Source of the DNA: a virus
Taxonomy: Duplodnaviria > Heunggongvirae > Uroviricota > Caudoviricetes
IMG/VR virus record: IMGVR_UViG_3300036715_001196
Coordinates: 1-64,000 of that record
Length of the DNA: 64,000 nucleotides
Strand: one strand, 5' to 3'
Shown: positions 1 to 64,000 of the stretch, one piece after another
Position numbering within the stretch: position 1 is the stretch's first letter
Layout: every line of letters begins with the position of its first letter
Translations under genes and position numbers: made by a program
Notes under the pieces: generated by a model
The model's database searches: none
What the model was told of the DNA's origin: nothing
Seen by the model: the letters and a program-made list of their open reading frames with translations, nothing else

Positions 1-139
1 CAATACCATACACAGATTTTGTATTATTCTCCTGCAAGATTAGATAGCTGCGGTATGCCGTATCTACATGCGCTAGAAAACGAATTAGAAAATTTAAAAA
101 AAGAATTAAACTCGCTATCATGAGTTATGGATTAGATAA

Positions 140-1021
140 ATGAAAACTCCCTTAAAAACACTGAAACCAAATTTATTAGGAAAGGATTATGTTATTGGTG
201 ATCTTCACGGATCATATTCTGTCTTTGAAAATCTACTTGCTAATTTAAATTTTAATCCATTAGTTGATAGGCTCATATCTGTCGGTGATTTAATTGACCG
301 CGGCGCACAAAGTCTTAAATGCTTATCTTTGATACGCGAACCATGGTTTCATTCAGTATTTGCAAATCATGAACAACTAATGCTTGAAAAATTCAATGAT
401 CAATTTTACGGCCAATTCTGGTATCAGAACGGCGGATTTTGGGGTGCTGAAGCATACAATAGTTATAAAAACCCAAGCTTAATAATGGACGAAGCAAGTG
501 CTGAACTTATCGATTTATTGCCATTAGTTGAACAGTTGCCATGGCTTATAACTGTTGACACAAAGAGTGGCAATAAATTTCATATAATACATGCTGAGCT
601 GCCTGAGACTATTGAAATAATTACTGATAAAATGCTATCAGACCCTAACGAGGTACAACGGATAGGAACAATAATTCAAGGCGACGGTGAATCATTTCTT
701 TGGAATAGGTCTTTATACGGTGACTTTTATTCTGCTGATATTTCTAATAAAGATAAAGTAATTAGAACTATGGGGTATAAGAATTATGATGTTTTCAATA
801 AAGACTTGTCACATGTAATATCAGGTCACACAATTCTTAGAACTCCTATGACTATACTTGGACAGACATGTATTGATACAGGTGCATATAAATCTGGACA
901 TAGTACTAATGGGCTTACGTGTGTGGAATTAGATTCTTGGAAATTTTACAAAGCAACTAATGATACATTTGAAGAGGTAAATCCGATTACTATTACAGAA
1001 AAGGATATGTCTGGTGACTGA
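140..1021 (+). CDS. Ser/Thr protein phosphatase, PPP-family metallophosphoesterase (lambda PPase/ApaH-like)
   Basis: Metallophosphoesterase signature motifs in order: GDLHG (GDxHG), GDLIDRG (GDxxDRG), ANHE (GNHE). 293-aa ORF with ATG start. Confidence 0.8.
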   Translation: MKTPLKTLKPNLLGKDYVIGDLHGSYSVFENLLANLNFNPLVDRLISVGDLIDRGAQSLKCLSLIREPWFHSVFANHEQLMLEKFNDQFYGQFWYQNGGFWGAEAYNSYKNPSLIMDEASAELIDLLPLVEQLPWLITVDTKSGNKFHIIHAELPETIEIITDKMLSDPNEVQRIGTIIQGDGESFLWNRSLYGDFYSADISNKDKVIRTMGYKNYDVFNKDLSHVISGHTILRTPMTILGQTCIDTGAYKSGHSTNGLTCVELDSWKFYKATNDTFEEVNPITITEKDMSGD

Positions 1022-1227
1022 TGTCTGATAGAAAACGAGAAGAAGAAGAAATATTACTAGAATATGCTTACACAGGAAAGTATTCTGGTAATATATTCCA
1101 CCCAATATATTATAGAGGTTGTTGGTTCTTGGTTGGACGCCTACCTACCACTCTTAATACTATAAAACGTTATTGTAACCTTTCGGACGAAGATTATTTA
1201 TTTCTTAAATTAAGATATGGCGAATGA
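1021..1227 (+). CDS. small hypothetical protein, LKLRYG-family (C-term DEDYLFLKLRYGE)
   Basis: 68-aa ORF overlapping the upstream stop (ATGA). C-terminus shared with the next ORF and with small ORFs near 14.7 kb. Confidence 0.4.
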   Translation: MSDRKREEEEILLEYAYTGKYSGNIFHPIYYRGCWFLVGRLPTTLNTIKRYCNLSDEDYLFLKLRYGE

Positions 1228-1405
1228 GATAATATTATATGAATACAAATTTATTGGGATTTCGGGGTACGTCTATTATCCTAAATATCGAAACGGTAAA
1301 TGGTGTCCTGATATACACAACGAATGCACCTTAGTCGAGATTGCCTCCATTTTTGACATACCTGAAGACGACTTAATAATTCTAAAATTAAGGTATGGCG
1401 GTTGA
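1217..1405 (+). CDS. small hypothetical protein, LKLRYG-family paralog (C-term EDDLIILKLRYGG)
   Basis: 62-aa ORF overlapping its paralog. Conserved Cys/aromatic positions (RGCWFL vs NGKWCP) and identical C-terminal motif. Confidence 0.4.
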   Translation: MANEIILYEYKFIGISGYVYYPKYRNGKWCPDIHNECTLVEIASIFDIPEDDLIILKLRYGG

Positions 1406-1539
1406 CATTTATGATTGGAAAAATCTTATATGGCGTAATACAAACATTGCAAAATTAGAAGCCTTGTATAATGCGGGATATACTGTTATACTTGTCCTCG
1501 ACGGTGTTAAATATAACTGGAAATCATATAGGATAAGAT

Positions 1540-2496
1540 ATGGATTATTGGACAGATGTTAAGAAAATTGATAGTTCTGAAGGTAATGTGAGTAAATTTA
1601 TATTTACCTCAGCTGATAGCGTAGCAGAGGCAGTTTTATATAAGCACCCTACTTACCAGGATAGAACAGTAGTTTGTTTCTCAGTAATGTCGGGTTGCCC
1701 GATGGGTTGCCGTTTCTGTGGCACCGGCGAATTTTTTATTAGAAACTTAACAGTAGGCGAAATCGTTGAACAGGTAACATATGTATTATCTACTACTGGA
1801 TTGAAGGCACACGAATTTAATAAGATACAGTTAATGTCAATGAGTATGGGCGAGCCTTTATTAAATAAGAACGGATTGACAGATGCATTTCGTACATTGT
1901 ATGCATTATACCCGAATGCTGCATTGCTTATTAGTACATCAGCACCAGCAGTTGATTATAGTTGGGTACGTGATTTATCAATAGAAATTCCTACTATAGG
2001 TTTACAATTTTCTGTACACGAAAGCACTGACGAAGCACGTAACAAACTAATTCCGTTCAAAGCAAAATTGACATTGGCACAAATTGCTGAAGAAGGTGAA
2101 AAGTGGTATAGAGCAACCGGGCGACAGCCATTCTTTAATTATTGCGCACACGATGCAAATGATAAACAAGAAGATGCAGATCGTTTAGAAACATTATTTA
2201 ATCCAACAATTTGGCAATCTACTGTTTCTGTTATCTGTGAACAAGATGAATCTGTTGCAGCGGCTAACGAGCGTCAGCGCAGGTTAGCAACAGATTTTAT
2301 GGAATTACTTATGTTACGTGGATATTCCACTCGTTGCTTTGATCCTGCTGGGCAAGATGACATAGGTGGTGGATGTGGGCAACTTTTTCATGTGCAGATT
2401 TGGGTTAAGTCCCATCCCGAAAATACAAGAAGTTCATGCGGAGCTGGATTACCAAAAGTTCATATGCCCCGTGTTATTGAAATTGTGAAAGTATAA
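1540..2496 (+). CDS. radical SAM methyltransferase, RlmN/Cfr-like (rRNA/tRNA adenine C2/C8 methyltransferase family)
   Basis: VVCFSVMSGCPMGCRFCGTG matches the RlmN/Cfr Cys + CxxxCxFCxTG radical SAM cluster. MSMGEPLLN matches the RlmN MGMGEPL motif. C-terminal GGGCGQL matches the second catalytic Cys (CGQL). 318 aa, lacks the usual N-terminal extension. Confidence 0.7.
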   Translation: MDYWTDVKKIDSSEGNVSKFIFTSADSVAEAVLYKHPTYQDRTVVCFSVMSGCPMGCRFCGTGEFFIRNLTVGEIVEQVTYVLSTTGLKAHEFNKIQLMSMSMGEPLLNKNGLTDAFRTLYALYPNAALLISTSAPAVDYSWVRDLSIEIPTIGLQFSVHESTDEARNKLIPFKAKLTLAQIAEEGEKWYRATGRQPFFNYCAHDANDKQEDADRLETLFNPTIWQSTVSVICEQDESVAAANERQRRLATDFMELLMLRGYSTRCFDPAGQDDIGGGCGQLFHVQIWVKSHPENTRSSCGAGLPKVHMPRVIEIVKV

Positions 2497-2497
2497 T

Positions 2498-2713
2498 ATG
2501 GCAGTAGATATGCTAGATCGTGAAATTAATATTAGTGACTTCGTAATCATGTACAATAACATATACGAAGTGACTAAGATTGATGGACAAAATGCACAGA
2601 TAATTCTTGTTAGTAAATCAAAGACAACGAAAAGTGCATGGCATCGTGGTAGCAAATTATGCTTGTTACATAAAGAAGATATTTTAATGTGGAAACTGAA
2701 GGGTGGATTTTAA
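2498..2713 (+). CDS. hypothetical protein
   Basis: 71-aa ORF, ATG 1 nt after the upstream stop, same strand in an operon-like context. Confidence 0.35.
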   Translation: MAVDMLDREINISDFVIMYNNIYEVTKIDGQNAQIILVSKSKTTKSAWHRGSKLCLLHKEDILMWKLKGGF

Positions 2714-3071
2714 CCTGGGTAAAGAATTAAACCCATTTCTGGCAGGCTTTCAACTTGCTGGTCAACGTAGAGCTAATGGATTATTATATCCGTTTGGCCA
2801 TGGCGGGAATCCGATATCCGAATGACCAAAAGTAGTTAAATTGTATCACAACACTTATACACTCGAATACGTTACTAAAGGTAATAACGGGTATGAATGC
2901 GGGGCATATGTATGAACTCAATACCTTTATTAGATAAAATTTATGACGGCGAGTCAATCTGCGATATATCACGAGATGTACACGAAGCCTTCATTGCGGA
3001 TTTTACACCAAATATTAAAAATATTCCTGTAAACGAAGATTATATTCAGAAGGGCAGTTTTCGTGTACTAA

Positions 3072-3305
3072 TTGTTTGGAATTCAGATGAATAAAAATTT
3101 AAAAAGATTAAAAGACCAGTCAATAGAAACACACACATATTCTGATATTGACGGGGATAATAACAAAGGCCTACGGCTGAACGAAGAAAAATTTGCTGAA
3201 CTCGTGATACAAGAATGTATGAAACTTAATAACATGTATGTAGGGAGCAGAGTCGGCGAAATAGATCTTAACTTAATATATAAAGAGCATTTTGGGCTAA
3301 AATGA
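3072..3305 (+). CDS. hypothetical protein
   Basis: 77-aa ORF. Stop overlaps the next start (ATGA). Confidence 0.35.
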   Translation: MFGIQMNKNLKRLKDQSIETHTYSDIDGDNNKGLRLNEEKFAELVIQECMKLNNMYVGSRVGEIDLNLIYKEHFGLK

Positions 3306-3568
3306 AAGATGGTTTAATCACACTTAGGCTATACCTAGAAGCATATGTAGCAGATCTCGTATTTTGGTTTAGTGAGTATAGAAAAGCCTTAGTTGATCCG
3401 ATGTATCTTCGCGAACGTTTATATAATAATGAATTGTCCCTTATACTAGTTCATATTCTATTAGGGTTTCTTCTTCCTTTTCTTTTACCATTTGCTATTT
3501 TGTTTACAGCATATGGAAGGTACAAGGATGACCAAGATAAAATTTTAAGACGATTACGTGGAACATGA
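3302..3568 (+). CDS. small membrane protein, tandem paralog 1 of 3
   Basis: 88 aa. Hydrophobic segment LILVHILLGFLLPFLLPFAILF. Related N-term (MKDGLITLRLYLEAY) and C-term (ILRRLRGT) to the next two ORFs. ATGA coupling. Confidence 0.45.
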   Translation: MKDGLITLRLYLEAYVADLVFWFSEYRKALVDPMYLRERLYNNELSLILVHILLGFLLPFLLPFAILFTAYGRYKDDQDKILRRLRGT

Positions 3569-3804
3569 GATACCTTAGATATTTTAAACAATCAGTACTA
3601 TTATACCTTTCAAATTTAGTTGGCATAATAACCCTTAAAGGATTATACATTGATCTTCCATTAGTTATTTTCTATATTCTTGTAATTGTGCCGTTTATTA
3701 TTCCAGTGTTTTTAGTATGCTCTATTATTATTGTTCCTATTAATACTTACTATTTTTATAGACACGAACAGGAAGAAATTATAAAAAGGCTACAAGGATT
3801 ATGA
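3565..3804 (+). CDS. small membrane protein, tandem paralog 2 of 3
   Basis: 79 aa with TM segment. C-term IIKRLQGL parallels the neighbours. Translational coupling. Confidence 0.45.
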   Translation: MRYLRYFKQSVLLYLSNLVGIITLKGLYIDLPLVIFYILVIVPFIIPVFLVCSIIIVPINTYYFYRHEQEEIIKRLQGL

Positions 3805-4112
3805 AAGATTATTTAGTAACATGTAAATTATACATTAAGCAAATACCACACTCAACACTTCTAATTATAAAATTAATTGATTCTCTTATATCAATTAAAG
3901 ATAGAGAAAGCACTTCGTCTTGGTTGTTAATATCACTACCAATGGCATCATTGCTCTTTTTATGCTCGCCTGCTATAATTGCCATTACAGCATACAAGTA
4001 TATGCAACGAGACAAAATTAGGATTTGGAATAAATTAAAAACTGGTAGTGATGCAATCTCAGATGTAACATCAAACGGAGAAGAGAATGAACCAAAATTT
4101 AAAAAAGTATAA
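3801..4112 (+). CDS. small membrane protein, tandem paralog 3 of 3
   Basis: 103 aa. N-term MKDYLVTCKLYIKQ similar to paralog 1. TM segment LLISLPMASLLFLCSPAIIAI. Confidence 0.45.
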   Translation: MKDYLVTCKLYIKQIPHSTLLIIKLIDSLISIKDRESTSSWLLISLPMASLLFLCSPAIIAITAYKYMQRDKIRIWNKLKTGSDAISDVTSNGEENEPKFKKV

Positions 4113-4275
4113 ATTTAAGATACAACTGTGGTTTCATAGAAATCGCTTGCAAATCACATGGTTCTTAATCGGCTGGTTAGTAACATCTGGTATCAGTGCA
4201 TTGTTTGCAGGTCAATATCTTAGTGCATTAATTTCTTTCTTGTTTGCAGGTCTTAATTACGTATTGTCTGAATAA
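4087..4275 (+). CDS. small membrane protein
   Basis: 62-aa ORF with two hydrophobic segments. Overlaps the upstream gene end. Confidence 0.35.
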   Translation: MNQNLKKYKFKIQLWFHRNRLQITWFLIGWLVTSGISALFAGQYLSALISFLFAGLNYVLSE

Positions 4276-4282
4276 TAGTCAT

Positions 4283-4702
4283 ATGCCTAATCCATGGGAT
4301 CACTTACCAAATGCTAAACACATTGATGCTATAATTGCATCAGTTAAAGCACACCTAAAAGAATGGGGTGCGGCAAGGGGTGCGGCAAGGGGTGCGGAGC
4401 GGGGTGAGGTGTGGGATGCGGTAAGGGATGCGGCGTGGGATGCGGCGTGGGATGCGGCATGGGATGCGGCGAGGGATGCGGCGAGGGATGGGGCGTGGGA
4501 AGCGGCCTGTAGTGCGGCATATTATGCGGCAAGGGATGCAATCATTGCCCTTATTGCATATGATGATTGCGCATATATGCTCGACTCAGATCCAAGCGAG
4601 TTAGAAATAATTGCTAAATTCGGTGACGAGAGAGCAATACTTTTATTAGCTGCATGTAAGGTATTTGCAGATATTAAGATACATAAACCAGTTATTGCTT
4701 GA
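4283..4702 (+). CDS. HEAT-like repeat protein, hypervariable family A member 1
   Basis: Internal ATG ([28 protein letters not shown]). Centre made of AARGAA/AAWDAA/AARDAA hexapeptide repeats. C-term [47 protein letters not shown]. Stop TGA lies inside the -35 of the next promoter. Confidence 0.75.
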   Translation: MPNPWDHLPNAKHIDAIIASVKAHLKEWGAARGAARGAERGEVWDAVRDAAWDAAWDAAWDAARDAARDGAWEAACSAAYYAARDAIIALIAYDDCAYMLDSDPSELEIIAKFGDERAILLLAACKVFADIKIHKPVIA

Positions 4703-4724
4703 CAAATGATTCCAGCTATCATAT

Positions 4725-4727
<3 letters not shown>
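4699..4727 (+). promoter_or_regulatory. sigma70-type promoter of the family-A cassette (TTGACA-N17-TATTAT), followed by an (ATA)n microsatellite
   Basis: TTGACAAATGATTCCAGCTATCATATTAT. The -35 overlaps the stop of the upstream family-A gene. The -10 is followed by about 19 ATA/TAA repeats before the conserved UTR and RBS. Confidence 0.6.
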
Positions 4728-4787
<60 letters not shown>

Positions 4788-4810
4788 AACAAACACCGTA
4801 GGAGTACAAA

Positions 4811-5200
4811 ATGTCTAATCCATGGGATCACTTACCAAATGCGAAACACATTGATGCATTAATTGCATCAGTTAAAGCACACCCAGAAGAATGGGTTGCG
4901 GCAAGGTATGCGGAGCGGGGTGAGGCGTGGGATGAGGCGTGGGGTGCGGCGTGGGATGCGGCGTGGAATGCGGCGGGGGATGCAGCATATTATGCGGCAA
5001 GGTGTGCGGCGTGGGGTGCAGCCTGGGATGCGGCGTGGGATGCAATCATTGCCCTTATCGCGTATGATGATTGCGCATATATGCTCGACTCAGATCCAAG
5101 CGAGTTAGAAATAATTGCTAAATTCGGTAATGAGAGAGCAATACTTTTATTAGCTGCATGTAATGCATTTTCGATCATTAAGGAAAAAGAACATGTCTAA
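4811..5200 (+). CDS. HEAT-like repeat protein, family A member 2
   Basis: [34 protein letters not shown] repeats, conserved C-term. RBS AGGAGTACAAAATG. Confidence 0.8.
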   Translation: MSNPWDHLPNAKHIDALIASVKAHPEEWVAARYAERGEAWDEAWGAAWDAAWNAAGDAAYYAARCAAWGAAWDAAWDAIIALIAYDDCAYMLDSDPSELEIIAKFGNERAILLLAACNAFSIIKEKEHV

Positions 5201-5723
5201 TAATATAATCACAATTAAAGATTTTATGGCCTGTGTTAATTATTGTATTACTGATAGTTCAGAATACTGTTGGTCATGTTATGGCAATAATGCAAGGTAT
5301 ATGGATTATTGGAACGAAAAACACGGTGACGATAGTGTATCAATGTCTATAATTTTTGATACAAATACTCAAATTGTATATCAGATGGAAGTATGGGATA
5401 GTTCAAGTCATCGAGAATATCGTTGGCTTAATCCTGATTATAAAAAGGTATTTCTAGATGAAGCAAATTCTCGTAACATTAAGCCTAACGAAACAATTGA
5501 TGGGCGAAAGTTTATTGACTTAGATGTTAGGGTTGATATGTTAGAAAAGGCTTCTGCAATCTTTGCCGGTAGAGAATATGATACTCGTGTATCTGTTGAT
5601 ATAGAATTAGACGACAACACTATGTTAGCATTAATGACAATGGCACACGAAGCTGATATGACATTAAATAATTTTGTTACTTACATCATCGAACAGGAAA
5701 TAATAAAACAACCAACGAAATAG
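5193..5723 (+). CDS. hypothetical protein
   Basis: ATG with RBS AAGGAAAAAGAAC. Overlaps the family-A stop. 176 aa. Confidence 0.5.
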   Translation: MSNNIITIKDFMACVNYCITDSSEYCWSCYGNNARYMDYWNEKHGDDSVSMSIIFDTNTQIVYQMEVWDSSSHREYRWLNPDYKKVFLDEANSRNIKPNETIDGRKFIDLDVRVDMLEKASAIFAGREYDTRVSVDIELDDNTMLALMTMAHEADMTLNNFVTYIIEQEIIKQPTK

Positions 5724-5810
5724 CAAACGAACTACCATATAATATTATCAAAGGCGCTATAATAACGCTGTGGTACAAAATTTTTATTAACATTACTAAA
5801 AGGAAATACA

Positions 5811-6173
5811 ATGTCTTCACATCAAACGATTAATACCAAGGTTGCTGAACAACTTGCAGCAATTGCACCGCAGGTAGCGGAAAATATTATTAACCATTTG
5901 GTTACTAAAGAATTGACCCGCCGTTCGGACGCGATTATTCAGGCAATAGCTACGTCTGAAAAACTTTCCAAAGATCTAGCCAAATTGAAACCTGATAATG
6001 TATTGTACAATGAAGATGGCACAGTAGCATCTTCGACATACACTAAGGCAAAGTTGGACGAAAAATCTAAGATTACAACCCAGATCAAAAAAATTGAAGA
6101 CGCAATCGAAAAAGCACTAGCGAACAACGACTATAGCTTGTTGTTCAACTTAGCAAAACCGCAAGAAGCGTAA
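5811..6173 (+). CDS. hypothetical protein (coiled-coil rich)
   Basis: 120-aa ORF preceded by AAAGGAAATACAATG. Confidence 0.5.
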   Translation: MSSHQTINTKVAEQLAAIAPQVAENIINHLVTKELTRRSDAIIQAIATSEKLSKDLAKLKPDNVLYNEDGTVASSTYTKAKLDEKSKITTQIKKIEDAIEKALANNDYSLLFNLAKPQEA

Positions 6174-6174
6174 T

Positions 6175-6426
6175 ATGAACTTAACTTACATCCGTGCTGA
6201 AGTTGATCGGCGCGTAGCAGAACAAATGCCTGTTGTCTTGTTCGAACGAAGCATTTTACTTCATAAAAAAGTCGGCTCAACAAATGGGTGTAAGTGTTCG
6301 TATTGTTGTTTAAAACGTGCATCAACGTCTGCGATCGCAAATGCAGGTTATCACAGACGTGATTCTGTAAAAAGAACATATATGTTTCTGTTGTCTCAAG
6401 AAATGAAAAAGTATCAAGGGGAATAA
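6175..6426 (+). CDS. hypothetical protein
   Basis: 83-aa ORF immediately after the upstream stop. Confidence 0.4.
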   Translation: MNLTYIRAEVDRRVAEQMPVVLFERSILLHKKVGSTNGCKCSYCCLKRASTSAIANAGYHRRDSVKRTYMFLLSQEMKKYQGE

Positions 6427-6498
6427 AATGTTTATGCTATTATTGATTATTTGTGCAATAATCGTTTGCTATAATATTTCCGAAGGCAGAGGTCCAAA

Positions 6499-6753
6499 AT
6501 GATTTTAGAACTATTTACAATCATTGTTGTTGCTGTAGTGGCATACTACATAATATCACAAATTGTTATTCCGACGATTAGTGATACACCGATTCTTCCG
6601 ATGTTTCGGAAGAATGATGTAAACAAGAAAATTAGTCGCTTAAAGCAGGAATTAGAAAAGGTAGCAAATCAAGGGCAGTTAGATGCTTTAAACAATGAAG
6701 TTCAACGCCGAAAGGCAGAATTGGAGAAAAGAAATGCTAAATCTAAACCTTAA
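6499..6753 (+). CDS. small membrane protein with coiled-coil tail
   Basis: N-terminal TM helix ILELFTIIVVAVVAYYIISQIVI. Stop overlaps the downstream SPFH gene start. Confidence 0.45.
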   Translation: MILELFTIIVVAVVAYYIISQIVIPTISDTPILPMFRKNDVNKKISRLKQELEKVANQGQLDALNNEVQRRKAELEKRNAKSKP

Positions 6754-7960
6754 GAAAATAGGTTTACTCGTACTTAGTGCTATTACGTTTTTGATTGCAC
6801 TGATTATTGTTCCACAACTATTCACTAATGTGGATGCGAAACAGATTGTTGTATTGCAAACAATTACAGGTAAGTTGGAATGTTTAACTGCACCTGGGTG
6901 GACTTGGCAAGGTATAGGTAAATTAACACATTACCCACGACGAGATCAGTTTTCGTTTAGTTCTGCTATAGACCAAGGTAAGGCAGTCGACGAGTCAATC
7001 CAAACACGATTCAACGATGGCGGCCATGCGAATATCAGCGGTACTATTAACTGGGCAATGCCATTGTCGTGCGAAAAGATTATTTCATTACATAAAGATT
7101 TTGGCAGCGTAAATGCTATTGAGCAGCAATTGATGCGTACAGCCGTTCAGAAAGTTATTTATAATGTTGGACCTACAATGAGCTCTACTGAAAGTTCAGC
7201 TGAAAAACGGCCCGATATTCCAAAATACATCGATGACCAATTAGTGAACGGTACATACTTAACAAAGACTGTTCAACACACTGAAAAAGACGCAATTACT
7301 GGCCAAGACAAAATTGTAAATGTTGTCACTATTGCAATGGATGAATCCGGTAAAGCTGCTCGTGAAAGTAAGAGCCAATTAACTGAATACGGGTTAGTGT
7401 TGCAACCTGTTGCAATTAATACAATCAAATACAGTGATGATGTTGAAAAACAAATCACTGAACGACAAAAGGCTACCACAGCGGTGCAAATCAGCAAGGC
7501 TAATGCAATTAAGGCAGAGCAAGAAAAATTGACCACAATTAGTCAAGGTGAAGCTAATGCAGCAAAAGCAAAGTGGGAACAGGAAGTTGAAAATGCTAAA
7601 ACTATTGCAACTGCACAGGCTAAAGTTACAATTGCTGATGCAAGTGTGAAAGAAGCAGAAGCATTTAAGAAAGCTGAGATCTTACGTGGTGAAGGTGAAG
7701 CAACTCGCAAGAAATTAGTTATGGAAGCTGATGGCGCCCTTTCTCCTAAACTGGATGCATTAGTAAAGATTAACGAAATGTATGCTAATGCTATTAAAAA
7801 CGCAGCACCTGGTGCTTGGTCTCCGAGTATAGTAATGGGTGGATCTGGTAGTAATGCAGGTCAGGGTGCAAACGCTTTAATCGAAATGATGACCGCTAAA
7901 ACTGCAAAAGATCTTGGTATTGATATGTCAGTAACACGCGGGGCAACTACTAAGAAGTAA
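6734..7960 (+). CDS. SPFH/band-7 (prohibitin/flotillin/HflK-like) membrane protein
   Basis: N-terminal TM helix, then a band-7-like core. C-terminal A/E/K-rich coiled coil (AKAEQEKL...AEILRGEGEATRKKL) typical of HflK/C and YqiK-type SPFH proteins. RBS GGAGAAAAGAAATG. Confidence 0.65.
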   Translation: MLNLNLKKIGLLVLSAITFLIALIIVPQLFTNVDAKQIVVLQTITGKLECLTAPGWTWQGIGKLTHYPRRDQFSFSSAIDQGKAVDESIQTRFNDGGHANISGTINWAMPLSCEKIISLHKDFGSVNAIEQQLMRTAVQKVIYNVGPTMSSTESSAEKRPDIPKYIDDQLVNGTYLTKTVQHTEKDAITGQDKIVNVVTIAMDESGKAARESKSQLTEYGLVLQPVAINTIKYSDDVEKQITERQKATTAVQISKANAIKAEQEKLTTISQGEANAAKAKWEQEVENAKTIATAQAKVTIADASVKEAEAFKKAEILRGEGEATRKKLVMEADGALSPKLDALVKINEMYANAIKNAAPGAWSPSIVMGGSGSNAGQGANALIEMMTAKTAKDLGIDMSVTRGATTKK

Positions 7961-7986
7961 GTAGTAATATCGCTTGCAATTAAGAT

Positions 7987-8020
7987 CCCTACATGTTATA
8001 TTATGCATGTAGGGTTTTTA
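7987..8020 (+). terminator. rho-independent terminator
   Basis: CCCTACATG...CATGTAGGG hairpin followed by TTTTTATT. Confidence 0.6.
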
Positions 8021-8043
8021 TTATCTAAACGAAAGGAGATAAA

Positions 8044-8682
8044 GTGGACGTATTAACAGGGTTTTTAGTTGGTTTTGCTGCGACACAATGGTTCTGGGCG
8101 GTATTAGTTATAGTAATACTCTTGTTGACTACAAGTGCTATCAATGAAGAAGGTTTTTGGGCAGCTACAATGTCATTTATGCTCTTAGCATTAGCATTTA
8201 GTAAATGGCCTGCTATTTGCGCATTTCTAAGCTCGCCAGTCATAGCAGTTACAGCAATCATTGCATATTTTACAATTGGTGCAATGTGGGGTGTATTCAA
8301 ATGGAAATTGTATGTCGATATGGTGTATAATATCTGTGTATCTAATCGTGAAAATTTTCTACGGTACAGAAAATTGCCAAATGATTATTTACAAAATAAT
8401 CCTAAGGCGGATGTAATCGGTTATTACATTGAATATATGCGTAATAATATACCCGGGAAATATGTACCACATGATATAAACACTATCGAAGAATTAAATA
8501 ATTCATTAGTTCCGATTGCATCAAACAATTCGTATTCGATTATTATGTGGATAACTTACTGGCCAATTTCTGCAATATGGTTTGTTGTAAGTGATTTGTT
8601 TACTGAAATTGGAAAAGCAATTTATCGCAATCTTGCACAAATATTTCAATCAGTATCTGATAGCAAATTTAAAAAGTTTTAA
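8044..8682 (+). CDS. integral membrane protein (multi-TM)
   Basis: GTG start after AAAGGAGATAAA. Several hydrophobic helices. Confidence 0.5.
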   Translation: MDVLTGFLVGFAATQWFWAVLVIVILLLTTSAINEEGFWAATMSFMLLALAFSKWPAICAFLSSPVIAVTAIIAYFTIGAMWGVFKWKLYVDMVYNICVSNRENFLRYRKLPNDYLQNNPKADVIGYYIEYMRNNIPGKYVPHDINTIEELNNSLVPIASNNSYSIIMWITYWPISAIWFVVSDLFTEIGKAIYRNLAQIFQSVSDSKFKKF

Positions 8683-8766
8683 TTGAAGTTTTAGTAAGGC
8701 GTCACTTGCAAAAAATCCCTTATATGCTATAATGTGTATAAGGGATTTTTAATTTACAGAGAATAT

Positions 8767-9105
8767 ATGAATAAAAAGATCATAGCAGCACAAATTACTA
8801 CAATATCTCCTTATGATTTTGATAAATCTTTAAAAGATATTAGAACATATATTAACGGGTTAATTGCAGAACACGGAGAAGATGCAGAGATAGATTACGA
8901 TTCTAGTTTCCATCATCCGTATGATCCAAATCCGTCGCCGCAGTATTCATTGGTTATTCGCCGTCAAGAAACTGATGAAGAATATGCGGAAAGAATAAAT
9001 CGTGAAGATCAGAGTAAGCTAAACATCGAAGAGCGAGATAGAAAAGAATTTGCACGTTTGAAAAGTTGTTCGGAGATAAGAAATGACTACCGACACCTTA
9101 AATAA
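8767..9105 (+). CDS. hypothetical protein
   Basis: Preferred ATG (MNKKIIAAQ) downstream of a TTGCAA-N17-TATAAT promoter at 8700-8732. Confidence 0.45.
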   Translation: MNKKIIAAQITTISPYDFDKSLKDIRTYINGLIAEHGEDAEIDYDSSFHHPYDPNPSPQYSLVIRRQETDEEYAERINREDQSKLNIEERDRKEFARLKSCSEIRNDYRHLK

Positions 9106-9153
9106 ATTTAGAATTTTATCAGTTGCTGAAAGTGGTGGAAATGTCGATAGTAT

Positions 9154-9402
9154 GTGTGCGTTGAGCATACAGCATATTACAACCAATCAGCAAGACACTT
9201 AACACAAGTTAAACGAATACCGAATCAGGTTATTACGACACGTATAAGCATAGACATAGCGAGGTCTATGACTGTTACAAGTAACAACTGTAGAATCTTA
9301 GTGCCTAAGATAGACATCGACGGGCTTATACAGTATTTGCAAGAAGTGAAGGTCTTTTTATCAGAAAACGATTTATGCGAAAAATTAGTAGGAAAGGCAT
9401 AA
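9154..9402 (+). CDS. hypothetical protein
   Basis: 82-aa ORF. Weak signals. Confidence 0.3.
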   Translation: MCVEHTAYYNQSARHLTQVKRIPNQVITTRISIDIARSMTVTSNNCRILVPKIDIDGLIQYLQEVKVFLSENDLCEKLVGKA

Positions 9403-9501
9403 GTTATGAACAGCAGCTTCTTTAATTATACAAATTATGTAATGATAAAGATACAGAATTTCTAAATTCTATAATTTTAAAAGCTTAATAAGGAAAGAAA
9501 A

Positions 9502-9969
9502 ATGGAAATTATTAAAGGTAATTTAATTGATCTTGCACAACAAGGCCGATTTAATGTAATCATACATGGTGCGAATTGTTTTAATACCATGTCAAGCGGA
9601 ATTGCGAAAGAAATCAGAGCTCGCTATCCAAAAGCATACGAAGTTGATTGTGAAACAGTGGCCGGCGATCGTGCCAAATTAGGCACATATACAACTATGT
9701 TTGGTTTACGATTTAATATTATAAATGCATATACACAATACGGCTACGGTCGCAAGACTGAAGATGATGACTTATTCGAATACGAAGCATTTGCATTGAT
9801 TCTAGAAAGATTACAAAAGCAATATAAGGGCGTTGGTCGGTTTGGTTTCCCTTTGATAGGTTGCGGATTGGCAGGCGGGGATAAAACTCGCATCGTCGGA
9901 ATGATCGAAGATTTTGCTAAGGCAGTTGAAGCAGATGGCAGTACTGTAACAATAGTAGAATTCGGTTAA
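9502..9969 (+). CDS. macro-domain protein (ADP-ribose binding/processing, Appr-1''-p family)
   Basis: VIIHGANCFNTMSSGIAKEI matches the macro-domain VNAAN...GGGVA signature. GCGLAGGD glycine-rich loop. RBS AAGGAAAGAAAAATG. Confidence 0.75.
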   Translation: MEIIKGNLIDLAQQGRFNVIIHGANCFNTMSSGIAKEIRARYPKAYEVDCETVAGDRAKLGTYTTMFGLRFNIINAYTQYGYGRKTEDDDLFEYEAFALILERLQKQYKGVGRFGFPLIGCGLAGGDKTRIVGMIEDFAKAVEADGSTVTIVEFG

Positions 9970-9973
9970 CTGA

Positions 9974-10002
9974 TTGACACAATCTAACACAAGCAATATA
10001 AT
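9974..10002 (+). promoter_or_regulatory. sigma70-type promoter (TTGACA-N17-TATAAT)
   Basis: TTGACACAATCTAACACAAGCAATATAAT upstream of the AAA+ gene. Confidence 0.55.
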
Positions 10003-10031
10003 ACATACACAACAATATAGGGAGAGTAAAT

Positions 10032-11111
10032 ATGTCGTTTTATTTAAAAGATAGTGATCAATTATGGCCAACTGAAGCCGGTGTTTATGATGTACGTTCT
10101 TCATTGCCAGTCGGTACCTATACTGTAGGTAATCATCCTTTAAAGGGGTGGTATCTGAAAACAATTACTGACTTTGATATCTCAGGTAAAATTTACGGGA
10201 AAACTACGCGGCAGGCCGAGCGTATCTTAAATACATTCAACGTTCGCCCAGAAGCGACTGGTGTATTATTAAGCGGCGAAAAAGGCAGTGGTAAAACAAT
10301 GCTTGCTAAACTAGTATCACAATTGGCTGCAAAGCAAGGCATTCCTACGTTAGTTATTAATACACCGTTTACAGGTGACAGCTTCAATAACTTTATTCAA
10401 AGTATCGACGAAGCCTGCATTATTGTGTTTGATGAATTTGAAAAAGTGTTTGACAGTGAACAACAAGAAGAAATTCTTACATTGCTCGATGGTGTGTATC
10501 CAACAAAGAAATTATTTATCTTGACAGTAAACGATACATATCGGGTTAACAGTCATTTAAAAAATCGACCTGGTCGTATTTTTTATTCTGTCGAATATCA
10601 CGGGGTAGATGCTGATTTTATCAGAGAATATTGTAATGATAATCTCAACGATAAATCGCATATTACCCAACTAGTAAGGGTGGCAATGTTGTTTGAAACA
10701 TTCAACTTCGATATGCTAAAAGCATTAATTGAAGAAATGAATCGGTACAACGAATCTCCAATCGAAGCATTAGATATGTTAAATGCTAAACCGTTATCTG
10801 AAAGTCATTTAAAACACCGTGTTGAAGTAACATATAACGGTGAAAAGATTAATCCAGAAAACATTTGGCCGAACGTGATCCGTGGTAATCCTATGGTGGG
10901 TTCTGAGTTATCTATTGGATTTAATCCGAATCCAACCGACGATAGTGAATCTGTATCATTCTATATGGATCGTAAGTTTTTGAAGAAAGTAGACCCAGAA
11001 CAAGGCACATTTACATATGTCGTAAATGAAGGTAGCACAAATTCAGCCGTGATTGTGTTTACACGCGAAAAAAATTCACGAAGTGACGAAGATTGGATTA
11101 AAGCGTTCTAA
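10032..11111 (+). CDS. AAA+ ATPase
   Basis: Walker A GEKGSGKT, Walker B IIVFDEFEK, sensor NRPGRI. RBS GGGAGAGTAAATATG. Confidence 0.7.
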   Translation: MSFYLKDSDQLWPTEAGVYDVRSSLPVGTYTVGNHPLKGWYLKTITDFDISGKIYGKTTRQAERILNTFNVRPEATGVLLSGEKGSGKTMLAKLVSQLAAKQGIPTLVINTPFTGDSFNNFIQSIDEACIIVFDEFEKVFDSEQQEEILTLLDGVYPTKKLFILTVNDTYRVNSHLKNRPGRIFYSVEYHGVDADFIREYCNDNLNDKSHITQLVRVAMLFETFNFDMLKALIEEMNRYNESPIEALDMLNAKPLSESHLKHRVEVTYNGEKINPENIWPNVIRGNPMVGSELSIGFNPNPTDDSESVSFYMDRKFLKKVDPEQGTFTYVVNEGSTNSAVIVFTREKNSRSDEDWIKAF

Positions 11112-11170
11112 TTAGGTTGACTTATAGGGCAATAATGCCCTATAATTACGGTATGCATAAGGAAAACGTT

Positions 11171-11389
11171 ATGGAAAAATATGAACAGAAATACCCGTCC
11201 GCTTATTATCTATACAGATTTAAAGATGGCGAGAAATTTCATTATGTTACCCATAACGGAATTCGGACACGGCATGCCAGTATGGATAAAGCGTTAGGCG
11301 TCTGTGAGCGTATTAATAAAGAAGCAGGTTTGCCCGACATTAATGTATATAAAAGTAATAAATTTACGCTAAGGAGAACTGATGTTTAA
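11171..11389 (+). CDS. hypothetical protein
   Basis: ATG after AAGGAAAACGTT. Upstream TTGACT-N17-TATAAT promoter. Confidence 0.4.
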   Translation: MEKYEQKYPSAYYLYRFKDGEKFHYVTHNGIRTRHASMDKALGVCERINKEAGLPDINVYKSNKFTLRRTDV

Positions 11390-12623
11390 ACGACTTATCA
11401 TGCTATTTGCACTATTATTATCAATTAGTGCTTTTGCATTTGATTTACCAAAACCGTCTGAAGTGAAGGCAGTATATGCTTCGGGAGATTATGCTCGAGC
11501 AGAAATGTTGTTAAAGCAGGTTATGGTTGAACGACCAACCGCACCAGTACATTATCAATTAGGTCAAGTTTATTCAAAACAAGGTAAACATAAAGATGCT
11601 CTAAACGAGTTTAGGCAGGCACAGGCACTAGATCCTAGCTTAAAATTTGCGTCAAGTGCAGCAGCATTTACACGAGCACTAGCTGATGAGCAGACTATTG
11701 TCGCACCACAGCCAATAACAACTTCACAGCCGCAACACTCGCAGCGACAAGCTAATTCTCCAAATTCTGGCGAAGCCGGACAATTCTTTGTAATTCTATT
11801 TTTGTTACTTATTGCAGGTGCAGCTATTTATGGTATCTACTATCTTGTAACTACTATTAGGCATAAGAAAGCCATAGCACAGCAAGCTGATGACGAGCTT
11901 TCTAAGAAAAATTCTAATTTATTAGATTTATCAAAGCAACTCGACGATGCCTTACTCATTGCAAAAACTGCAAACTATAGCGAAGCAGATAAATTACAAA
12001 TTACACAACGTATTACGAGTCTCCAAGGCCAAGTTCGTAGTATATTAGCTGACCTAAAGGACGGTGAAGATATTTCGGCATATCGTATCTATACAGTTGA
12101 AGCGAATGTGCGTGAAGTTATAGAGCAGGCCACAAACGGTTTACCGGTGCCTGTTAGAGAAGACTCTATTTATAGTCCCAAAGCCCGCCGGAAAAATTCG
12201 AGTAAGAACAGAATGCTACCACCTGCTCCACCGCCCCCACCAGCTCCATGTCAGGTACGTGAAGGTGATAGAGTTGTTCGTCCGGACGCTGCACCAGCAT
12301 ACCAGTCAACACCTGCTCCTGCTTCTGCTCCTGTTATTGTAAATAATACTAGTTCTGGAAGTTCAGATTTATTAACAGGTATGATGATTGGTGAAATGAT
12401 GCACTCACATCGTGACAATGAACGTACAGTATATGTCGAACGTGAAGTATATTTGCCGCCAACAAGGACATCGCGCATTGATACAAACGATGATGACGAT
12501 ACATACACTGCACCAAGTCGGTCGTCAACACTTGATACAGACAATGACCGTAGTGATAGTTATACAACAGATTCATCAAGTATCGATTCGAGCTCTACTA
12601 GTGGCAACGACGATAGCTATTAA
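11382..12623 (+). CDS. membrane protein with N-terminal TPR-like region, central TM helix and Pro/Ser/Asp-rich tail
   Basis: Signal/TM N-terminus. TPR-like HYQLGQVYSKQGKHKDALNEFRQAQALDP. TM FFVILFLLLIAGAAIYGIYYLV. PPAPPPPPAP and S/D/T-rich C-terminus. Confidence 0.5.
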   Translation: MFKRLIMLFALLLSISAFAFDLPKPSEVKAVYASGDYARAEMLLKQVMVERPTAPVHYQLGQVYSKQGKHKDALNEFRQAQALDPSLKFASSAAAFTRALADEQTIVAPQPITTSQPQHSQRQANSPNSGEAGQFFVILFLLLIAGAAIYGIYYLVTTIRHKKAIAQQADDELSKKNSNLLDLSKQLDDALLIAKTANYSEADKLQITQRITSLQGQVRSILADLKDGEDISAYRIYTVEANVREVIEQATNGLPVPVREDSIYSPKARRKNSSKNRMLPPAPPPPPAPCQVREGDRVVRPDAAPAYQSTPAPASAPVIVNNTSSGSSDLLTGMMIGEMMHSHRDNERTVYVEREVYLPPTRTSRIDTNDDDDTYTAPSRSSTLDTDNDRSDSYTTDSSSIDSSSTSGNDDSY

Positions 12624-12654
12624 TTCACAACTCAACTCAACTGAAGGGAATATC

Positions 12655-13308
12655 ATGTCTTTATTACAAAAAATTATGCACACACTTAAAGGTTCTGCAA
12701 ACGACTTAGTCGATGCTCACCAAGACCTAGGTGCAAATGCACGCCAAAGTGTTCGTGATCTAGACGAACAACTTCAAGCAGCAGATAAGGCGTTAATTGA
12801 TGTACGTGCTGAAGCAGAAGTATTGAAGGGTAAAAAGCAAAAAGCAGAAACTGAAGTTGCAAAATGGTTACAGGCTGCATCAAATGCAGCAGGTAAAGAT
12901 GATAACTTAGCTCGCGAATGTTTGGCTAAGAAAGCATCAGCAAAAGCAAACCTAGATGCTCTTACACAATCATTGGATAAATTCCAACCTACTGTGACCG
13001 CATTAGAAACACGCATTACACAATTACGTTCACAGCGTGACGGTTTGTCTAATCAAGCTGACTTGATCGGTGTTCGTAGCGAAGTAGCAGATGTTGAATT
13101 ACGTACAGCTGAAATTCTAGGCAGTACAAACTTAGAAACAAGTTTAGTTGCACAAGAAGATGCACTTGCACGCAAAGAAGCCAGGGCGCATGCATCTAGT
13201 GCGATTTTGCAAGAACGTACCGGTCAAGCTTTGGAAAGCCGTGTTGCTGCATTAACTGCAGGTCCAAGTATTGAAGACGAACTTGCTGCCTTAAAGGCGT
13301 CTAAATAA
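12655..13308 (+). CDS. PspA/IM30 (phage shock protein A / Vipp1) family protein
   Basis: 217-aa all-coiled-coil protein. ATG at 12655 with RBS GAAGGGAATATC. LARECLAKK resembles the PspA LAREAL..K segment. Overall heptad architecture matches PspA. Confidence 0.5.
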   Translation: MSLLQKIMHTLKGSANDLVDAHQDLGANARQSVRDLDEQLQAADKALIDVRAEAEVLKGKKQKAETEVAKWLQAASNAAGKDDNLARECLAKKASAKANLDALTQSLDKFQPTVTALETRITQLRSQRDGLSNQADLIGVRSEVADVELRTAEILGSTNLETSLVAQEDALARKEARAHASSAILQERTGQALESRVAALTAGPSIEDELAALKASK

Positions 13309-13340
13309 TAAATATTGGCTTTGCAGTATTTTAATACCAG

Positions 13341-13369
13341 TTGACAGATAATTACTGTCATTTTATAAT
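13341..13369 (+). promoter_or_regulatory. sigma70-type promoter (TTGACA-N17-TATAAT)
   Basis: TTGACAGATAATTACTGTCATTTTATAAT immediately upstream of a hairpin and ORF 13400. Confidence 0.5.
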
Positions 13370-13399
13370 AAGGCATATTAAACATATGCCTTATTTTAT

Positions 13400-14041
13400 T
13401 TGCGAGTAATAATGAAAATACAAGTTAGAAAATGTCGCTTTACAGGAAAATTGTTTGAGGAGAAAAACCTTAACAAATATAAAAAGCACCTAGAACAGCT
13501 TAGGAATAAAATGGCCTACGAAAGACATCTTGCTCGTACAAAACGCGAATTTAAAGCATGGTTAGAAAAAGAAAAAGAACAAATTATACATGTCTCTGAA
13601 ATTGCGCCATGGTTCTTAAAAAACCAAAGATATATAATGGATGCATTTAATAGCGGTTGCAGGTCAGTCAACAGCTATTACGACAAAGACAAAATATTTA
13701 TGGAAGGTGATAAATTTACTGAATTAGACATAGAAGTGAGATATATTGACAAAGTCTCAAATACACATGTTTGTCCAGATACCGGTGTTACTAATTGGCA
13801 ATGGACCTTGGATTTACCTAGGGGATATGCAGGATTTTCTGGAAGAGTTACAGGATCTATAGTATGTGATAAAAGGCAGAGACATTATCTAAGTACTACA
13901 GATCTACTTAAATTAGTAGGAATAAAAACAGGTAGCGGTAGTGGTGGTGATAGTTCTTGGGGGTATAATGTTAGTATATTCTTAGATGATTGGGCAGGTC
14001 TAAAACACCAAGCTATTGTAAATAAATTAAAAGGGGAATAA
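13400..14041 (+). CDS. hypothetical protein
   Basis: 213-aa ORF. Possible alternative start at 13412. Confidence 0.45.
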   Translation: MRVIMKIQVRKCRFTGKLFEEKNLNKYKKHLEQLRNKMAYERHLARTKREFKAWLEKEKEQIIHVSEIAPWFLKNQRYIMDAFNSGCRSVNSYYDKDKIFMEGDKFTELDIEVRYIDKVSNTHVCPDTGVTNWQWTLDLPRGYAGFSGRVTGSIVCDKRQRHYLSTTDLLKLVGIKTGSGSGGDSSWGYNVSIFLDDWAGLKHQAIVNKLKGE

Positions 14042-14042
14042 A

Positions 14043-14390
14043 ATGACTACTAAATTTGAGTTTGGCTATATCGGCTGGTGCAAAGAAGGCAGCCATGATA
14101 AAATTTGGGGTTATTTTTATCGACCAAGCCCGGAGTATGAAGCAGCGAAAAACACACCGGTTTGGTCTATACCAGTGCGTAATGTATGCGTGTTCTGGGG
14201 AAGGCGCGGCAAAGCCTTACAATTTAAAGCTAATACAACAGGATACGACTTATATAGATTAGAAGAATCGAAGTCCAAAAAAGGTTATACAGAAATTAAT
14301 GAAAAAATCCTTACTGAAATTTGGACCACATTTGCAAGTGAGGCTGAGTTAAAACTCTCGTTTGAAGTTTTGGCAGGGAATGTAAAGTAG
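14043..14390 (+). CDS. WGR-domain protein
   Basis: HDKIWGYFY ... VCVFWGRRGKALQFK matches the W-G-R signature of the WGR domain (PARP/MolR-associated). ATG 1 nt after the upstream stop. Confidence 0.5.
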   Translation: MTTKFEFGYIGWCKEGSHDKIWGYFYRPSPEYEAAKNTPVWSIPVRNVCVFWGRRGKALQFKANTTGYDLYRLEESKSKKGYTEINEKILTEIWTTFASEAELKLSFEVLAGNVK

Positions 14391-14732
14391 TTAAGCCATC
14401 AATGAATAATACACAAACCTATGTAAAAATGAATATAGCCATCAAACGTTTTGACAACTGGTTAAAAATAAACAGAGACATTAATGCATGACATAAAGAA
14501 AATCAACTAAGTTTTCAAATTATGATGCAGGCAATGGACAATTTATTGTATTTCTTAACGTAATTTATACAAAGCCCGGCTCAATAAAGGTATGATAGTT
14601 GAAGTATGTACCTGGGCTGCAGACAATAACATTAACTTCTATCATATGTGGTCATGGAAAGATATAGTTATAGTGTTATTTTTTATAATAGCGAAGATGT
14701 ACTGCTATTTAAATTAAGATTTAACGGATACT

Positions 14733-14933
14733 ATGAAATCACTAATTTTTGAATATAACAGTGCAAATAATCGGAACAACTATTATGATATCAGACATTT
14801 AATGATTCAATGGTGTAAAGAAAATGATATGAGTGTCGATACTAGAGGTACTATCTTTGGTACTATATTTGTATTTAATTTAGATCACGAAGGCTTATTA
14901 TTTAAATTAAATTTTAGTGAATACATATCATGA
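14733..14933 (+). CDS. small hypothetical protein, LKLRYG-family relative (C-term EGLLFKLNFSEYIS)
   Basis: 66-aa ORF. A degenerate paralog fragment (…EDVLLFKLRFNGY…) lies just upstream at about 14654-14752. Confidence 0.3.
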   Translation: MKSLIFEYNSANNRNNYYDIRHLMIQWCKENDMSVDTRGTIFGTIFVFNLDHEGLLFKLNFSEYIS

Positions 14934-15044
14934 CATACTGCTATCAACTTACTTAAACTGTTTGTTTGCCTGACAGACAGGAATTGCGAATTTTCTTTGA
15001 TCTTCCAGTGTTACCAACATTTTTTTCTTCTTCAAATAAGTTGC

Positions 15045-15581
15045 TTATTCAGGCACTGCAAGCAATCGCACTAACATCCTGACACTCTCGGATATGGAAT
15101 GACAATTGGTATCAATTTCTAAATCTGCATTTACAGGTATTTCATATGGCGATGTAATACCCGTGAAATGTTCTATCTGCAGCGCACGCGCTTTTTTATA
15201 CATACCTTTCGGGTCTCGCTGTTCGCAAATCTCAAGAGGCGTTTTAATGTACACCAGGCGAAAATTTTCTTCGCCAATGATGATCTTGGCTATTTGGCGA
15301 TCTGCCTCAAACGGCGCAATTACGGGCACTATCACGACTAAACCTGCATCATTCATCAGACGCGACACTTCCGCAACACGCCGAACGTTTTCTGCGCGAT
15401 CTTCAACACTGAACCCCAGATCTTTATTGAGTCCTCGGCGTAGATGATCGCCATCTAACACGCAACATGGAATTTGCTGGTCGAGTAAACACTTTTCAAA
15501 ATGCTGTGCCAAGGTTGACTTGCCGGATCCACTCAGACCAGTCAGCCAAATTGTCACGGCGGCGTTCTTTCGAAAAATCAT
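15045..15581 (-). CDS. cysC: adenylyl-sulfate (APS) kinase
   Basis: P-loop LTGLSGSGKSTLA and overall length/architecture of CysC-type APS kinase. Confidence 0.8.
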   Translation of the reverse strand: MIFRKNAAVTIWLTGLSGSGKSTLAQHFEKCLLDQQIPCCVLDGDHLRRGLNKDLGFSVEDRAENVRRVAEVSRLMNDAGLVVIVPVIAPFEADRQIAKIIIGEENFRLVYIKTPLEICEQRDPKGMYKKARALQIEHFTGITSPYEIPVNADLEIDTNCHSISESVRMLVRLLAVPE

Positions 15582-15676
15582 GCATCATTCCCCAATCTAT
15601 ATTTAACTATGCTTTAGCATTTACACTTATGCTCGATGATATAACAACTAGGAGATTATTAGGTCTGTGCATATAA

Positions 15677-17227
15677 TTATCCCTTTGTCCAGACATAAAC
15701 AGCATTACCCGAATTCCAATATCTATCAAACCCGTTATTTCGCATATTTTCCCAGGCTGACAAACTACTATCAAATATATTAAGCACATTTTTTAATTTA
15801 TATTTTTGATATTTTATTCTAGATTCTAATGTTTTATAGTTATGTGTATATACATAGGAAGCAGGATTATTTCGTATGTGCTTAAATCCTAATTTTTCAT
15901 AAACCTTTCCGGTTCCCCATCGTAAATCACAAAACGAGACTACATCTGATGCATTTAAACATTGAGTTGCAAAATTAAATAATTTTGAAGCTCCACCTAT
16001 TACATTAATATTTAATTCATTACAAAACCTAATTAATTCATATTGGTGCCTGTTATATCTAGATTTGCCTAAACTTATCGCAGCAACTAATCTTCCTTCA
16101 TAATGCAGGCCTGCATAAAAAGACGCACCGGTGTGGCCTTGTATATGGTTTTCATTAAAAAATCTTGCTGCAATTTTCTTATCGATTATATTAACTGTAG
16201 TCTTCCTTGCATATATTCGAGAGCTAACACCTACAAATGATGCTATCCTAGATTTTACTAAATCTCGCTTATTGTTCCACTCTATATCTATAATATGATA
16301 TAATTTTATACCTACAGATTTTGCAACTGAATCTTTTTCGGTGTGATAATTAATTTTATTTGCCGACTCTTCTGAATGCCAAAAAATACCGTCATATTCA
16401 AAACCAATTCCTAATTCGGGTAAATAGATATCTATTTCTTTACCCGAAAGTGCTTTCCTATCATTGAAGATAATAGGACCACTATATATAGATGTTATGT
16501 AATCAAACATTTGTTGTTGGCCAACTGTTTGATGAATTTCAATACCTAAATTTTTAAATTGTACACAAAGTTGAGTATGCCCTACTTCTAATTTATCGGC
16601 TATCTCTTTTATGGATAATCCGCCGTCATACAATTCACTAAGCTTCTGTTTATCGTATTTGATATTGAACGATTCGTTACTAAGATGTTCTTGATTCTTT
16701 CTTATACGACCGTACCGTTCAATGCATGTATTTGTAATCTTTTCTTTGGTTGAACCAAGCATAGCGATATTAGTTACACCGTGTTCTTCAAACAGTCGGT
16801 CTTTTATTTCTTTTTGAACATTTGCTGACTTAAATGGATTATCGACGCCGAATTTTTCTATCATCTTTTTAGAATAATTTAATTTTGCAGCCTCTGTCAT
16901 TAATATAGTTTTTGAACCATATTTTTTTAAACACGTAGTTTCTATTCTATCTCTAATAGCTGTATCTGATTGTACACATTTAGGTGAACAGAAAATCCTG
17001 TATGAATTATTCTTATAATTCCAGTTAAGTGTATTACCACACTTACAGAATTTTTCTGTAAATTGATCATTTATAACATGCCATAACCGTTGCTTTGTTT
17101 TAGAATCAGGTGGTAGAAATGCAGTTTTTTCCTGAAGTGTTGCCATAAAGGTTTCGTTTGACATGAACGACTTTAATGCCTTAAAATTGCTATCTGCAAC
17201 ACAATAATCTTGTTTTGTAGGTCTCAT
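15677..17227 (-). CDS. large endonuclease-like protein with N-terminal Cys cluster, KYG repeats and a Vsr/PD-(D/E)xK-like core (paralog 1)
   Basis: KFCKCGNT...CSPKC zinc-finger-like N-terminus. Repeated KYG...DNP...K units. Core DIYLPELGIGFEYDGIFWHSE. C-terminal domain IYARK...HIQG...GGASKLF shared with ORF 22377-23864. Confidence 0.55.
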   Translation of the reverse strand: MRPTKQDYCVADSNFKALKSFMSNETFMATLQEKTAFLPPDSKTKQRLWHVINDQFTEKFCKCGNTLNWNYKNNSYRIFCSPKCVQSDTAIRDRIETTCLKKYGSKTILMTEAAKLNYSKKMIEKFGVDNPFKSANVQKEIKDRLFEEHGVTNIAMLGSTKEKITNTCIERYGRIRKNQEHLSNESFNIKYDKQKLSELYDGGLSIKEIADKLEVGHTQLCVQFKNLGIEIHQTVGQQQMFDYITSIYSGPIIFNDRKALSGKEIDIYLPELGIGFEYDGIFWHSEESANKINYHTEKDSVAKSVGIKLYHIIDIEWNNKRDLVKSRIASFVGVSSRIYARKTTVNIIDKKIAARFFNENHIQGHTGASFYAGLHYEGRLVAAISLGKSRYNRHQYELIRFCNELNINVIGGASKLFNFATQCLNASDVVSFCDLRWGTGKVYEKLGFKHIRNNPASYVYTHNYKTLESRIKYQKYKLKNVLNIFDSSLSAWENMRNNGFDRYWNSGNAVYVWTKG

Positions 17228-17374
17228 GTAATATTTATCTTTATTGCCGACGCCGGGTGTTAAAACAGATTATACCACTTGACGCAATAACAGAACTAGT
17301 ACATAATAGACACATACAAGATTTAAACACAAACTAAGTTTTTTCACAGTAGTACTTAAACAGGAGAGTTATAA

Positions 17375-18478
17375 ATGGCAGCTTCAGATGATACAGGTAT
17401 TCGCGCAGAACGCGCTCGTGACGTTCGCACACTTTTGATCCGTTGCATGGAAGTTGGTCGACCTGCAATGATATGGGGTGCACCTGGCGTCGGTAAATCA
17501 GATCTAATTGCTAGCATTGGTAAAGAGATGAATCGCCCAGTGATTGACATGCGTTTGCTCTTGCTGGAACCAACTGACATCAAAGGTATTCCGTATTTTG
17601 ATCCAGACACAAAAACAATGAAGTGGGCGCAACCAAGCGATTTACCAACTGAAACATTTTTGAGCAATGCAATTTTGTTCTTAGATGAAATCAATGCTGC
17701 TCCGCCAAGTGTTCAGGCCGCTGCATATCAGTTGATTTTGAATCGTCGCGTTGGCGAATATCATTTGCCAAAAAATGTGTCAATGTTGTGTGCAGGTAAT
17801 CGCGATAGCGACAAAGGTGTTACATATCGTATGCCGAGTCCGCTGGCAAATCGTCTGGTACACATTGAGATGCGTGCTGACTTCGAAGATTGGCAACAAT
17901 GGGCAATTATGTCCAAAGTTCATCCAGATGTTGTTGGTTTCTTGTCACACCACAAACAACACTTGTTCAACTTTAACCCAAGGTCGCCTGATAAGGCATT
18001 TGCTACACCACGTTCATGGGCGTTTGTATCACAGTTGATCTCCGACAATTTGCCAGAATCAATGAACACTACTTTGGTATCAGGTACGGTCGGGTCAGGC
18101 TTGGCAACTGAATTTACAGCACACCGCAAAGTGTCTGCTAAAATGCCAAAGGCTGAAGATGTGTTGTTGGGCAAAGAAAAATCATTGAACGTCAAAGAAC
18201 TGAGTGCTATGTACTCATTGACAATTTCATTGTGCTACACATTGCAAGAATGGTACCACCGAGCAGCAGATGTGCAAGAAACAGAATTTAGTATTGCTGA
18301 CTGGCACAAATGCGTTGACAACTTCTTTACATTCATGATGGATAATTTCCAAACTGAAATGACTGTATTGGGCGCGAAGGTTGCATTGCGTGATTACAAG
18401 TTGAAGATCAATCACCGTGATTTGAAAACGTTCAAGACATTTCATGACAAATTTGGATCTTATATCTTAGAGGACTAA
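17375..18478 (+). CDS. MoxR-like AAA+ ATPase
   Basis: Walker A GAPGVGKS, Walker B ILFLDEINAAPP, sensor-2-like LCAGNRD. MoxR/RavA-type architecture. Confidence 0.75.
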   Translation: MAASDDTGIRAERARDVRTLLIRCMEVGRPAMIWGAPGVGKSDLIASIGKEMNRPVIDMRLLLLEPTDIKGIPYFDPDTKTMKWAQPSDLPTETFLSNAILFLDEINAAPPSVQAAAYQLILNRRVGEYHLPKNVSMLCAGNRDSDKGVTYRMPSPLANRLVHIEMRADFEDWQQWAIMSKVHPDVVGFLSHHKQHLFNFNPRSPDKAFATPRSWAFVSQLISDNLPESMNTTLVSGTVGSGLATEFTAHRKVSAKMPKAEDVLLGKEKSLNVKELSAMYSLTISLCYTLQEWYHRAADVQETEFSIADWHKCVDNFFTFMMDNFQTEMTVLGAKVALRDYKLKINHRDLKTFKTFHDKFGSYILED

Positions 18479-18510
18479 GTTTCCGTCCAATGAATTTTCT
18501 TTAATTTAAA

Positions 18511-18540
18511 ATAAGCCCGCATAATGCGGGCTTATTTTAT
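18511..18540 (+). terminator. rho-independent terminator
   Basis: AAGCCCGC-ATAAT-GCGGGCTT followed by ATTTTATT. Confidence 0.7.
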
Positions 18541-18960
18541 TCATAATTGTTTAATTTTTGAGACGGATTCTCTACGCTAAATCTTTCTAAACAAGTCTCT
18601 TTATATTTTTCACGATTATTATAATTCTCGGTATCATACCTATCCTCTTTAGTTTTAGCTGCTTTAGCTAATCGAGGTTTTGCATTAGCTGTGTTCTTCT
18701 CTGAAACTGATTTTGCTACCGCTGGTATTTATAATTGATGACTGACTCCATATTTAGTTTGAAATGTTTCTTTCTTTGTATCTTTAACTGATTGGAGAGA
18801 ATTAGTTGCCTCTACTCCGTAATTAACTAAGTTACTTGTCTTTATTTTTGCCTGCACACTAACTGCATTTTTAGCTGATTGTATGCCTATTACATCCTTT
18901 ATAGTTTGTAGTTTAGAGACATTGTCAACCCCGTATAATAACATATTGGTCTCTTTTCTT
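18536..18960 (-). pseudogene. decayed remnant of a third KYG-repeat endonuclease-like paralog
   Basis: Minus-strand ORF 18729-18944 contains KYG-repeat units (YGVDNVSKLQTIKD, NYGVEATNSLQSVKD, KYGVSHQ). A further unit (KYKETCLERFSVENPSQKLNNYE) continues in a different frame below 18728. Frameshifted and truncated. Confidence 0.4.
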
Positions 18961-19245
18961 TTTGCTGTTATAGCAGCAATATCTTTATTTTATATGTATC
19001 TTTATACTTGAGTTTGGTTGAACTAGTTTTACATTCATCGCAGCAATATCTTTTATAATTTCCGTATTTGTCTTTCAAGGATGTGTTTGTGCATGTTCGG
19101 TTTTCGGTTTTCGCATTTGTGTGTTTTTATAATTCTAGACATTATTTCTCCATAATAGAATGTCTTAGTTTATAACATCATTTCTACCTAAGACCAATTA
19201 TTCATCACCTATTGACATATGTTTATAAACATGTAATAATACTAT

Positions 19246-19500
19246 ATGCAAGTTAAAAAGACAGAATTTAGGTTAGTGTTACTAAATGCAGGGACTACTA
19301 GTTCTGTGTGGCGAAACTTTAACACTGATATAATTAATAGTTATGGTAGTTCTTACAATCATTATACATGGAAGAAAACATTAGGATATGAACTTTCAAA
19401 ATATAATGCCGAATACACGTTTATGGATGATGATGCAAAGTTATGTGCATATTTCGAAACTGAAGAAGATATGGCTTTCTTTGTTCTTAAATGGAGTTAG
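19246..19500 (+). CDS. FETEED-family small protein, tandem copy 1 of 6
   Basis: 84 aa ending FETEEDMAFFVLKWS. Confidence 0.5.
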   Translation: MQVKKTEFRLVLLNAGTTSSVWRNFNTDIINSYGSSYNHYTWKKTLGYELSKYNAEYTFMDDDAKLCAYFETEEDMAFFVLKWS

Positions 19501-19501
19501 G

Positions 19502-19723
19502 ATGTATAAACTATTGATAGATATTAGTAACCTTAATGACTGGCGTACTCCGTTATTTGCTAAATTTGTTAATTCAGTCGGTTTAGAATTTGGTGGGCAC
19601 TGTAATTGGGATGATGTGCGTACTGCGCTATCTAGATACCATGCAATACTCGACGATTTTAAATGTAATCTTTTATTTGAAACTGAAGAAGACATGTCTT
19701 TCTTTGTACTCACTTATTCATAA
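19502..19723 (+). CDS. FETEED-family small protein, copy 2
   Basis: MYKLLIDIS..., ends LFETEEDMSFFVLTYS. ATG 1 nt after the upstream stop. Confidence 0.5.
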   Translation: MYKLLIDISNLNDWRTPLFAKFVNSVGLEFGGHCNWDDVRTALSRYHAILDDFKCNLLFETEEDMSFFVLTYS

Positions 19724-19938
19724 TGAAATATATCTTAGATGTTACTGGTATTCACAAAGATGTATGGTATAATTTTATAGGCCATGTAATTGAATTATTT
19801 GTGGACATACACCGACTACCTGATCTTAATACTGTGTTAATTACCGAATTATCAAAATATAAAGGATTAATTAGCAACAAAGGATTAAGCTTTGAAACTG
19901 AAGAGGACGCAACTTATTTTGTACTTAAATGGAATTAA
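19723..19938 (+). CDS. FETEED-family small protein, copy 3
   Basis: Ends FETEEDATYFVLKWN. Confidence 0.5.
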   Translation: MKYILDVTGIHKDVWYNFIGHVIELFVDIHRLPDLNTVLITELSKYKGLISNKGLSFETEEDATYFVLKWN

Positions 19939-19940
19939 TA

Positions 19941-20180
19941 ATGGTTATATTACTTATAGATGACCCGAACAATAAAGACCACTCAGGATGTTGGTGTACT
20001 CCATTATGGTTAAATTTTACAGACTCTATTACAGGAAAACATAGGTCTTTCGATAATAACGACTGGACCAAGATACTTAGAGAATTAAACAGATTAGATA
20101 TATGTGTAGATAACGGTTTAAATTATCTCATATTTAAATCCGAAGTAGACAAATTAGCATTTGCACTTAAGTGGGGTTAG
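19941..20180 (+). CDS. FETEED-family small protein, copy 4 (divergent)
   Basis: Ends FKSEVDKLAFALKWG. Same length class and position in the array. Confidence 0.45.
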   Translation: MVILLIDDPNNKDHSGCWCTPLWLNFTDSITGKHRSFDNNDWTKILRELNRLDICVDNGLNYLIFKSEVDKLAFALKWG

Positions 20181-20181
20181 G

Positions 20182-20406
20182 ATGTATAAATTACTAATAT
20201 TTGATGCTAACGATAATGCCTGTTATACTAAAGTATTTAAGAATTTTCATAAAGAATTATTAGAAGAGTTTGGTTGCAACGTAACATGGACTGATGCAGA
20301 GTCAATACTTAAACCAAGGTACGATGCCTTACTTGATGAATTCTATGATAATATTTTATTTAATTCTGAAGAAGACATGACTTTCTTTGTACTTACTTAT
20401 TCATAA
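20182..20406 (+). CDS. FETEED-family small protein, copy 5
   Basis: MYKLLIFDAN..., ends FNSEEDMTFFVLTYS. Confidence 0.5.
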   Translation: MYKLLIFDANDNACYTKVFKNFHKELLEEFGCNVTWTDAESILKPRYDALLDEFYDNILFNSEEDMTFFVLTYS

Positions 20407-20663
20407 TGGCTCATATTTTAAAAAGTGCAGTTAATAAGGCATATATCTTAAAAACACGACCATTGTCTAACCAGACATCTAATATATGGCGAAATTTTTA
20501 TAATGATACATTTTTTGGCCGGAACTTAGCAGAAGTTGTAAATATAGATGGTTGTCTTGAAATAGAACTTTTAAAATATAATGCTACTATTGATAATTCA
20601 TGGCACGAAATTCTATTTGAAACTGAAGAAGATATGACATTCTTTGTACTTAAGTGGTCTTGA
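20406..20663 (+). CDS. FETEED-family small protein, copy 6
   Basis: Ends FETEEDMTFFVLKWS. Confidence 0.5.
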   Translation: MAHILKSAVNKAYILKTRPLSNQTSNIWRNFYNDTFFGRNLAEVVNIDGCLEIELLKYNATIDNSWHEILFETEEDMTFFVLKWS

Positions 20664-20687
20664 CATCTTACACTGTTATGCTATAAT
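20660..20687 (+). promoter_or_regulatory. sigma70-type promoter (TTGACA-N16-TATAAT)
   Basis: TTGACATCTTACACTGTTATGCTATAAT upstream of ORF 20741. Confidence 0.5.
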
Positions 20688-20740
20688 ATAACTATATACA
20701 GATTAGAAGAATCTGTAGTATTAAAATTAAGAGGCGAATA

Positions 20741-20983
20741 ATGGCACGATATACATTAAAGACATTTTATGGTTCTAAACCAGTTGAAAGATTTGACCAC
20801 AGAAAGCCTGAAAAATTAAGAAGCATTATATCACATCCGCGGTTTTCTAAATTAACAGAAACAGATGCATACGGGGTAGTTGACGAGGTTCCTGATCTTT
20901 TCGAAGTATATGATTCATACATGGAAAAAGTCCATTCTGGTAATTTAACTGATACATGCACATTTATTAAGACATTAAAATAA
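20741..20983 (+). CDS. hypothetical protein
   Basis: 80-aa ORF with GAGGCGAATAATG RBS. Confidence 0.4.
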   Translation: MARYTLKTFYGSKPVERFDHRKPEKLRSIISHPRFSKLTETDAYGVVDEVPDLFEVYDSYMEKVHSGNLTDTCTFIKTLK

Positions 20984-20986
20984 AAT

Positions 20987-21454
20987 ATGTCTAATCTATG
21001 GGATCACTTACCAAATGCAAAACATATTGATGCAATACTTGCATCAGTTAAAGCACACCCGGAAGAATGGAGTGCGGCGTGGGATGCGACAAGTGGTGCG
21101 GCGTGGGGTGCGGCAAGGAATGCGGCAAGGCGCGCGGCGTGGGAGGCGGCAAGGGATGCCGCCTCGGATGCGGCAGGTGGTGCGGCAAGGGTTGCGGCAT
21201 ATTATGCGGCAAGGGATGCGGCGTGGGATGCGGCAAGGGATGCGGCAAGTAGTGCGGCAAGTGGTGCGGCAAGTAGTGCGGCGTGTGATGCAATACTTGC
21301 CCTTATTGCATATGATGATTGCGCATATATGCTCGACTCACATCCGGGTGAACTTGAAATCCTTGCTAAGTTTGGTGATGAAAGAGCAATACTTTTATTA
21401 CCTGCATGTAAGGCATTTGCAGCTATTAAGATACATAAACCAGTTATTGCTTAA
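20987..21454 (+). CDS. HEAT-like repeat protein, family A member 3
   Basis: [28 protein letters not shown]. Long A/R/D/W/S repeat core. Conserved C-term. Stop overlaps the TTAACA -35. Confidence 0.8.
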   Translation: MSNLWDHLPNAKHIDAILASVKAHPEEWSAAWDATSGAAWGAARNAARRAAWEAARDAASDAAGGAARVAAYYAARDAAWDAARDAASSAASGAASSAACDAILALIAYDDCAYMLDSHPGELEILAKFGDERAILLLPACKAFAAIKIHKPVIA

Positions 21455-21479
21455 CAAATGATTCCAAGTATCATATAAT
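21451..21479 (+). promoter_or_regulatory. family-A cassette promoter (TTAACA-N17-TATAAT)
   Basis: TTAACAAATGATTCCAAGTATCATATAAT followed by the conserved UTR ACTACACATTAAACAAGCAGGAGCATAAAATG. Confidence 0.6.
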
Positions 21480-21509
21480 TACTACACATTAAACAAGCAG
21501 GAGCATAAA

Positions 21510-21929
21510 ATGCCTAATCTATGGGATCACTTACCAAATGCGAAACATATTGATGCAATACTTGCATCAGTTAAAGCACACCCAAAAGAATGGGGTGCGG
21601 AGTGGAATGCGGAGTGGGATGCGGCGTGGGATCGGGCAAGGGGTGCGGCGTGGGATGCGGCAAGGGAAGCGGCAAGGGAAGCGGCTAGGGATGCGGCGTG
21701 GGGTGAAGCAAGGGATGCGACATGGGATGCGGCATATTATGCGGCAAGGGTTGCGGCATGGGATGCAATCATTGCCCTTATTGCATATGACGATTGTGCA
21801 TATATGCTTGATTCAGATCTAGGTGAACTTGAAATACTTGCTAAATTCGGTGATGAGAGAGCAATTTTATTATTACCTGCATGTAAGGCATTTGCAGCTA
21901 TTAAGGAAAAAACATATGTCAATAGTTGA
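21510..21929 (+). CDS. HEAT-like repeat protein, family A member 4
   Basis: [28 protein letters not shown]. Repeats. Conserved C-term. Confidence 0.8.
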
Positions 21930-22359
21930 AAATAAAAAAGCATTTTACGATTATGGCATAGAAGAACAATTTGAAGCTGGCCTAATTCTACAAGGTTGGG
22001 AAGTAAAAGCAATTCGTGCGGGTCAGGTACAATTAAAAGAAGCCTATATAATTATCAAAGGCGAAGAATTGTATTTATTTGGGGCACATATAAGGTCACT
22101 TATAACGACCTCAACAACTGTTAATACTGATCCTATACGCTCACGCAAATTACTGTTAAAATCTGCAGAAATTAGTAAGCTCATAGGTAAGGTTACACGA
22201 GCCGGATATACTCTCGTACCGCTCAACCTACATTTTCAAAATGGTAAAATTAAATGTCAAGTTGGATTAGCTAAAGGTAAGAGATTGTATGATAAGCGCC
22301 AAACAGAAAAAGAACGTGATTGGCAACGTGAACAACAAAAAATTTTAAAACAGAGATAA
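21916..22359 (+). CDS. smpB: SsrA-binding protein SmpB
   Basis: Near-collinear match to bacterial SmpB: KKAxxDY.IEE..EAG..L.G.EVK..R.G...L...Y, then DP.R.RKLLL...EI.KL.GKV...GYTLVPL.L.F.NG..K...LAKGK.L.DKR...K.RDWQRE. Start overlaps the end of the family-A gene. Confidence 0.8.
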
Positions 22360-22376
22360 TAACACACAAATAATGT

Positions 22377-23864
22377 ATGATAGGCATATTAAGAAACCTA
22401 TATAACACTACATCTGCAAATATCCTTGCAATTACATTAAAGCATAAACATAAAGAAATTTATGATTGGGTGATCTCTTCTACTGACGATAATTTTTTAA
22501 CATTCAACGAACGTGTTTTTTGGTTATTAAACCCATCTAATATTATCTGTGAAAATAATAAAAGACTAAAATATGTAGCAAAAAGAAAAGAATACGGTTT
22601 TTGTGGCGGACCGAATACATGTGAATGTCACAAGGCAGAAATTAAAGATCGAACCAGTAAAACCACTGTATTCGGCACCGAGGATTTTCTTGAGAAGAGA
22701 AAAGAAACCTGGACTGAAAAATACGGAACTGATAATCCGCAAAAATTACAAGAATACAAAGATTCGGCTACAGAAAGAAATACAGGTAAAGTGCATACTA
22801 AAGGTAAAAGACTCGAATATGTCGCAGATGGATATAATAAAGTCATAGCAAGGTTAAAGGACGAGTTCATACCCTTATTCACTGTAGACGAATACTTAGG
22901 CTCCGATCGTAAAAACGTATATAAATGGCAATGTGTTAAATGCTCTAAGATTGTTGATTCGCACATAGACTACGAAACTGTTCCAAGATGTACAATCTGT
23001 AATCCAAAAGAAGTGTCGACACCCGAACACGAATTAAGAGAGTATCTTGATTCATTTAATATCGCATATGAATGCAATGTTACAAACATTATTCCACCGC
23101 TTGAATTAGACATTTTTGTACCTACATTAAATGTTGCTATAGAGCACAACGGAACCTACTGGCATTCTTCAAAGAAAAAAGATAAAAATTATCATATTAA
23201 CAAATACAATATATGTAAAGAAAAAGGCATACACCTTATTCAGATATTCGGCGACCAATGGAAAAATAAACAAGATATTGTTAAAGCTAGATTAAAAAAT
23301 GTACTAGGTGTTGATACTAAAATTTATGCACGTAAATGCGATATAAAAGTTATAACAGGTAAAGAAAGTAAATTATTTTTAGATGAGCACCACATTCAAG
23401 GATGGGTATCGTCTAGTATAAAGTTAGGATTATTCTTTAACGATAATCTAGTTGCAGTAATGACATTTGGTAAACCTCGGTACGGAAATTTACAATCTTA
23501 CGAACTTTTACGATTTTGTTCTATCAATACCATTGTTGGTGGTGCTGATAAACTTTTCAAATACTTTTTAAGAAACTATAAACCTGATACTGTTGTCTCG
23601 TATGCCGATCGTTGCTGGTCGGCAGGTAATTTATATAAAAAATTAGGATTTAAAGATGTAACTGAGGATAAAAATAATATTGGGTACTTTTATATAAAAA
23701 ACGATACACGGATTAATAGGCTAGCATATACTAAGAAAAAATTAGTTAGTTTAGGTTTTGATTCAGAAAAAACCGCAGAAGAAATATTAGAATCTGAAGG
23801 ATTTCTATTAATCCATACCTGCGGCAATTATAAATTTATCTACGACAATAATCGCTTGACGTAA
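22377..23864 (+). CDS. large endonuclease-like protein with KYG repeats and a Vsr/PD-(D/E)xK-like core (paralog 2)
   Basis: Cys cluster CGGPNTCECH. KYG-type repeats (TEKYGTDNPQKLQEYKD). C-terminal IYARKCDIKVI...HHIQGW...GGADKLF collinear with the minus-strand paralog at 15677-17227. Confidence 0.55.
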   Translation: MIGILRNLYNTTSANILAITLKHKHKEIYDWVISSTDDNFLTFNERVFWLLNPSNIICENNKRLKYVAKRKEYGFCGGPNTCECHKAEIKDRTSKTTVFGTEDFLEKRKETWTEKYGTDNPQKLQEYKDSATERNTGKVHTKGKRLEYVADGYNKVIARLKDEFIPLFTVDEYLGSDRKNVYKWQCVKCSKIVDSHIDYETVPRCTICNPKEVSTPEHELREYLDSFNIAYECNVTNIIPPLELDIFVPTLNVAIEHNGTYWHSSKKKDKNYHINKYNICKEKGIHLIQIFGDQWKNKQDIVKARLKNVLGVDTKIYARKCDIKVITGKESKLFLDEHHIQGWVSSSIKLGLFFNDNLVAVMTFGKPRYGNLQSYELLRFCSINTIVGGADKLFKYFLRNYKPDTVVSYADRCWSAGNLYKKLGFKDVTEDKNNIGYFYIKNDTRINRLAYTKKKLVSLGFDSEKTAEEILESEGFLLIHTCGNYKFIYDNNRLT

Positions 23865-23915
23865 AAACACATATACCGTATAATTTACACACCTACTTAC
23901 TTAACAAGGAAAATC

Positions 23916-25097
23916 ATGGCAAACAACAACTCAAAAGAAGCTGTTTTAGACCAGTTGACACGAGCACGCATCTCCCTTTTATTAAAACAGCCGTTTTGGG
24001 GAACTCTTGCAACTCGGTTGATCTTAAAAGATGCAACCGACGAAGAGTGGTGCAACACTGCTGCTACAGACGGTCGATATTTCTACTACAACCGGGATTT
24101 TATTAGCAAATTAACTAAACCGGAAACAGTGTTTTTGGTAGCTCATGAAGTAGAACATTGCGTCTACGACCACATGAGTCGTCGTGGTAGTCGTAGACCG
24201 CAGATGTGGAATGCTGCTGCTGACTATGTAATTAATTATGAGCTGCACGAATTTGGTGTAGGTGAATTACCTAATCCAAAGACATCTGGTGTTCAGGCAT
24301 GTTTTGATGCAAAATATAAAGGCATGTTTGCTGAAGAAGTTTACGAATTGTTGTTAAAAGCCCCCGATGCAAAATTTCCAGAATTTGACATTCACTTGGA
24401 ACCAGGTGATAGCAAAGGTGAGCCGATGACTGAAGAAGAACGTCGAGTATTAGGTGACGAAATTCGTGGTGCTGTTATGCAAGCTGCTAAGGCTGCTGGT
24501 GCAGGTAATGTTCCTGCAGGTGTGAAACGCATGTTGAAAGACTTAACAAATCCACAAATGGATTGGCGCGAATTACTGAATATGCAGATTCGGTCAATGA
24601 TTAAAAATGATTTTACTTGGCAACGTTGTTCACGTAAGAGCCAAGCAAGTGGTATTTACTTGCCCGGTACAAAAGAAGACACTCGCATCGAAGCAGCAAT
24701 TGCAATCGACACATCTGGTTCAATGAGTGAAGATATGCTTCGTGATTTGTTAAGCGAAACAAAGGGCATTATGGAGCAATTTACAGACTTTAAATTGCGA
24801 GTATGGTGCTTTGATACAAAAGTTTATAATGAAGTTATGTTTACACCAGATAATATCGACGACATCGATACATACGAAATTAAGGGAGGTGGTGGCACAG
24901 ATTTTATTTGTAATTGGAAATACATGAAAGAAAACGACATCATGCCAGAACGCTTCGTTATGTTCACTGATGGTTATAATTGTCAAACATCATGGGGTGA
25001 TCCAGATTATTGTGATACTTTGTTTATTGTACACGGTGATCCGCACCACAAATTGCAAGGTGATTTTGGTACTACTGCCTGGTATCACAACGAGTAA
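23916..25097 (+). CDS. metallopeptidase-domain + VWA-domain protein (DUF2201-type partner of MoxR ATPases)
   Basis: HExxH zinc motif (VAHEVEHCVYDH) in the N-terminal half. MIDAS-type DTSGSMS motif in the C-terminal VWA half. Architecture typical of MoxR-associated VWA proteins. Confidence 0.7.
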   Translation: MANNNSKEAVLDQLTRARISLLLKQPFWGTLATRLILKDATDEEWCNTAATDGRYFYYNRDFISKLTKPETVFLVAHEVEHCVYDHMSRRGSRRPQMWNAAADYVINYELHEFGVGELPNPKTSGVQACFDAKYKGMFAEEVYELLLKAPDAKFPEFDIHLEPGDSKGEPMTEEERRVLGDEIRGAVMQAAKAAGAGNVPAGVKRMLKDLTNPQMDWRELLNMQIRSMIKNDFTWQRCSRKSQASGIYLPGTKEDTRIEAAIAIDTSGSMSEDMLRDLLSETKGIMEQFTDFKLRVWCFDTKVYNEVMFTPDNIDDIDTYEIKGGGGTDFICNWKYMKENDIMPERFVMFTDGYNCQTSWGDPDYCDTLFIVHGDPHHKLQGDFGTTAWYHNE

Positions 25098-25164
25098 CAA
25101 GCAAATGGTCGGTGGATATAGCATTGTCCCACCGACCATAAGTTTAACCCTTAAAGGAATAAAG

Positions 25165-25437
25165 ATGGTAACAGACTACATGATCCCGTGCAACGATGAA
25201 TTTATCGAAGATGTTGCAAAATCCCTTGCAAGGACGCGATTAGAAGAAGATGCAAGTTTGATTGATATGAAAAATTCTATGCCGACTAGTATGTTATCTC
25301 AGGCGTTGGACGATGCTATCGAGAAAATTTGGGCAGGTCTTGCTCCGCAGGACGATGTGTTTCGGCGACTATATAGAAGTGAAGCACAGGCAGCAATTAG
25401 GACGATAAACCTAAAGCTGCTAACACTTATCGAGTAA
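25165..25437 (+). CDS. hypothetical protein
   Basis: ATG with RBS AAAGGAATAAAG. 90 aa. Confidence 0.4.
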   Translation: MVTDYMIPCNDEFIEDVAKSLARTRLEEDASLIDMKNSMPTSMLSQALDDAIEKIWAGLAPQDDVFRRLYRSEAQAAIRTINLKLLTLIE

Positions 25438-25471
25438 GGCGATAAATATCATCAATAAGGTTATAAAACTA

Positions 25472-25747
25472 TTGATGACAAACTCGTTATATTATAAAAT
25501 CAAAGACACTGTAGGTGCTGAAAAACATTATTTGTTAGAGTTATTCTTTAAAGATTGGGTAGACGAATCTTGTAATAATCAAGTTAATTACAAATTCGAA
25601 AGCAGAAGACAAAAGAATGGATCTACATTAGATGAAGAAGTTCTACGTGTCGATTTCGAAACACAAGAAGATGCTGTAATACTTACTTTAAAAGGTATTC
25701 CGGTAGAATTTCAAGATTATTTAGAAATAGTAAAATCCTCTACCTAA
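25472..25747 (+). CDS. hypothetical protein
   Basis: 91-aa ORF. Confidence 0.4.
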   Translation: MMTNSLYYKIKDTVGAEKHYLLELFFKDWVDESCNNQVNYKFESRRQKNGSTLDEEVLRVDFETQEDAVILTLKGIPVEFQDYLEIVKSST

Positions 25748-25779
25748 TCAACTTATGTATTTAACTAAATTGGTGCAAA

Positions 25780-26370
25780 ATGTCCGACGTACTTATACTC
25801 AACGCAAGTGGGGAACCTAAGTCACTAATACCGCTTTCAGTAGTGCCGTGGCAAGATGCTGTACGTCTAGTTTTTCTTGATAAAGCAAGAGTGCTAAAGA
25901 ATTATGACAATTGGGTAGTTAGATCACAATATCTTGATATGCCAGTGCCGTCGATCATTATTATGACAGAGCAAGTTAAGTGGAATAAAACGCTTAAATA
26001 CAGCAGGCAAAACGTGTACTTAAGGGACGACTTTACATGCCAATTGCAAAGTACTCGCAGGTGTAAAGAAGTAAAAGGTAAGGTAAAAATTACCGAATTA
26101 ACAATTGATCACGTATTGCCAAAAAGTTTGGGCGGTAAAACAAACTGGACAAATGTTTGCACATCATGTAAGGATTGCAACAGCGACAAAGGTGCAGATA
26201 AATCAATTGTACCGAAGAAAATCCCGCATCGGCCATCTTACTATGAAATGCTAGCAAAAAGGAAACATTTGCCTATAACTATACGTGATGTTGAATGGAA
26301 GTGCTACATCGACTGGCCTGATGAGTTGATAAAGGTTTTACCACAACCAACAGGATCACCAAATGGCTAA
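25780..26370 (+). CDS. HNH endonuclease
   Basis: C..C ... DHVLPKSLGG..NWTN...CKDCNSDKG: HNH-type His/Asn and Cys-pair arrangement. Confidence 0.6.
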   Translation: MSDVLILNASGEPKSLIPLSVVPWQDAVRLVFLDKARVLKNYDNWVVRSQYLDMPVPSIIIMTEQVKWNKTLKYSRQNVYLRDDFTCQLQSTRRCKEVKGKVKITELTIDHVLPKSLGGKTNWTNVCTSCKDCNSDKGADKSIVPKKIPHRPSYYEMLAKRKHLPITIRDVEWKCYIDWPDELIKVLPQPTGSPNG

Positions 26371-26373
26371 CAG

Positions 26374-26406
26374 TATTACATAAGAAAAGGGGCTCTTAAA
26401 GCCCCT
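26374..26406 (+). terminator. rho-independent terminator
   Basis: AAAAGGGGCTCTTAAAGCCCCTTTTCTT hairpin + T run. Confidence 0.7.
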
Positions 26407-26522
26407 TTTCTTATGTAATACATTAATTTCTACCAATAAAATAGTATTTTCCTGTACGAAAAAGATAAATAAACATAGCATATAATATAATGCTTCATTT
26501 TAAAATTACAGGAGAACATAAA

Positions 26523-26798
26523 ATGGCAAAGAAAAACAACAAAACAGTAGAAACACCACAGGTAGAAACACCACAAGTAACAACACCACCTGTTGCGCCT
26601 ACCGAGCCCCCTCAAATATCTATTCCAGACCTTCAATTATTAGCAAGAGTAGTTGACTTAGCATCTCGCCGCGGAGCTTTCCAGGCGAATGAACTATCAC
26701 AAGTAGGTGACGTTTATAATAAACTTTCAAGCTTCTTAACGTTTATAGAAGATTCTAAGAAAGCCGAAGATGAGGCAAGTAAACAGGCAGCTGCCTAA
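26523..26798 (+). CDS. hypothetical protein (Thr/Pro/Val-rich N-terminus)
   Basis: ATG after CAGGAGAACATAAA. TETPQVETPQVTTPPVAPTEPPQ low-complexity segment. Confidence 0.45.
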   Translation: MAKKNNKTVETPQVETPQVTTPPVAPTEPPQISIPDLQLLARVVDLASRRGAFQANELSQVGDVYNKLSSFLTFIEDSKKAEDEASKQAAA

Positions 26799-26812
26799 TA
26801 AGGAGAAATAAT

Positions 26813-27562
26813 ATGGCTATCGAGAACCTTCGTAAACATGTAGGGCAATTAGTAAATACAGGTATTAGAATCGCAGTTGTATTTAGGAAAATACCAAATG
26901 ATGCAAATAGTTGTTTAATTGTAGAAACAGAGAGATTGCCTGATAGTTATCATGACTATATGCAACAATTACTAAACAGTAAAGAAGCAAAAGAAACAAA
27001 CGACTTCTACGAAGTTCTAAATCGTAGATCATTCCCTGATGGAACAAATTGTCTAACATCTTTACATCAGCGTAATTTTTTAAGAAAGGAACCTGTTTCT
27101 AATGTTACAATGCTTCCTTTACCAGGACAATCAGTGCCGCTTGCACTTATTAACGCAACTATTGACAAAACAGTTGAACAATATAAGGCAGATCAATCAA
27201 AAGAAGCTGTAGTTGAAGAGGTAATACCTGTATCTGACAATGTAATGATTGACCCCATTGCTGTAGCTAAAGGGCTTATTGTACAGGCACAAATGTTAGA
27301 AAAAGAAGCAGCGATTAAACGTGAAGAAGCATATACACTAGATCCTGCGTCTAGACCAGGCAAAGGCCGACCAACACTTGCAGCTGATATCAAGGCGCAG
27401 AAACTTGTAGAACGTAAAATTAAACGCCGTGAAAGAGATCGTGCTAAGGCAGCTGAAGCAAAAGTAGAAAAGAAAGAAGCTGTTCTTGATGCAAAAGTTG
27501 CAGCAAAATTGAAACGAGATGCTAAACGTATTAACACTCCTTCGCTTATTATTCAGGACTAA
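26813..27562 (+). CDS. hypothetical protein with basic K/R/A/E-rich C-terminus
   Basis: 249-aa ORF with RBS AAGGAGAAATAATATG. Confidence 0.45.
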   Translation: MAIENLRKHVGQLVNTGIRIAVVFRKIPNDANSCLIVETERLPDSYHDYMQQLLNSKEAKETNDFYEVLNRRSFPDGTNCLTSLHQRNFLRKEPVSNVTMLPLPGQSVPLALINATIDKTVEQYKADQSKEAVVEEVIPVSDNVMIDPIAVAKGLIVQAQMLEKEAAIKREEAYTLDPASRPGKGRPTLAADIKAQKLVERKIKRRERDRAKAAEAKVEKKEAVLDAKVAAKLKRDAKRINTPSLIIQD

Positions 27563-27633
27563 TTAATTAATAACTGGTCGGTTTACTCTGACCTTTTTTT
27601 AATAAATAATATAGGTACCTGGAGAATGAGTTA

Positions 27634-27966
27634 ATGACTAAGAAAACCACAACGACATTTGATATAGATAGACCTATAGGAAAGATTTCTAAATCAACTA
27701 TTTTTGATAAAATAATTAAAGAAATAGATGCTAAAGAAATTCCATCTAAATATATAGACCATATGTTTGTTAAATATTACGACGGAAATGTAGTAGAATT
27801 AAAAGGCAACGATTTAATTCATCCTGTGTCGTTAATAAAAGAACCCGGCAATAACAAAGGAAGTTCTTTTAACAAAATGAAAGATATAAAAGTTTTTATT
27901 TCTATAGATAAATTAGAAACTGATATAAACTCAATGGTAGAGAAATATCTAGGTAAGCATTGCTAA
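27634..27966 (+). CDS. hypothetical protein
   Basis: 110-aa ORF with RBS GGAGAATGAGTTAATG. Confidence 0.4.
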   Translation: MTKKTTTTFDIDRPIGKISKSTIFDKIIKEIDAKEIPSKYIDHMFVKYYDGNVVELKGNDLIHPVSLIKEPGNNKGSSFNKMKDIKVFISIDKLETDINSMVEKYLGKHC

Positions 27967-27997
27967 TAATAAGGTTGCTATATAGCAACCTTATTCA
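27966..27997. terminator. bidirectional hairpin terminator between convergent genes
   Basis: AATAAGGTTGCTATATAGCAACCTTATT perfect palindrome between + gene 27634-27966 and - gene 27991-29055. Confidence 0.6.
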
Positions 27998-29055
27998 TTA
28001 TTAAACTTAGTTTCTAACCAAGTAAAATCATTAATACACCCGATGTTTTCTGGGTGTGAGATACATTCTCTTCCAAAATCTGTACCGGCTAATGCACCCA
28101 TTATAACAAATTCCCCGAAATCTCTTTCAGCACCTTTATTACACCAATCATATAATCTTATTTCAGTTTCTGAATTAACTTGATTATCTATAACCTTTGA
28201 TGCTAATTTGGCACATTCTCTAAAACCGCTTCTCCATGCTGAAAACGGATCTGTATTAAATCTTGTGATATTGCTCACCGTCGGTATCACTTTAAAACTT
28301 TTTGATACAGATGTAGAGAAGTCAACGGGCGAACCATTATATTCTTGCAATAGTTTAGTAGGAAATAATTTTATGCCACCATATCCATATTCTAAGTCAT
28401 TAACTGGATTTTTAGAATGCCATACATGCACTGATTCTCTATCTAAAGAAATAGGTTGATAATCAAACTCAAACGTAGGTAATATATCTGCGTCTGCATC
28501 AACTACATAAAACATATCAGTTGTTACTATATTTGCAGCTTTCTTATGAGCATTAAAAATACCCCTTTCTCCGTGTACTCTTAAAACCTTTCCGAATCGT
28601 TTTTGTAAATTAGAAAAATTCTCATCTGCATATTCCTCGTCGTAGCTAAGAAACACTATGTCGAATTTAGGATATTGATATATTTTATCTGCAATGTTTT
28701 TTAATTCTACATTACCGTTTGATAGCATTTTATCAGTATAGTTTGCAGGATTAACTGAAACAGATGCTGTGTTATACATCCTTACTGATAAGTCGTTATT
28801 CCATATATGTACATAATCCCTGTTCCATTGCTCAGATACATAACGAAAATCAAAATTTGGAAATAACAACTCTTTATCTGTTTTAATTATATAGAATACA
28901 TCACTTAAACATTTCTTAGATATAGTAAGTAGAATATCTTCAGTTAATTCTTTACCAACCGAATAAAATATTTCATCTACCTTAATGTTATCGCACATCT
29001 TATCTACGACAAACTTATTACTTTCGTCGTATAACATATAAACTTTTTGTCTCAT
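27991..29055 (-). CDS. hypothetical protein, possible GT-A-like glycosyltransferase (DxD-like VVDADADIL)
   Basis: 354-aa minus-strand ORF convergent with neighbours. Acidic DAD motif and alternating beta/alpha composition. Assignment tentative. Confidence 0.4.
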   Translation of the reverse strand: MRQKVYMLYDESNKFVVDKMCDNIKVDEIFYSVGKELTEDILLTISKKCLSDVFYIIKTDKELLFPNFDFRYVSEQWNRDYVHIWNNDLSVRMYNTASVSVNPANYTDKMLSNGNVELKNIADKIYQYPKFDIVFLSYDEEYADENFSNLQKRFGKVLRVHGERGIFNAHKKAANIVTTDMFYVVDADADILPTFEFDYQPISLDRESVHVWHSKNPVNDLEYGYGGIKLFPTKLLQEYNGSPVDFSTSVSKSFKVIPTVSNITRFNTDPFSAWRSGFRECAKLASKVIDNQVNSETEIRLYDWCNKGAERDFGEFVIMGALAGTDFGRECISHPENIGCINDFTWLETKFNNE

Positions 29056-29150
29056 CTTTAACTCATTAAATATATACTTATTTACTTATATACAACCGTT
29101 GACCTACTGTAATTATAACTATATAATACATATAAATACAGGAGAGTTCA

Positions 29151-29675
29151 ATGAAAAACGTGTTTGCATGCCTAATTTTATTTTTTGTCAGTCTTTCAGC
29201 AATGTCTCAAACAACAGAATGGAAGATTAAAGAAGTAAAAGATAGAGACAATTCGACAGTAGGTTATATATATCACACATCAGCTGTTGGTACATTAATT
29301 GGTACTAGAATTGAAAAATATGCAACTGGATTACGACTTGTTTGCTCTACTAAGAATTCTCCAAACTTTGTTGCTGATCCACTTATTGCTATTTATTGGA
29401 ATACAATGAACGGCATATATATGCGTGATGTTGAAGTCTCAGTGGATAATAAAATCCCTGATACGAAATTATCAGGGCAGTGGGAGGCAGATGGTGCCCT
29501 ATTGCTAAGGACTATTCCCGACTCTAAGAATTTAATGCAAGCTTTGAAAACATCACATACTATCAGACTTAGTTGGGTGGGTGAGGATTCATTTAAAAGA
29601 ATTACAGTTTTTGATTTGAAAAGTTTTAATCTTCGGGCGGCTGAATTTAGTTCTCTTTGCAAAACGGAGTTATAA
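29151..29675 (+). CDS. secreted protein (signal peptide)
   Basis: N-terminal MKNVFACLILFFVSLSAMSQ signal peptide. RBS CAGGAGAGTTCAATG. Confidence 0.5.
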   Translation: MKNVFACLILFFVSLSAMSQTTEWKIKEVKDRDNSTVGYIYHTSAVGTLIGTRIEKYATGLRLVCSTKNSPNFVADPLIAIYWNTMNGIYMRDVEVSVDNKIPDTKLSGQWEADGALLLRTIPDSKNLMQALKTSHTIRLSWVGEDSFKRITVFDLKSFNLRAAEFSSLCKTEL

Positions 29676-29683
29676 TAACTACT

Positions 29684-30028
29684 ATGCAAACAATGAAACC
29701 AAATAATGCAATGATCCTACTTGTAACTATTGCAATCAGCCTAGCTGCATTCATGTTTTGGGCAGCAAATACAGAAACATTAACGTCTTACCTTAATACA
29801 AGTAATTTATCTATAAGTAATAGTTCTATCGAAAGTGCAGAATTATTATTTAAAGGCGATGAAATATTCTTAACTGTATATTTAAAAGAAAAAACGGAAT
29901 GTAACGATATAATTAACATGCTAGGTGTTAGAAATTTAGTAATAATGGGCAAGTTATATAATTCTAGTTGCATAGAAACTAAAAGTGAGTTTGTTAGAAT
30001 TGTTTACAGAACACCGGCTAAAATATGA
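29684..30028 (+). CDS. membrane-anchored hypothetical protein
   Basis: N-terminal hydrophobic helix AMILLVTIAISLAAFMFWAA. Confidence 0.4.
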   Translation: MQTMKPNNAMILLVTIAISLAAFMFWAANTETLTSYLNTSNLSISNSSIESAELLFKGDEIFLTVYLKEKTECNDIINMLGVRNLVIMGKLYNSSCIETKSEFVRIVYRTPAKI

Positions 30029-30285
30029 GAGAAAAAGTCTTTGTACAATTTATATTTGAACCGGTATATTCCCAGTCAGCACCGATGTGGTTAGCTGAAT
30101 TAGGCTCAGATTTTAAGGTCATACACTCGAGTAATCATTACAAAAATTATGAGACACATTTCATCATAGAAGGTATTATTGATTCGGTTGCTGCTACCGC
30201 TCTCAAGTTAAGCAACCCTTTCCTAGGTGAAAGAATGAGAATGTCTACTATATCTAACGAGTTAAAGAACAAGTATAGAAAGTAA
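30025..30285 (+). CDS. hypothetical protein
   Basis: 86-aa ORF, ATGA-coupled. Confidence 0.35.
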   Translation: MREKVFVQFIFEPVYSQSAPMWLAELGSDFKVIHSSNHYKNYETHFIIEGIIDSVAATALKLSNPFLGERMRMSTISNELKNKYRK

Positions 30286-30304
30286 TTATCTTCTCGATAA
30301 ATAG

Positions 30305-30691
30305 TTGATGACAACTATTCTTAAAATACAAGCTTTACCTACTAGCCCGTTTGAAGGTAGTGGTTTGGCACCTATTGTGATAACAAACAACATTCCTAGT
30401 TATTTTAAGATAACAGGTGTAGACCTTGATCAAATTAAATCGTTTAACTGGTATCCAGAGCAGGCAGCGAGCGTATCCTTTGAAACTAGGCAATTAATTC
30501 TTTTGAGTAAAACTGAAGGTACATTTATGGTTAAGGTACTAAATAATTATTTAGACACTGACGACAGAGGTGGCCGATTAAGTTTTCAATTAGAAAATGG
30601 AACAACTCTTTGTGTGCCCGTTATTACATATGGGCCAGTGTCAGTAGGTCCGTTGCAGCAATCACCTAATTCAGGGCTTATAACAGGATAA
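30305..30691 (+). CDS. hypothetical protein
   Basis: 128-aa ORF. Confidence 0.4.
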   Translation: MMTTILKIQALPTSPFEGSGLAPIVITNNIPSYFKITGVDLDQIKSFNWYPEQAASVSFETRQLILLSKTEGTFMVKVLNNYLDTDDRGGRLSFQLENGTTLCVPVITYGPVSVGPLQQSPNSGLITG

Positions 30692-30731
30692 ACCTGTTGA
30701 CGTTACTGCACATATGTAGTAAAATGTGTGC

Positions 30732-31508
30732 ATGAAGACTCTAATTATAGCGATGTGTTTATTAGGTTCTGTTAGTTCTCCTACAGAAGCTAAAATACGA
30801 CACCATCACAAAACACACCAAGTACCTGCTTTTAGCGCAAAGAGTTTTGTTGTTGCAGACGAAACAGGCGTTGTTATAAAAGAAAAGGGTGGCGATACTA
30901 TAAGGCCCATTGCCTCTATCTCTAAATTAATGATCGGTTTGATAGCGGCAGACCAAAATCTCAATGAAATACTGAACATACCTCAGATAAGGTTAGTACA
31001 AAGTAAAATACCAAAAGAAACAAAAACAATGACACGCCGTGAATTATTAACATTAGCACTTGTTAAGTCTGATAATTTCGCAGCACAAATCCTGTGCTTA
31101 AATTTAGATAACTGTGTTATGCAAATGAATACAAAGGCTACAGAATTAGGTATGTCTAATACCAAGTATGTAGAACCCACTGGCTTAGATGTTAGAAATG
31201 TTAGTACAGCGAAAGATTTAGTAAAATTAGTGGTGGTTGCTGCATCAAACCCGACAATTACCGAAATATCAAGTATGCCTGATGCCGAAATATACACATC
31301 AAACAAAACAATCAAAATAAGAAATACTAACCCACTTACAGCAAAATTAGATATATTGCTATCTAAAACAGGATTTACTGATCCGGCCGGTGGATGTCTA
31401 GTTATGGTACTTAAATTAAAAATCGGGCATAAGATATTTGTATTATTAGGCAGTAAGAATGCACATACGAGAATACCTGATATGCTTAAATTAATAAAGG
31501 AAGTATGA
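30732..31508 (+). CDS. D-alanyl-D-alanine carboxypeptidase/endopeptidase, peptidase S11 (PBP fold) with signal peptide
   Basis: SxxK (ASISK), SxN (SDN) and KTG (KTGFT) active-site motifs in canonical order and spacing. N-terminal signal peptide. Confidence 0.75.
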   Translation: MKTLIIAMCLLGSVSSPTEAKIRHHHKTHQVPAFSAKSFVVADETGVVIKEKGGDTIRPIASISKLMIGLIAADQNLNEILNIPQIRLVQSKIPKETKTMTRRELLTLALVKSDNFAAQILCLNLDNCVMQMNTKATELGMSNTKYVEPTGLDVRNVSTAKDLVKLVVVAASNPTITEISSMPDAEIYTSNKTIKIRNTNPLTAKLDILLSKTGFTDPAGGCLVMVLKLKIGHKIFVLLGSKNAHTRIPDMLKLIKEV

Positions 31509-31797
31509 GAGCACAAAAACATCGTAAGAAACGCAAAATAATTCGATGTATGTATATATGTTTTGAATACAATGATTATATGGAATGTCGTGCCTTATTT
31601 CGTAAACAATTTAAAGTTGTTAGGGAACATGCTCAAACATACTCTTCTGGACTTAGATTTGTGTTCGTATGTATTAAGTATAGAACAGATGAAGACATGT
31701 GTGCATTAACTTTGGCATACAGCGACCAAAAGATGAGTACATTTGTTATTTTAACTTCTTATAACTTACAACATAAACATAGAATATCAATATACAA

Positions 31798-32016
31798 ATG
31801 AAAAAATACTTTGTAAGAATAGCAGACAATAAAGTAATAGAATTTGAAAATTATGCTAATTCTAAAAATTTAAACTATCTTGCGATGTCATACGACTATT
31901 GCGACGGTGTCGCTACTGTAGCATATAGTATAACGATGGATATATATTCTGCATTAGAATTAAAACTTTCTATGCCGTTAATAGGTTGTATGACATTTAA
32001 AAAAATCAGCGTATAA
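31798..32016 (+). CDS. hypothetical protein
   Basis: 72-aa ORF. Confidence 0.3.
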   Translation: MKKYFVRIADNKVIEFENYANSKNLNYLAMSYDYCDGVATVAYSITMDIYSALELKLSMPLIGCMTFKKISV

Positions 32017-32048
32017 TACAGTATTATAAACACTAACAGGAGCGTAAC

Positions 32049-32375
32049 ATGCCACGATATACATTCACATTCCCATATACAGAAGAAAGAACTTTTCGCG
32101 ATGTAATGAGCCGCTTGGACCCGAGTGAATTTAAGATTATTGAAGATATTAAAATTCTTGATCTAGAACACCCTCGGCTTAGCGATCGCCAAGCAATATT
32201 AGAAATGGACCCTGAAGCAGCACTCACCTTTCGTTTAGGTACAAAGAATGTAAAAATTCGGCGAGATCGTTCTGAAGAAGAACTTGCCGAAGAAAAGCGC
32301 ATTAATGATCAACATACAATTAAGGTAACTATTAAGGTTGATGGATTAGAATTGCCGCCTGTTGGTACACCGTGA
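32049..32375 (+). CDS. hypothetical protein
   Basis: RBS CAGGAGCGTAACATG. 108 aa. Confidence 0.45.
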   Translation: MPRYTFTFPYTEERTFRDVMSRLDPSEFKIIEDIKILDLEHPRLSDRQAILEMDPEAALTFRLGTKNVKIRRDRSEEELAEEKRINDQHTIKVTIKVDGLELPPVGTP

Positions 32376-32617
32376 TGTTGAAAAAGTCGTACCGTATTTT
32401 CATCGCACCAGATGATATAGAAAATATAGAGAATTCATTAAAAATTATGGGCATCAGTGAATTCTCTATAGCTAGACACTTTATCACAAATACAACTTAT
32501 CGACTTAGATACGATATTTCTTTATCTAAATATGAATTGTTATTCTTACGCCTATCTTGCAGTAGTGGGGAATTTAAACAGATAAGTAATGAGAACCCTT
32601 GTACTACTAAGGTATAA
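32372..32617 (+). CDS. hypothetical protein
   Basis: ATGA-coupled 81-aa ORF. Confidence 0.35.
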   Translation: MMLKKSYRIFIAPDDIENIENSLKIMGISEFSIARHFITNTTYRLRYDISLSKYELLFLRLSCSSGEFKQISNENPCTTKV

Positions 32618-32647
32618 GTAAGGAGGGTTTCAACTAGGAGTTATTCT

Positions 32648-33100
32648 ATGTTTTACAAAACCCTTCTACTAATCGGCATTATTTTCATTGCTACTGTTGC
32701 TCTAGGTGCAGATTCAAAATCCTCGTCTATTGTCTGGAAAGAAATCTTCAAATCTAAAAATGATATTTTCAGAGTTTACACAGATGAAAATTCATTCGAT
32801 AATGCTATGGTTGAAAATAATAAGATTTCAACAGGTACTGTATTAGCTGTTCCCACTGATTACATATTATTAGACATCAATGGTAAGAAAACTATAGTTA
32901 AGAGTGTTGCAAGGTTTATGGCTGTTGATTGTGATAACGGCATATCTTTCCCAATGATGGATTTGTATTTCTCTGTTGAAAAGCCTACCACAAGTGATAA
33001 ACCGATAAAGACTATAGAATATAAAGATTATGAAAAGGTTGCTGAACAATTAAAGAAATCATCATATCTTTATACTACTTTTTGTCCTGTATATATCTAA
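32648..33100 (+). CDS. secreted protein, paralog pair member 1
   Basis: Signal peptide MFYKTLLLIGIIFIATVALGA. RBS AGGAGTTATTCTATG. Related to ORF 33203 (MFYK N-terminus, VLAVPTDYILLDINGKKT vs ILIVPTNPITGTNMSG, Cys near the C-terminus). Confidence 0.45.
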   Translation: MFYKTLLLIGIIFIATVALGADSKSSSIVWKEIFKSKNDIFRVYTDENSFDNAMVENNKISTGTVLAVPTDYILLDINGKKTIVKSVARFMAVDCDNGISFPMMDLYFSVEKPTTSDKPIKTIEYKDYEKVAEQLKKSSYLYTTFCPVYI

Positions 33101-33202
33101 ATTTTTACTGATTTTAAAATAGCTCGATAAGTAAAATTATAAGGCTGTAGTACATAGCAATAAGTGCATGTATAACCTAGCCTAATTTTTAGGTATATTA
33201 CT

Positions 33203-33634
33203 ATGTTTTATAAAATCATACTCTCGTTATTTCTCCTATGCACTAGCATTATTTCATTTGCTAATGAAAAATCTAATATGGATTGGCAATTAATCCCGAA
33301 TGTTGTTACAAACGAATACAATGGATTCTTTAGTAGTAATCATACGAGGATTCAGAAGTCCAGTGATATCACGCTTATAAATACCATAATACTAATTGTC
33401 CCGACAAACCCTATCACTGGTACTAACATGTCGGGCACACCTTTTGAAGTAAAGGGCATTGTTAAATTTACTGCAATTGTGTGTAGTAGTCGTTCTATAG
33501 CAACATCTAAAACATTTTACTTTAATATTGCTCAACCTAGTTCAACTGATAAACCTATTTTTGATTCAGACTCGCCTGAAGTAACGGAACTTGATGAGAC
33601 TGACCCTGTTTACCTTATGTTCTGTACTAAATAA
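33203..33634 (+). CDS. secreted protein, paralog pair member 2
   Basis: Signal peptide MFYKIILSLFLLCTSIISFA. Collinear similarity to 32648-33100. Confidence 0.45.
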   Translation: MFYKIILSLFLLCTSIISFANEKSNMDWQLIPNVVTNEYNGFFSSNHTRIQKSSDITLINTIILIVPTNPITGTNMSGTPFEVKGIVKFTAIVCSSRSIATSKTFYFNIAQPSSTDKPIFDSDSPEVTELDETDPVYLMFCTK

Positions 33635-33643
33635 TTATCCTTA

Positions 33644-33672
33644 ATTGACAAAGAGACTGCATTTATGTATAA
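33644..33672 (+). promoter_or_regulatory. sigma70-type promoter (TTGACA-N17-TATAAT)
   Basis: TTGACAAAGAGACTGCATTTATGTATAAT upstream of ORF 33705. Confidence 0.55.
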
Positions 33673-33704
33673 TTACAATATAAATGCAGGTTTAAGCGGA
33701 ATAT

Positions 33705-33932
33705 ATGAGAACTTACAACGAAGCATTAGATGAATTTTTAGACATTAACAAGCCTAATAGGTATAATGATTCTGGTTGCTTGTTTTCTATCTCTTGTACA
33801 TTATTCTCGTCAATTTATAAAAAAGATATAAATGTAGTTGCAGATGAAATGCATGCTATCCTAGCCGCTGAGGAGAAGGCAGATAAGGCTAAGCAGAAAG
33901 AAACAGGGTCTCTAACGAAGAACGATAATTAG
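33705..33932 (+). CDS. hypothetical protein
   Basis: 75-aa ORF. Confidence 0.35.
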   Translation: MRTYNEALDEFLDINKPNRYNDSGCLFSISCTLFSSIYKKDINVVADEMHAILAAEEKADKAKQKETGSLTKNDN

Positions 33933-33956
33933 CAAATATTGCTGCACGGAAATTAA

Positions 33957-34325
33957 ATGAAAAAAATACTACCAACATATAGTGAATTGCAAGAATTTGT
34001 TGACAAACTTGCATTGGATGAAAATTCGACAATATTGATTGTTGAATTACCAGATAATACCGGGTATAGTGTTGAATGGACACAACATAAATTATATACT
34101 AACGAAGAATGCCGACAAGTCCCCGACGAGTTATATATTGGTAACGATAAGATACAATTTGTACAAGACTTATCAGCCGACGAATGTAAAACTATATTAC
34201 GCGAATTGCTAAGAGAAGAACGGTTACGACATACAGCAGGCAGTAAAGAATATAATAACTTCAATGATTTTGATGATTTTGACGGCGAAATAGACAATCT
34301 TTCACCTAAAAGGACATTGCATTAA
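33957..34325 (+). CDS. hypothetical protein
   Basis: 122-aa ORF. Confidence 0.45.
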   Translation: MKKILPTYSELQEFVDKLALDENSTILIVELPDNTGYSVEWTQHKLYTNEECRQVPDELYIGNDKIQFVQDLSADECKTILRELLREERLRHTAGSKEYNNFNDFDDFDGEIDNLSPKRTLH

Positions 34326-34327
34326 TT

Positions 34328-34579
34328 ATGGTCACATTACCGGCAGAATTTGTTGCTATTAAGTATCCTGGTTATTTTTGGAATACAAAAGAATTAACAT
34401 TGTATTCTATAAAGATGTTAGGTGTATTACGCCCAGTGAAAAGGCAAAATGCCACTTTCTTTAATAAATTTAGAGTAGGATATCAAGTGTCACATCATGG
34501 ACGAACGCGATTTATAGATTTTGGCGAATTAATGCATTTACCGTTAAAAAACTCTATAATTCCTGTAAAACAAAACTGA
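34328..34579 (+). CDS. hypothetical protein
   Basis: 83-aa ORF. Confidence 0.4.
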   Translation: MVTLPAEFVAIKYPGYFWNTKELTLYSIKMLGVLRPVKRQNATFFNKFRVGYQVSHHGRTRFIDFGELMHLPLKNSIIPVKQN

Positions 34580-35028
34580 AAGTCTATATAGCATTATTAA
34601 AAATAGATGTAAAGAAGGTTATTGCTGTTATATTAACTAGTAATTATAAATATAATGGCCAACTTGTATCATGCACTAAAACATATTGATCAGTTGCCAC
34701 CGCGGCAAGGTGGCAGCTAAAGACCATTGCAGCTGGTAGATCCCATAAGAAATATACAGGGCCGTTACACTTCGTGAAAATACAGAAAAAATTATACAGA
34801 AGATCTTTACCAATATTTAAGAAACTTTTCGAAGATAAATAAAATATATAGAAAATTGACAAACATAATACATTTATGTACAATAACAAGTAACAACACT
34901 AAGGAATACAATGAAAGAGCTTTTAACAATACTCTATTACGAATTTTATTGCAATTTTGTATTTTCTTTGTTATCTCCTCAATACATACAGGTATATTAT
35001 CCTGTATTACTTAGTTAACTAACATCTC

Positions 35029-35104
35029 CGGCGTTCGTATAGTGGATAATACAGCGTTCTTCTAAAGCGTGAACAGGGATTCGATTTCTCTACGCCGGAC
35101 CACA
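35029..35104 (+). pseudogene. tRNA-like remnant (intact acceptor and D arms, candidate UCU anticodon, broken T arm)
   Basis: CCGGCGT...ACGCCGG-A-CCA: a perfect 7-bp acceptor stem with 3' ACCA. D arm GTAT-AGTGGATA-ATAC. Anticodon loop CTTCTAA. No canonical T stem can be formed. Followed directly by a terminator. Confidence 0.25.
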
Positions 35105-35106
35105 TA

Positions 35107-35140
35107 TAAAAAGCTACTTCTACGAAGTAGCTTTTTTATT
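35107..35140 (+). terminator. rho-independent terminator
   Basis: AAAAAGCTACTTC-TAC-GAAGTAGCTTTTTT. Confidence 0.7.
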
Positions 35141-35617
35141 TCCTATAGGCAATATGTCTATTTGCCTATATTATGCACATACGGTAGAGAAGATATTAGA
35201 AATAAATTTATTACATACGGGGCTATATAATGAGTTATTACCGCACTTTACCATACGGAAATATAGGTATGTTTCATCGTATAGATTTTGCATTAGTTCA
35301 ACGTGGCGTTAATGCAAAAGTGTCGATTTATGGTCGCGGTGGGAGAATTTATTATGTTCCCGATAACGAAATTCATAAACTACCAAAATCAGATGATTAT
35401 CGACCATAGCTGCCTGATGAAAATGGAGAGAATGTAACTGGATATATTTTAAACATAACACGGGATATTGAAACTATACGAGATTCAATGCAAAGTAATG
35501 AGTGGGTAGAAATAAAAGACTTGCCGCTTACTGCTTATTATCTAAAAGCAGATAGTTGACAATTTATTATAATTACCATATAATGCTTATATTAAGATTA
35601 CGCAGAAAGGAAATAAA

Positions 35618-35884
35618 ATGTTACGCACACCTGATACAGTTAAATTTGATGCATCCAACAAAACACACCGCGCTGCTGTTCGCTCATTTTTAAAACGTCG
35701 AGCATGGGGAGATTCTCCTATCCGTTTTTCACATGATCCAGAATACGGCAGTGTTGCTGATCAAGTACAGGCTAAAATGCTGCAATGGTATATGGCACAA
35801 GATGAAGCAAAAGATTCAAAAGCAGCGGCGAAACTGGTTAAGGTTGTTAATAAAACAACAATTCGACAATTAAAAACTGCTTAG
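35618..35884 (+). CDS. hypothetical protein
   Basis: RBS AAAGGAAATAAAATG. Upstream TTGACA...CCATATAAT promoter-like sequence. Confidence 0.45.
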   Translation: MLRTPDTVKFDASNKTHRAAVRSFLKRRAWGDSPIRFSHDPEYGSVADQVQAKMLQWYMAQDEAKDSKAAAKLVKVVNKTTIRQLKTA

Positions 35885-35892
35885 TAAGGTAA

Positions 35893-35921
35893 TTGTAAAT
35901 TTGCTGTAAATGTAGTATAAT
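35893..35921 (+). promoter_or_regulatory. sigma70-type promoter driving the tRNA (TTGTAA-N17-TATAAT)
   Basis: TTGTAAATTTGCTGTAAATGTAGTATAAT, about 25 nt upstream of the tRNA 5' end. Confidence 0.55.
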
Positions 35922-35946
35922 GTTTTATGTTGTAAGAATGTATAGC

Positions 35947-36034
35947 GGGTCAGACGCACTATTGGAGGGATGCCCTGAACTCATAATTCAGTCGCGAAAG
36001 CGCCATGTCGGTTCGAACCCGACCTGACCTACCA
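35947..36034 (+). tRNA. tRNA, anticodon CAU (Met/Ile2-type) with an unusually long variable arm, encoded CCA
   Basis: Acceptor GGGTCAG/CTGACCT (G1-U72). D arm GCA-CTATTGGAGGGA-TGC. Anticodon arm CTGAA-CTCATAA-TTCAG (U33, CAU, A37). Extra arm CGCG-AAA-GCGC. T arm GTCGG-TTCGAAC-CCGAC. Discriminator A + CCA. 88 nt. Confidence 0.6.
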
Positions 36035-36106
36035 CTATACACTCTTTAATTTTTCGTACTCATCTACTATTTTACTAGGTCTTCATATTGTTAAAGAAAA
36101 CAATTT

Positions 36107-36328
36107 ATGATCAATAATATTAAACCAAAATTGCCATTCTGTGTACATATAGTAGAATACGAACGCAGTTGGGGTAATAAAGTTGACGAAATATTAGATT
36201 TTAGTACATATGCTGAAGCGGAAACCTATGTCAAAGAATATAACGATAAACATAATCCGCCATTACTACTAAATGCTGTACCTGATTGGTGCATGGTTGC
36301 ACAAGACCCGTATACTAGAAAAACATAA
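36107..36328 (+). CDS. hypothetical protein
   Basis: 73-aa ORF. Confidence 0.4.
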   Translation: MINNIKPKLPFCVHIVEYERSWGNKVDEILDFSTYAEAETYVKEYNDKHNPPLLLNAVPDWCMVAQDPYTRKT

Positions 36329-36330
36329 TT

Positions 36331-36561
36331 ATGTCTACTAACATATCAAGAGAAGAATGGAACAAACTTTTCAAAATCTTTAAAGTCAAAATGTTAGTAA
36401 GAATAAAAGGTTCGGGTGTTGGGGCAGGTAAAATAGCATATGGTTCAACAAGACCAAACGGAAGGATATATCTGTCTGCCACTGCAAATGAAGACTTAAC
36501 AGCTATGGGTAAAGTGTTTTCCACTGATGCAATCGAAGGAATAGACTTTATAATTTTATAA
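36331..36561 (+). CDS. hypothetical protein
   Basis: 76-aa ORF starting 3 nt after the upstream stop. Confidence 0.4.
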   Translation: MSTNISREEWNKLFKIFKVKMLVRIKGSGVGAGKIAYGSTRPNGRIYLSATANEDLTAMGKVFSTDAIEGIDFIIL

Positions 36562-36731
36562 TAGTTTAAAATTGTTTCGGAGATCTGCAAAAAAGATTCC
36601 ATTCTTACTATTTAAGTATATACCTAGAAAGGTAAGCAGAATTATGATATATGTCCGGAACAAAGGTGATGCAATTGTCAAGAGCATTACAGGCAATGGA
36701 TGTATATTGGGTTAGATAAAGAACTACTACT

Positions 36732-36971
36732 TTGCGATTGCCGATAATTATGAGCCTATTTGATGTAATCAGATATCCGATAAGTATGCCACCTACCGAG
36801 GCAGAAATACTTGCATTACCTAATAGCCTTTTTAAAAGATGGACAGAATCTTCCAAAGAATGGTCTGATAGCCCGACACAATCATTCGTAGCATATTGGT
36901 ACAGCGCAGTACGAAACGAGACGCAAATCCAAGACATTAAACTATTAAGACAAATGATTAAAGATTATTAA
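36732..36971 (+). CDS. SLFD-family small protein (isolated copy)
   Basis: MSLFDVIRYPISMPPTEAEILALP...LLRQMIKDY: same family as the tandem array at 55561-58612. Confidence 0.5.
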   Translation: MRLPIIMSLFDVIRYPISMPPTEAEILALPNSLFKRWTESSKEWSDSPTQSFVAYWYSAVRNETQIQDIKLLRQMIKDY

Positions 36972-37029
36972 TTTCCACGTCTTTAAATTTCCTATTGACT
37001 AATATTCCTGTTAGTAATATAATTAAGTC

Positions 37030-37575
37030 ATGAGATACTTAATTATATTACTTGCTCTAATTCCTACGTTAATGCACACAGAGACTGTGCCATTACAGCA
37101 ACCAATCAAAAAACAAATCCTAGTCAATACAAAAGAAGAAAAGTGTTTAGCAGTAATGATATACGGTGAAGCCAGGGGAGAACCTATTAAAGGTAAAATC
37201 GCAGTTGCATATACTGCCTTAAACAGGGCAGTAAAAAAGACTGTATGTAAAGTAGTATTAGCAAGGAGGCAGTATAGCATATTCGATAATAATCCGTCTC
37301 TTAGAGCTGCTGCATTAAGTTCTGACCTAGAACCACATAAAAAAGATAACCTAGTAGATATTAAAAGTTGGGAAGAATCTATAAAGGTTGCTCAATTAGT
37401 TATGCGCAAAGTGGTTGAAGACCCTACAATGGGCTCAACGAATTATCTGGCTCCGAAACTTATGAAAACAAGGGGTTATCGATACCCTAAGTGGTCAAAG
37501 GTTTATAAATTAATGGTCACTATTGAACATCATAAATTTTATAAACTCGTTGACAAGAAGGTAGCAAAGTTATAA
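37030..37575 (+). CDS. SleB-like cell-wall hydrolase (Hydrolase_2 family) with signal peptide
   Basis: CLAVMIYGEARGEPIKGKIAVAYTALNR matches the SleB/CwlJ core motif (A..IYGEARGE...A.V..NR). N-terminal signal peptide. Confidence 0.7.
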   Translation: MRYLIILLALIPTLMHTETVPLQQPIKKQILVNTKEEKCLAVMIYGEARGEPIKGKIAVAYTALNRAVKKTVCKVVLARRQYSIFDNNPSLRAAALSSDLEPHKKDNLVDIKSWEESIKVAQLVMRKVVEDPTMGSTNYLAPKLMKTRGYRYPKWSKVYKLMVTIEHHKFYKLVDKKVAKL

Positions 37576-37622
37576 AATTACAGTGTGACAAATTTTAAAC
37601 ACAACCAAAGAAAGGCAATACA

Positions 37623-37976
37623 ATGAACACAATTAAAACTCAATACATGCACTATCGCGCAACTTCTGCTGCTTTGGCAGTCCTATCTACACCACGCAAC
37701 CACAATGATGCACCAATGTATCGTGGTGCAACTATTGCGATTGCACCGACTAATGAAAATACCGTTGCGGTAACTGTTGCCTTTTGTGGCCAGAAAGATA
37801 TTTTCAGCAAGAAATTGGGTCGCACAATTGCGGAAGGTCGTATGCAGGCATATTTAAACGGTAACCGCAAACTGAAAACTCTAGTTCGTTTGGTTACTGT
37901 AACTGATATGAACAACCTGAAAGACGAAGTTGCCGTAGCAATTGCAGGCGATATGTCGGCGGTAGGTCTGGAATAA
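37623..37976 (+). CDS. hypothetical protein
   Basis: RBS AAAGGCAATACAATG. 117 aa. Confidence 0.4.
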   Translation: MNTIKTQYMHYRATSAALAVLSTPRNHNDAPMYRGATIAIAPTNENTVAVTVAFCGQKDIFSKKLGRTIAEGRMQAYLNGNRKLKTLVRLVTVTDMNNLKDEVAVAIAGDMSAVGLE

Positions 37977-38022
37977 CAACTAGCAGGTAATGATTGGGCG
38001 AATATTCGCCCAATCAACTTTT

Positions 38023-38214
38023 ATGAAAAAAATAAAAATCAAAGTAGGCGAACCAGTTCCTAGCCCGTGTGTTGATATATGTACAATCAACAATAAGAAC
38101 GGCATGTGTGACGGTTGTTATCGAACAATACACGAAATTACAGATTGGTCTGTAATGTCAGATAATGAAAAGATTATAGTTTTAGATCAATTAGAAGATA
38201 GGATGTTTAAATAA
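38023..38214 (+). CDS. DUF1289-type Fe-S/zinc-binding protein (YdhL-like)
   Basis: SPCVDICTINNKNGMCDGCYRTIHEITDWSVMSDNEK matches the DUF1289 pattern SPC.G.C.....G.C.GC.RT..EI..W..M. Confidence 0.55.
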   Translation: MKKIKIKVGEPVPSPCVDICTINNKNGMCDGCYRTIHEITDWSVMSDNEKIIVLDQLEDRMFK

Positions 38215-38694
38215 ATGTCTAATGCATGGGCTCACTTACCAAATTCTAAACATATTGATGCTATAATTGCATCAATTAAAGCACACCCAAAAGAATGGGG
38301 TGCGGTCTGGGAAGCGGCAGGGAATGCGGCAGGGAATGCGGCAAGGGTTGCGGCGCGGGATGCGGCATATTATACGGCAAGGGATGCGGCAAGTAGTGCG
38401 GCATATTATGTGGCAAGGGTTGCGGCGTGGGTTGCGGCAAGGGAAGCGGCGTGGGATGCGGCAAGGGAAGCGGCGTGGGATGCGGCAAGGGGCGCGGCAA
38501 GGGATGCAGCATATTATACGGCAAGGGATGCAATCATTGCCCTTATTGCATATGATGATTGCGCATATATGCTCGACTCAAATCCAGGTGAGCTTGAAAT
38601 CCTTGCTAAGTTCGGTGACGAAAGAGCAATACTTTTATTATCTGCATGTGATGCATTTGCAGCTATTAAGGAAAAAGAACAATGCAAAAATTGA
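38215..38694 (+). CDS. HEAT-like repeat protein, family A member 5
   Basis: MSNAWAHLPNSKHIDAIIASIKAHPKEW. Repeats. Conserved C-term. ATG 1 nt after the upstream stop. Confidence 0.8.
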   Translation: MSNAWAHLPNSKHIDAIIASIKAHPKEWGAVWEAAGNAAGNAARVAARDAAYYTARDAASSAAYYVARVAAWVAAREAAWDAAREAAWDAARGAARDAAYYTARDAIIALIAYDDCAYMLDSNPGELEILAKFGDERAILLLSACDAFAAIKEKEQCKN

Positions 38695-38885
38695 TGACAA
38701 AATTTGACTTTTCAATTAGTAACGACAAAGGGTGCTATATTACAGTAACAAGATTAATCGATAATGCTATTAAGGTTTTTTATTTGGTTGGTAGTCGTGA
38801 TAAAATTGTAATGACAGACTTCATGAATAATATTACAGATGAGCAAGCAGACGGCTATTTTCCAAAAGAAAGAAAAAAGAAATGA
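38682..38885 (+). CDS. hypothetical protein
   Basis: 67-aa ORF overlapping the family-A gene end. Confidence 0.35.
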   Translation: MQKLMTKFDFSISNDKGCYITVTRLIDNAIKVFYLVGSRDKIVMTDFMNNITDEQADGYFPKERKKK

Positions 38886-39265
38886 GTAATGAATGGGACG
38901 ATCTGCCAAATGCAAGATATATTGATGCTATATTAAAATGTTGTGCTGCATTTCCTGTTAAATGGAAAAACATGAAACAACATACAGAGTCTGATAGCAC
39001 ATTTAACAGGCTGCATGATGTTATAAGTAAGAACGATGATGTTAAATATAATCTTGCACTAAGTAGGATAACACACGGTACTCAAGGTGTGCCAATCTGG
39101 GACGTTAGTCTTGCACTTTTAATTTTTGATGATTCAGCGCATTTGTTGCATTCTCCAGTAGACGAAGTAGAAATGCTTGCTGCCTTAGGCGACGAACGTG
39201 CTATACTTATGATAGGAGCATGCAAAATATTAGATGCCACATGCCCTATTGACTTATATCTATAA
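38882..39265 (+). CDS. divergent family A member 6 (no AAWDAA repeats)
   Basis: MSNEWDDLPNARYIDAILKC... and C-term LLIFDDSAHLLHSPVDEVEMLAALGDERAILMIGACKILDA retain the family frame. Confidence 0.6.
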   Translation: MSNEWDDLPNARYIDAILKCCAAFPVKWKNMKQHTESDSTFNRLHDVISKNDDVKYNLALSRITHGTQGVPIWDVSLALLIFDDSAHLLHSPVDEVEMLAALGDERAILMIGACKILDATCPIDLYL

Positions 39266-39283
39266 CTAACATATAATACAAAT

Positions 39284-39727
39284 ATGGCTACTTTAACTAA
39301 TGAACAGAAAGAACAACGTGCGGCAACAAGAAAGCTCAATCGCGAAATTGCAAAAGCTGCATATGAAAAACAACTCGAAGAACAAGCAAAACAAGAAGAA
39401 GAGTTTCGTAAGTCAGTTCCTGCTAAACTAACTGAACTTAAGGAATTAGCGAAGACTCTTGGAGTAGCTACAGTTATAGATTTAACACCTACTGGCCCTG
39501 AGATTTCTTTTGAGTACGAAAGTACTGTAGAAGACATCTATATTAATGATACATTGACCTATGATTCAGACGAATACTGGATTAGACAGATGGAGTCAAA
39601 CTTAAATAATATCAATGTTAAGCGAGAAGCACTTGAGATAAGAAAGGCACTTGCTAGAGAAGCATGGAATAAATTGTCTAAGGAAGAGCAAGACGCAATA
39701 AAAGAATTTAGATGGTCAATTTTATAG
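39284..39727 (+). CDS. hypothetical coiled-coil protein
   Basis: 147-aa ORF. Confidence 0.45.
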   Translation: MATLTNEQKEQRAATRKLNREIAKAAYEKQLEEQAKQEEEFRKSVPAKLTELKELAKTLGVATVIDLTPTGPEISFEYESTVEDIYINDTLTYDSDEYWIRQMESNLNNINVKREALEIRKALAREAWNKLSKEEQDAIKEFRWSIL

Positions 39728-39988
39728 TACACAACTGATGATAGAAACTTAATTCTTGAAACGACAAGGCTAGGGGCCTGCTTGTGTTTACAGCAATTTT
39801 CGCCTTGTACGTATTGTGTTAAATTAAAAAGCGGGTTTGCCTGCCTAAGGAGATATATCCAAAGATCACTAACCTACCCCAATATAGAGAAATTAGTAGG
39901 GTTCGAAACCCAAGCCACTTTTGTTCTGACTATAAGGATAAAATGCAATAGATAGTAGTAATTGCGATTATACGCAATGTAGCATAAA

Positions 39989-40020
39989 AGAGCTCGCATA
40001 GTCAGCGAGCCTTTTTATTT
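39989..40020 (+). terminator. rho-independent terminator
   Basis: GCTCGC-ATAGTCA-GCGAGC followed by CTTTTTATTT. Confidence 0.7.
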
Positions 40021-40027
40021 GTGCCTA

Positions 40028-40056
40028 TTGACAATATTTTAAAATAAGTCTATAAT
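40028..40056 (+). promoter_or_regulatory. sigma70-type promoter (TTGACA-N17-TATAAT)
   Basis: TTGACAATATTTTAAAATAAGTCTATAAT then AAGGAGCATAATATG. Confidence 0.6.
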
Positions 40057-40081
40057 GTTATTAATTAATAAGGAGCATAAT

Positions 40082-40282
40082 ATGGCTGGTAAATTAATTT
40101 CGAACAAAACAACATACGAATTTTCATTAGCTGATATAAAAACACTTATTGCTGACGAATTAGGTGTTATTGCAGTAAAAGTTCATGTAGAATATGTCAT
40201 AGAAGAATGTGGTGGCGATCCGATGGACCGTTTTCCAGGTGTTGACACTGTAACTAAAATTCGTGTAATCGTAGATCAATGA
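40082..40282 (+). CDS. hypothetical protein
   Basis: ATG after AAGGAGCATAAT. 66 aa. Confidence 0.45.
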   Translation: MAGKLISNKTTYEFSLADIKTLIADELGVIAVKVHVEYVIEECGGDPMDRFPGVDTVTKIRVIVDQ

Positions 40283-40498
40283 TATGTACTCTTACAGAAA
40301 AGTCGTAACATCAAAAAAATGCTTGTGGTTTAGCATTAATACTGTCTTTTTCGAATTACTCTTTGAAGATACAGTAGTTAAGACATTTCGTAATTACGCC
40401 TTATCTGACATACAAAATCTAACCCATTTATTAAATGTAGCCAGGACATTAGGATATAGTACCGGCTACATTCGTGGCTCACAACAAAGAAGGAATCC

Positions 40499-40888
40499 AT
40501 GAAAACAAATATTATAACTCATACAGACGGCAAAGGTAAGTCAACTGAAGAAATTGCAACAGTTATTATCGGTCGACTTGCAATAGGGTTTTCTAGCCTA
40601 ATATACTATCCCGAAGATCCTTTTAACGGTGAACTACGTGCCTATTTCGACGGAAGTGGTTTCGGCGACGGTGCGTGGTGTGTAGAAGCATACGACCATG
40701 TCTGTGGTGATAGACTCTGGTTGAGAGAATTTAAACAAGGTCTTCTCGAACTCGGCCTTAGTATCAAAGCAGTTCAGAATATTAAATACAACGAACTAAG
40801 TAAACAAGGTAAGGACTATGTATCTTTAATAATTGGTCCTACATTTTATGCATCGTGGAAACGAGTTAATAACAAAAAGGGTCTATAA
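40499..40888 (+). CDS. hypothetical protein
   Basis: 129-aa ORF. Confidence 0.45.
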   Translation: MKTNIITHTDGKGKSTEEIATVIIGRLAIGFSSLIYYPEDPFNGELRAYFDGSGFGDGAWCVEAYDHVCGDRLWLREFKQGLLELGLSIKAVQNIKYNELSKQGKDYVSLIIGPTFYASWKRVNNKKGL

Positions 40889-41157
40889 TGAAAAAACTTA
40901 CATTAATGCTGTTGATAGCGTCTAGCTTAATGCTATCTGGTTGCAAACAAGAAAAAGTAATCAATGGCACAAAATATGAAGCATACGGATTGGCTAATGA
41001 AGATGCAAAGAAAGACCCAAATGTTGTCTACGAAATTAGTGCGGAATCCGTAATCGTTGCTATTATACTATCCGAGACAATTGTTGTACCAATTTATGTT
41101 CTAGGTTGGGATCTGTACAAACCGGTTAAACTTAAAGTACTACCAGCTAAAGGGTAA
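40888..41157 (+). CDS. lipoprotein
   Basis: MKKLTLMLLIASSLMLSGC: signal peptide with an LSGC lipobox. Confidence 0.5.
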   Translation: MKKLTLMLLIASSLMLSGCKQEKVINGTKYEAYGLANEDAKKDPNVVYEISAESVIVAIILSETIVVPIYVLGWDLYKPVKLKVLPAKG

Positions 41158-41201
41158 TCATAGGTATTCCTACACACTTTACCATTAAATGTCAGCAACC
41201 A

Positions 41202-41531
41202 TTGCCACAACATGCTAGAATACCAGTCATAAAGGCAATTCGGTATCTGACTGGGATTGGTTTACGTGAAGCTAAAGAAGCATCAGAAAGTGATAAGAAA
41301 ACCACATATGCAATATCCCCGTGCTATATATCAAACCATTTATCACCAATGACAGAAATATTATCAAATTTTGCTATCTTAAAACAAAACAATGTAGAAG
41401 TGTTCTGTGTTGCAGATTTGTTAGATAAAATGCGCAGTTTTGCAAAAGATGCATTAGATTTAGGTGAGGATGAATTAGGTAATGAAATACTACAACTAAT
41501 CCTAGCTGAAAAATTGCGAAGAGGTATTTGA
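41202..41531 (+). CDS. hypothetical protein with ribosomal L7/L12 C-terminal-domain-like segment
   Basis: ARIPVIKAIRYLTGIGLREAKEASE resembles the L7/L12 CTD core (K.AVIKAVR..TGLGLKEAKDLVE). TTG start in the ORF track, so uncertain. Confidence 0.3.
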   Translation: MPQHARIPVIKAIRYLTGIGLREAKEASESDKKTTYAISPCYISNHLSPMTEILSNFAILKQNNVEVFCVADLLDKMRSFAKDALDLGEDELGNEILQLILAEKLRRGI

Positions 41532-41542
41532 TATTTTTGTCG

Positions 41543-41571
41543 ATTGACAAAAATGTTTATCATTGTTATAA
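41543..41571 (+). promoter_or_regulatory. sigma70-type promoter (TTGACA-N17-TATAAT)
   Basis: TTGACAAAAATGTTTATCATTGTTATAAT then AGAGAGGCAAAAATG. Confidence 0.6.
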
Positions 41572-41596
41572 TCTTATATACATAAGAGAGGCAAAA

Positions 41597-41797
41597 ATGA
41601 GTCGCACTAAAGCTATAAATGATAAATGTCGTGACTGTATTTACGACCCAAAGTCCGTCGGTACCTGGAGAGAACAGGTGCAGGCGTGTCCTAGTGAAAA
41701 ATCGTGTGCCCTGTGGCCATATCGACCAGTTGCTATTGCAACAGTAAATGCTAACCGCAAACCCAGAGCCGAAAAAGACGAACAAGTAGATGAATGA
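41597..41797 (+). CDS. small Cys-rich (zinc-ribbon-like) protein
   Basis: CRDC...ACPSEKSC: four Cys in two pairs. 66 aa. Confidence 0.45.
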   Translation: MSRTKAINDKCRDCIYDPKSVGTWREQVQACPSEKSCALWPYRPVAIATVNANRKPRAEKDEQVDE

Positions 41798-42021
41798 CAT
41801 CAAGGCATCTAAGTAACACAATATTAGCTGAGAACCTAATGCATAAGATTAAAATTGGTAGTAAAGTAAAGATTTTACGCAAAGATATATTTCATTTACA
41901 GCACAGAGAGAACCGAAACGGTACTGTAACTCGCATAAATGGTGCATATGTTACTATTCGCCCAACCTGGGTGGTATGGGAAATTGAATTATTAATAAAT
42001 GAAATTGCATTTAGGAAATAA
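41794..42021 (+). CDS. hypothetical protein
   Basis: 75-aa ORF, ATGA-coupled. Confidence 0.35.
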   Translation: MTSRHLSNTILAENLMHKIKIGSKVKILRKDIFHLQHRENRNGTVTRINGAYVTIRPTWVVWEIELLINEIAFRK

Positions 42022-42022
42022 C

Positions 42023-42256
42023 ATGTCAATGTTAGGTAAACAGATATTTTTAAAAGGTATTTCTCAGAAAGGCAAGAACAGAATACGAGAACTCGGTGAT
42101 CGTTGGATAGTCCTTGCTGAAACCGATTATGTTTTATTTCAACCTAATGTTAAAGGCCCTTGGCTTTTCATTTCTCCGATCGGGTGTGACCAAAACCATA
42201 AAGGCTCGAGATGGATTAAATCATCCGGCGACACCGATTTTTCAATAACCGACTAG
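42023..42256 (+). CDS. hypothetical protein
   Basis: Internal ATG (MSMLGKQIFL) preferred over the ORF-track start. Confidence 0.35.
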   Translation: MSMLGKQIFLKGISQKGKNRIRELGDRWIVLAETDYVLFQPNVKGPWLFISPIGCDQNHKGSRWIKSSGDTDFSITD

Positions 42257-42351
42257 GGTGGTTGACTTCTAATACAAAGTACTTTACAATGTAAATAAGG
42301 TGGGAGGAATAATCCGTCCATCTTTTACATACACACTTACAGGAGCATACC

Positions 42352-42723
42352 ATGTCAAAAATTGAAAATACAGCAGTAACAGAAACTATATCTGTCGCAA
42401 AAGCACCAAGCAAAAAATCCTTAGCACAAGCAATCTTCGCTACAAAAGTTGCCGAATTTGCTCAAAAGTTGTACGGCTCAAACAAAGACTTCCGCAATGC
42501 TGTATTGACTACTATCGAAACTGATCTCAGCGTATCGCGTGCATCTGCTGCGACATTGTACAATAGCTTCAAGAAAGATGCTGAGCAAGCTGGCACAGTA
42601 AAATTGGGTCGCGATCCAAAAAAAGTTAAAGCACAATCAACCGGTGTTCGCGGTCGCCCAGTCGGCAGCGGCAAGAAAAAAGTTATTGAAACAACAGAAA
42701 CTGTTGCAGAAGCTACAGTTTAA
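42352..42723 (+). CDS. small basic protein, family C (FRxAV...AATxYN), AT-hook-like GRPVGSGKK tail
   Basis: FRNAVLTTIETDLSVSRASAATLYNSFKK shared with ORFs 51054 and 52391. RBS CAGGAGCATACCATG. Confidence 0.5.
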   Translation: MSKIENTAVTETISVAKAPSKKSLAQAIFATKVAEFAQKLYGSNKDFRNAVLTTIETDLSVSRASAATLYNSFKKDAEQAGTVKLGRDPKKVKAQSTGVRGRPVGSGKKKVIETTETVAEATV

Positions 42724-42744
42724 TCCAGCGCGTAATATGCGACA

Positions 42745-42776
42745 AAAGAAAGGGGTATATTAACCCCTTTCTTTTT
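42745..42776 (+). terminator. rho-independent terminator
   Basis: AAAGAAAGGGGTATATTAACCCCTTTCTTTTT. Confidence 0.7.
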
Positions 42777-42837
42777 GGCTCATTAAGCCTGTTGACGACT
42801 AGTCTATCTATTGCTATAATGTATGTAAGGAGTTGCT

Positions 42838-42981
42838 ATGATTGAAAATACGCCACAATATCGAATAGTTATAAAAACTGACTACACTGGAAAAATAGTT
42901 TCTACTGAAGTAATTAATATGCAAAAAGAAGATTTAACATTAGCAAGAGAAGCAATAAAGAAAATTATGGATATGAAATGA
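42838..42981 (+). CDS. very small hypothetical protein (47 aa)
   Basis: TTGACG-N17-TATAAT promoter and AAGGAGTTGCTATG RBS directly upstream. Below the ORF-track cutoff. Confidence 0.3.
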   Translation: MIENTPQYRIVIKTDYTGKIVSTEVINMQKEDLTLAREAIKKIMDMK

Positions 42982-43043
42982 GAAATGAATAGTAATTGCT
43001 AGTTATTTGTTAATTCTAAGTATATTATTAATAAGGAAAGAAA

Positions 43044-43487
43044 ATGTCTAATGCATGGGCTCACTTACCAAATGCGAAACACATTGATGCAATAATTGCA
43101 TCAGTTGAAGCACACCCAAAAGAATGGGGTGCGGGGCGGGATGCGGCGGGGGATGCAGCATATTATGCGGCAAGGTGTGCGGCGTGGGGTGCAGCCTGGG
43201 ATGCGGCAAGGGGTGCGGCAAGTAGTGCGGCAAGTAGTGCAGCATATAATGCGGCGCGGGTTGCGGCAGGGGGTACGGCGTGGGATGCAGCCTGTAGTGC
43301 GGCAAGTGGTGCGGCATGGGATGCAATACTTGCCCTTATTGCATATGATGATTGCGCATATATGCTCAACTCAAATCCAGGTGAGTTAGAAATACTTGCT
43401 AAATTCGGTAATGAAAAAGCAATTTTATTATTACCTGCATGTAATGCATTTGCAGCTATTAGGATACATACACCAGTTATTGCTTGA
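43044..43487 (+). CDS. HEAT-like repeat protein, family A member 7
   Basis: [28 protein letters not shown]. Repeats. Conserved C-term. Stop inside the next -35. Confidence 0.8.
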   Translation: MSNAWAHLPNAKHIDAIIASVEAHPKEWGAGRDAAGDAAYYAARCAAWGAAWDAARGAASSAASSAAYNAARVAAGGTAWDAACSAASGAAWDAILALIAYDDCAYMLNSNPGELEILAKFGNEKAILLLPACNAFAAIRIHTPVIA

Positions 43488-43511
43488 CAAATAATTCCGT
43501 TTGTCATATAA
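43483..43511 (+). promoter_or_regulatory. family-A cassette promoter (TTGACA-N17-TATAAT)
   Basis: TTGACAAATAATTCCGTTTGTCATATAAT + ACTACACATTAAACAAACAGGAGTACAAAATG. Confidence 0.65.
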
Positions 43512-43542
43512 TTACTACACATTAAACAAACAGGAGTACAAA

Positions 43543-44013
43543 ATGTCTAATACGTGGGATTACTTACCAAATGCGAAACATATTGATGCGATACTTGCAT
43601 CATTTAAAGCACACCCAAAAGAATGGAGTGCGGCAAGGTATGCGGCAAGGGATGCGGCGTGGGATGCGGCAAGGGATGCGGCATGGAGTGCGGCCTGTAG
43701 TGCGGCATATTATGCGGCAAGGGATGCGGCATATTATGCGGCAAGGGATGAGGTAAGGGATGCGGCATGGAGTGTGGCATATTATGCGGCAAGGGATGCG
43801 GCATATTATGCGGCGTGTGATGCGGCAAGTAGTGCGGCATGGGATGCAATACTTGCCCTTATTGCGTATGATGATTGCGCATATATGCTCGACTCAGATC
43901 CAGGTGAACTTGAAATACTTGCTAAATTAGGCGATGAAAGAGCAATACTTTTATTACCTGCATGTAAGGCATTTGCAGCTATTAATAAGATACATAAACC
44001 AGTTATTGCTTGA
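43543..44013 (+). CDS. HEAT-like repeat protein, family A member 8
   Basis: [65 protein letters not shown]... repeats. Conserved C-term. Confidence 0.8.
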   Translation: MSNTWDYLPNAKHIDAILASFKAHPKEWSAARYAARDAAWDAARDAAWSAACSAAYYAARDAAYYAARDEVRDAAWSVAYYAARDAAYYAACDAASSAAWDAILALIAYDDCAYMLDSDPGELEILAKLGDERAILLLPACKAFAAINKIHKPVIA

Positions 44014-44038
44014 CAAATGATTCCAGCTGTCATATAAT
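44010..44038 (+). promoter_or_regulatory. family-A cassette promoter (TTGACA-N17-TATAAT)
   Basis: TTGACAAATGATTCCAGCTGTCATATAAT. Confidence 0.65.
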
Positions 44039-44068
44039 TACTACATACAAACACCGCAGGAGTACAAA

Positions 44069-44464
44069 ATGTCTAATACGTGGGATTACTTACCAAATGC
44101 GAAACATATTGATGATATAATTGCATCAATTAAAGCACACCCAAAAGAATGGAGTGCGGCAAGGGATGCGGCGTGGGATGCGGCGTGGCAGACGGCGGGG
44201 GATCGGGCAAGTGGTGCGGCAAGGGATGCGGCGTGGGGTGCGGCAAGGGATGCGGTCTGGGATGCGGCGCGGGGTGCGGCATATTATGCGGCGTGGGTTG
44301 CAATCATTGCCCTTATCGCGTATGATGATTGCGCATATATGCTCAACTCCGATCCGGGCGAGTTAGAAATACTTGCTAAATTCGGTGATGAAAGAGCAAT
44401 TTTATTATTATCTGCATGTAAGGCATTTGCAGCTATTAAGACACATACACCAGTTATTGCTTGA
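44069..44464 (+). CDS. HEAT-like repeat protein, family A member 9
   Basis: [28 protein letters not shown]. Repeats. Conserved C-term. Confidence 0.8.
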   Translation: MSNTWDYLPNAKHIDDIIASIKAHPKEWSAARDAAWDAAWQTAGDRASGAARDAAWGAARDAVWDAARGAAYYAAWVAIIALIAYDDCAYMLNSDPGELEILAKFGDERAILLLSACKAFAAIKTHTPVIA

Positions 44465-44489
44465 CAAATGATTCCGGCTATCATATAAT
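44461..44489 (+). promoter_or_regulatory. family-A cassette promoter (TTGACA-N17-TATAAT)
   Basis: TTGACAAATGATTCCGGCTATCATATAAT. Confidence 0.65.
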
Positions 44490-44525
44490 AATAATTACTA
44501 CATACAAACACAACAGGAGCATAAA

Positions 44526-45014
44526 ATGCCTAATCCATGGGATTGCTTACCAAATGCTAAACATGTTGATGCAATACTTGTATCAATTAAAGCACACCCA
44601 AAAGAATGGGGTGCGGCCTGGTATGCGGTGTGGGATGCGGCAAGGGATGTGGCAAGGGATGCAGCATATTATGCGGCAAGGGATGCAGCATATTATGCGG
44701 CAAGGGATGCGGCATATTATGCGGCAAGGGATGAGGTAAGGGATGCGGCGTGGGTTGCGGTAAGGGATGCGGCGTGGGATGCGGCGTGGGAAGCGGCATG
44801 GGAAGCGGCATGGGATGCGGCAAGGAATGCGGCGTGGGGTGCAACCATTGCCCTTATTGCATATGACGATTGTGCATATATGCTCGACTCCGATCTAGGT
44901 GAATTAGAAATAATTGCTAAATTCGGCGATGAGAGAGCAATTTTATTATTGTCTGCATGTAAGGCATTTGCAGATATTAAGGAAAAAGAACATGAAGAAA
45001 GTTACAGTAAATAA
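44526..45014 (+). CDS. HEAT-like repeat protein, family A member 10
   Basis: MPNPWDCLPNAKHVDAILVSIKAHPKEW. Long repeat core. Conserved C-term. Confidence 0.8.
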   Translation: MPNPWDCLPNAKHVDAILVSIKAHPKEWGAAWYAVWDAARDVARDAAYYAARDAAYYAARDAAYYAARDEVRDAAWVAVRDAAWDAAWEAAWEAAWDAARNAAWGATIALIAYDDCAYMLDSDLGELEIIAKFGDERAILLLSACKAFADIKEKEHEESYSK

Positions 45015-45462
45015 TAGACGCAATGATTCTAGGTTTGTAGTAGACAAAGTTGAAGCAAAATATAATGCTACCTTTGTTGGACAACTACCTATACTGTTAC
45101 CTAAAGGGGTTTGGTCCTGCGGGTTTGCTGATATATTTTACCAAGCAATTCCCACTGTGGACGGCTATTCTAATTATTTTGTACTGTATATGGATGTAGA
45201 CGATCTTATAAAAATCATGTCTGGCGAAAGTGCAGTGCAAGGTATTATTAGAGCTGTTAGGGCCAATGACGGTGAAATAATATATTCTCGTGGTCGACAT
45301 GATTTTGTATATAGTAGCGATAACTCTTGTTTCATAGGCGGTGATCGAGATTATATAAAGTCTGATAGGCAAATAATTGGATTAAAAATAATTGATGGTG
45401 AATTTTACGAACTTGAAGGTGAAGACTACGTCTTTATGAAATTAAAAGGTGAGATAGAATAG
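44992..45462 (+). CDS. hypothetical protein
   Basis: ATG (MKKVTVNNRR) with RBS GGAAAAAGAACATG overlapping the family-A gene end. Confidence 0.45.
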   Translation: MKKVTVNNRRNDSRFVVDKVEAKYNATFVGQLPILLPKGVWSCGFADIFYQAIPTVDGYSNYFVLYMDVDDLIKIMSGESAVQGIIRAVRANDGEIIYSRGRHDFVYSSDNSCFIGGDRDYIKSDRQIIGLKIIDGEFYELEGEDYVFMKLKGEIE

Positions 45463-45509
45463 CTCACACTAAATGGCACCAATTACCAAATTCAGGTTAT
45501 ATTAAAAAG

Positions 45510-45845
45510 TTGCGTTCTATAGATACATCAGTATATAGCGAAGATGCATTTTGCTATCATAGAAATGATGAATATTATCTTCAATGGAATGCTGCATGGG
45601 ATACAGCAAGGGATTCTTGTCTGGGTAAGTACCCGTATCTCGGGATACAAGACGCAATGACATATAGTCATTGGGCGATTAAGAGTGCAATACTTGCACT
45701 TGTAGCATACCCCGATTGTGCATATATGCTTGATTCAGACCCAAGTGAATTAGAATTACTTGTTAAACTTAGCAACGACGATACAATATTATTGATGTTG
45801 CCGGCTTGTAGATTACTAAACGATATTAAAAAAGAAGAAAAATGA
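45510..45845 (+). CDS. divergent family A member 11 (C-terminal module only)
   Basis: ...[53 protein letters not shown]-terminus unrelated. Start codon uncertain. Confidence 0.5.
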   Translation: MRSIDTSVYSEDAFCYHRNDEYYLQWNAAWDTARDSCLGKYPYLGIQDAMTYSHWAIKSAILALVAYPDCAYMLDSDPSELELLVKLSNDDTILLMLPACRLLNDIKKEEK

Positions 45846-46105
45846 AAAAGACAGAATACAAAATATATTGGACACTAAGTAACGAAATATTCAGTGTAAC
45901 AGAAACTGACCTCACTGTAGCATTAGGTGTAACAGAAACATTACGTACACGCAGAAGAAGCGGAGAGGATATTTCTTTTGTTACAATGGTTAGCGAAAAT
46001 GTAGATCATATCGGTGAAACAGGTGTGAACTCAGTTAAAAACGGAGAGTTACCTGACGGTGGAAAATATACATGGGTAAAACGCAGACCTCCTACTACCA
46101 CTTGA
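45842..46105 (+). CDS. hypothetical protein
   Basis: 87-aa ORF, ATGA-coupled. Confidence 0.4.
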   Translation: MKKTEYKIYWTLSNEIFSVTETDLTVALGVTETLRTRRRSGEDISFVTMVSENVDHIGETGVNSVKNGELPDGGKYTWVKRRPPTTT

Positions 46106-46469
46106 CACAATTAATTTTAACATGTAGTATATGTTAAGACTAAATTTTAAGGAATTATAATGAAAGAACATAATGTTGATTGATTTGAAGTCACAGCACT
46201 AGATAGTAGCGGAACTAATGATACTCGTGTTGCCTATGTTTCAACTGAAGCATTAGCAACACGAGTATCATTACCGCATTGGCTTGCAATTGATATTTTT
46301 ATTATGTATGTGTATTTTAGCAGGGCTTTTAGCCTGTAACATAGCCGATAGATTTTCAGATCATTGAATTTAGTCAGGATGTTAAATCAGATTTGGGATT
46401 TAAAATCCAAATCTTAGATTTAGAAGTTGGATTTATAATCTAAAATAAGATTTTAAATTAGGAAACATA

Positions 46470-46778
46470 ATGCATAGCATAACAGCAGATCTATCAACAC
46501 CTATCCAATCGTTAGATATTTATATTATATCGTTTAGTGTAAATGAAGTAAACCAATTCTCCTCTGTTTTGTTCGGTGTGTTTGGTACTAGAGATATACC
46601 AAAAGATAGACAAATAACCCACAATGAGACAGCTATCACGTCTCGTAAATCAGTTGCATGTGTGATGTTTTTAAGGCAAGATGAATTAGTGCTTATGAAA
46701 CTTTCCCTAAATGCTCGATTCGACAAATATAAAGGGGAGTTAAGATATATATGGTTTACAATGAACGGATTATTATGA
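46470..46778 (+). CDS. hypothetical protein
   Basis: 102-aa ORF with RBS TTAGGAAACATAATG. Confidence 0.3.
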   Translation: MHSITADLSTPIQSLDIYIISFSVNEVNQFSSVLFGVFGTRDIPKDRQITHNETAITSRKSVACVMFLRQDELVLMKLSLNARFDKYKGELRYIWFTMNGLL

Positions 46779-46976
46779 AAAACATTTAATAAGTTTTAAT
46801 CCTATACCTCTGTCTGAACCTACACTCAGCTAACAAAGAAATATCATCATTGTTAGACATGTAGTATCACTAAAAGCCGTAAACATATTATATGTGAAAA
46901 ATCGAGTATATAACTGCGGATACAAACCGGCTAGTATGATTTCTTCTGTTGAAGTAATAAATTTAAAAGAAGAAGA

Positions 46977-47135
46977 TATAACTTATATCAAATTAAAATA
47001 TGCAGCCGACATAACAGGCATGACAAATTTATGAATAATTGAAAATGAAGGTATGACTTATATCAAATTAAAATATGAACTCGATATAACAAGCATGACA
47101 AATTTACGAATAATTGAAAATGAAGGTATAACAAA
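46977..47135. repeat. about 62-bp tandem direct repeat (2 copies + partial)
   Basis: CTTATATCAAATTAAAATATG[C/A]A...ATAACA[G/A]GCATGACAAATTTA[T/C]GAATAATTGAAAATGAAGGTAT occurs twice in tandem. AATTGAAAATGAAGGTATAACA recurs a third time. Confidence 0.7.
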
Positions 47136-47296
47136 GTGAAATTGTTTAATTTAAGAATTTCTAAGAATTTCAAGATGCATTGGTCAAAAATATTTGGTCG
47201 GGCGGAGAAATCCTGGATTTCACTTAAAATGAAATATACATTGAAAGTATTACTTCGACCAGGGAGTTGGACAAGAAGCCGTGCAACTAACCACGA

Positions 47297-47578
47297 GTGG
47301 ATAAGCTATTGTGGGGAATGTTAGAGAATAGTGAAATAGAATATCTAAATTCATATAAAGCATTCATAGGCGGGTATGTTGTTTGGATTGAAAACCTCCC
47401 GTATGCTAGCGGGTCTCTAGAAACTAAAGGATTACATAGTGAGTCTACATTACTATCCTGTAGTAGGAAAACTGCATTATTCTTAAATGATAGCCTAGAA
47501 TCGGTACGCCTGGTGCAAGAACTTCGTGATCCACATAATAGGCACGAAGTTTATGAAAAAACGGGCTTCTATTTATAA
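47297..47578 (+). CDS. hypothetical protein
   Basis: 93-aa ORF. Confidence 0.3.
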   Translation: MDKLLWGMLENSEIEYLNSYKAFIGGYVVWIENLPYASGSLETKGLHSESTLLSCSRKTALFLNDSLESVRLVQELRDPHNRHEVYEKTGFYL

Positions 47579-47643
47579 TTGACAAATTTCCTAATCTGTA
47601 ATACACTCTTTACATCATAGACAAAAAGATGTAGGAGTACAAA

Positions 47644-48048
47644 ATGTCTAATACGTGGGATTACTTACCAAATGCGAAACATATTGATGCGATACTTGCA
47701 TCATTTAAAGCACACCCAAAAGAATGGGTTGCGGCAAGGGAAGCGGCGTGGGAAGCGGAGTGGAATGCGGCGTGGAATGCGGCGGGGGATGCAGCATATT
47801 ATGCGGCAAGGTGTGCGGCGTGGGGTGCAGCCTGTAGTGCGGCGTGGGTTGCGGCAAGGGATGCGGCGTGGGATGCGGCAAGGGATGCAATACTTGCCCT
47901 TATTGCATATGATGATTGTGCATATATGCTCGACTCAGATCCAAGTGAACTTGAAATACTTGCTAAATTAGGCGATGAAAGAGCAATACTTTTATTACCT
48001 GCATGTAAAGCATTTGCAGCTATTAAGGAAAAAGGAAATAATCTATGA
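47644..48048 (+). CDS. HEAT-like repeat protein, family A member 12
   Basis: [28 protein letters not shown]. Repeats. Conserved C-term. Divergent upstream promoter (TTGACAAATTTCC...). Confidence 0.8.
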   Translation: MSNTWDYLPNAKHIDAILASFKAHPKEWVAAREAAWEAEWNAAWNAAGDAAYYAARCAAWGAACSAAWVAARDAAWDAARDAILALIAYDDCAYMLDSDPSELEILAKLGDERAILLLPACKAFAAIKEKGNNL

Positions 48049-48296
48049 AAACAATAACACAGACAACGCTAATGTCTTTTCACGAAGCATTGACAAAATT
48101 AGTAAATGGAGAATGTGTAGGCATTCAACCCGAAGGTGTCCACGGATATCTAGAATTATTCAATCCGTTTTGGATGACTAAAGTCAATGCACCTAAAGAA
48201 ATGTTACGATGGGCAGGTACTTCTAACCTCGCACATATTCGTACCAATGAATACCTAGGTAAATGGTTTATTGTAACTGAAGATGTAACTACCTAA
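48045..48296 (+). CDS. hypothetical protein
   Basis: 83-aa ORF, ATGA-coupled. Confidence 0.4.
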   Translation: MKTITQTTLMSFHEALTKLVNGECVGIQPEGVHGYLELFNPFWMTKVNAPKEMLRWAGTSNLAHIRTNEYLGKWFIVTEDVTT

Positions 48297-48522
48297 TTTC
48301 AGCACAGGTTGCTAAAGGCACCATTAGGATATATACTCTTTATACACATTAACAAATAGGGGTATAAAATGAATGATAACGCAGCAGCTAAGGCAGGTCA
48401 GCCATTGGTAGATTTACTTAACCTTAAGAAAGATACGGTTACTAATCGCTATAAAACACAATGGGGAGAAAAGACTGTCGTTGGTTTAGGTCGTGTCATT
48501 GCCCGAATTGTTCGTGAGAGCA

Positions 48523-48936
48523 ATGATGTCTAACCAGTGGGATCACTTACCAAATGCTAAACATATTGATACAATACTTGCATCAATTAAAGCACACCCA
48601 AAAGAATGGGGTGCGGTATATTATACGGCAATTCGTGCGGCAAAGGGTGCGGCAAGGGAAGCGGCAAAGGGTGCGGCAAGGGAAGCGGCAAAGGGTGCGG
48701 CAAGAGATGCGGAGTGGAGTGCGGCATATTATGCGGTAAAGGGTGCGGCATATTATGCGGCAAGGGGTGCAGCGTGGTATTCAATCATTGCCCTTATTGC
48801 ATATGACGATTGCGCATATATGATTGGCTCAGAACCAAGTGAATTAGAAATAATTGCTAAATTCGGTGATGAGAGAGCAATTTTATTATTGCCTGCATGT
48901 AAAGCATTTGCAGCTATATTCAACAGAAAGGTGTAA
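48523..48936 (+). CDS. HEAT-like repeat protein, family A member 13 (AAKGAAREAA repeat variant)
   Basis: [29 protein letters not shown]. Centre uses AAKGAA/AAREAA units. Conserved C-term. Confidence 0.75.
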   Translation: MMSNQWDHLPNAKHIDTILASIKAHPKEWGAVYYTAIRAAKGAAREAAKGAAREAAKGAARDAEWSAAYYAVKGAAYYAARGAAWYSIIALIAYDDCAYMIGSEPSELEIIAKFGDERAILLLPACKAFAAIFNRKV

Positions 48937-49289
48937 TCATGAAATATCTAAAAGAAACTATAGTTTTTTATTTCAAAAAAATTAAAAAATATTTATTAGG
49001 CGCGGTAGAAAACTATCTGACTTAGAAAAAACCTGCAACTTATTACGTGAAATTGGTGTAAAGTATTATACACAAAGTACACTAGTCAATGATTACAATA
49101 AAACTACTCAAAATACAATGAATACTATGTAATAGAATTACATATATTGTTGTTCGGCGGTATATTAATTTTTAACAAAGACGGCAAAATAACAGATACT
49201 TGACCAAATGTTCGGTCTTATTAAGACCCTGCAGTTGACCAAAACTAAGTTTGGCCGTATAATTACTACATACAAACAGAAAGGACAAT

Positions 49290-50432
49290 ATGTCACTCCA
49301 GGTTAAAATTATCAAAGGTTTTTATCGTAACGAAGTTGTTATAGGTACATTCGAACTTATCAAAAACTATCAAGAAGGTGCGCGGGGCGGGTTTGTTACA
49401 ATCAGAAACCCTAATCCTGCAAAAATTGCACCACCGATTCAACGTATTATAGTCCAAAAAGGAGACTTTGTTATTTTGAATGAACAAGGTGTTGAGCTTG
49501 ATGATCACGAAACTGTTACTGTTTGTGACAAAACAGGTAAAACTGAAGTCGGGACAAATTACGAAGAAGCATTTATTTCTACAGAGACAGAAGAAGATGC
49601 GTTACTCAGAATTTCCAAAACTTTTGCAATGCTTGATCGCATTACGGCAGGCTGTGCCAACGGTAATATTCGCGGGCTTGTTGTATCAGGCCCACCAGGT
49701 ATTGGTAAATCGTGTGGAGTAGAAAAACAGCTAGCCGCTGAAAATATGTTCCTTACTATTGCCGGCAAAGATCCAAAGTACGAAATTGTTAGTGGTGCTG
49801 TATCGAGCATTGGTCTATACCAAAAATTATACCATAACCGGGCTGCGAAACAAGTTATTGTATTTGATGATTCTGATAGTGTATTTTTCGATGAAGAAGC
49901 ACTTTCTCTGTTAAAGGCAGCGTTGAACAGTGGTGACCGCAGACGTATTTGTTGGAACAAGGAAAGTCGTGTATTAATAGCCGACAACATTCCAGAAGCA
50001 TTTGATTTTGAAGGTAGTGTGATCTTTCTTTCAAACATCGACTTTGAAAAAACGATTGAACGTGGATCACGTATATCAGATCATTTAGCTGCAATTATGT
50101 CACGTTGCCATTATCTGGATCTTGAAATAAATTCAACTCGTGATAAGCTTTTGCGTATCAAACAAGTTGTTAGAGACGGTATGCTTACGCCATATACATT
50201 CGACGAACAACAGATTACTGATTTGCTAAATTTTATCAATAACAATGCCGACTACTTACGTGAAATATCATTGCGCATGGTAAAGAAAATTGCTGACTTT
50301 GTTCAATCAGATCCGCTTTGTTGGCAAGAATTGGCAGAAGCCACTTGTTTGCAGAAAGAAGCACGGTTCCGTAGATTGTTAGCAAAGAAAAAAGAAGATG
50401 AAAAGAGTGGATTAGTTCTTATTGAAGGCTAA
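49290..50432 (+). CDS. AAA+ ATPase
   Basis: Walker A GPPGIGKS, Walker B VIVFDDSDSVFFDE. TTGACC-N17-TATAAT promoter and AAAGGACAATATG RBS upstream. Confidence 0.65.
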   Translation: MSLQVKIIKGFYRNEVVIGTFELIKNYQEGARGGFVTIRNPNPAKIAPPIQRIIVQKGDFVILNEQGVELDDHETVTVCDKTGKTEVGTNYEEAFISTETEEDALLRISKTFAMLDRITAGCANGNIRGLVVSGPPGIGKSCGVEKQLAAENMFLTIAGKDPKYEIVSGAVSSIGLYQKLYHNRAAKQVIVFDDSDSVFFDEEALSLLKAALNSGDRRRICWNKESRVLIADNIPEAFDFEGSVIFLSNIDFEKTIERGSRISDHLAAIMSRCHYLDLEINSTRDKLLRIKQVVRDGMLTPYTFDEQQITDLLNFINNNADYLREISLRMVKKIADFVQSDPLCWQELAEATCLQKEARFRRLLAKKKEDEKSGLVLIEG

Positions 50433-50583
50433 TTCACTAAAAAAAATAAGTAATCATAGAAACTACTTTGTTATTACCCTGTGTGTACTAAGTTTACTGT
50501 ACATAAGGCTTAGTTTACTTTCCGCACTAGGACAAAAAGGTTACAACTACTTAACCGAATATTTAAAAGATGTTCGGTTTTTC

Positions 50584-50612
50584 TTGACAAATAGAAAAAC
50601 TTCTGTTATAAT
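50584..50612 (+). promoter_or_regulatory. sigma70-type promoter (TTGACA-N17-TATAAT)
   Basis: TTGACAAATAGAAAAACTTCTGTTATAAT + ACAGGAGATTAAAGATTATG. Confidence 0.6.
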
Positions 50613-50643
50613 TCACACATTAACTAACAGGAGATTAAAGATT

Positions 50644-50892
50644 ATGTCTTTTACCAAATTAACAAAAACACAAAACAATTTCTTAGAAACATACCTACGC
50701 GGCACTAACAAATCTTTGACAGAAGCTCAAGCAAAATCTTTGTTTGGAATAAAAAATTTGTCTGCACGTCTTAGCGAGTTACGTGCTATGGGTTTAAATG
50801 TATCCCGTGTACCTACTAAAACTACAGGCAAGTCTGCATACAAGATTTCTCGTAGAGATATGGCGGGCAATCAATTTAAATATCACGTTTAA
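50644..50892 (+). CDS. small basic protein, possible winged-helix DNA-binding
   Basis: 82-aa ORF. LSELRAMGLNV segment helix-turn-helix-like. Confidence 0.45.
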   Translation: MSFTKLTKTQNNFLETYLRGTNKSLTEAQAKSLFGIKNLSARLSELRAMGLNVSRVPTKTTGKSAYKISRRDMAGNQFKYHV

Positions 50893-50910
50893 TAAAGTTT
50901 CTACAATTAC

Positions 50911-50937
50911 AAACCCGCTTCGGCGGGTTTTCTTTTG
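50911..50937 (+). terminator. rho-independent terminator
   Basis: AAACCCGC-TTCG-GCGGGTTT followed by TCTTTTG. Confidence 0.75.
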
Positions 50938-51053
50938 ATAAAATAGTTTAAAATCCTATTGACAGCTTTCCTTCCTGACTACATAATACTTACATGGATT
51001 GCAGCACTGCACCATAAAGTTAGTTTACTTTCAATCAACTTAAAGGAAATATC

Positions 51054-51449
51054 ATGTCAAAAGGAATCCGCCCATTCGTAAATGCCTCATTTGCTAAACA
51101 TTTAGTAAATTTAGCAGAACTTGGTAATACAGGTTTTCGTCGTGCAGTTATGCAAGAAACTATGCAAGAATTTAATATCTCTGCATTAACTGCTGCAACC
51201 CACTATAACTTTTCATTGAAGCAACAACGCGCCAATAACCCTGCATCAGTTATTGGCGTAGGCCGGCCTGAAAACAAAAAAGGTGGACGAAAAGTAATTC
51301 ACGGTGTTACTGTTGTGAAGGCAAAAACTGGTGAAGTTGTTGCAGAAGGTGTTTCGTCTGCAACAGCCCAAACAATGATTGCCACCGCAGTTTCTAAGAA
51401 GAAAGCTAAATTGATGATCTTGACTGCCGTTTCAGAAGAAGTTGCATAA
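51054..51449 (+). CDS. small basic protein, family C (FRxAV...AATxYN)
   Basis: FRRAVMQETMQEFNISALTAATHYNFSLKQ. RBS AAAGGAAATATCATG. Confidence 0.5.
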   Translation: MSKGIRPFVNASFAKHLVNLAELGNTGFRRAVMQETMQEFNISALTAATHYNFSLKQQRANNPASVIGVGRPENKKGGRKVIHGVTVVKAKTGEVVAEGVSSATAQTMIATAVSKKKAKLMILTAVSEEVA

Positions 51450-51515
51450 GATTTAAAAAGATCCTATAATGAGCTTAATAGCTTAATAGCTAAACTCATT
51501 ATAGGAGAACTTTAA

Positions 51516-51668
51516 ATGTCAACAGCATTAATAGCCTTAATAGTACTCTCAATACCTGTAGCAATTGTAGAATGTGTTATTATACTTGTAATTGGCTCTG
51601 CCATTGCATTCACAATACAGCATCGTCGAAAAAACAAACAAGCTGCAGAAGCAACGAAGCGTGGATAA
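51516..51668 (+). CDS. very small membrane protein (50 aa)
   Basis: RBS GGAGAACTTTAAATG. Single TM LIALIVLSIPVAIVECVIILVIGSAIAF. The ORF-track minus ORF here is the likely artefact. Confidence 0.3.
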   Translation: MSTALIALIVLSIPVAIVECVIILVIGSAIAFTIQHRRKNKQAAEATKRG

Positions 51669-51702
51669 CAATACACAGCACAGCAATATCTCTGAAGAGG
51701 AG

Positions 51703-51894
51703 ATGGGTCAATTACATAGCTTGCATTTATCAATGAATGCTATTGCTGCGGTTCGTCGTAATATGCCTGTAGGCGATAGCCGCTTAGATTGTGCAGATTG
51801 TGGCGAATCTATACCCTTAGCACGTAGAATCGCTGCTAAGGGTTGTATAAGATGCATGACCTGCCAAACACTATATGAGGTTACCAATGCCTAA
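51703..51894 (+). CDS. TraR/DksA-family C4 zinc-finger protein
   Basis: CADCGESIPLARRIAAKGCIRCMTC = Cx2C-x17-Cx2C. RBS GAGGAGATG. Confidence 0.5.
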   Translation: MGQLHSLHLSMNAIAAVRRNMPVGDSRLDCADCGESIPLARRIAAKGCIRCMTCQTLYEVTNA

Positions 51895-52297
51895 TGCCTG
51901 GGATCACTTACCAAATGCTAAACATATTGACTTAGTATTACATATATTAAAACAATACCGAAAGTATTGGCGTACGAAAAATAAAGATATAAGCTCTACT
52001 TCACTAGATAAGGCATGGAAAATTACATACGATTGTATGACTATTAAAAACAGAATACCCGAATGGAATTACCTATACAATGCAACATATGGCACAGATA
52101 GCAGGGCATGGCAGGCGGATTGTAGGACAAGTGCTGCATGGCTTGCCATAATGGCACTTATTGTATATGATGATTGCGCATACATGCTCGATTCAGATCC
52201 ATGTGAACTTGAAATACTTGCTAAATTCGGTGATGAAAGAGCAATACTTTTATTACCTGCATGTAAGGCATTTGCAGCTATAAAGGAAAATGTATAA
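51887..52297 (+). CDS. divergent family A member 14 (no repeat core)
   Basis: [23 protein letters not shown]... and C-term [50 protein letters not shown]. Confidence 0.65.
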   Translation: MPNAWDHLPNAKHIDLVLHILKQYRKYWRTKNKDISSTSLDKAWKITYDCMTIKNRIPEWNYLYNATYGTDSRAWQADCRTSAAWLAIMALIVYDDCAYMLDSDPCELEILAKFGDERAILLLPACKAFAAIKENV

Positions 52298-52390
52298 GTT
52301 TACAGATAAGCCAGCAACCCAATAAGTCATTGACAAGTAGGCTTCATTACTGCATAATATATACATCGTAAACAAACAAAGGAGCAAAAA

Positions 52391-52876
52391 ATGAGCAGCA
52401 TGAAAGATCGATCTATGGAAATCTATCAACAATATATTGCACTAGCACCTGTCGATGGACGATTATTTCGCCGTAAGGTTCTTGATCAATTGATGGAAGA
52501 ATTCAAGTGCTCAGTTGCATCTGCTGCAACCTATTACAATAATTGCAAAAAATCGCTGCCGCCTGTGGAAGGGCTTGGACGAGTACCGGCGCCTAAAGGT
52601 CTTCGTAAACCTAATAGTAAAGGTAAGGTGATTGAAGATTTACAGGAAGACAATGATTGTTTCTCTGTCATTGAACTCAACGGAAATAATTCCGTTGGTC
52701 GATACCATTCATTTTTAATGCAGGGCGATGCAAGTGAATACTTTGATGAAAAGATTGCAGCATGGCCAAACAGTGTGTGGGTATTGATACGCGGCCTGGG
52801 GCCTAATCCAGGGGACGATTTCAAGCTCGAGCAAGGTGAAGAAGAAATAAAACGTTACTCCTTGGCAAAAGAATAG
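52391..52876 (+). CDS. small protein, family C (FRxKV...AATYYN)
   Basis: FRRKVLDQLMEEFKCSVASAATYYNNCKKS. RBS AAAGGAGCAAAAAATG. Confidence 0.5.
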   Translation: MSSMKDRSMEIYQQYIALAPVDGRLFRRKVLDQLMEEFKCSVASAATYYNNCKKSLPPVEGLGRVPAPKGLRKPNSKGKVIEDLQEDNDCFSVIELNGNNSVGRYHSFLMQGDASEYFDEKIAAWPNSVWVLIRGLGPNPGDDFKLEQGEEEIKRYSLAKE

Positions 52877-52885
52877 GAGAGGAGA

Positions 52886-53257
52886 GTGTCTAATGCGTGG
52901 GATCACTTACCAAATGCGAAACATATTGATGCTACAATTGCATCGGCTAAGGCACACCCAAAAGAATGGAGTGCGGCATATTATGCGGTAAGGAACGCGT
53001 CAAGTGATGCGGGGTGGGTTGCGGCAAGGTGTGCGGCGTGGGATGCGGCAGTGGGTGCGGCGCGGGATGCGGCAGTGGGTGCGACATATTATGCGGCGTG
53101 GGATGCGGTATCAGCTTTAGTGGCATATGATGATTGCGCATATATGCTCGACTCAGCCCCAAGTGAACTTGAAATACTTGCTAAATTCGGTGACGAGAGA
53201 GCAATACTTTTATTATCTGCATGTAAGGCATTTGCAGCTATTAAGGAAACTACTTGA
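52886..53257 (+). CDS. HEAT-like repeat protein, family A member 15
   Basis: GTG start after [38 protein letters not shown]. Short repeat core. Conserved C-term. Confidence 0.7.
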   Translation: MSNAWDHLPNAKHIDATIASAKAHPKEWSAAYYAVRNASSDAGWVAARCAAWDAAVGAARDAAVGATYYAAWDAVSALVAYDDCAYMLDSAPSELEILAKFGDERAILLLSACKAFAAIKETT

Positions 53258-53339
53258 CAGATTGTTATTTATTATATATAATAAAATACTCTGGTCAAGC
53301 AGACACCAGTTTAAGTCTGCTAATTTAAAAAGGAATATT

Positions 53340-53594
53340 ATGGAAAGCCGAGCATTTATACGCCAATCCTCCACGTTAGTAAGAAAAATTTATGAATCGC
53401 AAAATACAATCGGTACAGCCGAACAATTACGAATTCAGCGTGAAAACCTGCAAACAGAAATACGCCAATTGTTCGCAGGTTTACAAAACCCTACACTGCC
53501 ATCAGCATATCGCCTGCGTGACACAGCTATGCGATACGGTTTCGTAGTTGATGCAAAAATCCTACACCGACTTGCACAATTAGAAAGCGTGTAA
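53340..53594 (+). CDS. hypothetical protein
   Basis: ATG after AAAAAGGAATATT. 84 aa. Confidence 0.4.
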   Translation: MESRAFIRQSSTLVRKIYESQNTIGTAEQLRIQRENLQTEIRQLFAGLQNPTLPSAYRLRDTAMRYGFVVDAKILHRLAQLESV

Positions 53595-53595
53595 T

Positions 53596-53781
53596 ATGTT
53601 TTCGATAATCTTTCTTATTGTTTTTATGTATTTCAGTATTAAGATCTTTGACAAGATGTTTGACTGGATGATAGGCGTAATGGACAGACACCCGTCTATT
53701 CGTAACATATTAGGTATGTTTGTTGCGTATTCAGCCTACAAAGGTATAAAGCGATATTTCGAAGATCTTAAAAACAAATAA
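53596..53781 (+). CDS. small membrane protein
   Basis: 61 aa with N-terminal TM helix. Confidence 0.35.
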   Translation: MFSIIFLIVFMYFSIKIFDKMFDWMIGVMDRHPSIRNILGMFVAYSAYKGIKRYFEDLKNK

Positions 53782-53800
53782 AGTGATTACCTAGCAATTA

Positions 53801-53842
53801 AAAAAGCCCTACGTGCTATATGTTCGTAGGGCTTTTTATTTG
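53801..53842 (+). terminator. rho-independent terminator
   Basis: AAAAAGCCCTACG...CGTAGGGCTTTTTATTT. Confidence 0.7.
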
Positions 53843-53954
53843 TTGCTACAAGACATTATTACAATCGTAAACCTTAAACTTTCACATATGCATTGACACA
53901 TAAATTATCTTCCTATACAATAATTACATATTAAAAGAGTTTATAGGAAATATT

Positions 53955-54467
53955 ATGTACATAGTAAAACGTATAAAATCATTATGCAACAGCTTTGGTG
54001 ATAATAACATATATTATATCAATCAAGGCGGATGTTGTGTTTTTGCTAATTTACTCGTAAAAGCCTTAATGAAACATAACATTGAAGCCGGTGGCATTGT
54101 TCTTTCTTGGGAAGCTAAATATTTCAATGAAAATAATAACAGCTTTGATCAAATTCGAAATTCGTCTAGAAAAAATGATCCTACAGAATGGAATAGTAAC
54201 GGTGTTAGGTTTTGGCATGTGGCTGTTGAATTTAAACATAAAGGTAAAACGTATCGTGCAGATTCCGACGGCATCGAAGAAGTACGTATCAAGACTAAGA
54301 GCGAATTTAGAAATGCACCTGTGTACAATGGGTACCTAACACCCGAAGAATTGAATGATTTTTCATCTAACAAGCACAGGCATTGCTGGAATAGTATATT
54401 TGATCGCGATGATATTCCGAGGATACAGCGATTAGTCGAGCAGCACTTGTCGGTTGACCTTAACTAA
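53955..54467 (+). CDS. hypothetical protein
   Basis: 170-aa ORF. Upstream TTGACA...TACAAT promoter-like sequence. Confidence 0.45.
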   Translation: MYIVKRIKSLCNSFGDNNIYYINQGGCCVFANLLVKALMKHNIEAGGIVLSWEAKYFNENNNSFDQIRNSSRKNDPTEWNSNGVRFWHVAVEFKHKGKTYRADSDGIEEVRIKTKSEFRNAPVYNGYLTPEELNDFSSNKHRHCWNSIFDRDDIPRIQRLVEQHLSVDLN

Positions 54468-54667
54468 CATATGTATTAAAATTAATTACTTAAAGAGGAT
54501 TTATAACTGTTTCACTTGTTTGTATTCTACTTAACTTAATTTGTATTCCAGTTTGCCTCGATAAGTCTCGTTTAGCACGTATTGGTTTATTTTTTAATGT
54601 AATTGGAATATGTTTTAATACTTTTGCTATACTTGCAAATTTGCATTATATTTGAATTAAGGATAAT

Positions 54668-54970
54668 ATGTTTATCATTCTAGGTCTATTGTGGCAACTC
54701 GTGGTTCGTTCTTCTATTGTTGCATCTGCATTTGTAACTCAAGGATTGGTATTATCTAAATTATGGGATTGGTTTATTGTACCGTTAAATAAAAACATTC
54801 CCACACTAACAGTAGTTTCTGCAATAGGTGTTACCATTGTTATTGGCTATCTTACAAGTGGGCGCATTATTAGCCGTACTAACGACGAAGAGGACGACTT
54901 CTTTGATAGTGCGATTATGCACCCTTTAATAGTATTATTCGTAGGATGGTGTTTAAGGTTCTTTATGTAA
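54668..54970 (+). CDS. membrane protein
   Basis: 100 aa, several hydrophobic helices. Confidence 0.4.
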   Translation: MFIILGLLWQLVVRSSIVASAFVTQGLVLSKLWDWFIVPLNKNIPTLTVVSAIGVTIVIGYLTSGRIISRTNDEEDDFFDSAIMHPLIVLFVGWCLRFFM

Positions 54971-55045
54971 TTCAAATACTAGTTGACTTATATCCTAGAC
55001 TACAATATAATACATACATCGCAAACAAACATAGAAGGAACTATC

Positions 55046-55354
55046 ATGTATGTAGTCTACAATAAAGAAACAACACGTTATTTGAAAAATCACGTAGGTG
55101 TTAAATCTGATAAGACACATTTCGAAACCACAGGTGCTGCTAAGGCTGCATTGACGCGTGCTGTTAAACAAACCGCATTAAACCCACAGCCAATTAATGC
55201 TGATGATTTTGCAATTGCAGATTCATTAGATTTTCACAAAAATATCGAAAAACAAGTTCCTGTACAAAACTTAATGAGTGGCGGCACCGTTATGCAATCT
55301 GCGAACACTCCACGTTGCTGTGACGTCTCTTCCGAAGCATATTGGTCGATGTAG
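55046..55354 (+). CDS. hypothetical protein
   Basis: ATG after GAAGGAACTATC. TTGACT-N17-TATAAT upstream. Confidence 0.45.
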   Translation: MYVVYNKETTRYLKNHVGVKSDKTHFETTGAAKAALTRAVKQTALNPQPINADDFAIADSLDFHKNIEKQVPVQNLMSGGTVMQSANTPRCCDVSSEAYWSM

Positions 55355-55375
55355 TCCTAATAGAAAGGTAATATT

Positions 55376-55564
55376 ATGTCTTTACATTTATTTCTAATAT
55401 GTTGTATGGTAATATTACCTTTCTATGGTGCATTTCTCACTGTTGTGTTTTCTGTTGTAAAATTTTATAGACCGCACCTAAATAATGCTTTCTTTTTGAT
55501 TCCTGCAATATGTTTTATCCTAACATTAATTATACCATTATCGTGTCAATTTAAAGTATTATGA
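55376..55564 (+). CDS. small membrane protein
   Basis: 62 aa, two TM helices. Stop overlaps the first SLFD gene (ATGA). Confidence 0.35.
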   Translation: MSLHLFLICCMVILPFYGAFLTVVFSVVKFYRPHLNNAFFLIPAICFILTLIIPLSCQFKVL

Positions 55565-55839
55565 CTATTTTTGATACACTACGATATCCGATTAGCTGGC
55601 CGCCAACTGAGGCTGAGATTGCAAATATACCATATCCGCTGTTAGAAAAATGGGCAAGGTACACTCTTTGGAAAAGTGGTATGGATATATCCTCACATGA
55701 ATTTCCTACAGATATTATTTATAGTTTATGTAAATTTTATAAGTCTGCAAGCCTTGCTAGCGATAGTAACCTAGGTATCTGTCGTACCTCTATATACGAA
55801 GTCGAATTACTTAGAAAAATGATAAGAGATTTAGAATGA
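55561..55839 (+). CDS. SLFD-family small protein, tandem copy 1
   Basis: MTIFDTLRYPISWPPTEAEIANIP...LLRKMIRDLE. Confidence 0.5.
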   Translation: MTIFDTLRYPISWPPTEAEIANIPYPLLEKWARYTLWKSGMDISSHEFPTDIIYSLCKFYKSASLASDSNLGICRTSIYEVELLRKMIRDLE

Positions 55840-56132
55840 GCTTATTTGATGCGTTAAGATATGTAGTTAGCTATCCGCCACTTTCAGAAGAGTTATTAGT
55901 GCTGCCTCGAGATTTATTATCAAGATGGGCTAAAGAAACTAATTGGCAAATAGGCCCTGCACTTATTTCTACGTATTCTGAGACCGAGTATATTATTTTA
56001 ATTACAAATTTATGCAATTACTATGCCTCTTATAAGAATGAGGATAGCCAAAGTGACAAGCATAAAATAGCTCGACACAAAGAAGAAATTAGTATTCTTA
56101 GAAGATTAATTAAAGAATATGATAGTGATTAA
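55836..56132 (+). CDS. SLFD-family small protein, copy 2
   Basis: MSLFDALRYVVSYPPLSEELLVLP...ILRRLIKEYDSD. Confidence 0.5.
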   Translation: MSLFDALRYVVSYPPLSEELLVLPRDLLSRWAKETNWQIGPALISTYSETEYIILITNLCNYYASYKNEDSQSDKHKIARHKEEISILRRLIKEYDSD

Positions 56133-56205
56133 AAGTAGTCGATAACCAAACAAGCCTAATTTAAAGACTTACACAAAGCCCTACCTTTATAACAAGGAAT
56201 AACTT

Positions 56206-56376
56206 ATGATACCGCTGCTGCTGTTATATTATGTGTTGTTTAGTGTTTTGTTTGGCATAATAACATTATTTCTTTCTGTGATTAAACCAGGAATTGTAAA
56301 TGAATGTGTATATCAAATTGCAATTGTTTTGATATTATCAGTCCTTTTATTATTCTACATACTTATTATTAGGTAG
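56206..56376 (+). CDS. very small membrane protein (56 aa) inserted in the SLFD array
   Basis: ATG at 56206. Two hydrophobic helices. Ends 2 nt before the next SLFD start. Confidence 0.3.
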   Translation: MIPLLLLYYVLFSVLFGIITLFLSVIKPGIVNECVYQIAIVLILSVLLLFYILIIR

Positions 56377-56378
56377 AC

Positions 56379-56669
56379 ATGAGCCTATTTGATGTAATAA
56401 AATACCCGATTAGTACACCAGTAACTCTAGAGGAGTTGTATGCTATTCCAGAGCAGATTACGGTAGACTTATTAAACACTATATTAAAAATAGTATTTAA
56501 TACAGATAGACCAAAGAGGTGCTTCAGCAACCACACTGATTTATGTGAAGGTTTGCACTCGTGGTTTACCATACACGAAGGCAATGAATGGGAAGCCGCA
56601 GATGCTATGATACCAGAATTTTATATTTTACTTAGAAAAGCAATAAAGGATTACAATGAGCCTATTTGA
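56379..56669 (+). CDS. SLFD-family small protein, copy 3
   Basis: MSLFDVIKYPISTPVTLEELYAIP...LLRKAIKDYNEPI. Stop shares ATGAGCCTATTTGA with the next start. Confidence 0.55.
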   Translation: MSLFDVIKYPISTPVTLEELYAIPEQITVDLLNTILKIVFNTDRPKRCFSNHTDLCEGLHSWFTIHEGNEWEAADAMIPEFYILLRKAIKDYNEPI

Positions 56670-56895
56670 TGTGCTAAGATACCCGATTAGTGAACCACCA
56701 ACTAAGGAAGAACTTGAGGCACTACCTAACGATATATGGGATAAGTGGATAGCATATTCTCAGTGGCCAGAAAGTGCATCGAAGACACTAATAGTCGAAT
56801 GGTATGGGGGCATAGACTACATGAATTTACCGTCTGTTGAGAGGGAAATTATTAAATTAAAACAGATAATAAAGGATTACAATGGGCCTATTTGA
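56656..56895 (+). CDS. SLFD-family small protein, copy 4
   Basis: MSLFDVLRYPISEPPTKEELEALP...KQIIKDYNGPI. Confidence 0.55.
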   Translation: MSLFDVLRYPISEPPTKEELEALPNDIWDKWIAYSQWPESASKTLIVEWYGGIDYMNLPSVEREIIKLKQIIKDYNGPI

Positions 56896-57121
56896 TATGC
56901 TAAGATATCCGATAAGCGATAAGCCCACTAAAGAAGAAATAGAAGCAATTCCTGATGATATATTTAATAAATGGGTAGAAACGAGTTTTGTTTATCTGCG
57001 TAGTCGTGAAGAAGTTATTGTGTTTTTTAACAGCCACTGTAGTTTCATTAAATATATAGGTGCTCAGACCTGTATTGATGATTATCGTAAATTAATAAAG
57101 GAGTATGATGAACTTATTTGA
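56882..57121 (+). CDS. SLFD-family small protein, copy 5
   Basis: MGLFDMLRYPISDKPTKEEIEAIP...KLIKEYDELI. Confidence 0.55.
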   Translation: MGLFDMLRYPISDKPTKEEIEAIPDDIFNKWVETSFVYLRSREEVIVFFNSHCSFIKYIGAQTCIDDYRKLIKEYDELI

Positions 57122-57353
57122 TGTTCTTAAATACCCAATTAGTGTGCCTCCAACTATGGAAGAATTAGAAGCACTACCTGCTGATTTATTAATTAATTGG
57201 ATGCTAGCAGTAAATTTCGATGCTGACATGATTCGACTTAACAGTTCTGAACTTACTAATGCGGAATGGGCCTTTAGTGTTTACAATGGTGACCACGAGA
57301 GTGAAGACCTTATCATATTGGGACAAATGATAAAAGAATATGAGCCTATTTGA
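57108..57353 (+). CDS. SLFD-family small protein, copy 6
   Basis: MNLFDVLKYPISVPPTMEELEALP...GQMIKEYEPI. Confidence 0.55.
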   Translation: MNLFDVLKYPISVPPTMEELEALPADLLINWMLAVNFDADMIRLNSSELTNAEWAFSVYNGDHESEDLIILGQMIKEYEPI

Positions 57354-57597
57354 TGTTATTAAGTACCCAATAAGCGATATACCTACAGTAGAAGAATTAG
57401 AAGCCTTACCTAAAGATATATGGGATAAATGGATTGATGAATCATCGTGGGGAGGACCAGATTATAAAAACGGTAGATTAAAAATATTACTATGGTTTAA
57501 ACTTGTCGCATCAATTGTAGATCATAACATACCAGAATTGCAACAAGATGTGAGGTTATTAAGAAAGATAATAAAGGATTACAATGAGCCTATTTGA
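57340..57597 (+). CDS. SLFD-family small protein, copy 7
   Basis: MSLFDVIKYPISDIPTVEELEALP...LRKIIKDYNEPI. Confidence 0.55.
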   Translation: MSLFDVIKYPISDIPTVEELEALPKDIWDKWIDESSWGGPDYKNGRLKILLWFKLVASIVDHNIPELQQDVRLLRKIIKDYNEPI

Positions 57598-57848
57598 TGT
57601 GATTAGATATCCGATTAGTGACAGACCTACAGCAGAGGAGCTCGGGTCTCTACCGCACAACTTATTTGAGGAATGGCGAAATAAATCATTTTGGGGTTTA
57701 AAGTCCGGTCGCTTAAACAACACAACAACACAACAAGCATTGGTCAGTGGTACACAACTGCTGAACTAAACACCTGTATCCAGAACACCACATTAGCATT
57801 GATGTAAAACTACTAAGGCAACTGATTAAAGAATACCAACAGATATAG
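57584..57848 (+). pseudogene. SLFD-family copy 8, frameshifted
   Basis: N-terminal MSLFDVIRYPISDRPTAEELGSLP intact. The family C-terminus (…IDVKLLRQLIKEYQQI) reappears in a different frame at about 57790-57848. Confidence 0.5.
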
Positions 57849-57913
57849 ACAACGTGTATTAAGTATAGTATAATTAAGGCTTGTAATTAAAATTATTTTA
57901 AACATATAAACAT

Positions 57914-58162
57914 ATGAGTATATTTGATGTAATTAAGTATCCAATAAGTATTCCTCCGAAGCGTGAAGAACTCGAAGCACTCCCTGTTGATTTATTAGTA
58001 GAATGGATGTCAGCTGCTGGTTTCGCCGATCCCGACTATAGTGACCCTTCTTTATTAATATCTAGAGCATTAGCATATTATAACTGTTGGGTTAATTCAA
58101 AAAATACTATTCCTATAAATGGACCTATGTTATTAAGAAAAATGATACGAGACCTACCATGA
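57914..58162 (+). CDS. SLFD-family small protein, copy 9
   Basis: MSIFDVIKYPISIPPKREELEALP...LLRKMIRDLP. Confidence 0.55.
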   Translation: MSIFDVIKYPISIPPKREELEALPVDLLVEWMSAAGFADPDYSDPSLLISRALAYYNCWVNSKNTIPINGPMLLRKMIRDLP

Positions 58163-58383
58163 GTATCTTTGATGTAATTAAGTATCCAATAAGTGAACCA
58201 CCTACTAAGGAAGAGCTAGAAGCATTACCCGATGATTTATACAACTACTGGTGTGTGCGCGAATTCGGGTATTCCTATAGCAGAAATACTATCCATCGTT
58301 ATCTTTCTGGCTATAATCCTTCGAATGTTATTATGATAAAACAGTTAAGACAAATGATTGAGGATTACGATGAGCCTATTTGA
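58159..58383 (+). CDS. SLFD-family small protein, copy 10
   Basis: MSIFDVIKYPISEPPTKEELEALP...LRQMIEDYDEPI. Confidence 0.55.
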   Translation: MSIFDVIKYPISEPPTKEELEALPDDLYNYWCVREFGYSYSRNTIHRYLSGYNPSNVIMIKQLRQMIEDYDEPI

Positions 58384-58612
58384 TGTTATTAGGTATCCAA
58401 TTAGTGATCTTCCTACAATAAGTGAATTAGCTGCACTCCCTGAAGAAGTTTATAATATGCTACGCAAACACGATAATTATGTAAGTGTATTAAGTACATC
58501 AAGTACATCAAGTATCAAATATTTTCTTACTACACAATATGCTAGTAAACATATGCCTATCCACCAACTTAATACTCTAACAACCCTAAGAGAAGTTATA
58601 TACAATCTATAA
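58370..58612 (+). CDS. SLFD-family small protein, copy 11 (divergent C-term)
   Basis: MSLFDVIRYPISDLPTISELAALP... Confidence 0.5.
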   Translation: MSLFDVIRYPISDLPTISELAALPEEVYNMLRKHDNYVSVLSTSSTSSIKYFLTTQYASKHMPIHQLNTLTTLREVIYNL

Positions 58613-58699
58613 ATCATACCTCTTTTACTCTACACCCCCCATCAGATATTCGAACATATTATCGTACAAATAACTGCAATAGGTGTACGATAAGAAATG

Positions 58700-59040
58700 C
58701 AAAAAGAACTAAGACTTACCAAAAATACCAAAAATACACATAGAAGAATTCAAATTTAGAATATGAGAATGAGTACGAAATAAAAAAGATTATGAATATG
58801 TAATATAGAAATAGTAGTATAAAGTATAAGAAATATAAAAAGAAGAAGATAGAAACAAAGAGATTATGAATTGCTTTGTAGACTTAATAAACAAAGAGAT
58901 TATGAAGAATGAACTACGAGTGGAATATATAGTAGTATATAGTAGTATATAGAGTAGTATAGCATAATAAGAGAATATTCATAGAGAGTGTAGAAGAATA
59001 TAGATTTGTAAATTTTTGTGTACGTAGTGAAAATGAATGA
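58700..59040. other. non-coding purine-rich, cytosine-depleted tract with AGTAGTATATAG-type short repeats
   Basis: From about 58790 to 59040 the plus strand is almost entirely A/G/T (a handful of C in about 250 nt). No ORF. Multiple stops in all frames. Confidence 0.7.
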
Positions 59041-59160
59041 AGATGGATCCATCTCTCGAACGAATGGTCAAGGCCAAAAAAAGATCCCACCCTAGGTCCT
59101 AGAGCCAATTTTCCCACCTAGATTTCTAGACCAGATTTGGATTCTAAAATTGGAATCCTG

Positions 59161-59215
59161 TGTGCGTCTTTGGGTGCAGGTGCGCGAGCGCGCGTGCGTG
59201 TGCGTGCGTGCCCAC
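59161..59215. repeat. GC-rich alternating purine-pyrimidine (Z-DNA-prone) island
   Basis: GCGCGCGTGCGTGTGCGTGCGTGC: 24 nt of perfect RY alternation (59188-59211) inside a local GC spike in AT-rich DNA. Confidence 0.7.
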
Positions 59216-59227
59216 AGAAGACCACAG

Positions 59228-60290
59228 TAGAGAATCGATTGAAAAAATCACAGCAGAGAATCAATGAGAAAAGACCAAGACTTCCTATCGAAAAGACCTT
59301 GAGAAGACATTGAGTGCATTTTAGGGTCTTCAAACGCAATTCTCGATGTTCTACACCAATGCGATCGCCCACAGCAGCGAGATTTTCACAGTAGAGAATC
59401 AATGATCGAACTTCAATCTTGAAAATCCACAGTAGAGAATCAATGATTCGAAGATTTTCACAGTAGAGAATCAATGAGAAGACAATTACTGAGCACCTGT
59501 GATTCAATTTGATTCGATGTGATTCGATGTGATTCGACTGCGAATTGCATTTAAACGCCACTGCACGCCACTGTACCTAAGTAAATGAAATTCTAAGCAG
59601 CTTAGGCCTTAATAGAACATTACACTAAACAATACTCTATGTGCAATACCATGTGAAATTCTTGAAAATCCACAGTAGAGAACCAATGATTCTAAGATTT
59701 TCACAGTAGAGAACCAATGATTCTAAGATTTTCACAGTAGAGAACCAATGATTCTAAGATTTTCACAGTAGAGAATCAATGATTCGAAGATTTCCGCAGT
59801 AGAGAACCAATGATTGAAGCTCATTCTTGAAAATCCACAGTGTGCATTTCGATGATTCTTGAAAATCCACAGTGTACATTTCGATGATCGAAGCTCATTC
59901 TTGAAAATCCACAGTGTGCATTTCGATGATTCTTGAAAATCCACAGTAGAGAACCAATGATCGAAGCTCATTCTTGAAAATCCACAGTGTGCATTTCGAT
60001 GATTCTAAGATTTTCACAGTAGAGAATCAATGATTCTTGAAAATCCACAGTGTGCATTTCGATGATTCTTGAAAATCCACAGTGTACATTTCGATGATCG
60101 AAGCTCATTCTTGAAAATCCACAGTGTACATTTCGATGATTCTAAGATTTTCACAGTAGAGAATCAATGATTCTTGAAAATCCACAGTGTACATTTCGAT
60201 GATCGAAGCTCATTCTTGAAAATCCACAGTAGAGAATCAATGATTCTTGAAAATCCACAGTGTACATTTCGATGATCGAAACTCATTGTA
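59228..60290. repeat. modular iteron-like direct-repeat array (about 24 units of about 31 or 42 bp)
   Basis: Units built combinatorially: [CTTGAAAATCCACAG | CTAAGATTTTCACAG] + [TAGAGAA(C/T)CAATGAT | TGT(A/G)CATTTCGATGAT] + [T | CGAAGCTCATT]. The TGAAAATC and GATTTTCA half-sites are reverse complements. No unique spacers. Confidence 0.8.
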
Positions 60291-60427
60291 GGGTTTCATT
60301 ATTGAAATGTGTTGCTTTTATGTTAATGGGTTTCATTATTGAAATGTGTTGCTATTGTGTATAGCTATTATGTTAATGGTTTTCATTGTTGAAATGTGTT
60401 GCTATTGTGTATAGCTATTATGTTAAT
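60291..60427. repeat. about 50-bp direct repeat (2 full copies + 1 short copy)
   Basis: GG(G/T)TTTCATT(A/G)TTGAAATGTGTTGCTATTGTGTATAGCTATTATGTTAAT. Confidence 0.8.
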
Positions 60428-60476
60428 GGTTCTCGGAGTGCGAGGTTTCTATTAAGGTATCGAATTTAACTCTCGC

Positions 60477-60580
60477 GTGAGGTTAGAGCCTCGGTGGTTG
60501 ATTTGTCTACTGTGGTTTTTTACTGTGAGGTTAGAGCCTCGGTGGTTGATTTGTCTACTGTGGTTTTTTACTGTGAGGTG
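60477..60580. repeat. 48-bp direct repeat (2 copies + partial)
   Basis: GTGAGGTTAGAGCCTCGGTGGTTGATTTGTCTACTGTGGTTTTTTACT repeated twice, then GTGAGGTG. Confidence 0.85.
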
Positions 60581-60714
60581 CATTGATGCTCTGATACATT
60601 TGTTTTTGAGTACTTGGTGTAAAAGGATTCGGGTATTTGTTTGATCTTCACATAGTCATTGACAAAGAGTGGGATAACAGGTACACTGTAGGTAAGATAA
60701 CAAAGGAGTTTAAT

Positions 60715-61047
60715 ATGACAATTTCTCGTAAAGAATATGCAGAAGCGTTCAAAGCTGCTAAGAAGTATCTATCGTATGGTCAGCTGTATAATATCATTGA
60801 TTCTGATGATGCTAAAACAACATGTATCTGTTGGGCATTAGACGATAGTATTAGAGAGCATAATACTCCAAGGCATGTTGTTAGGGCAGCACAGGCACTT
60901 ATTAATGAACGCTTAGGTGGGCATCATAGTGTTTGTGACTACTTATCTTGTGGTCTAGGTATTTCACATACATCACTAACACTTAAAGCAGTACAAACAT
61001 TTCGACATGAATGGCTTGATCAGCTCATTAGTGAATTCTCGAAATGA
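60715..61047 (+). CDS. family D protein (variable body, conserved C-term TFRHEWLDQLISEFSK), module copy 1
   Basis: ATG after AAAGGAGTTTAAT. TTGACA-N17-TACACT upstream. Stop overlaps the next start (ATGA). Confidence 0.5.
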   Translation: MTISRKEYAEAFKAAKKYLSYGQLYNIIDSDDAKTTCICWALDDSIREHNTPRHVVRAAQALINERLGGHHSVCDYLSCGLGISHTSLTLKAVQTFRHEWLDQLISEFSK

Positions 61048-61424
61048 TTCTCCCTAATGGTCTGCGTAATCGAGAACACATTATTAGACTACTCGATCAT
61101 GCTAAAGCAAACCCCGAAGCTTGGTCAGCGATACGTAATGAACCCCCGACTATGTTGTTTAGTAGATTGCGGAGTGGGATCGGAATAACATTATCTCAAC
61201 TAATAAGCCGTATAGGTCAAGAATTGACAGGCATCAATGTAGTCCCAGATTGTATATTAGCACTTGTCTTATATGATTGTGCATATATGCTTGATTCACA
61301 TCCGGGTGAGCTTGAAATACTTGCTAAGTTCGGTAATGATGAAGCTTATTTGATGCTTAATGCATGTAGATTACTTCATGGTCTAGAACTTGCGTTTCAA
61401 TGTAGTGTTTCAGACAATGATTGA
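61044..61424 (+). CDS. divergent family A member 16, module copy 1
   Basis: MILPNGLRNREHIIRLLDHAKANPEAW parallels [21 protein letters not shown]-term [39 protein letters not shown]. Stop inside the next -35. Confidence 0.6.
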   Translation: MILPNGLRNREHIIRLLDHAKANPEAWSAIRNEPPTMLFSRLRSGIGITLSQLISRIGQELTGINVVPDCILALVLYDCAYMLDSHPGELEILAKFGNDEAYLMLNACRLLHGLELAFQCSVSDND

Positions 61425-61449
61425 CAAATGATTCCGTTTGTCATATAAT
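61421..61449 (+). promoter_or_regulatory. family-A-type promoter cassette upstream of a family D gene
   Basis: TTGACAAATGATTCCGTTTGTCATATAAT + ACTACACATTAAACAAACAGGAGTAGAAAATG. Confidence 0.65.
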
Positions 61450-61479
61450 TACTACACATTAAACAAACAGGAGTAGAAA

Positions 61480-61821
61480 ATGTCTTATACTAAACAAAAC
61501 CGCAAAACTATTCACTCACAGTTGGTTGCTGCAAAGAAACATTTGTGGACTGGTGTTGGTAAAAAGTATCTAACTGAATATATTTGTATAGCTGTAATTA
61601 AAGGGTTGGTCGCATCGCGTAGTGATCTGAACTGGAGCATAACTACGGATATGATTGAAAGTCGATTAAGAGAGCGCACCGGCAAATGTATTGATCTCAG
61701 AACTGTGAGGGACTGGCTCATTGAGTATGCTAAAATCCCAGTAGCTGACATAACAAATGAATCATTGCAAACATATCGACATGAATGGCTTGATCAGCTC
61801 ATTAGTGAATTCTCGGAATGA
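61480..61821 (+). CDS. family D protein, module copy 2
   Basis: MSYTKQNRKTIHSQLVAAKKHLW... ends LQTYRHEWLDQLISEFSE. Confidence 0.55.
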   Translation: MSYTKQNRKTIHSQLVAAKKHLWTGVGKKYLTEYICIAVIKGLVASRSDLNWSITTDMIESRLRERTGKCIDLRTVRDWLIEYAKIPVADITNESLQTYRHEWLDQLISEFSE

Positions 61822-61979
61822 TTCTCCCTAATGATTTGCGTAATGAACCCTCAACTATGTTGTTTAGTAGATTGTGGAGTGAGCTTGAAATACTTGCTAA
61901 GTTAGGTAATCTATATGCTTGCTTGTTATACAATGCATGTAAGGTAATTCACGGTATTCAACTAGAGTTTGACAAATGA
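61818..61979 (+). pseudogene. internally deleted remnant of a family-A gene (module copy 2)
   Basis: MILPNDLRNEPSTMLFSRLWSELEILAKLGNLYACLLYNACKVIHGIQLEFDK: N-terminus and C-terminus of copy 1 are fused, with two internal deletions. Stop lies inside the next -35. Confidence 0.55.
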
Positions 61980-61997
61980 TTCCATTTGTCATATAAT
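61969..61997 (+). promoter_or_regulatory. family-A-type promoter cassette
   Basis: TTGACAAATGATTCCATTTGTCATATAAT + ACTACACATTAAACAAACAGGAGTTGGTATG. Confidence 0.65.
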
Positions 61998-62026
61998 TAC
62001 TACACATTAAACAAACAGGAGTTGGT

Positions 62027-62368
62027 ATGTCTTATACTAAACAAAACCGCAAAACTATTCACTCACAGTTGGTTGCTGCAAAGAAACATTTGTGGGCTGG
62101 TGTTGGTAAAAGGTATCTAACTAGATATATTTGCGTGGCTGTAGTTGACGGGGTGCTTGCATCGCGTAGTGATCTGGACTGGAGCATGACTACGGGTATG
62201 ATTGAAAGTCGGTTAGGAAAGTGCATCGATGGACATATTAGTGCCAGAACTGTAAGAGGATGGCTCATTGAGTATGCTAAAATCCCAGTAGCTGACATAA
62301 CAGATGAATCATTGCAAACATTTCGACATGAATGGCTTGATGAATTGATTAAGGAGTTTTCAAAGTGA
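62027..62368 (+). CDS. family D protein, module copy 3
   Basis: Near-identical N-terminus to 61480. Ends LQTFRHEWLDELIKEFSK. Confidence 0.55.
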   Translation: MSYTKQNRKTIHSQLVAAKKHLWAGVGKRYLTRYICVAVVDGVLASRSDLDWSMTTGMIESRLGKCIDGHISARTVRGWLIEYAKIPVADITDESLQTFRHEWLDELIKEFSK

Positions 62369-62778
62369 CTATAGTAGTACCTAAATATGTTTGCAACCGT
62401 GAACATATCTTAAGGCTCATTGAGCATTCTCGCAAGAACCCATTGTTGTGGAAACAGCTATCAGACGAGCGCAGTCATACTCACTTCTTTGATGCTAGAG
62501 ATAAAACTATTCTTAGATACGAAGATCAACTATCTTGGGATGGAAAAATTCTACTAGACATAAGCAATATTATTACAACTAATGCATATACTGTTTTGGA
62601 TTGTATAGTATGCTTATTTGCATATGATGATTGTGCATATATGCTTGATTCACATCCGGGTGAGCTTGAAATACTTGCTAAGTTTGATAATCCATATGCT
62701 TGCTTGTTATACAATGCATGTAGAATACTTCATGGTCTAGAACCTATGTTTCAATGTAGTGTTTCAGACAATGATTGA
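62365..62778 (+). CDS. divergent family A member 17, module copy 3
   Basis: C-term [55 protein letters not shown]. Confidence 0.6.
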   Translation: MTIVVPKYVCNREHILRLIEHSRKNPLLWKQLSDERSHTHFFDARDKTILRYEDQLSWDGKILLDISNIITTNAYTVLDCIVCLFAYDDCAYMLDSHPGELEILAKFDNPYACLLYNACRILHGLEPMFQCSVSDND

Positions 62779-62803
62779 CATGTGATTCCATTTGTCGTAT
62801 AAT
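62775..62803 (+). promoter_or_regulatory. family-A-type promoter cassette variant
   Basis: TTGACATGTGATTCCATTTGTCGTATAAT + ACTACATACACAAACAAAACAGGAGTTGGATATG. Confidence 0.6.
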
Positions 62804-62829
62804 TACTACATACACAAACAAAACAGGAG

Positions 62830-63252
62830 TTGGATATGAGTACTTCCTCAACAATCGGTTACGCAGATAAGAGTGGTAATATCTTTTCAATACGCTGTAA
62901 CTGGGGTGGAAATATCTATGAAGCTAGTAAGTTGCTTAATACTCACTACACCCAACGTGATAAGGTCGTACAATTAGTTTCATTGGGTAACTTATGTGTA
63001 CTCAAAGCTCGTATAGAGGCGTACAACCCTACAAAGCATAGCTATACTACACCCGAGCAAGGGGTTTGCGTGTTCTATGGGCGTGATAGAGGTGAACCAT
63101 GCCATGAAACAAATATGCATCGTAATGTTGAAACTTTTCTTGAAGACTCCCCAGATGATACATACACGTTCTTATTCGATAGCGGGCACTGGTATGTATC
63201 AGACGGTGGTGCTTTTGTATTGTTGGCTGAATTACTTTTAACATACAACTAA
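62830..63252 (+). CDS. hypothetical protein
   Basis: 140-aa ORF driven by the cassette promoter. Confidence 0.45.
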   Translation: MDMSTSSTIGYADKSGNIFSIRCNWGGNIYEASKLLNTHYTQRDKVVQLVSLGNLCVLKARIEAYNPTKHSYTTPEQGVCVFYGRDRGEPCHETNMHRNVETFLEDSPDDTYTFLFDSGHWYVSDGGAFVLLAELLLTYN

Positions 63253-63253
63253 T

Positions 63254-63652
63254 ATGGATAAGATCAAAGACATTGCGAAAGCTACTCGCATTTGGGCTGA
63301 AGACTATGCTCATACACATAATATGGCAGCAGACTTATGCGGTATGTGTGCTATAGCCTCGGCAGAACTCTTTACTAATTTGATTTTTGCAGGATTTAAG
63401 CCCGAGATAAGAATTTCAAACAGTTTTAGTGGCAATCATGTTTACTGTGTGGTAGATGATCATGTTGTTGATGTTACTGCAACACAATTTCATCCTTTTG
63501 AAGAAGAAACAGTTGTTATACTTCATGAGTGTGAAGCTGCTGCATATAATTTCTATGTTGATGATATTCACTATATTGAAAGTATAAAGGCACTCGTTAA
63601 ATATCAAAAGAAGTATGATTGGCCGAAGAAACAACGGGTATCTATTGCTTGA
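63254..63652 (+). CDS. hypothetical protein
   Basis: 132-aa ORF, 1 nt after the upstream stop. Confidence 0.45.
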   Translation: MDKIKDIAKATRIWAEDYAHTHNMAADLCGMCAIASAELFTNLIFAGFKPEIRISNSFSGNHVYCVVDDHVVDVTATQFHPFEEETVVILHECEAAAYNFYVDDIHYIESIKALVKYQKKYDWPKKQRVSIA

Positions 63653-63677
63653 CAAATGATCCCATCTGTCATATAAT
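63649..63677 (+). promoter_or_regulatory. family-A cassette promoter
   Basis: TTGACAAATGATCCCATCTGTCATATAAT + ACTACACATTAAACAAACAGGGGTACAAAATG. Confidence 0.65.
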
Positions 63678-63707
63678 TACTACACATTAAACAAACAGGG
63701 GTACAAA

Positions 63708-64000
63708 ATGTCTAATGCATGGGATCACTTACCAAATGCGAAACACATTGATGCAATACTTGCATCAGTTAAAGCACACCCAAAAGAATGGGGTGCGGCG
63801 CGGGCTGCGGCGCGGATTGCGGTAAGTGATGCGGCATGGGGTGCAGCATGGGGTGCAGCACGAGGTGCAGCATGGGGTGCAGCACGGGGTGCATCGTGGG
63901 ATGCGGCAAGGGGTGCGGAATGGGATGCGGCAAGTAGTGCGGCATATTATACAGCAAAGGGCGCAGCGGGGGATGCAATCGTCGCCCTTATTGTATATGA
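63708..64000 (+). CDS. HEAT-like repeat protein, family A member 18 (3' end beyond the window)
   Basis: [28 protein letters not shown] followed by AARAAA/AAWGAA repeats. Truncated by the window edge. Confidence 0.7.
   Translation, partial: MSNAWDHLPNAKHIDAILASVKAHPKEWGAARAAARIAVSDAAWGAAWGAARGAAWGAARGASWDAARGAEWDAASSAAYYTAKGAAGDAIVALIVY

Follow-up and report, generated by a model that had tools for sequence, protein, structure and literature searches.

What does a short radical-SAM protein do for a phage, when its motifs are those of ribosome methylases and the parts that would hold ribosomal RNA appear to be missing? The question is raised by a reading frame at 1540..2496 of the window, i.e. 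the whole stretch of 64,000 nucleotides analysed here (positions 1 to 64,000 of the IMG/VR virus record IMGVR_UViG_3300036715_001196, Caudoviricetes). RlmN is a dual-specificity 23S rRNA m2A2503 / tRNA m2A37 radical-SAM methyl synthase, and Cfr is the 23S rRNA m8A2503 methylase conferring PhLOPSA resistance. The original prediction assigned the protein to the RlmN/Cfr family, and the pipeline label is likewise ‘23S rRNA (adenine2503-C2)-methyltransferase’ (JGI names; phage ANB28). Our results here suggest that the RlmN-type and Cfr-like labels are probably both wrong for the clade in which this protein falls.

The gene, its motifs and its fold

The gene and its elements, all on the plus strand, are as follows.

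1530..1533, plus strand: Shine-Dalgarno-like AGGA, 6 nt 5′ of the ATG (read from the sequence)
1540..2496, plus strand: coding sequence (318 aa) of a predicted RlmN/Cfr-fold radical-SAM methyl synthase without N-terminal domain (reading frame, HMM and PDB matches, AF2 model, Foldseek, clade placement)
1555..1641, plus strand: three-strand element at the protein start (DSSP strands 6-11, 17-23 and 28-34 in the AF2 model)
1675..1677, plus strand: Cys46 in RTVVCFS, equivalent to RlmN C118 and Cfr C105 (alignment to 3rf9)
1696..1719, plus strand: C53-x3-C57-x2-C60 in GCPMGCRFCGTG, the [4Fe-4S]/SAM cluster motif (PF04055)
1846..1860, plus strand: MGEPL, residues 103-107, with the clade-specific Q97-L-M99-S-M just ahead (sequence, alignment)
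1918..1929, plus strand: A127-A128-L129-L130 in place of E. coli RlmN R206-R207-V-T209 (Cfr R184-R185, S187), mapped from the Cfr cryo-EM contacts, with which the HMMER register agrees
2338..2361, plus strand: F267-D-P-A-G-Q-D-D274, the signature loop of the clade, replacing RlmN RKTR(G) and Cfr RSQF(G) beside the target base (alignment)
2365..2385, plus strand: GGGCGQL with Cys279, equivalent to RlmN C355 and Cfr C338 (alignment)

The catalytic Cys, the CxxxCxxC cluster, MGEPL and the CGQL Cys, on which the original prediction was founded, are all located in this reading frame, whose start is consistent with the N-termini of 28 homologues. Cys46 is invariant in 29/29 aligned sequences and is retained by 99 of 101 family members, the other two showing an Arg and a gap; its counterpart, RlmN C118 or Cfr C105, is the cysteine that resolves the covalent intermediate. 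Cys279, whose equivalents RlmN C355 and Cfr C338 carry the methyl group, is kept in 101/101. The alignment was also inspected for loss of either catalytic cysteine, and both C46 and C279 are there. C53, C57 and C60 do not vary across the 29 aligned sequences, and the radical SAM superfamily profile PF04055 matches residues 48-165 with 31.4 bits against a cut-off of 29.5. Nearly all of the 101 family members retain the cysteine pair together with the cluster motif. The additional cysteines C202, C233 and C266 were weighed as ligands for an auxiliary Fe-S cluster. That candidate was rejected: C202 and C233 are kept in the close family, of the three only C233 is still found in many of the more distant members, and outside the close family C266 gives way to Val or Ile.

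The AF2 model of the 318-aa protein (pLDDT 83.7, pTM 0.85) alternates strands and helices. With this model, Foldseek retrieved RlmN 3rfa (E 1.1e-17, TM 0.69) and Cfr 9p0p (E 6.7e-13), the next radical-SAM fold following at 1.5e-6, and phmmer against PDB gave RlmN 6fz6 at E 2.7e-21 and Cfr 9p0p at E 2.2e-19. The protein shares with RlmN (E. coli YfgB; TIGR00048; PDB 3RFA, 5HR7) the partial TIM-barrel radical-SAM core and beta′ extension, CxxxCxxC, MGEP and the C-terminal CGQL loop, the cysteine pair (C118 = C46, C355 = C279) and an Arg at RlmN position 114. An RlmN/Cfr-type fold and two cysteines outside the cluster characterise class-A radical-SAM methyl synthases, and both were found. As judged from sequence and predicted model, we are dealing with an intact radical-SAM methylating enzyme that is of RlmN/Cfr type in structure and mechanism, and to this extent the earlier assignment held.

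Membership of the RlmN/Cfr family itself did not survive. The RlmN model TIGR00048 is matched with E 2.9e-30, at 105.4 bits for a curated cut-off of 290, and NF008396 (RlmN) reaches 68.5 bits for a cut-off of 633. The Cfr models NF000424, TIGR04432 and PRK14453 are all missed as well (85.4 vs 530, 80.6 vs 550 and 81.1 vs 468). Identity to E. coli RlmN is about 25%, while homologues of about 320 aa at 65-91% identity number in the hundreds. In neighbour-joining trees, 36 short proteins, the window protein among them, form a clade that excludes all RlmN and Cfr sequences in 100/100 bootstraps, i.e. the protein is placed in another subfamily, an outcome that the original prediction had itself named as speaking against it. 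Cfr also forms its own clade (100/100), nested among RlmN sequences bearing the N-terminal domain and away from the window protein. Since the protein falls below all curated cut-offs and belongs to a clade of its own in every bootstrap, it is, on alignment evidence, neither an RlmN nor a Cfr orthologue but a member of a separate ‘RVQM / F[DN]PAGQD[DT]’ clade. PADLOC returned only a marginal viperin match (E 0.003), which does not make it part of a defence system. In the literature that we found, dedicated viral NAD+/ADP-ribose surveys included, this clade is undescribed, and we found no description of phage RlmN/Cfr-like enzymes.

RNA-contacting parts and Cfr-type residues

The absence of the N-terminal accessory domain, already proposed, is borne out. 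No Pfam match to RlmN_N (PF21016, HhH2) was found in the window protein at E<=1, while the domain was detected in a canonical control (P0262); alignment to RlmN begins at residue 83-88, query residue 12 being paired with E. coli RlmN 88. Cryo-EM work on Cfr termed the HhH2 domain crucial to rRNA binding, and in the RlmN/Cfr architecture the element matching 1555..1641 connects this domain with the core (PMC13001441). The window protein begins directly at this connecting element.

Residues that hold RNA in both RlmN and Cfr are replaced, according to a mapping built on sequence alignment and a predicted model rather than on the structure of a complex. The first position of the clamp is Arg in 14/14 RlmN-type and 4/4 Cfr sequences compared, and Ala (A127) in the window protein. 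The Arg-Arg pair concerned (Cfr R184/R185, E. coli RlmN R206/R207) is the one gripping rRNA helix 90. The Ser/Thr pocket for the U2504 phosphate, on the 3′ side of the target adenosine (S103/S151/S153/S187 in Cfr), becomes V44/Q97/M99/L130, the corresponding RlmN residues T116/N172/V174/T209 being likewise replaced by V/Q/M/L. RlmN has an RKTR loop where the window protein has FDPAGQ with a one-residue insertion, and IDAACGQL where the latter has IGGGCGQL. Within the signature loop, the 27 NAD-linked members described below all have F, P, G and D273, each of which is also kept in at least 73 of the remaining 74. Two residues whose counterparts in the homologues contact RNA are retained, R42 (= RlmN R114) and R195 (= Cfr R249). 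The clade is thus read, from the alignment, as devoid of the HhH2 domain, the Arg-Arg clamp, the 3′-phosphate pocket and the basic RKTR loop, which argues against 23S A2503 or tRNA A37 as the target that had been proposed. The family is also more acidic than RlmN (median pI 5.3, net charge −9); this acidity was judged weak evidence, since the S. aureus RlmN and Cfr cores also stand at −5.

The suggestion that the enzyme could be C8-specific and confer resistance fared worst. With Cfr and Cfr(B), Cfr(C) and Cfr(D) (NF000424, TIGR04432; PDB 9P0P) the protein has in common the fold, the two-cysteine chemistry and carriage by mobile elements; the HhH2 domain and the Arg184/Arg185 clamp of Cfr are both lacking. 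A Cfr-like C8 methylase of A2503, producing PhLOPSA-resistant ribosomes during infection, would draw on the significant scores of the Cfr models (81-85 bits) and of the Cfr structure in Foldseek (E 6.7e-13). Yet these bits are far under the 468-550 cut-offs, and the Cfr clade is nested elsewhere in the tree (100/100). Moreover, no Cfr-specific residue is present: W101, S103, S151 and S153 correspond to R42, V44, Q97 and M99, and the RSQF loop with Q329 and F330 to FDPAGQ. In Cfr, W101R and Q329T abolish or shift C8 methylation (10.1101/2025.09.18.677109). We regard such an activity as extremely improbable, and antibiotic resistance from the window protein as unlikely. Resistance screens could nevertheless flag genes of this clade as Cfr-like.

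Genomic company of the gene and of its family

Three neighbours in the window are relevant here.

140..1021, plus strand: NinI-like metallophosphoesterase, four genes upstream (phrog_246, E 6.6e-52), a placement kept in the closest relatives L011, L013 and L160
2498..2713, plus strand: reading frame of 71 aa, 2 nt past the stop codon, with homologues at +1, +2 or +5 in five dereplicated loci, the window counted
9502..9969, plus strand: Macro-domain (ADP-ribose-handling) protein, about 7 kb downstream (PF01661, E 1.3e-5, above cut-off)

The gene is phage-borne, as had been stated, and is an early accessory gene of the phage. The reading frames at 2498-2713 and 1021-1562 have no Pfam or PADLOC match, and megablast of window positions 1-20000 against 50,697 phage records gave no near-identical phage. 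No NAD salvage gene was found by tblastn within the 64-kb window, and RtcB is absent from it. The window contains two tRNA-like genes, each with an A at position 37. For the CAU one at 35947, invoked in the original prediction as a possible substrate, the A at 37 was confirmed and the tRNA identity was not: the gene measures 88 nt, its variable arm is long, and Rfam makes no tRNA call.

At the scale of the family the picture is wider. Loci of the short clade number 191 in viruses and at least 492 in metagenomes, and 63 bacterial species also carry a member; the clade occurs in big phages, prophages, Saccharibacteria and gut Firmicutes. It is a large, horizontally mobile and mostly phage-borne clade. 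Fusions exist as well: one of its members bears a Nudix domain, and in a neighbouring short clade the fusion partner is an HD dNTPase-like domain.

NAD+ salvage genes adjoin the family gene in 36 of 126 independent loci, often one or two genes away. Among the 101 dereplicated loci, 27 have at least one of NrtR-type Nudix (16 loci), NAMPT (13), PncA (8), NadE (8), NMNAT (6) or PncB (4). These six NAD-related families are among the seven most frequent neighbours, of which the remaining one is an unannotated family of 68 aa, and the association is repeated in 9 of 25 independent metagenome loci. Tight operons with overlapping codons are observed, e.g. PncA-X-NrtR (L117) and NAMPT-X-NadE (L129). 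When viral loci bear NAMPT, it lies at most two genes from the family gene in 10 of 11 cases, and in Saccharibacteria the NAD cluster is chromosomal, between metG and tatD. NAD-linked members are spread over the family tree and display the same active-site signature as the window protein. Of the 101 family loci, 7 also have a Macro homologue, which directly adjoins the gene in L070/L071. There is no universal operon partner, the most frequent neighbour family reaching only 16 of 101 loci, and about 70% of the family loci are without a NAD salvage gene inside 10 kb. As NadV is present in 22-33% of large phages genome-wide (PMC9503650), part of the phage NAD signal could reflect co-residence in accessory-gene islands.

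The resemblance to phage NAD+ reconstitution modules (NARP2 with Nampt and Nmnat, NARP1-AP with a Macro-domain phosphatase, and NARP3) is one of genomic company only. Homologues on phage contigs stand one or two genes from NAMPT and Nudix/NrtR-like genes, and the window has its Macro gene 7 kb off; however, it has neither NAMPT nor NMNAT. The papers on NARP1, NARP2 and NARP3 describe no radical-SAM component, nor does the 2022 viral NAD/ADPr survey (PMC9503650), and our literature search found no radical SAM protein in NARP or Thoeris contexts or in NrtR regulons.

Candidate substrates and proposed chemistry

The loss of RNA-docking parts, together with the frequent place inside NAD+ salvage operons, indicates that the target of the clade is probably other than the ribosome. 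We infer that the substrate would be an adenosine outside any structured RNA. Because family members recur within NAD+ salvage operons, the likeliest candidate would be the adenine nucleotide of NAD+ or ADP-ribose, or of a near precursor. NAD+ metabolism is central to phage defence and counter-defence, and the most plausible role in the phage would be in a NAD+/ADP-ribose-centred conflict with host defences. Our tentative preference, held with less than even confidence, is therefore for a methyl synthase acting on a NAD+/ADP-ribose-type adenine nucleotide in this phage-host conflict. Generalised to the clade as a nucleotide-cofactor methylase, which would modify NAD+, ADP-ribose or a precursor at C2 or C8 of the adenine, or conceivably on the pyridine ring, the proposal is possible but doubtful.

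By analogy with RlmN, the window protein may use a chemistry in five steps. Cys279 would be methylated by SAM, and a second SAM would be cleaved at the [4Fe-4S] cluster held by C53, C57 and C60, giving a 5′-deoxyadenosyl radical. This radical would abstract a hydrogen from the S-methyl group, the resulting methylene radical would add to an sp2 carbon of the adenine ring (C2 or C8), and the covalent adduct would be resolved by Cys46.

Several points count against NAD as substrate. All characterised enzymes of the RlmN/Cfr fold act, to our knowledge, on RNA, and the ping-pong mechanism of RlmN is slow, which is awkward for the conversion of an abundant metabolite. The window is without NAD salvage gene, and the RNA contacts R42 and R195 are kept. 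The subclade of the window protein is moreover recurrently found beside RtcB, metallophosphoesterase and Pnk-like kinase/phosphatase, RNA-repair-type neighbours that suit an RNA substrate at least as well.

RNA targets constitute a live rival to the NAD reading. One of them would be served by a streamlined RlmN, making m2A at 23S A2503 and/or at A37 of host or phage tRNA and tuning translation in infection. RlmN is indeed the best HMM, PDB and Foldseek match, the catalytic apparatus is complete with R42 retained, and A37 is found in both tRNA-like genes of the window, although UCU- and CAU-anticodon tRNAs normally carry t6A37, not m2A37. In about 19 of 60 viral loci tRNA genes lie inside 10 kb, and the phage ANB28 gene stands within a tRNA cluster; as a specific signal this linkage, seen in about one third of viral loci, was rejected because large phages put tRNA arrays in the same early regions. 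We consider this activity unlikely given that the HhH2 domain, R206/R207, the 3′-phosphate pocket and the RKTR loop are all gone, that the protein belongs to its own clade in 100/100 bootstraps with a score of about one third of the family cut-off, and that the operons with PncA, NadE, NAMPT and NrtR in cellular genomes are left unexplained.

Loss of the 3′-phosphate pocket suits a 3′-terminal adenosine as well as a free nucleotide, and the enzyme could instead modify an exposed or terminal RNA adenosine (tRNA 3′-A76 or a NAD-capped 5′ end) in a phage RNA-repair or protection module facing tRNA-targeting defences. C-methylation of A76 or of a cap adenosine is however without known precedent, and the Preiss-Handler operons of Saccharibacteria would stay unexplained. 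The closest relatives are flanked by metallophosphoesterase and RtcB (L006, L160), another by DSPc phosphatase and an AAA_33 Pnk-like kinase (L161), and in Salmonella phage Arash RNA ligases and a phosphoesterase are annotated close to the gene, but linkage to RtcB is seen in a single subclade only (8 of 75 loci, counted without dereplication) and does not extend to the window itself. Viruses are known to combine NAD/ADPR genes with RNA-repair genes (PMC9503650). All in all, such a terminal modification seems rather improbable. A role in anti-restriction through C-methylation of adenine in phage DNA would accord with prophage-like bacterial loci, where the gene is part of the early module for replication and recombination (RecT, RecE, exonuclease VIII, SbcC-like, DnaB), and with the DNA methyltransferase immediately downstream in L149 and L122. 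That module is however the usual home of miscellaneous accessory genes, internal DNA nucleotides also bear the 3′ phosphate for which the pocket is lost, the protein is without DNA-binding domain, and phage DNA with C2- or C8-methyl-dA did not turn up in the literature search. We hold this activity very unlikely.

To come back to NAD, the gene has entered salvage operons repeatedly, which points to a step or modification of NAD+ metabolism that has so far gone unrecognised. If the NAD reading is true, phages, prophages and parasitic Saccharibacteria contesting host NAD+ would possess a modified NAD pool or signal; NAD+ might become resistant to cleavage or cyclisation by immune NADases, or TIR/SIR2 products might be poisoned. 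An RlmN/Cfr-type enzyme would then have its first non-RNA substrate, and the arms race over NAD+ would gain a further layer. Homologues are carried by the cultured Salmonella phage Arash, Aeromonas phage Ahp1 and Stenotrophomonas phages ANB28 and BUCTxx99, and with these phage-host pairs the question is directly testable.

A radical-SAM clade apart from RlmN and Cfr

1540-2496, +, 318-aa ORF encoding the RlmN/Cfr-like radical-SAM protein (window protein)

This ORF, whose ATG lies 6 nt past an AGGA, was judged real. Its product displays every motif named in the original prediction, namely C46 within RTVVCFS, the cluster motif C53xxxC57xxC60 within GCPMGCRFCGTG, MGEPL at residues 103-107 and C279 within GGGCGQL, both catalytic cysteines (C46 and C279) being present. 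The protein matches RlmN and Cfr with high significance (E 2.9e-30 against TIGR00048, 2.7e-21 against the PDB RlmN 6fz6 and 2.2e-19 against the PDB Cfr 9p0p). As also anticipated, the N-terminal domain, an HhH2 domain in RlmN, is missing altogether, since the alignment starts at E. coli RlmN residue 88, which pairs with residue 12 of the window protein, and no RlmN_N domain is detected there by Pfam. The AlphaFold2 model (29 homologues as input; pLDDT 83.7, pTM 0.85) opens with three strands (residues 6-11, 17-23 and 28-34), the counterpart of the beta' extension joining the N-terminal domain to the core in Cfr/RlmN. In a Foldseek search of the PDB, this model matched RlmN (E 1.1e-17, TM 0.69) and Cfr (6.7e-13), followed by a gap before viperin and RimO at about 1e-6. 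The analysis thus shows a predicted intact methyl synthase of the RlmN/Cfr type.

Membership of the RlmN/Cfr family, as first proposed, had nevertheless to be abandoned. The window protein reaches none of the curated NCBIfam cut-offs for RlmN (105 bits versus 290) or Cfr (81-85 bits versus 468-550). HMMER was run over 1.84 billion cluster representatives, 73 of which matched at E<=1e-30; the matches are short proteins (about 270-320 aa) that grade without a break into canonical RlmN, reached at about 95 bits. When scan representatives were aligned with RlmN of E. coli, S. aureus and a plasmid and with Cfr, Cfr(B), Cfr(C) and Cfr(D), a neighbour-joining tree separated a clade of 36 short sequences, including the window protein, from all others (100/100 bootstraps), placing it in a different subfamily. 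Of the two outcomes named beforehand as refuting the original prediction, this clustering is thus observed, whereas no catalytic cysteine is lost. Cfr is monophyletic in the same tree (100/100) and nested among RlmN sequences with the N-terminal domain. The window protein is therefore outside both families, and the Cfr-like resistance scenario evoked earlier is very unlikely.

Signature residues of the clade (positions in window-protein numbering)
Site; clade; RlmN; Cfr
Positions 42/44/97/99; R/V/Q/M; R/T/N/V; W/S/S/S
Position 233; C, then EQDES; N; N
Loop preceding the C-terminal Cys; F[DN]PAGQD[DT]; RKTRG; RSQFG
C-terminal Cys motif; IGGGCGQL; IDAACGQL; IDAACGQL

Homologues with 48-61% identity are carried by 13 deposited phages, among them Stenotrophomonas ANB28 and BUCTxx99, Xanthomonas JGB6, Salmonella Arash, Aeromonas Ahp1 and several Vibrio phages. 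Family members were also found at 191 IMG/VR loci (contigs up to 435 kb among the 80 kept), at least 492 metagenome loci and 63 loci in GTDB species genomes, with prophage early genes (RecT, RecE, exonuclease VIII, DnaB, DNA methyltransferase) beside them in several bacterial genomes. The identical protein occurs, in the gene order of the window, on JGI and Logan metagenome contigs up to 17 kb. This clade without N-terminal domain is large, mobile and undescribed in the searchable literature, where our searches returned no paper on the family.

Repeated embedding in NAD+ salvage operons

Dereplication at 90% identity left 101 loci (57 viral, 44 genomic), in which neighbours were counted within four genes. 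No universal neighbour exists across the family loci examined. Six of the seven most frequent families at these 101 loci belong to NAD+ metabolism, namely NrtR-type Nudix with winged helix (16 loci), NAMPT (13), PncA and NadE (8 each), NMNAT (6) and PncB (4), the seventh being an unannotated 68-aa family. At least one of the six lies near the family gene at 27 loci (14 viral, 13 genomic); a separate sample of 25 further metagenome loci displayed the link again in 9, giving 36 of 126 overall.

The genes are tightly arranged. With X denoting the family gene, the isolate Ornithinimicrobium murale DSM 22056 (L117) has PncA-X-NrtR, the genes overlapping by 4 nt; other orders are NrtR-NAMPT-X in phage contigs (L031, L054), X-PncA-NAMPT-NMNAT in L111 and NAMPT-X-NadE-radical-SAM-like protein-NMNAT in L129, whose fourth gene scores 25.4 bits against PF04055, under its cut-off. 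In Saccharibacteria MAGs, a PncB-PncA / X / NrtR-NadE block is chromosomal, since it is placed between metG and tatD amid housekeeping genes. NAD-linked members are spread over the family tree, including sister groups of the window's subclade, and share the active-site signature of the window protein at 45-66% identity to it. NARP2 (Nampt plus Nmnat) is reported in about 1.1% of phage genomes. Counted over whole genomes, NadV is reported in 22-33% of the medium and jumbo phages (PMC9503650). The telling figure is therefore adjacency: NAMPT, when it flanks a viral locus, lies at most two genes from X in 10 of 11 cases. One clade member with a C-terminal Nudix domain and a neighbouring short clade fused to an HD/HD_assoc dNTPase-like domain point the same way. 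The clade is thus repeatedly embedded in NAD+ salvage operons.

RNA contacts and candidate substrates

In the cryo-EM structure of Cfr with rRNA, H91/H92 are anchored by the HhH2 domain, which is termed crucial for the binding of rRNA. The H90 strand is gripped by R184 and R185, and the phosphate of U2504, which follows the target on its 3' side, is held by S103, S151, S153 and S187 (PMC13001441). Residues within 5 Å of A2503 have been listed, and C8 methylation is abolished or shifted by the Cfr changes W101R and Q329T (10.1101/2025.09.18.677109). We transferred these Cfr/RlmN contacts to the window protein through sequence alignment. The Arg-Arg pair (R206/R207 in E. coli RlmN), whose first Arg is found in 14/14 RlmN-type and 4/4 Cfr sequences, becomes A127/A128; the phosphate-pocket positions read V44/Q97/M99/L130, and FDPAGQ stands at the site of the basic loop beside the target base. 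Two RNA-contact arginines are kept, R42 (RlmN R114) and R195 (Cfr R249). Three separate RNA-holding elements and the basic loop are thus lost, with the catalytic machinery intact. Judged from this alignment, loss of the 3'-phosphate pocket suggests that the target adenosine has no nucleotide on its 3' side.

We tentatively propose, with somewhat less than even confidence, that this enzyme acts on an adenine nucleotide of NAD+/ADP-ribose type and not, as first suggested, on 23S A2503 or tRNA A37, with a role in NAD+-centred phage-host conflict. An RNA-end substrate is a serious rival. No NAD salvage gene lies within the window, and the companions in its subclade (closest relatives at 66-76% identity) include RNA-repair genes: a metallophosphoesterase, X and, a few genes downstream, RtcB in L006 and L160, and a DSPc phosphatase and Pnk-like kinase upstream of X in L161. 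The window has a phosphoesterase, and RtcB was not found in it. This rival keeps its weight because viral RNA-repair and NAD/ADPr genes commonly travel together (PMC9503650). Macro homologues are present at 7 of the 101 loci and directly adjoin X in L070/L071; Macro-domain ADPR-1''-phosphate phosphatases are known components of NAD+ counter-defence. The window encodes a Macro-domain protein 7 kb downstream of X, which may be comparable to phage Adpp, an ADPR-1''-phosphate phosphatase rescuing NAD+ reconstitution.

9502-9969, +, 155-aa Macro-domain protein (PF01661, E 1.3e-5; weak DarG-like PADLOC match)

In a different short RlmN-like clade, the 759-aa scan protein P0215 is fused to HD and HD_assoc domains (dGTPase/SAMHD1-like), which hints that free nucleotides may likewise be substrates of other RlmN-like proteins without the N-terminal domain.

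Phage setting and further features of the window

The window (36% G+C; short ORFs, mostly plus-strand) displays phage hallmarks, including a NinI-like phosphatase, homing-endonuclease-like proteins, a MoxR-type AAA ATPase with VWA partner, the Macro protein and two tRNA-like genes. Megablast revealed no DNA-level relative among phage records.

1021-1227 and 1217-1405, +, paralogues of 68 and 62 aa, both ending ...LKLRYG, just upstream of X
1395-1562, +, 55-aa ORF overlapping the start of X
3302-4112, +, three consecutive ORFs of 88, 79 and 103 aa with hydrophobic cores and similar basic C-terminal tails RLRG/RLQG
4244-4702 and 4811-5200, +, tandem paralogous ORFs of 152 and 129 aa with N- and C-terminal ends in common
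15677-17227 (-) and 22377-23864 (+), paralogues of about 500 aa (PHROGs homing/HNH endonuclease, E 1e-103 to 1e-117)
17375-18478, +, MoxR-type AAA ATPase
23916-25097, +, DUF2201 metallopeptidase/VWA protein
30732-31508, +, phage-encoded D-alanyl-D-alanine carboxypeptidase (Peptidase_S11, E 2e-33)
35028-35102, tRNA-Arg(UCU), confirmed by ARAGORN and Rfam
35947-36034, +, tRNA-like gene with CAU anticodon (ARAGORN)

At five or six related phage loci, homologues of the paralogues upstream of X occupy the equivalent position. The 55-aa ORF looks like a remnant, because its match is confined to the last 43 residues of a protein of 297 aa that is intact in L160. The three ORFs at 3302-4112 resemble a tandem family encoding small membrane proteins. 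In the following tandem pair, the core of each ORF consists of 12-nt repeats (11.8 and 12.7 copies, consensus GGGATGCGGCGA) encoding peptide repeats of W-D-A-A / A-A-R-G type, with an (ATA)x15.7 microsatellite between the two ORFs (4729-4775). One of the 500-aa paralogues also has a weak Mom-like DNA-modification match, and L160 carries a related 526-aa DUF7487 protein at the corresponding place. The MoxR-type ATPase and VWA protein, a known two-gene pairing, are about 5 kb apart. The CAU gene stays below the gathering score of the Rfam tRNA model; its length of 88 nt and long variable arm are atypical of a Met or Ile2 tRNA. In two related jumbo-phage or T5-like contigs with a homologue, tmRNA-like genes adjoin large tRNA arrays (L008, 4899-5242; L047, 12492-12867), with tag peptides ANDDTFEEVYGLAA and ANDDMFVVALAA.

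Follow-up and report, generated by a model that had tools for sequence, protein, structure and literature searches.

What are the two nuclease-like genes that lie on opposite strands of this phage genome with a broken gene between them, and how did they come to occupy these positions? The window, a stretch of 64,000 nucleotides, derives from a jumbo phage that is a distant relative of Pseudomonas phage PA5oct. A preliminary description had taken the genes for collinear paralogs and, together with a decaying third copy, for selfish homing-endonuclease-like elements. The open reading frames that it placed at 15677-17227 on the minus strand (copy A, 516 aa; phrog_3339, 2e-103) and at 22377-23864 on the plus strand (copy B, 495 aa; phrog_3339, 4e-117) do exist, and both are intact. 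In our judgement A and B are probably Hef-type free-standing homing endonuclease genes, each encoding an N-terminal DNA-recognition module, a Vsr-like/EDxHD nuclease and a Mom-like GNAT domain. They thereby join a family that has already been described (Hef/EDxHD nuclease plus Mom-like domain), and the finding is real but ordinary.

The two proteins are clearly homologous, since phrog_3339 matches cover most of each and BLASTP aligns them at 39% identity over 254 aa (A264-513 / B243-489, E 2e-50). However, that alignment is limited to the C-terminal ~254 aa, and the N-terminal halves, although built from the same type of module, have diverged. Judged from sequence and structure models, this variable N-terminal module may serve in DNA recognition and appears to comprise a zinc ribbon and KYG helical repeats followed by either an HTH-like cluster (A) or a second zinc ribbon (B). 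The N-terminal Cys cluster is present in both proteins. In A it is formed by C61, C63, C80 and C84 (16964-17053, minus strand), which are invariant in 59/59 A-type sequences and fall by short strands at residues 60-76 of the structure model. In B it is formed by C58, C76, C82 and C84, of which the columns of the first three are invariant in 81 homologues, and is followed on helices by the KYG units VFGTED and KYGTDNP (22542-22856, plus strand; Pfam DUF7487 at residues 80-137). The tandem repeats claimed for both copies are thus more evident in A, where three units were found by regular expression and a fourth by eye in the sequence (KYGSKT, KFGVDNP, EHGVTNI, RYGRIRK; 16685-16963, minus strand; Pfam DUF7487 at positions 20-105, E 9e-11), whereas B has just two clear units before its next zinc ribbon. 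The array in A is modelled as four ~15-residue helices with a period of ~23 residues (89-103, 112-126, 135-149 and 158-172; pLDDT 96.5), for which no structural counterpart was found among solved structures. Ahead of the nuclease, A has a helix cluster (16532-16624, minus strand) that is plausibly HTH-like, given a weak Pfam HTH_7 match (E 0.05) and weak local Foldseek matches, all with E > 0.3, to LuxR/FixJ, sigma region 4, TrpR and recombinase HTH domains. At the same place B has its second four-Cys ribbon (C186, C189, C205, C208; 22917-23006, plus strand); the model forms a beta hairpin there over residues 181-196, and the PA5oct homologue retains all four cysteines.

Domain searches assign the central part of both proteins to the Vsr-like/EDxHD-type nucleases, by sequence as well as by fold. 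The domain of B (23013-23306, plus strand; E217, D245, E256, N258, H263, H273, K276) matches 3r3p, the catalytic domain of I-Bth0305I, by phmmer (E 1.8e-4), and the AlphaFold2 model of B (pLDDT 93.8) superposes on it with a Foldseek TM of 0.81, an rmsd of 2.7 Å and 28% identity; Vsr (1cw0) was also matched. The corresponding domain of A (16232-16531, minus strand; EIDIYLP..GFEYDGIFWHSE..YH..K) was aligned to that of B, and the columns of D245, E256, H263, H273 and K276 are invariant in 81 sequences. The core FEYDGIFWHSE that had been ascribed to both copies occurs as such in A, while B reads IEHNGTYWHS. I-Bth0305I, the prototype of the EDxHD family (PDB 3R3P; Taylor et al. 2011), has the same nuclease fold as the B model, its residues E170, D196, N208 and H213 correspond to E217, D245, N258 and H263 of B, and in it, as in A and B, the DNA-binding region is N-terminal to the nuclease. 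The HTH class noted for I-Bth0305I by Taylor et al., of LuxR/TrpR type, is the one weakly matched by the helix cluster of A. However, I-Bth0305I is intron-encoded, has 266 aa, ends with the nuclease and lacks the Mom-like domain, the zinc ribbon and the KYG array. Moreover, D222, the Asp that closes its EDxHD motif, is matched here by an invariant His (H273), which we count against the homing endonuclease assignment.

A close relationship is seen with the Hef and 'Hef-like' enzymes of T4-like phages (Sandegren, Nord & Sjoberg 2005; F-Lim III/VII/VIII/X of phage LIMEstone1), a type that Taylor et al. (2011) assigned to the EDxHD family. These share the whole architecture, as judged by comparison with the slot protein of Tequatrovirus G8 rather than with U5 Hef, and they too are free-standing, intergenic, sited beside conserved genes and present in multiple copies per genome. 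The G8 protein lies exactly between nrdA and nrdB, a locus at which Hef takes the place of MobE and has nrdB as its cleavage target (Sandegren 2005, as cited in PMC2988022), and aligns with A over aa 63-511 at 33% identity (E 3e-46). The genes described here differ in belonging to a PA5oct-like jumbo phage lineage, in their low identity to that protein (only about 33%) and in their slots, with presumably different targets, namely an AAA ATPase gene and a DUF2201 gene rather than nrdB.

The distribution of the genes was compared among about 16 related genomes. In the window the two intact genes and the decayed one border a conserved pair of genes. Copy A (slot 1) is divergent from the AAA (MoxR/CobS-like) ATPase gene (17375-18478, plus strand; Pfam AAA_3/AAA_5), the conserved flank of slots 1 and 2, which is 49-82% identical across all relatives. 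Copy B (slot 3) lies 51 nt upstream of the gene for a metallopeptidase-like plus VWA-like DUF2201 protein (23916-25097, plus strand; Pfam DUF2201_N 1e-39, DUF2201 3e-13), which has 49% identity to its PA5oct counterpart. A-type genes always adjoin the start of the ATPase gene and B-type genes always adjoin the start of DUF2201: homologues of A, with 53-63% identity, are in the same place in L009, L010-14, L016 and L021, and those of B, with 44-56% identity, in PA5oct, L002, L003-7 and L016. A and B belong to separate orthologous lineages, each tied to its own slot, and are not recent scattered duplicates. Within these slots occupancy is sporadic. Each type is carried by only some of the genomes and close relatives differ, with none of the three genes in L015, L017, L018 and L023, whose ATPase is 79-82% identical to that of the window. 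A tree built from the flanking genes pairs non-carriers with carriers as nearest neighbours (L017/L010, L019/L016, L015/L009, L023/L003). The genes are thus syntenic where present and are not conserved in all relatives. A clean empty site is seen in L019, where homology to the window stops at the SmpB stop codon and restarts at the DUF2201 ATG. Orientation also varies, A-type genes being divergent from the ATPase in the window, L009 and L016 and co-oriented with it in L010-14, and slot-2 genes likewise flip. Elsewhere, too, members of the family are lodged between conserved genes (in phage JC221, for instance, between gp23 and gp24), and with B as the query there are up to 11 matching places in Campylobacter phages. 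A and B each lie between intact open reading frames, and a search at both for an intron, an intein, a target-site duplication or terminal repeats, contexts that the preliminary description had proposed to look for in part, found none.

Patchy presence in fixed slots, with close relatives differing, matches what is seen for free-standing homing endonuclease genes. Together with the domain identities, the architecture in common with the hef-slot protein and the decay of the slot-2 gene, this slot fidelity and sporadic occupancy support the assignment, and from them we infer that A and B may cleave DNA, where their target sites might lie and that they may still be mobile. When a carrier phage and a relative without the gene infect the same cell, the enzyme would recognise a long site in or beside a conserved neighbouring gene, the ATPase start in the case of A and the DUF2201 start in the case of B, and these two genes are the candidate targets. 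The Vsr-like domain would cut at the recognised site, and recombinational repair off the carrier genome would fill the empty slot with a copy of the endonuclease gene. Once it no longer spreads, a copy would decay, as the slot-2 gene has done here.

A simple homing model does not explain the large and strongly conserved domain at the C-terminus of both proteins (IYARK..HIQG..GGA[S/D]KLF). This shared domain, which had been left unnamed, is Mom-like: it spans 15689-16222 (minus strand) in A, by hhalign residue mapping and column counts, and 23316-23861 (plus strand) in B, by Foldseek, residue mapping and phrog_1384 ('Mom-like', 1.4e-9). In the PDB the B model is matched best by Mom of phage Mu (8bv8; Foldseek E 3e-7 over 191-196 aligned columns). 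In sequence the resemblance is weak: the Pfam Mom profile scores 17.7-21 bits against a cut-off of 27.1, and hhalign gives E 0.01. Mu Mom (PDB 8BV8) is a stand-alone Gly-tRNA(Gly)-dependent DNA adenine N6 aminoacyltransferase of ~230 aa, whereas here the domain forms the C-terminus of a nuclease. In the model two helices (453-473) lie between the last strands, roughly at the HTH-like insertion of Mom, a placement made without residue-level structural alignment. Among the residues essential in Mom (PMC13219725), the equivalent of R111 is present in 80/81 sequences and that of Y159 in 81/81, D149 is D or N in 79/81, and S124 is Ser in 57/81 and Gly in 19/81. A retains all of these and R151, while B has Cys at R151 and Asp at S124 (GGADKLF), the latter seen in only two of the 43 B-type sequences. 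The domain is strongly conserved over about 12,000 cluster representatives (E <= 1e-10). Its role may lie in dimerisation, in DNA binding with base flipping or in protective modification.

The last of these is central to a different account, in which each protein is a single-chain restriction-modification-like enzyme whose Mom-like domain hypermodifies the adenines of its own phage and whose REase-fold nuclease is directed against host or superinfecting phage DNA that lacks the modification, so that the genes are weapons and shields and not homing elements (Iyer, Anantharaman, Krishnan, Burroughs & Aravind 2021, Viruses 13:63, PMC7824862). That study, which described the fusion of a Mom domain to an REase-fold endoDNase in jumbo phages, PA5oct included, very probably concerned the same proteins, since its tally of 'momylating enzymes' in PA5oct is five, the number of places that B matches there, one of them in B's own slot; the slot-specific sporadic distribution and the Hef/EDxHD identity are not discussed in it. 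We consider this account unlikely, although several points speak for it: the structural match to Mom, the breadth of conservation of the domain and the retention of R111, D149 and Y159, the first of which is kept among Mom homologues and not across GNATs generally. Neither the ATPase nor the DUF2201 proteins showed carrier-specific substitutions of the kind that would indicate an immune target site, which counts against homing and is compatible with protection by modification. However, a single slot per sublineage, sporadic occupancy and decayed copies are not what an enzyme of genome-wide defence or anti-defence should show, the long, variable, multi-module N-terminal regions suggest long specific sites, and the family member at the hef locus ties the family to demonstrated homing. 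Furthermore, S124A kills Mom, yet this position is Gly in 19/81 sequences and Asp in B, and momylation by a fused member is hypothetical.

Alternatively, A and B could be long-resident phage genes, vertically inherited, no longer mobile and kept for some benefit to the phage, such as DNA repair or processing by the Vsr-like nuclease or DNA modification, their patchiness being due to repeated loss only. This is improbable, even though A and B diverge from genome to genome in step with the genes beside them (Spearman 0.94 and 0.89). The test is not independent because the flanks could be co-converted, and we nonetheless count its result against homing since it also fits long residence with repeated loss. 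The intact reading frames, the invariant catalytic positions and the B-type gene in one slot from the window to PA5oct, where flanking proteins are just 49-56% identical, are in keeping with vertical inheritance too. However, at least 5-8 independent losses would be needed on the flank-gene tree, some of them inside nearest-neighbour pairs, and loss alone does not account for the changes of orientation among A-type genes and among slot-2 genes. The endonuclease genes also evolve much faster than their neighbours (55% vs 80% identity), and pseudogenised and replaced copies point to weak or intermittent selection to keep them. That A and B are themselves inactive relics heading for loss, like the slot-2 gene, is scarcely credible: the rare Asp of B would fit, but both are full-length, with all invariant nuclease and C-terminal residues intact and very confident models.

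The decayed gene in slot 2 was real but had been misattributed. Reported at 18536-18960 (minus strand) as a frameshifted third copy, the remnant does contain KYG repeats and is larger (18558-19142, minus strand), as delineated by tblastn against intact slot-2 proteins; it comprises the 5' two-thirds (zinc ribbon plus KYG repeats) of a gene of full-DUF7487 type. It begins at the ancestral start 'MSRIIKTHKCEN', has two frameshifts and one in-frame stop, and has lost the last ~120 codons, including the C-terminal domain with its PD-(D/E)xK-type motif. Over the repeat region it is 51-55% identical to the intact proteins of L003, L009, L010 and L019 (E down to 3e-49, frames -3/-1/-3). These proteins, of 318-348 aa and covered in full by the Pfam DUF7487 model, fuse the KYG module to another C-terminal domain (YFPDIYIP..LIVEVKS) without the Mom-like domain. 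A search of the PDB by sequence with slot-2-type proteins gave no match; the YFPD..EVK motif, together with weak matches to TnsA-like proteins (E 0.01) and to phrog_15137 'endonuclease' (1.6e-6), suggests that this domain is a PD-(D/E)xK-type nuclease. The remnant is accordingly rejected as a decayed A or B, with which it has only the KYG module in common. The homing interpretation of the region, supported in part, holds in its core. L016 retains a piece of the slot-2 C-terminal domain beside a different Hef-like gene of 663 aa.

Such elements had also been invoked to explain some of the mosaicism of this region. The spacer between the ATPase and DUF2201 genes measures 5.4 kb in the window against about 0.15-8 kb in relatives; endonuclease genes make up only about 2.1 kb of it, and the remainder consists of further cargo, namely a paralog array, Ala-rich paralogs and SmpB. 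A site with 11/12 consensus matches (TTGACG-N17-TATAAT; 23856-23884, plus strand) overlaps the end of B ahead of DUF2201 and is only suggestive of a promoter, since promoter-like matches in the region show no enrichment over shuffled sequences. A perfect 16-bp inverted repeat (18507-18539), which would form a terminator-like hairpin, separates the stop of the ATPase gene from the point at which the remnant is cut short.

Both ORFs lie exactly where the preliminary description placed them: A, of 516 aa, at 15677-17227 on the minus strand, and B, of 495 aa, at 22377-23864 on the plus strand. That description took them for collinear paralogs, which holds for their C-terminal parts (A264-513 and B243-489 are 39% identical; E 2e-50, BLASTP) and for the order of their modules, which is collinear in a family alignment of 81 sequences where A-type and B-type proteins are aligned together, but not for their N-terminal halves, which give no alignment by BLAST. 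Each protein begins with a helical N-terminus followed by a four-Cys zinc ribbon and KYG units, four in A and two clear ones in B; the next module is an HTH-like helix cluster in A and a second four-Cys zinc ribbon in B. The two proteins represent separate lineages, each tied to its own slot, not recent duplicates, and tblastn with either protein finds no further full copy in the whole window. The N-terminal 232 residues of A are modelled confidently (pLDDT 96.5). The KYG-containing N-terminal module of A has no significant fold match in the PDB (best E 0.37), only weak local matches to HTH domains, and a PDB sequence search with A gives no match. Since the module has no significant structural counterpart, we infer rather than observe that the KYG array recognises DNA.

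The central domain of B matches the catalytic domain of I-Bth0305I (PDB 3r3p; phmmer E 1.8e-4), the prototype of the EDxHD family of Vsr-like homing endonucleases. When B is modelled with AlphaFold2 (mean pLDDT 93.8), the nuclease has the Vsr-like fold expected of EDxHD enzymes, with Foldseek matches to 3r3p (E 1.3e-4, TM 0.81, rmsd 2.7 Å) and to Vsr itself (1cw0, E 5e-3). These searches confirm the Vsr-like core noted in the preliminary description. At the family level, phrog_3339 ('homing endonuclease') covers the greater part of A (2e-103) and of B (4e-117). Among the 81 family members, Pfam Vsr is matched by 11 and Pfam MTES_1575 by 43. The active site residues of I-Bth0305I, E170, D196, N208, H213 and D222, fall in the phmmer alignment on E217, D245, N258, H263 and H273 of B, so that the catalytic Asp (D196, or D51 in Vsr) and His (H213, or H69 in Vsr) correspond to D245 and H263. 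These two residues, along with E256, H273 and K276 (B numbering), are invariant in all 81 homologues. The first motif position (E170) is E217 in B and Gln in A, the family having Glu in 60 sequences, Gln in 19 and His in 2. As D222 pairs with the invariant H273 in this sequence alignment, the last position of the EDxHD motif would here be His, not Asp.

The C-terminal domain, which the preliminary description left unnamed, is a Mom-like GNAT. Of all PDB entries, Mom of phage Mu (8bv8; Foldseek E 3e-7) is the one that the B model matches best, ahead of all other GNATs and spanning 191-196 aligned columns of chains of 202-222 residues. Model helices 453-458 and 467-473 sit between the last strands, in the region of Mom's extra insertion, and with this region included the modelled GNAT fold appears nearest to that of Mom. 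The domain also matches phrog_1384 ('Mom-like DNA modification protein'; 1.4e-9). Against Pfam Mom (PF25680), B scores 17.7-21.1 bits, under the gathering cut-off of 27.1, A gives no match, and 20 of the 81 family members match individually (E < 0.01). The claim of homology to Mom is based on phrog_1384, the structural match and these Pfam matches, and not on an alignment of the family profile with a single Mom sequence, which is weak (hhalign; probability 4%, E 0.01) and was used for residue mapping only. In this statistically weak mapping, the residues experimentally essential in Mu Mom, R111, S124, D149, R151 and Y159 (PMC13219725), fall on conserved family columns, with A keeping all five and B keeping R111, D149 and Y159; in A the counterpart of R111 is the Arg of ELIRF and that of S124 the Ser of GGASKLF. 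By the same mapping, R111 is Arg in 80 of 81 sequences and Y159 is Tyr in all 81; D149 is Asp in 65 and Asn in 14; and S124 is Ser in 57 and Gly in 19, being Ser in A and Asp in B. At R151, 36 of 38 A-type sequences have Arg, as A does, and 30 of 43 B-type sequences have Cys, as B does, with an Arg one residue earlier. Conservation of R111 (R101 in the numbering of PMC7261163) is seen among Mom homologues and does not extend to GNATs at large, and Mom is a dimer (PMC13219725).

The fused Mom-like domain is very common: its matches number 15,997 cluster representatives when E ≤ 0.001 is allowed and about 12,000 (11,859) under the stricter E ≤ 1e-10. In the 150 best of them it is almost always C-terminal in proteins of 400-700 aa. 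Among relatives such as P0236 (880 aa) and P0241 (1039 aa), some combine it with a GIY-YIG domain (Pfam PF01541) and some match the Mom-like query domain in two stretches, which suggests that the module may pair with more than one class of nuclease.

Proteins of this kind are known. Taylor et al. (2011) took I-Bth0305I as the basis of the EDxHD family, in which they included the 'bacteriophage Hef type homing endonucleases'. The properties of Hef are taken here second-hand from passages of PMC2988022 and PMC3239194, the former relating that Hef of phage U5 takes the place of MobE in the nrdA-nrdB interval and that nrdB is what it cleaves (Sandegren et al., 2005). In Tequatrovirus G8 the gene lying exactly between nrdA and nrdB (2872-4464 of that locus) encodes a family member of 530 aa, and A aligns with this Hef-locus protein over aa 63-511, through all modules, at 33% identity (E 3e-46). 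The annotation of family members reads 'Hef-like homing endonuclease' in numerous T4-like and jumbo phages, and 'putative nuclease/acetyltransferase protein' in Acinetobacter phages. Iyer et al. (PMC7824862) predict a restriction-modification-like role and count five such enzymes in Pseudomonas phage PA5oct, where B likewise matches five places, one of them in B's own slot. The published homing and restriction-modification-like readings of the family have not been connected with each other. The feature is real; as the family and the fusion have already been described, the window adds new members only. Public labels conflict, ranging over 'HNH endonuclease' (phrog_559), 'homing endonuclease', 'nuclease/acetyltransferase' and 'momylating enzyme'. 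The first of these appears to be a misnomer: the family proteins that match phrog_559 lack an HNH motif, and intron-encoded phrog_559 members of Bastillevirinae carry a VSR signature (PMC11878797). The Vsr-like proteins A and B themselves match phrog_559 at e-70 to e-84.

The third KYG-containing copy belongs elsewhere. It had been described as frameshifted KYG fragments at 18536-18960; the decay is real, with two frameshifts and one in-frame stop, but the remnant is longer (19142-18558, minus strand) and derives from another family. It encodes 'MSRIIKTHKCEN..', 'KDKYGNYKRYCCDECK..' and five KYG-type units, its last residues being 'RFSVENPSQ', and its repeat region shares 51-55% identity (E as low as 3e-49) with intact proteins of 318-348 aa at the same position in four related loci (L003, L009, L010 and L019). 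The intact proteins have a C-terminal domain with a PD-(D/E)xK-type motif (YFPDIYIP..LIVEVKS) and neither a Vsr-like nor a Mom-like domain; a PDB sequence search with the slot-2 protein gives no match. Pfam DUF7487 covers them whole and matches A and B in the repeat part only. The remnant keeps the zinc ribbon and the five KYG units and has lost the last ~120 codons, and with them the C-terminal domain, so that it falls short of the full DUF7487 layout; its end adjoins a perfect hairpin (18507-18539) just past the ATPase gene. Identity to the slot-2 proteins, DUF7487 coverage and truncation thus identify the remnant as a DUF7487-derived pseudogene, no longer a functional member, of a nuclease family that has only the KYG module in common with A and B; decay from A or B is ruled out. 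With this the annotation of the window is settled: two intact Hef-type genes (Vsr-like nuclease plus Mom-like domain) and, from another family of KYG-repeat nucleases, one pseudogene.

No near-identical DNA to the window was found among catalogued phages, and relatives were therefore sought at the protein level. By protein similarity the window belongs to a jumbo phage distantly related to PA5oct, to which the ATPase is 56%, DUF2201 49% and B 44% identical. Mapping of the genes around the conserved AAA-ATPase/DUF2201 pair in about 16 distinct related genomes (loci with L numbers) reveals three recurring slots. Slot 1, just upstream of the ATPase start, takes A-type genes (53-63% identical), divergent in the window, L009 and L016 and co-oriented in L010-L014 and L021, and is empty in L003-L007, L015, L017, L018, L020, L022-L024 and PA5oct. 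Slot 2, just downstream of the ATPase, takes full DUF7487-type genes in L003-L005, L009-L012 and L019/L020, holds the remnant in the window and a fragment in L016, and is empty in the remaining loci, L022 not being counted. Slot 3, ~50 nt upstream of DUF2201, takes B-type genes (44-56% identical) in the window, L002-L007, L016 and PA5oct and is empty in L009-L015 and L017-L024. A, B and the remnant bracket the ATPase/DUF2201 pair, which in PA5oct-like jumbo phages is a hotspot for genes of this kind.

Presence at these conserved sites is sporadic. A neighbour-joining tree built from the concatenated flanking proteins repeatedly pairs carriers with non-carriers as nearest neighbours (L017/L010, L019/L016, L015/L009 and L023/L003). 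L019 provides an empty site for B: homology to the window runs up to the SmpB stop codon and restarts with the start codon of DUF2201, and a small unrelated ORF lies between the two. All first-found homologues of B shared its slot, which might have implied that B is syntenic and so not mobile; closer relatives with empty slots rule this out, the genes being syntenic where present and missing from many relatives. In slot 2 of L016 (11149-13455), a fragment of the C-terminal domain of slot-2 proteins, matching residues 240-321 of the L010 protein at 60% identity, is followed by a different, 663-aa Hef-like gene; this looks like one endonuclease gene replacing another. Downstream of DUF2201, an HNH endonuclease gene (25780-26370, plus strand) occurs wherever the locus reaches far enough, PA5oct included, at 53-75% identity, and unlike A and B it looks resident rather than sporadic.

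A and B each stand free between intact ORFs, in intergenic positions adjoining conserved genes. Slots that are fixed but sporadically occupied, genes in both orientations, decay and replacement together form the pattern of free-standing homing endonuclease genes, and the preliminary view of A and B as selfish elements of this kind is largely right, drawing on slot behaviour, decay and domain identities. The accompanying suggestion that they could explain some of the mosaicism of the region agrees with this result: they account for part of it, not all. Classical homing is probably the mechanism for both genes, with cleavage, target sites and current mobility as predicted elements. In a co-infecting relative whose slot is empty, a site within or next to the conserved neighbour gene would be recognised by the N-terminal module and cut by the Vsr-like domain, and recombinational repair would copy the endonuclease gene into the empty slot. 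The Mom-like domain could serve in dimerisation, assist base binding or flipping, or modify DNA.

Pairwise identities of A and B closely follow those of their adjacent genes (Spearman 0.94 and 0.89), as they would had the genes resided at the locus for long and been lost repeatedly. Such long residence with loss may apply; the flanks, however, may have been co-converted during homing and hence are not an independent marker. A comparison of ATPase and DUF2201 between carriers and non-carriers, of low power and with DNA-level differences saturated at this divergence, reveals no carrier-specific residues beyond those of random partitions; it gives no support to a target-immunity footprint in these proteins and, given its low power, does not decide between the models.

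It is conceivable, if doubtful, that the Mom-like domain is an active DNA adenine modifier, possibly dependent on aminoacyl-tRNA like Mu Mom, which marks the enzyme's own site. The N-terminal module that guides the nuclease would then also deliver the Mom-like domain to its recognition site, and marking of this site in the carrier genome would give the homing gene self-immunity without a change of target sequence. Such a role would fit both the conservation of Mom-specific residues and the lack of carrier-specific substitutions in the flanking genes. If true, a single polypeptide would stand between a homing endonuclease and a restriction-modification system, reconciling both published readings of the Hef-type/Mom-like family, which would be an interesting outcome; since the chemistry of Mom has been solved only recently, what a Mom-like domain does in a homing enzyme can now be tested directly. 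That A and B are instead restriction-modification-like enzymes, the main rival to homing, is unlikely: this would account for the conserved Mom residues but leaves the slot-specific sporadic distribution unexplained. A transposon-like element is ruled out, as A and B lack flanking target-site duplications and terminal inverted repeats and the junctions of the empty sites are clean, and so is the intron or intein context raised in the preliminary description, since the flanking ORFs are intact and Rfam finds no intron, only a tRNA match 11 kb away.

That match is tRNA-Arg(TCT) (35028-35102, plus strand), which reaches the Rfam gathering score; tRNA-Met(CAT) (35947-36034, plus strand) lies below it. 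The gene preceding B (21823-22359, plus strand; probable true start near 21916) encodes SmpB, the partner of tmRNA (Pfam SmpB 4e-55, from residue 34), which is also found in L019/L020 (73% identical from residue 32); a search of the window with ARAGORN gives no tmRNA gene. A large part of the variable ATPase-DUF2201 spacer is occupied by a tandem array of six paralogous ORFs of ~70-110 aa (19246-20663, plus strand) ending in FETEEDMxFFVLKWS, with no Pfam match and with weaker relatives at 25472-25747 and 14733-14933. Two paralogous Ala/Asp/Trp-rich proteins (20987-21454 and 21510-21929, plus strand), with repeats such as AAWDAARDAA and no Pfam match, are encoded by DNA duplicated at 79-81% identity, with a GC content of 0.48 against about 0.35 around it. 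Directly downstream of copy A and on the same strand lies an adenylylsulfate (APS) kinase gene (15045-15581, minus strand; Pfam 7e-61), which occurs only in the phage of the window (also represented by L008) and in no relative, and is thus lineage-specific metabolic cargo beside a homing endonuclease gene.

Follow-up and report, generated by a model that had tools for sequence, protein, structure and literature searches.

A full-length SmpB gene of probable Undibacterium-like origin in an accessory slot of a PA5oct-like phage

Trans-translation requires SmpB stoichiometrically with tmRNA. Both molecules were listed among the translation genes of huge phages by Al-Shayeb et al. in 2020 (PMC7162821), and at least eight of the genomes deposited with that work carry an annotated SsrA-binding protein. 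The novelty of a phage SmpB, implied in the sequence-only reading of the DNA described here, is lessened by this earlier literature. A literature search found no published analysis or test of a phage SmpB, and the SmpB family contained in PHROGs is labelled 'unknown function'. Within the GenBank phage collection, SmpB is found in 67 records. Internal copies are those of 15 Lak megaphages (Prevotella phages Lak-A, Lak-B and Lak-C among them) and of five uncultured phages of 635–735 kb, and have 33–39% identity to the protein analysed below. Most other records are temperate phages in which the gene lies less than about 500 nt from the record end, or are short unannotated fragments. Read from their coordinates, the copies at record ends are host flanks, and the short fragments are uninformative. 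Klebsiella phage ST437-OXA245phi4.1 and Staphylococcus phage StauST398-5 are two such cases, with SmpB within about 500 nt of the end of a 'phage' record that includes the host flank of an ssrA-adjacent prophage.

The RNA partner has also been found in phages. Phage tmRNA genes have been described in mycobacteriophages (Bxz1 group) and Bacillus phage G (PMC4131195, PMC12484599), and in Methylophilales phage Melnitz (PMC9004378). Like the phage examined here, these phages hold one half of the trans-translation pair, which is proposed to maintain hijacked translation. However, they carry the RNA, with SmpB not reported, whereas the present phage carries the protein, with no tmRNA in the DNA examined.

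The DNA analysed, referred to below as the window, is a 64-kb stretch of a phage record. Its smpB gene runs on the plus strand from an ATG to a TAA and encodes 147 aa (Table 1). The product covers the entire Pfam profile for SmpB (PF01668, positions 1–143 of 143, E 2.2e-55, 186.9 bits with a cut-off of 27) and is also recovered by two NCBIfam equivalog models, NF003843 (202.3 bits, cut-off 130) and TIGR00086 (174.6 bits, cut-off 119), as the sequence-only reading had expected of a profile search. In a phmmer search against solved structures, residues 3–146 align without a gap to residues 14–157 of E. coli SmpB (47% identity, E ~5e-43), the reference being the chains in the ribosome-bound tmRNA-SmpB structures 6Q98 and 7ACJ. 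The claimed collinearity with bacterial SmpB along the whole length is therefore correct, and because the alignment is gap-free, an E. coli residue number equals the phage number plus 11. The phage and bacterial proteins start at the same point in the alignment (MSI...), and the identical 147-aa protein is encoded on four further metagenome contigs from four samples. A longer in-frame ORF beginning with GTG at 21823 (178 aa) was rejected, as its extra 31 residues have no SmpB counterpart and overlap the upstream gene out of frame. By these sequence criteria, ORF 21916–22359 is a real, full-length SmpB with its functional tail residues intact.

Table 1. Features of the smpB locus and its surroundings in the 64-kb window.
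Feature	Coordinates	Strand	Evidence or comparison
MoxR-type AAA ATPase gene, left backbone gene of the slot	17375..18478	+	56% identical to the ATPase of PA5oct and its relatives; phrog_1297, E 9e-98; 78% identical to L001
Perfect sigma-70 promoter preceding the block (TTGACA-16-TATAAT with TG)	20660..20687	+	Positional analogue in L001 at 2288-2315
80-aa gene, opening the block 80aa-famA-famA-smpB	20741..20983	+	L001/L002 have a homolog in the corresponding position (47.5% identity)
Second family-A paralog (155 aa)	20987..21454	+	L001 likewise has two family-A genes before smpB
Promoter upstream of the family-A gene preceding smpB, near-consensus (TTAACA-17-TATAAT, 11/12)	21451..21479	+	Promoter scan
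Family-A paralog directly upstream of smpB (139 aa)	21510..21929	+	Without Pfam family; ortholog upstream of smpB in L012
Shine-Dalgarno-like AAGGA, 8 nt before the smpB ATG, within family-A coding sequence	21903..21907	+	Read from the sequence
Overlap of smpB start and family-A end, 14 nt	21916..21929	+	Read from the sequence; 10 nt in L012, none in L001
smpB coding sequence	21916..22359	+	PF01668 and NCBIfam matches; gapless against E. coli SmpB; identical protein on other contigs
C-terminal tail with hinge Gly121, residues 121-147 (E. coli 132-158)	22276..22356	+	Residue map
495-aa phrog_3339 'homing endonuclease'-like gene directly 3' of smpB	22377..23864	+	Syntenic with PA5oct gp339
DUF2201 metallopeptidase/VWA gene, right backbone gene of the slot	23916..25097	+	PF13203 and PF09967; PA5oct gp340 synteny; 82% identical to L001

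The surroundings of the gene are those of a phage related to PA5oct (Arenbergviridae, Wroclawvirus). The order of the ATPase gene, variable small genes, an endonuclease-like gene of about 495 aa and the DUF2201/VWA gene equals that of PA5oct gp335–gp340, and radical-SAM and RNaseH-type genes lie upstream as they do in the PA5oct neighbourhood. Because of this synteny, the PHROG families matched throughout the window and the phage genes on both sides, the window is phage DNA and smpB is phage-encoded, as had been claimed; no prophage-host junction was seen. PA5oct shares this backbone order, yet it fills the slot with three small membrane ORFs and holds neither SmpB nor family-A genes, the paralogs that precede smpB in the window. 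No SmpB match was obtained in PA5oct-type records. PA5oct gp336–338 were considered as diverged homologs of SmpB or family A and were set aside, being small membrane proteins without similarity. Since the PA5oct slot is occupied by unrelated membrane ORFs, smpB occupies a variable accessory slot within a conserved backbone. We rejected the idea that the gene is cargo of the 495-aa endonuclease-like gene, which is present in PA5oct without smpB and is missing between smpB and the DUF2201 gene in the smpB-bearing related locus L001. The longest contig on record for this phage is 77.7 kb, the closest cultured relatives (PA5oct and its kin) have genomes of 284–288 kb, and the complete genome is probably near 280 kb.

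As most 'phage' SmpBs in GenBank sit at the ends of temperate-phage records, the present copy might likewise be host DNA beside a prophage, or the product of a chimeric assembly. We consider this extremely unlikely. The gene lies 21 kb from the nearest window end with phage backbone genes on both sides, and the junctions flanking it are identical on four independent contigs from four different samples and recur in diverged relatives. Its GC3 is phage-like, and neither ratA or rnfH neighbours nor ssrA accompany it. In contrast to the Klebsiella and Staphylococcus cases, the gene is internal and phage-adapted.

A search for cellular homologs across 5.8 billion proteins placed the closest SmpBs in Undibacterium and other Oxalobacteraceae, at 71–75% identity. 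One of them lies in the canonical ratA-rnfH-smpB context, while homologs of ratA and rnfH are found neither in the window nor in the related phage loci L001–L006. The Undibacterium/Oxalobacteraceae proteins share with the phage protein the domain, the tail motifs and a near-identical length. The phage gene differs from them in its accessory phage context in place of ratA-rnfH, in a GC3 of 0.22 versus about 0.5, and in a product 2 aa shorter. An Undibacterium-like bacterium (Oxalobacteraceae), likely the host, is thus the probable donor by sequence similarity.

The gene is found in the same slot in three diverged phage lineages, namely the window, L001/L002 and L012. SmpB of the window has 73% aa identity to that of L001/L002 and 79% to that of L012, and backbone genes of the window and L001/L002 have 78–82% aa and 68–76% nt identity. 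NJ analysis with bootstrapping paired the window copy with that of L012 in 98% of replicates. The phage SmpBs of all three lineages are monophyletic in 147 of 200 bootstraps (74%) and are nested among Undibacterium on long branches, this being a tree of a reduced taxon set; a first NJ tree of 125 taxa left L001 outside the window clade. A single origin of the three copies is favoured by the reduced, bootstrapped tree. Between the window and L001, smpB has a pN of 0.174 and a pS of 0.78, with synonymous sites saturated, and the resulting pN/pS, about 0.22, is not a particularly stringent value. Values of GC3 for smpB are 0.22 in the window, 0.30 in L012 and 0.44 in L001, in each lineage in line with the genes of its own phage, as compared with 0.49–0.52 for the bacterial gene. 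The shared slot, the clade, the changes common to the three proteins (described below), the saturated pS and the phage-like GC3 together indicate one probable capture that predates the divergence of the three lineages, and long retention under purifying selection thereafter.

These data also bear on the idea that smpB is a neutral passenger, taken up recently from a host and with no role in infection. A hypervariable accessory slot, in which PA5oct has three unrelated small membrane ORFs, would be a fitting place for such a gene. However, three lineages have kept the gene in the same place, with an intact frame, saturated synonymous sites and a pN/pS of about 0.22. In codon usage each copy fully matches its own phage, and an independent phage clade also retains SmpB. 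As such, we find a passenger role very hard to credit. The independent clade consists of L004/L005 and P0121–P0134, on contigs of up to about 350 kb. The closest bacterial proteins to this clade are from Betaproteobacteria (61–66% identity), and it groups with the window clade in 0 of 200 bootstraps. Like the window, L004/L005 have a full-length SmpB in a phage context, here directly 3' of genes for a MoxR-type ATPase and a VWA protein. They differ from the window in backbone and in GC content (0.48–0.50), and their SmpBs have 53–54% identity to that of the window.

The sequence-only reading had placed the start of smpB within the last codons of a family-A gene, and this was borne out. The upstream ORF stops at a TGA at 21927–21929, and the ATG of smpB lies 14 nt inside it. 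The ribosome-binding-site equivalents in the relatives are AAGGAG (L012) and AAGG (L001), and in L001 smpB is separated from the upstream gene by a spacer of 141 nt. As L001 has this spacer and its own AAGG, the overlap is best seen as a lineage-specific feature and not as a conserved regulatory device. A possible dependency on frameshifting or readthrough from family A had been raised as well. No need for one was found, given that smpB has its own Shine-Dalgarno sequence and ATG, starts as the bacterial protein does and is free-standing in L001.

The window and L001 share the conserved block formed by the 80-aa gene, two family-A genes and smpB, and L012 retains an orthologous family-A gene. 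About 19 copies of family A are found in the window. A tblastn search of GenBank phages gave no match to the family, and its PHROG matches are confined to a low-complexity repeat. With family-A linkage conserved in all three lineages, one might propose that the SmpB fold has been repurposed, for instance into a regulator that binds RNA or resembles a transcription factor and works together with the co-transcribed family-A proteins. Functions of SmpB independent of tmRNA are claimed in Aeromonas in two reports (PMC11722516, PMC7270562). However, conservation in the phage proteins is strongest at ribosome and tmRNA contact residues, as judged from the residue map, and with some 19 family-A copies in the window the adjacency may simply reflect abundance. 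Repurposing of this kind therefore seems very unlikely to us.

Residues with assigned functions were compared by means of the E. coli numbering. In E. coli SmpB, the aromatic residue at position 136 activates EF-Tu, and H136Y is nearly neutral, with a minor effect, while D137-K138-R139, K143, R145, R153 and W147 are required for accommodation and tagging (PMC4151336). The phage equivalents are Y125 (H136), D126-K127-R128, K132 (K143), R134 (R145), K142 (R153) and W136 (W147). These lie in a tail that reads G121, K122, R123, L124, Y125, D126-K127-R128, K132, R134, W136, K142, I143 and L144 at the positions compared. The intact C-terminal tail claimed from the sequence is thus confirmed, with the hinge Gly, the aromatic residue 136, DKR and the equivalents of K143, R145 and W147 all present. 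These tail determinants are kept in all three phage lineages (3/3).

Cryo-EM contacts of E. coli SmpB include His22, Tyr24, Tyr55, the Gly132 hinge, K134 and Q135; Tyr24 and the aromatic residue 55 position the tmRNA resume codon, and His22 stacks in the decoding centre (PMC8363625). The corresponding phage residues are Y11, Y13, Y44, G121, R123 and L124. The frame-setting tyrosines are therefore kept (Y13 for Y24 and Y44 for Y55), and His22 is replaced by Tyr in the window protein, which preserves aromatic character. Three decoding-centre contacts are altered, and the replacements are still able to stack or carry charge.

Changes of the window protein at sites near-invariant in the donor clade are H22Y, F25G, K/R48Q, H79T, K134R and Q135L. 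The residue at E. coli position 25 is Phe in E. coli and in each of 118 close homologs from bacteria (118/118), and is Gly in the window. F25G and H79T are limited to the window lineage, and neither is a sequencing error, as the same protein sequence is encoded on four other contigs, from four samples. Relative to Undibacterium, H22Y and Q135L are likewise found in the window lineage. Other changes are common to all three phage copies at sites invariant across the 118 bacterial homologs: R48 is replaced by Q, Q and N, A76 by T, and P82 by T, A and T in the three copies. The C-terminus of all three is also 2 aa shorter than that of bacterial SmpB. Substitutions that touch the decoding centre or lie beside frame-setting residues could point to an altered rather than a canonical activity.

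Two less conventional roles were weighed on the basis of these substitutions. In the first, the protein would be an antagonist or decoy that titrates host tmRNA or blocks stalled ribosomes, so that phage proteins escape tagging and degradation, or that baits defences which sense tmRNA-SmpB. All three copies have lost the invariant basic residue 48, and the window copy is changed at H22, F25, H79 and Q135 as well. CoCoNuTs defence systems have SmpB-like domains predicted to engage tmRNA (PMC11090510). However, the tail determinants of productive accommodation, needless for a decoy, are kept in all three lineages, and F25G and H79T occur in one lineage only, which makes such a role improbable in our view. 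In the second, which we offer as speculation of slightly better but still low standing, the phage variant would re-programme rescue. The changes shared at residue 48, A76T and P82, together with H22Y, Q135L, H136Y and the loss of F25, the neighbour of the frame-setting Tyr24, in the window, suggest this reading, under which the variant might favour stalls on phage messages, serve a phage RNA partner so far unrecognised, or shield or bait defences that sense tmRNA-SmpB. If this were true, trans-translation would be a direct battleground between phage and host.

The partner RNA was sought in all DNA available. The window has no tmRNA by ARAGORN, either with default settings or relaxed to 85%, and no tmRNA or tRNA-like-domain fragment by Rfam, either at the gathering score or at E<=10. 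ARAGORN calls only two tRNAs in the window, and no tmRNA lies beside tRNA genes. Pfam scans of 30 window ORFs gave no other translation-factor gene. A further 7.4 kb of flanking sequence taken from other contigs (6.5 kb on the left side, 0.9 kb on the right) contained no tmRNA by ARAGORN, and none was found in related phage loci totalling about 70 kb, comprising SmpB-bearing relatives and two further loci. The absence of a tmRNA from the window, reported from the sequence alone, is upheld by both programs. The search across the full genome then proposed was negative for the window and its flanks, and its scope was about 72 kb of this genome, or about one quarter of the expected total.

A hairpin with a T-loop-like sequence near 39897 (GGGTTCGAAACCC) had been noted and discounted as a tmRNA in the sequence-only reading, and our results agree. 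It sits in a noncoding gap of 330 nt that matches no tRNA or tmRNA model, even with a 431-nt query alone, and that has an unremarkable folding energy (z -1.36). An ordinary terminator closes the gap, and a perfect promoter comes next. We have therefore rejected it as a fragment of a tmRNA or tRNA-like domain.

With about a quarter of the expected genome visible, the phage SmpB might work mainly with a phage tmRNA encoded elsewhere in the genome, as a private pair and possibly with a different tag. Precedents are the tmRNA genes of mycobacteriophages, Bacillus phage G and Melnitz (PMC4131195, PMC12484599, PMC9004378), and the listing of both tmRNA and SmpB for huge phages by Al-Shayeb et al. 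However, no tmRNA was seen in the 64 kb, the flanks or the related loci, even at relaxed thresholds, and a protein with 71–75% identity to the SmpB of its probable host needs no private partner. We thus think a private pair unlikely, while ranking it first among the alternatives, with the antagonist or decoy next, followed in decreasing likelihood by a moonlighting protein, a neutral passenger and an artefact. The lack of a tmRNA in the window, its flanks and the relatives fits use of the host RNA, and host tmRNA is presumed to be the partner of the phage SmpB.

Promoter sequences give an indication of when the gene may be expressed. Matches to the sigma-70 promoter at 11 or more of 12 positions number 38 on the plus strand and one on the minus strand, with 2.1 +/- 1.4 expected from composition-matched shuffles. 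Perfect sigma-70 promoters on the plus strand number 16, compared with 0.07 expected. As the plus strand is so dense in sigma-70 promoters, the window is likely a region that host RNA polymerase transcribes early. No terminator-like sites were found between the promoters at 20660 and 21451 and the smpB block. The best reading of these consensus promoters is that smpB is expressed early.

Taken together, we regard it as probable, with appreciable room for doubt, that the gene encodes a functional phage ortholog of SmpB, captured from an Undibacterium-like bacterium, transcribed early and paired with host tmRNA for ribosome rescue. The capture of smpB from an Undibacterium-like host would have taken place in an ancestor shared by at least three related large phages of PA5oct type. 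Host RNA polymerase would transcribe it early as the last small gene of the block, and translation would proceed from its own AAGGA and ATG. The phage SmpB would then bind the tRNA-like domain of host tmRNA and deliver it to stalled ribosomes as the host SmpB does. Host shut-off and mRNA decay, or host defences that cleave RNA, may raise the level of non-stop messages, while shut-off of host expression would also cut the supply of SmpB. SmpB supplied by the phage could keep trans-translation running and preserve the pool of free ribosomes after infection. The suggestion made from the sequence alone, that the phage boosts or redirects ribosome rescue with a tmRNA encoded by the host or elsewhere, is consistent with the evidence.

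Relative to the copies of Lak and other huge phages, the present gene is alike in being internal to a large lytic-type genome with other translation genes. It differs in that those SmpBs are of Bacteroidetes/Firmicutes type, in genomes of 540–735 kb, whereas the window copy is a separate and recent betaproteobacterial capture. What is new here is that a PA5oct-like phage has acquired the gene recently, from a donor that can be named, and that the gene is maintained in three lineages, apparently with no tmRNA nearby. A second, independent SmpB capture of betaproteobacterial type by another jumbo clade suggests recurrent selection for the function.

Phage SmpB has so far been only an inventory line for huge phages. 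The locus described here is a tractable case, with a donor genus that can be named, maintenance in three lineages, early promoters of host type and no tmRNA in the DNA examined, and so offers a clean test of whether phages must top up ribosome rescue after takeover. The gene can also be used to assign a host to an uncultured, freshwater-type group of jumbo phages related to PA5oct. Current understanding is not overturned by these findings, and they provide a good experimental entry to the question of why large phages carry ribosome-rescue genes.

The variable slot of the smpB gene is shared with six paralogous genes in tandem, each encoding approximately 71-111 aa and all bearing a common ending with a motif like FETEEDMxFFVLKWS; none of the six matched Pfam or PHROG. 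Within the same region, the segment at 18556-19147 appears from its sequence to be the remnant of an endonuclease-type gene. It shares 65% nucleotide identity with an intact 335-aa gene (1284-2291) of L001, a related phage locus carrying smpB in the same slot, but is inverted, and the sole open frame left in it is a 71-aa ORF (18729-18944). The C-terminal halves of two phrog_3339 genes, described as 'homing endonuclease'-like, are 39% identical to each other. Because the gene on the + strand is syntenic with gp339 of the jumbo Pseudomonas phage PA5oct, it may belong to the fixed backbone instead of being mobile.

A second, independent clade of jumbo-phage SmpB was found at loci L004 (6486-10450) and L005 and in proteins P0121-P0134, on contigs of up to ~350 kb with a GC content of 0.48-0.50. 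In this clade smpB directly follows genes for a MoxR-type ATPase and for a VWA-like protein of 666 aa. The window smpB is likewise flanked, with a MoxR ATPase on one side and a DUF2201/VWA gene on the other; this common neighbourhood may reflect either coincidence or a shared hotspot.

Several metabolic, membrane and cell-wall genes are also present (Table). The APS kinase gene, on the strand opposite to nearly all window genes, is a host-type sulfur-assimilation auxiliary gene. The closely spaced SPFH/Band-7, TPR and PspA/IM30 genes may form a membrane-stress module. The radical-SAM gene occupies the place of 7-carboxy-7-deazaguanine synthase in PA5oct, which hints at a deazaguanine DNA-modification pathway. 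The near-perfect palindrome directly after the HNH gene (25780-26370) is matched on both strands by one Rfam hairpin model and is probably a bidirectional terminator. With respect to tRNAs, the extra arm is long and the 3-bp D stem weak in the tRNA-Met(CAT) called by ARAGORN, which the Rfam tRNA model did not report even at E<=10. This call may correspond to a gene of the tRNA-Ile2 type or to some atypical tRNA, or it may be a false positive.

Features of the window.
Feature	Position	Strand	Evidence or remark
Radical-SAM protein	1540-2496		
SPFH/Band-7, TPR and PspA/IM30-family proteins	6695-7960, 11382-12623, 12412-13308		
Macro-domain protein	9502-9969		
Adenylylsulfate (APS) kinase, CysC-like	15045-15581	-	Pfam E 7e-61
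phrog_3339 gene	15677-17227	-	DUF7487 repeats
Endonuclease-type remnant (apparent)	18556-19147	-	
Six tandem paralogs	19246-20663		
phrog_3339 gene	22377-23864	+	DUF7487 repeats
Near-perfect palindrome	26368-26426		Rfam hairpin
D-Ala-D-Ala carboxypeptidase	30726-31508		Peptidase_S11, E 2e-33
tRNA-Arg(TCT)	35028-35102		solid call
tRNA-Met(CAT), 88 nt	35947-36034	+	ARAGORN
SleB-type cell-wall hydrolase	37030-37575		Hydrolase_2
Family A copies	4283-4702, 4811-5200, 20987-21454, 21510-21929, 38215-38694, 38882-39265, 43044-43487, 43543-44013, 44069-44464, 44526-45014, 45474-45836, 47644-48048, 48526-48936, 51887-52297, 52886-53257, 61050-61424, 62590-62778, 63708-64000		
Perfect promoters	9974, 13341, 20660, 33645, 35556, 40028, 41544, 43484, 44010, 44461, 50584, 53254, 61421, 61969, 62775, 63649	+	

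Family A numbers ~19 copies within 64 kb, which makes it a very large set of paralogs. Every copy has a conserved 21-residue N-terminus and a core consisting of a variable Ala/Trp/Asp/Arg repeat (AAWDAARDAA...), and the 40-residue C-terminal module is highly conserved (~90% nucleotide identity from copy to copy). No Pfam family was recovered for these proteins, nor any match by tblastn against GenBank phages. Perfect sigma-70 promoters lie upstream of many copies. Over the window as a whole, 16 perfect TTGACA-N16/17-TATAAT promoters are found on the + strand, and promoters matching at least 11/12 positions number 38 on the + strand versus 1 on the - strand, with ~2 expected. The window is an early-promoter region of extreme density.
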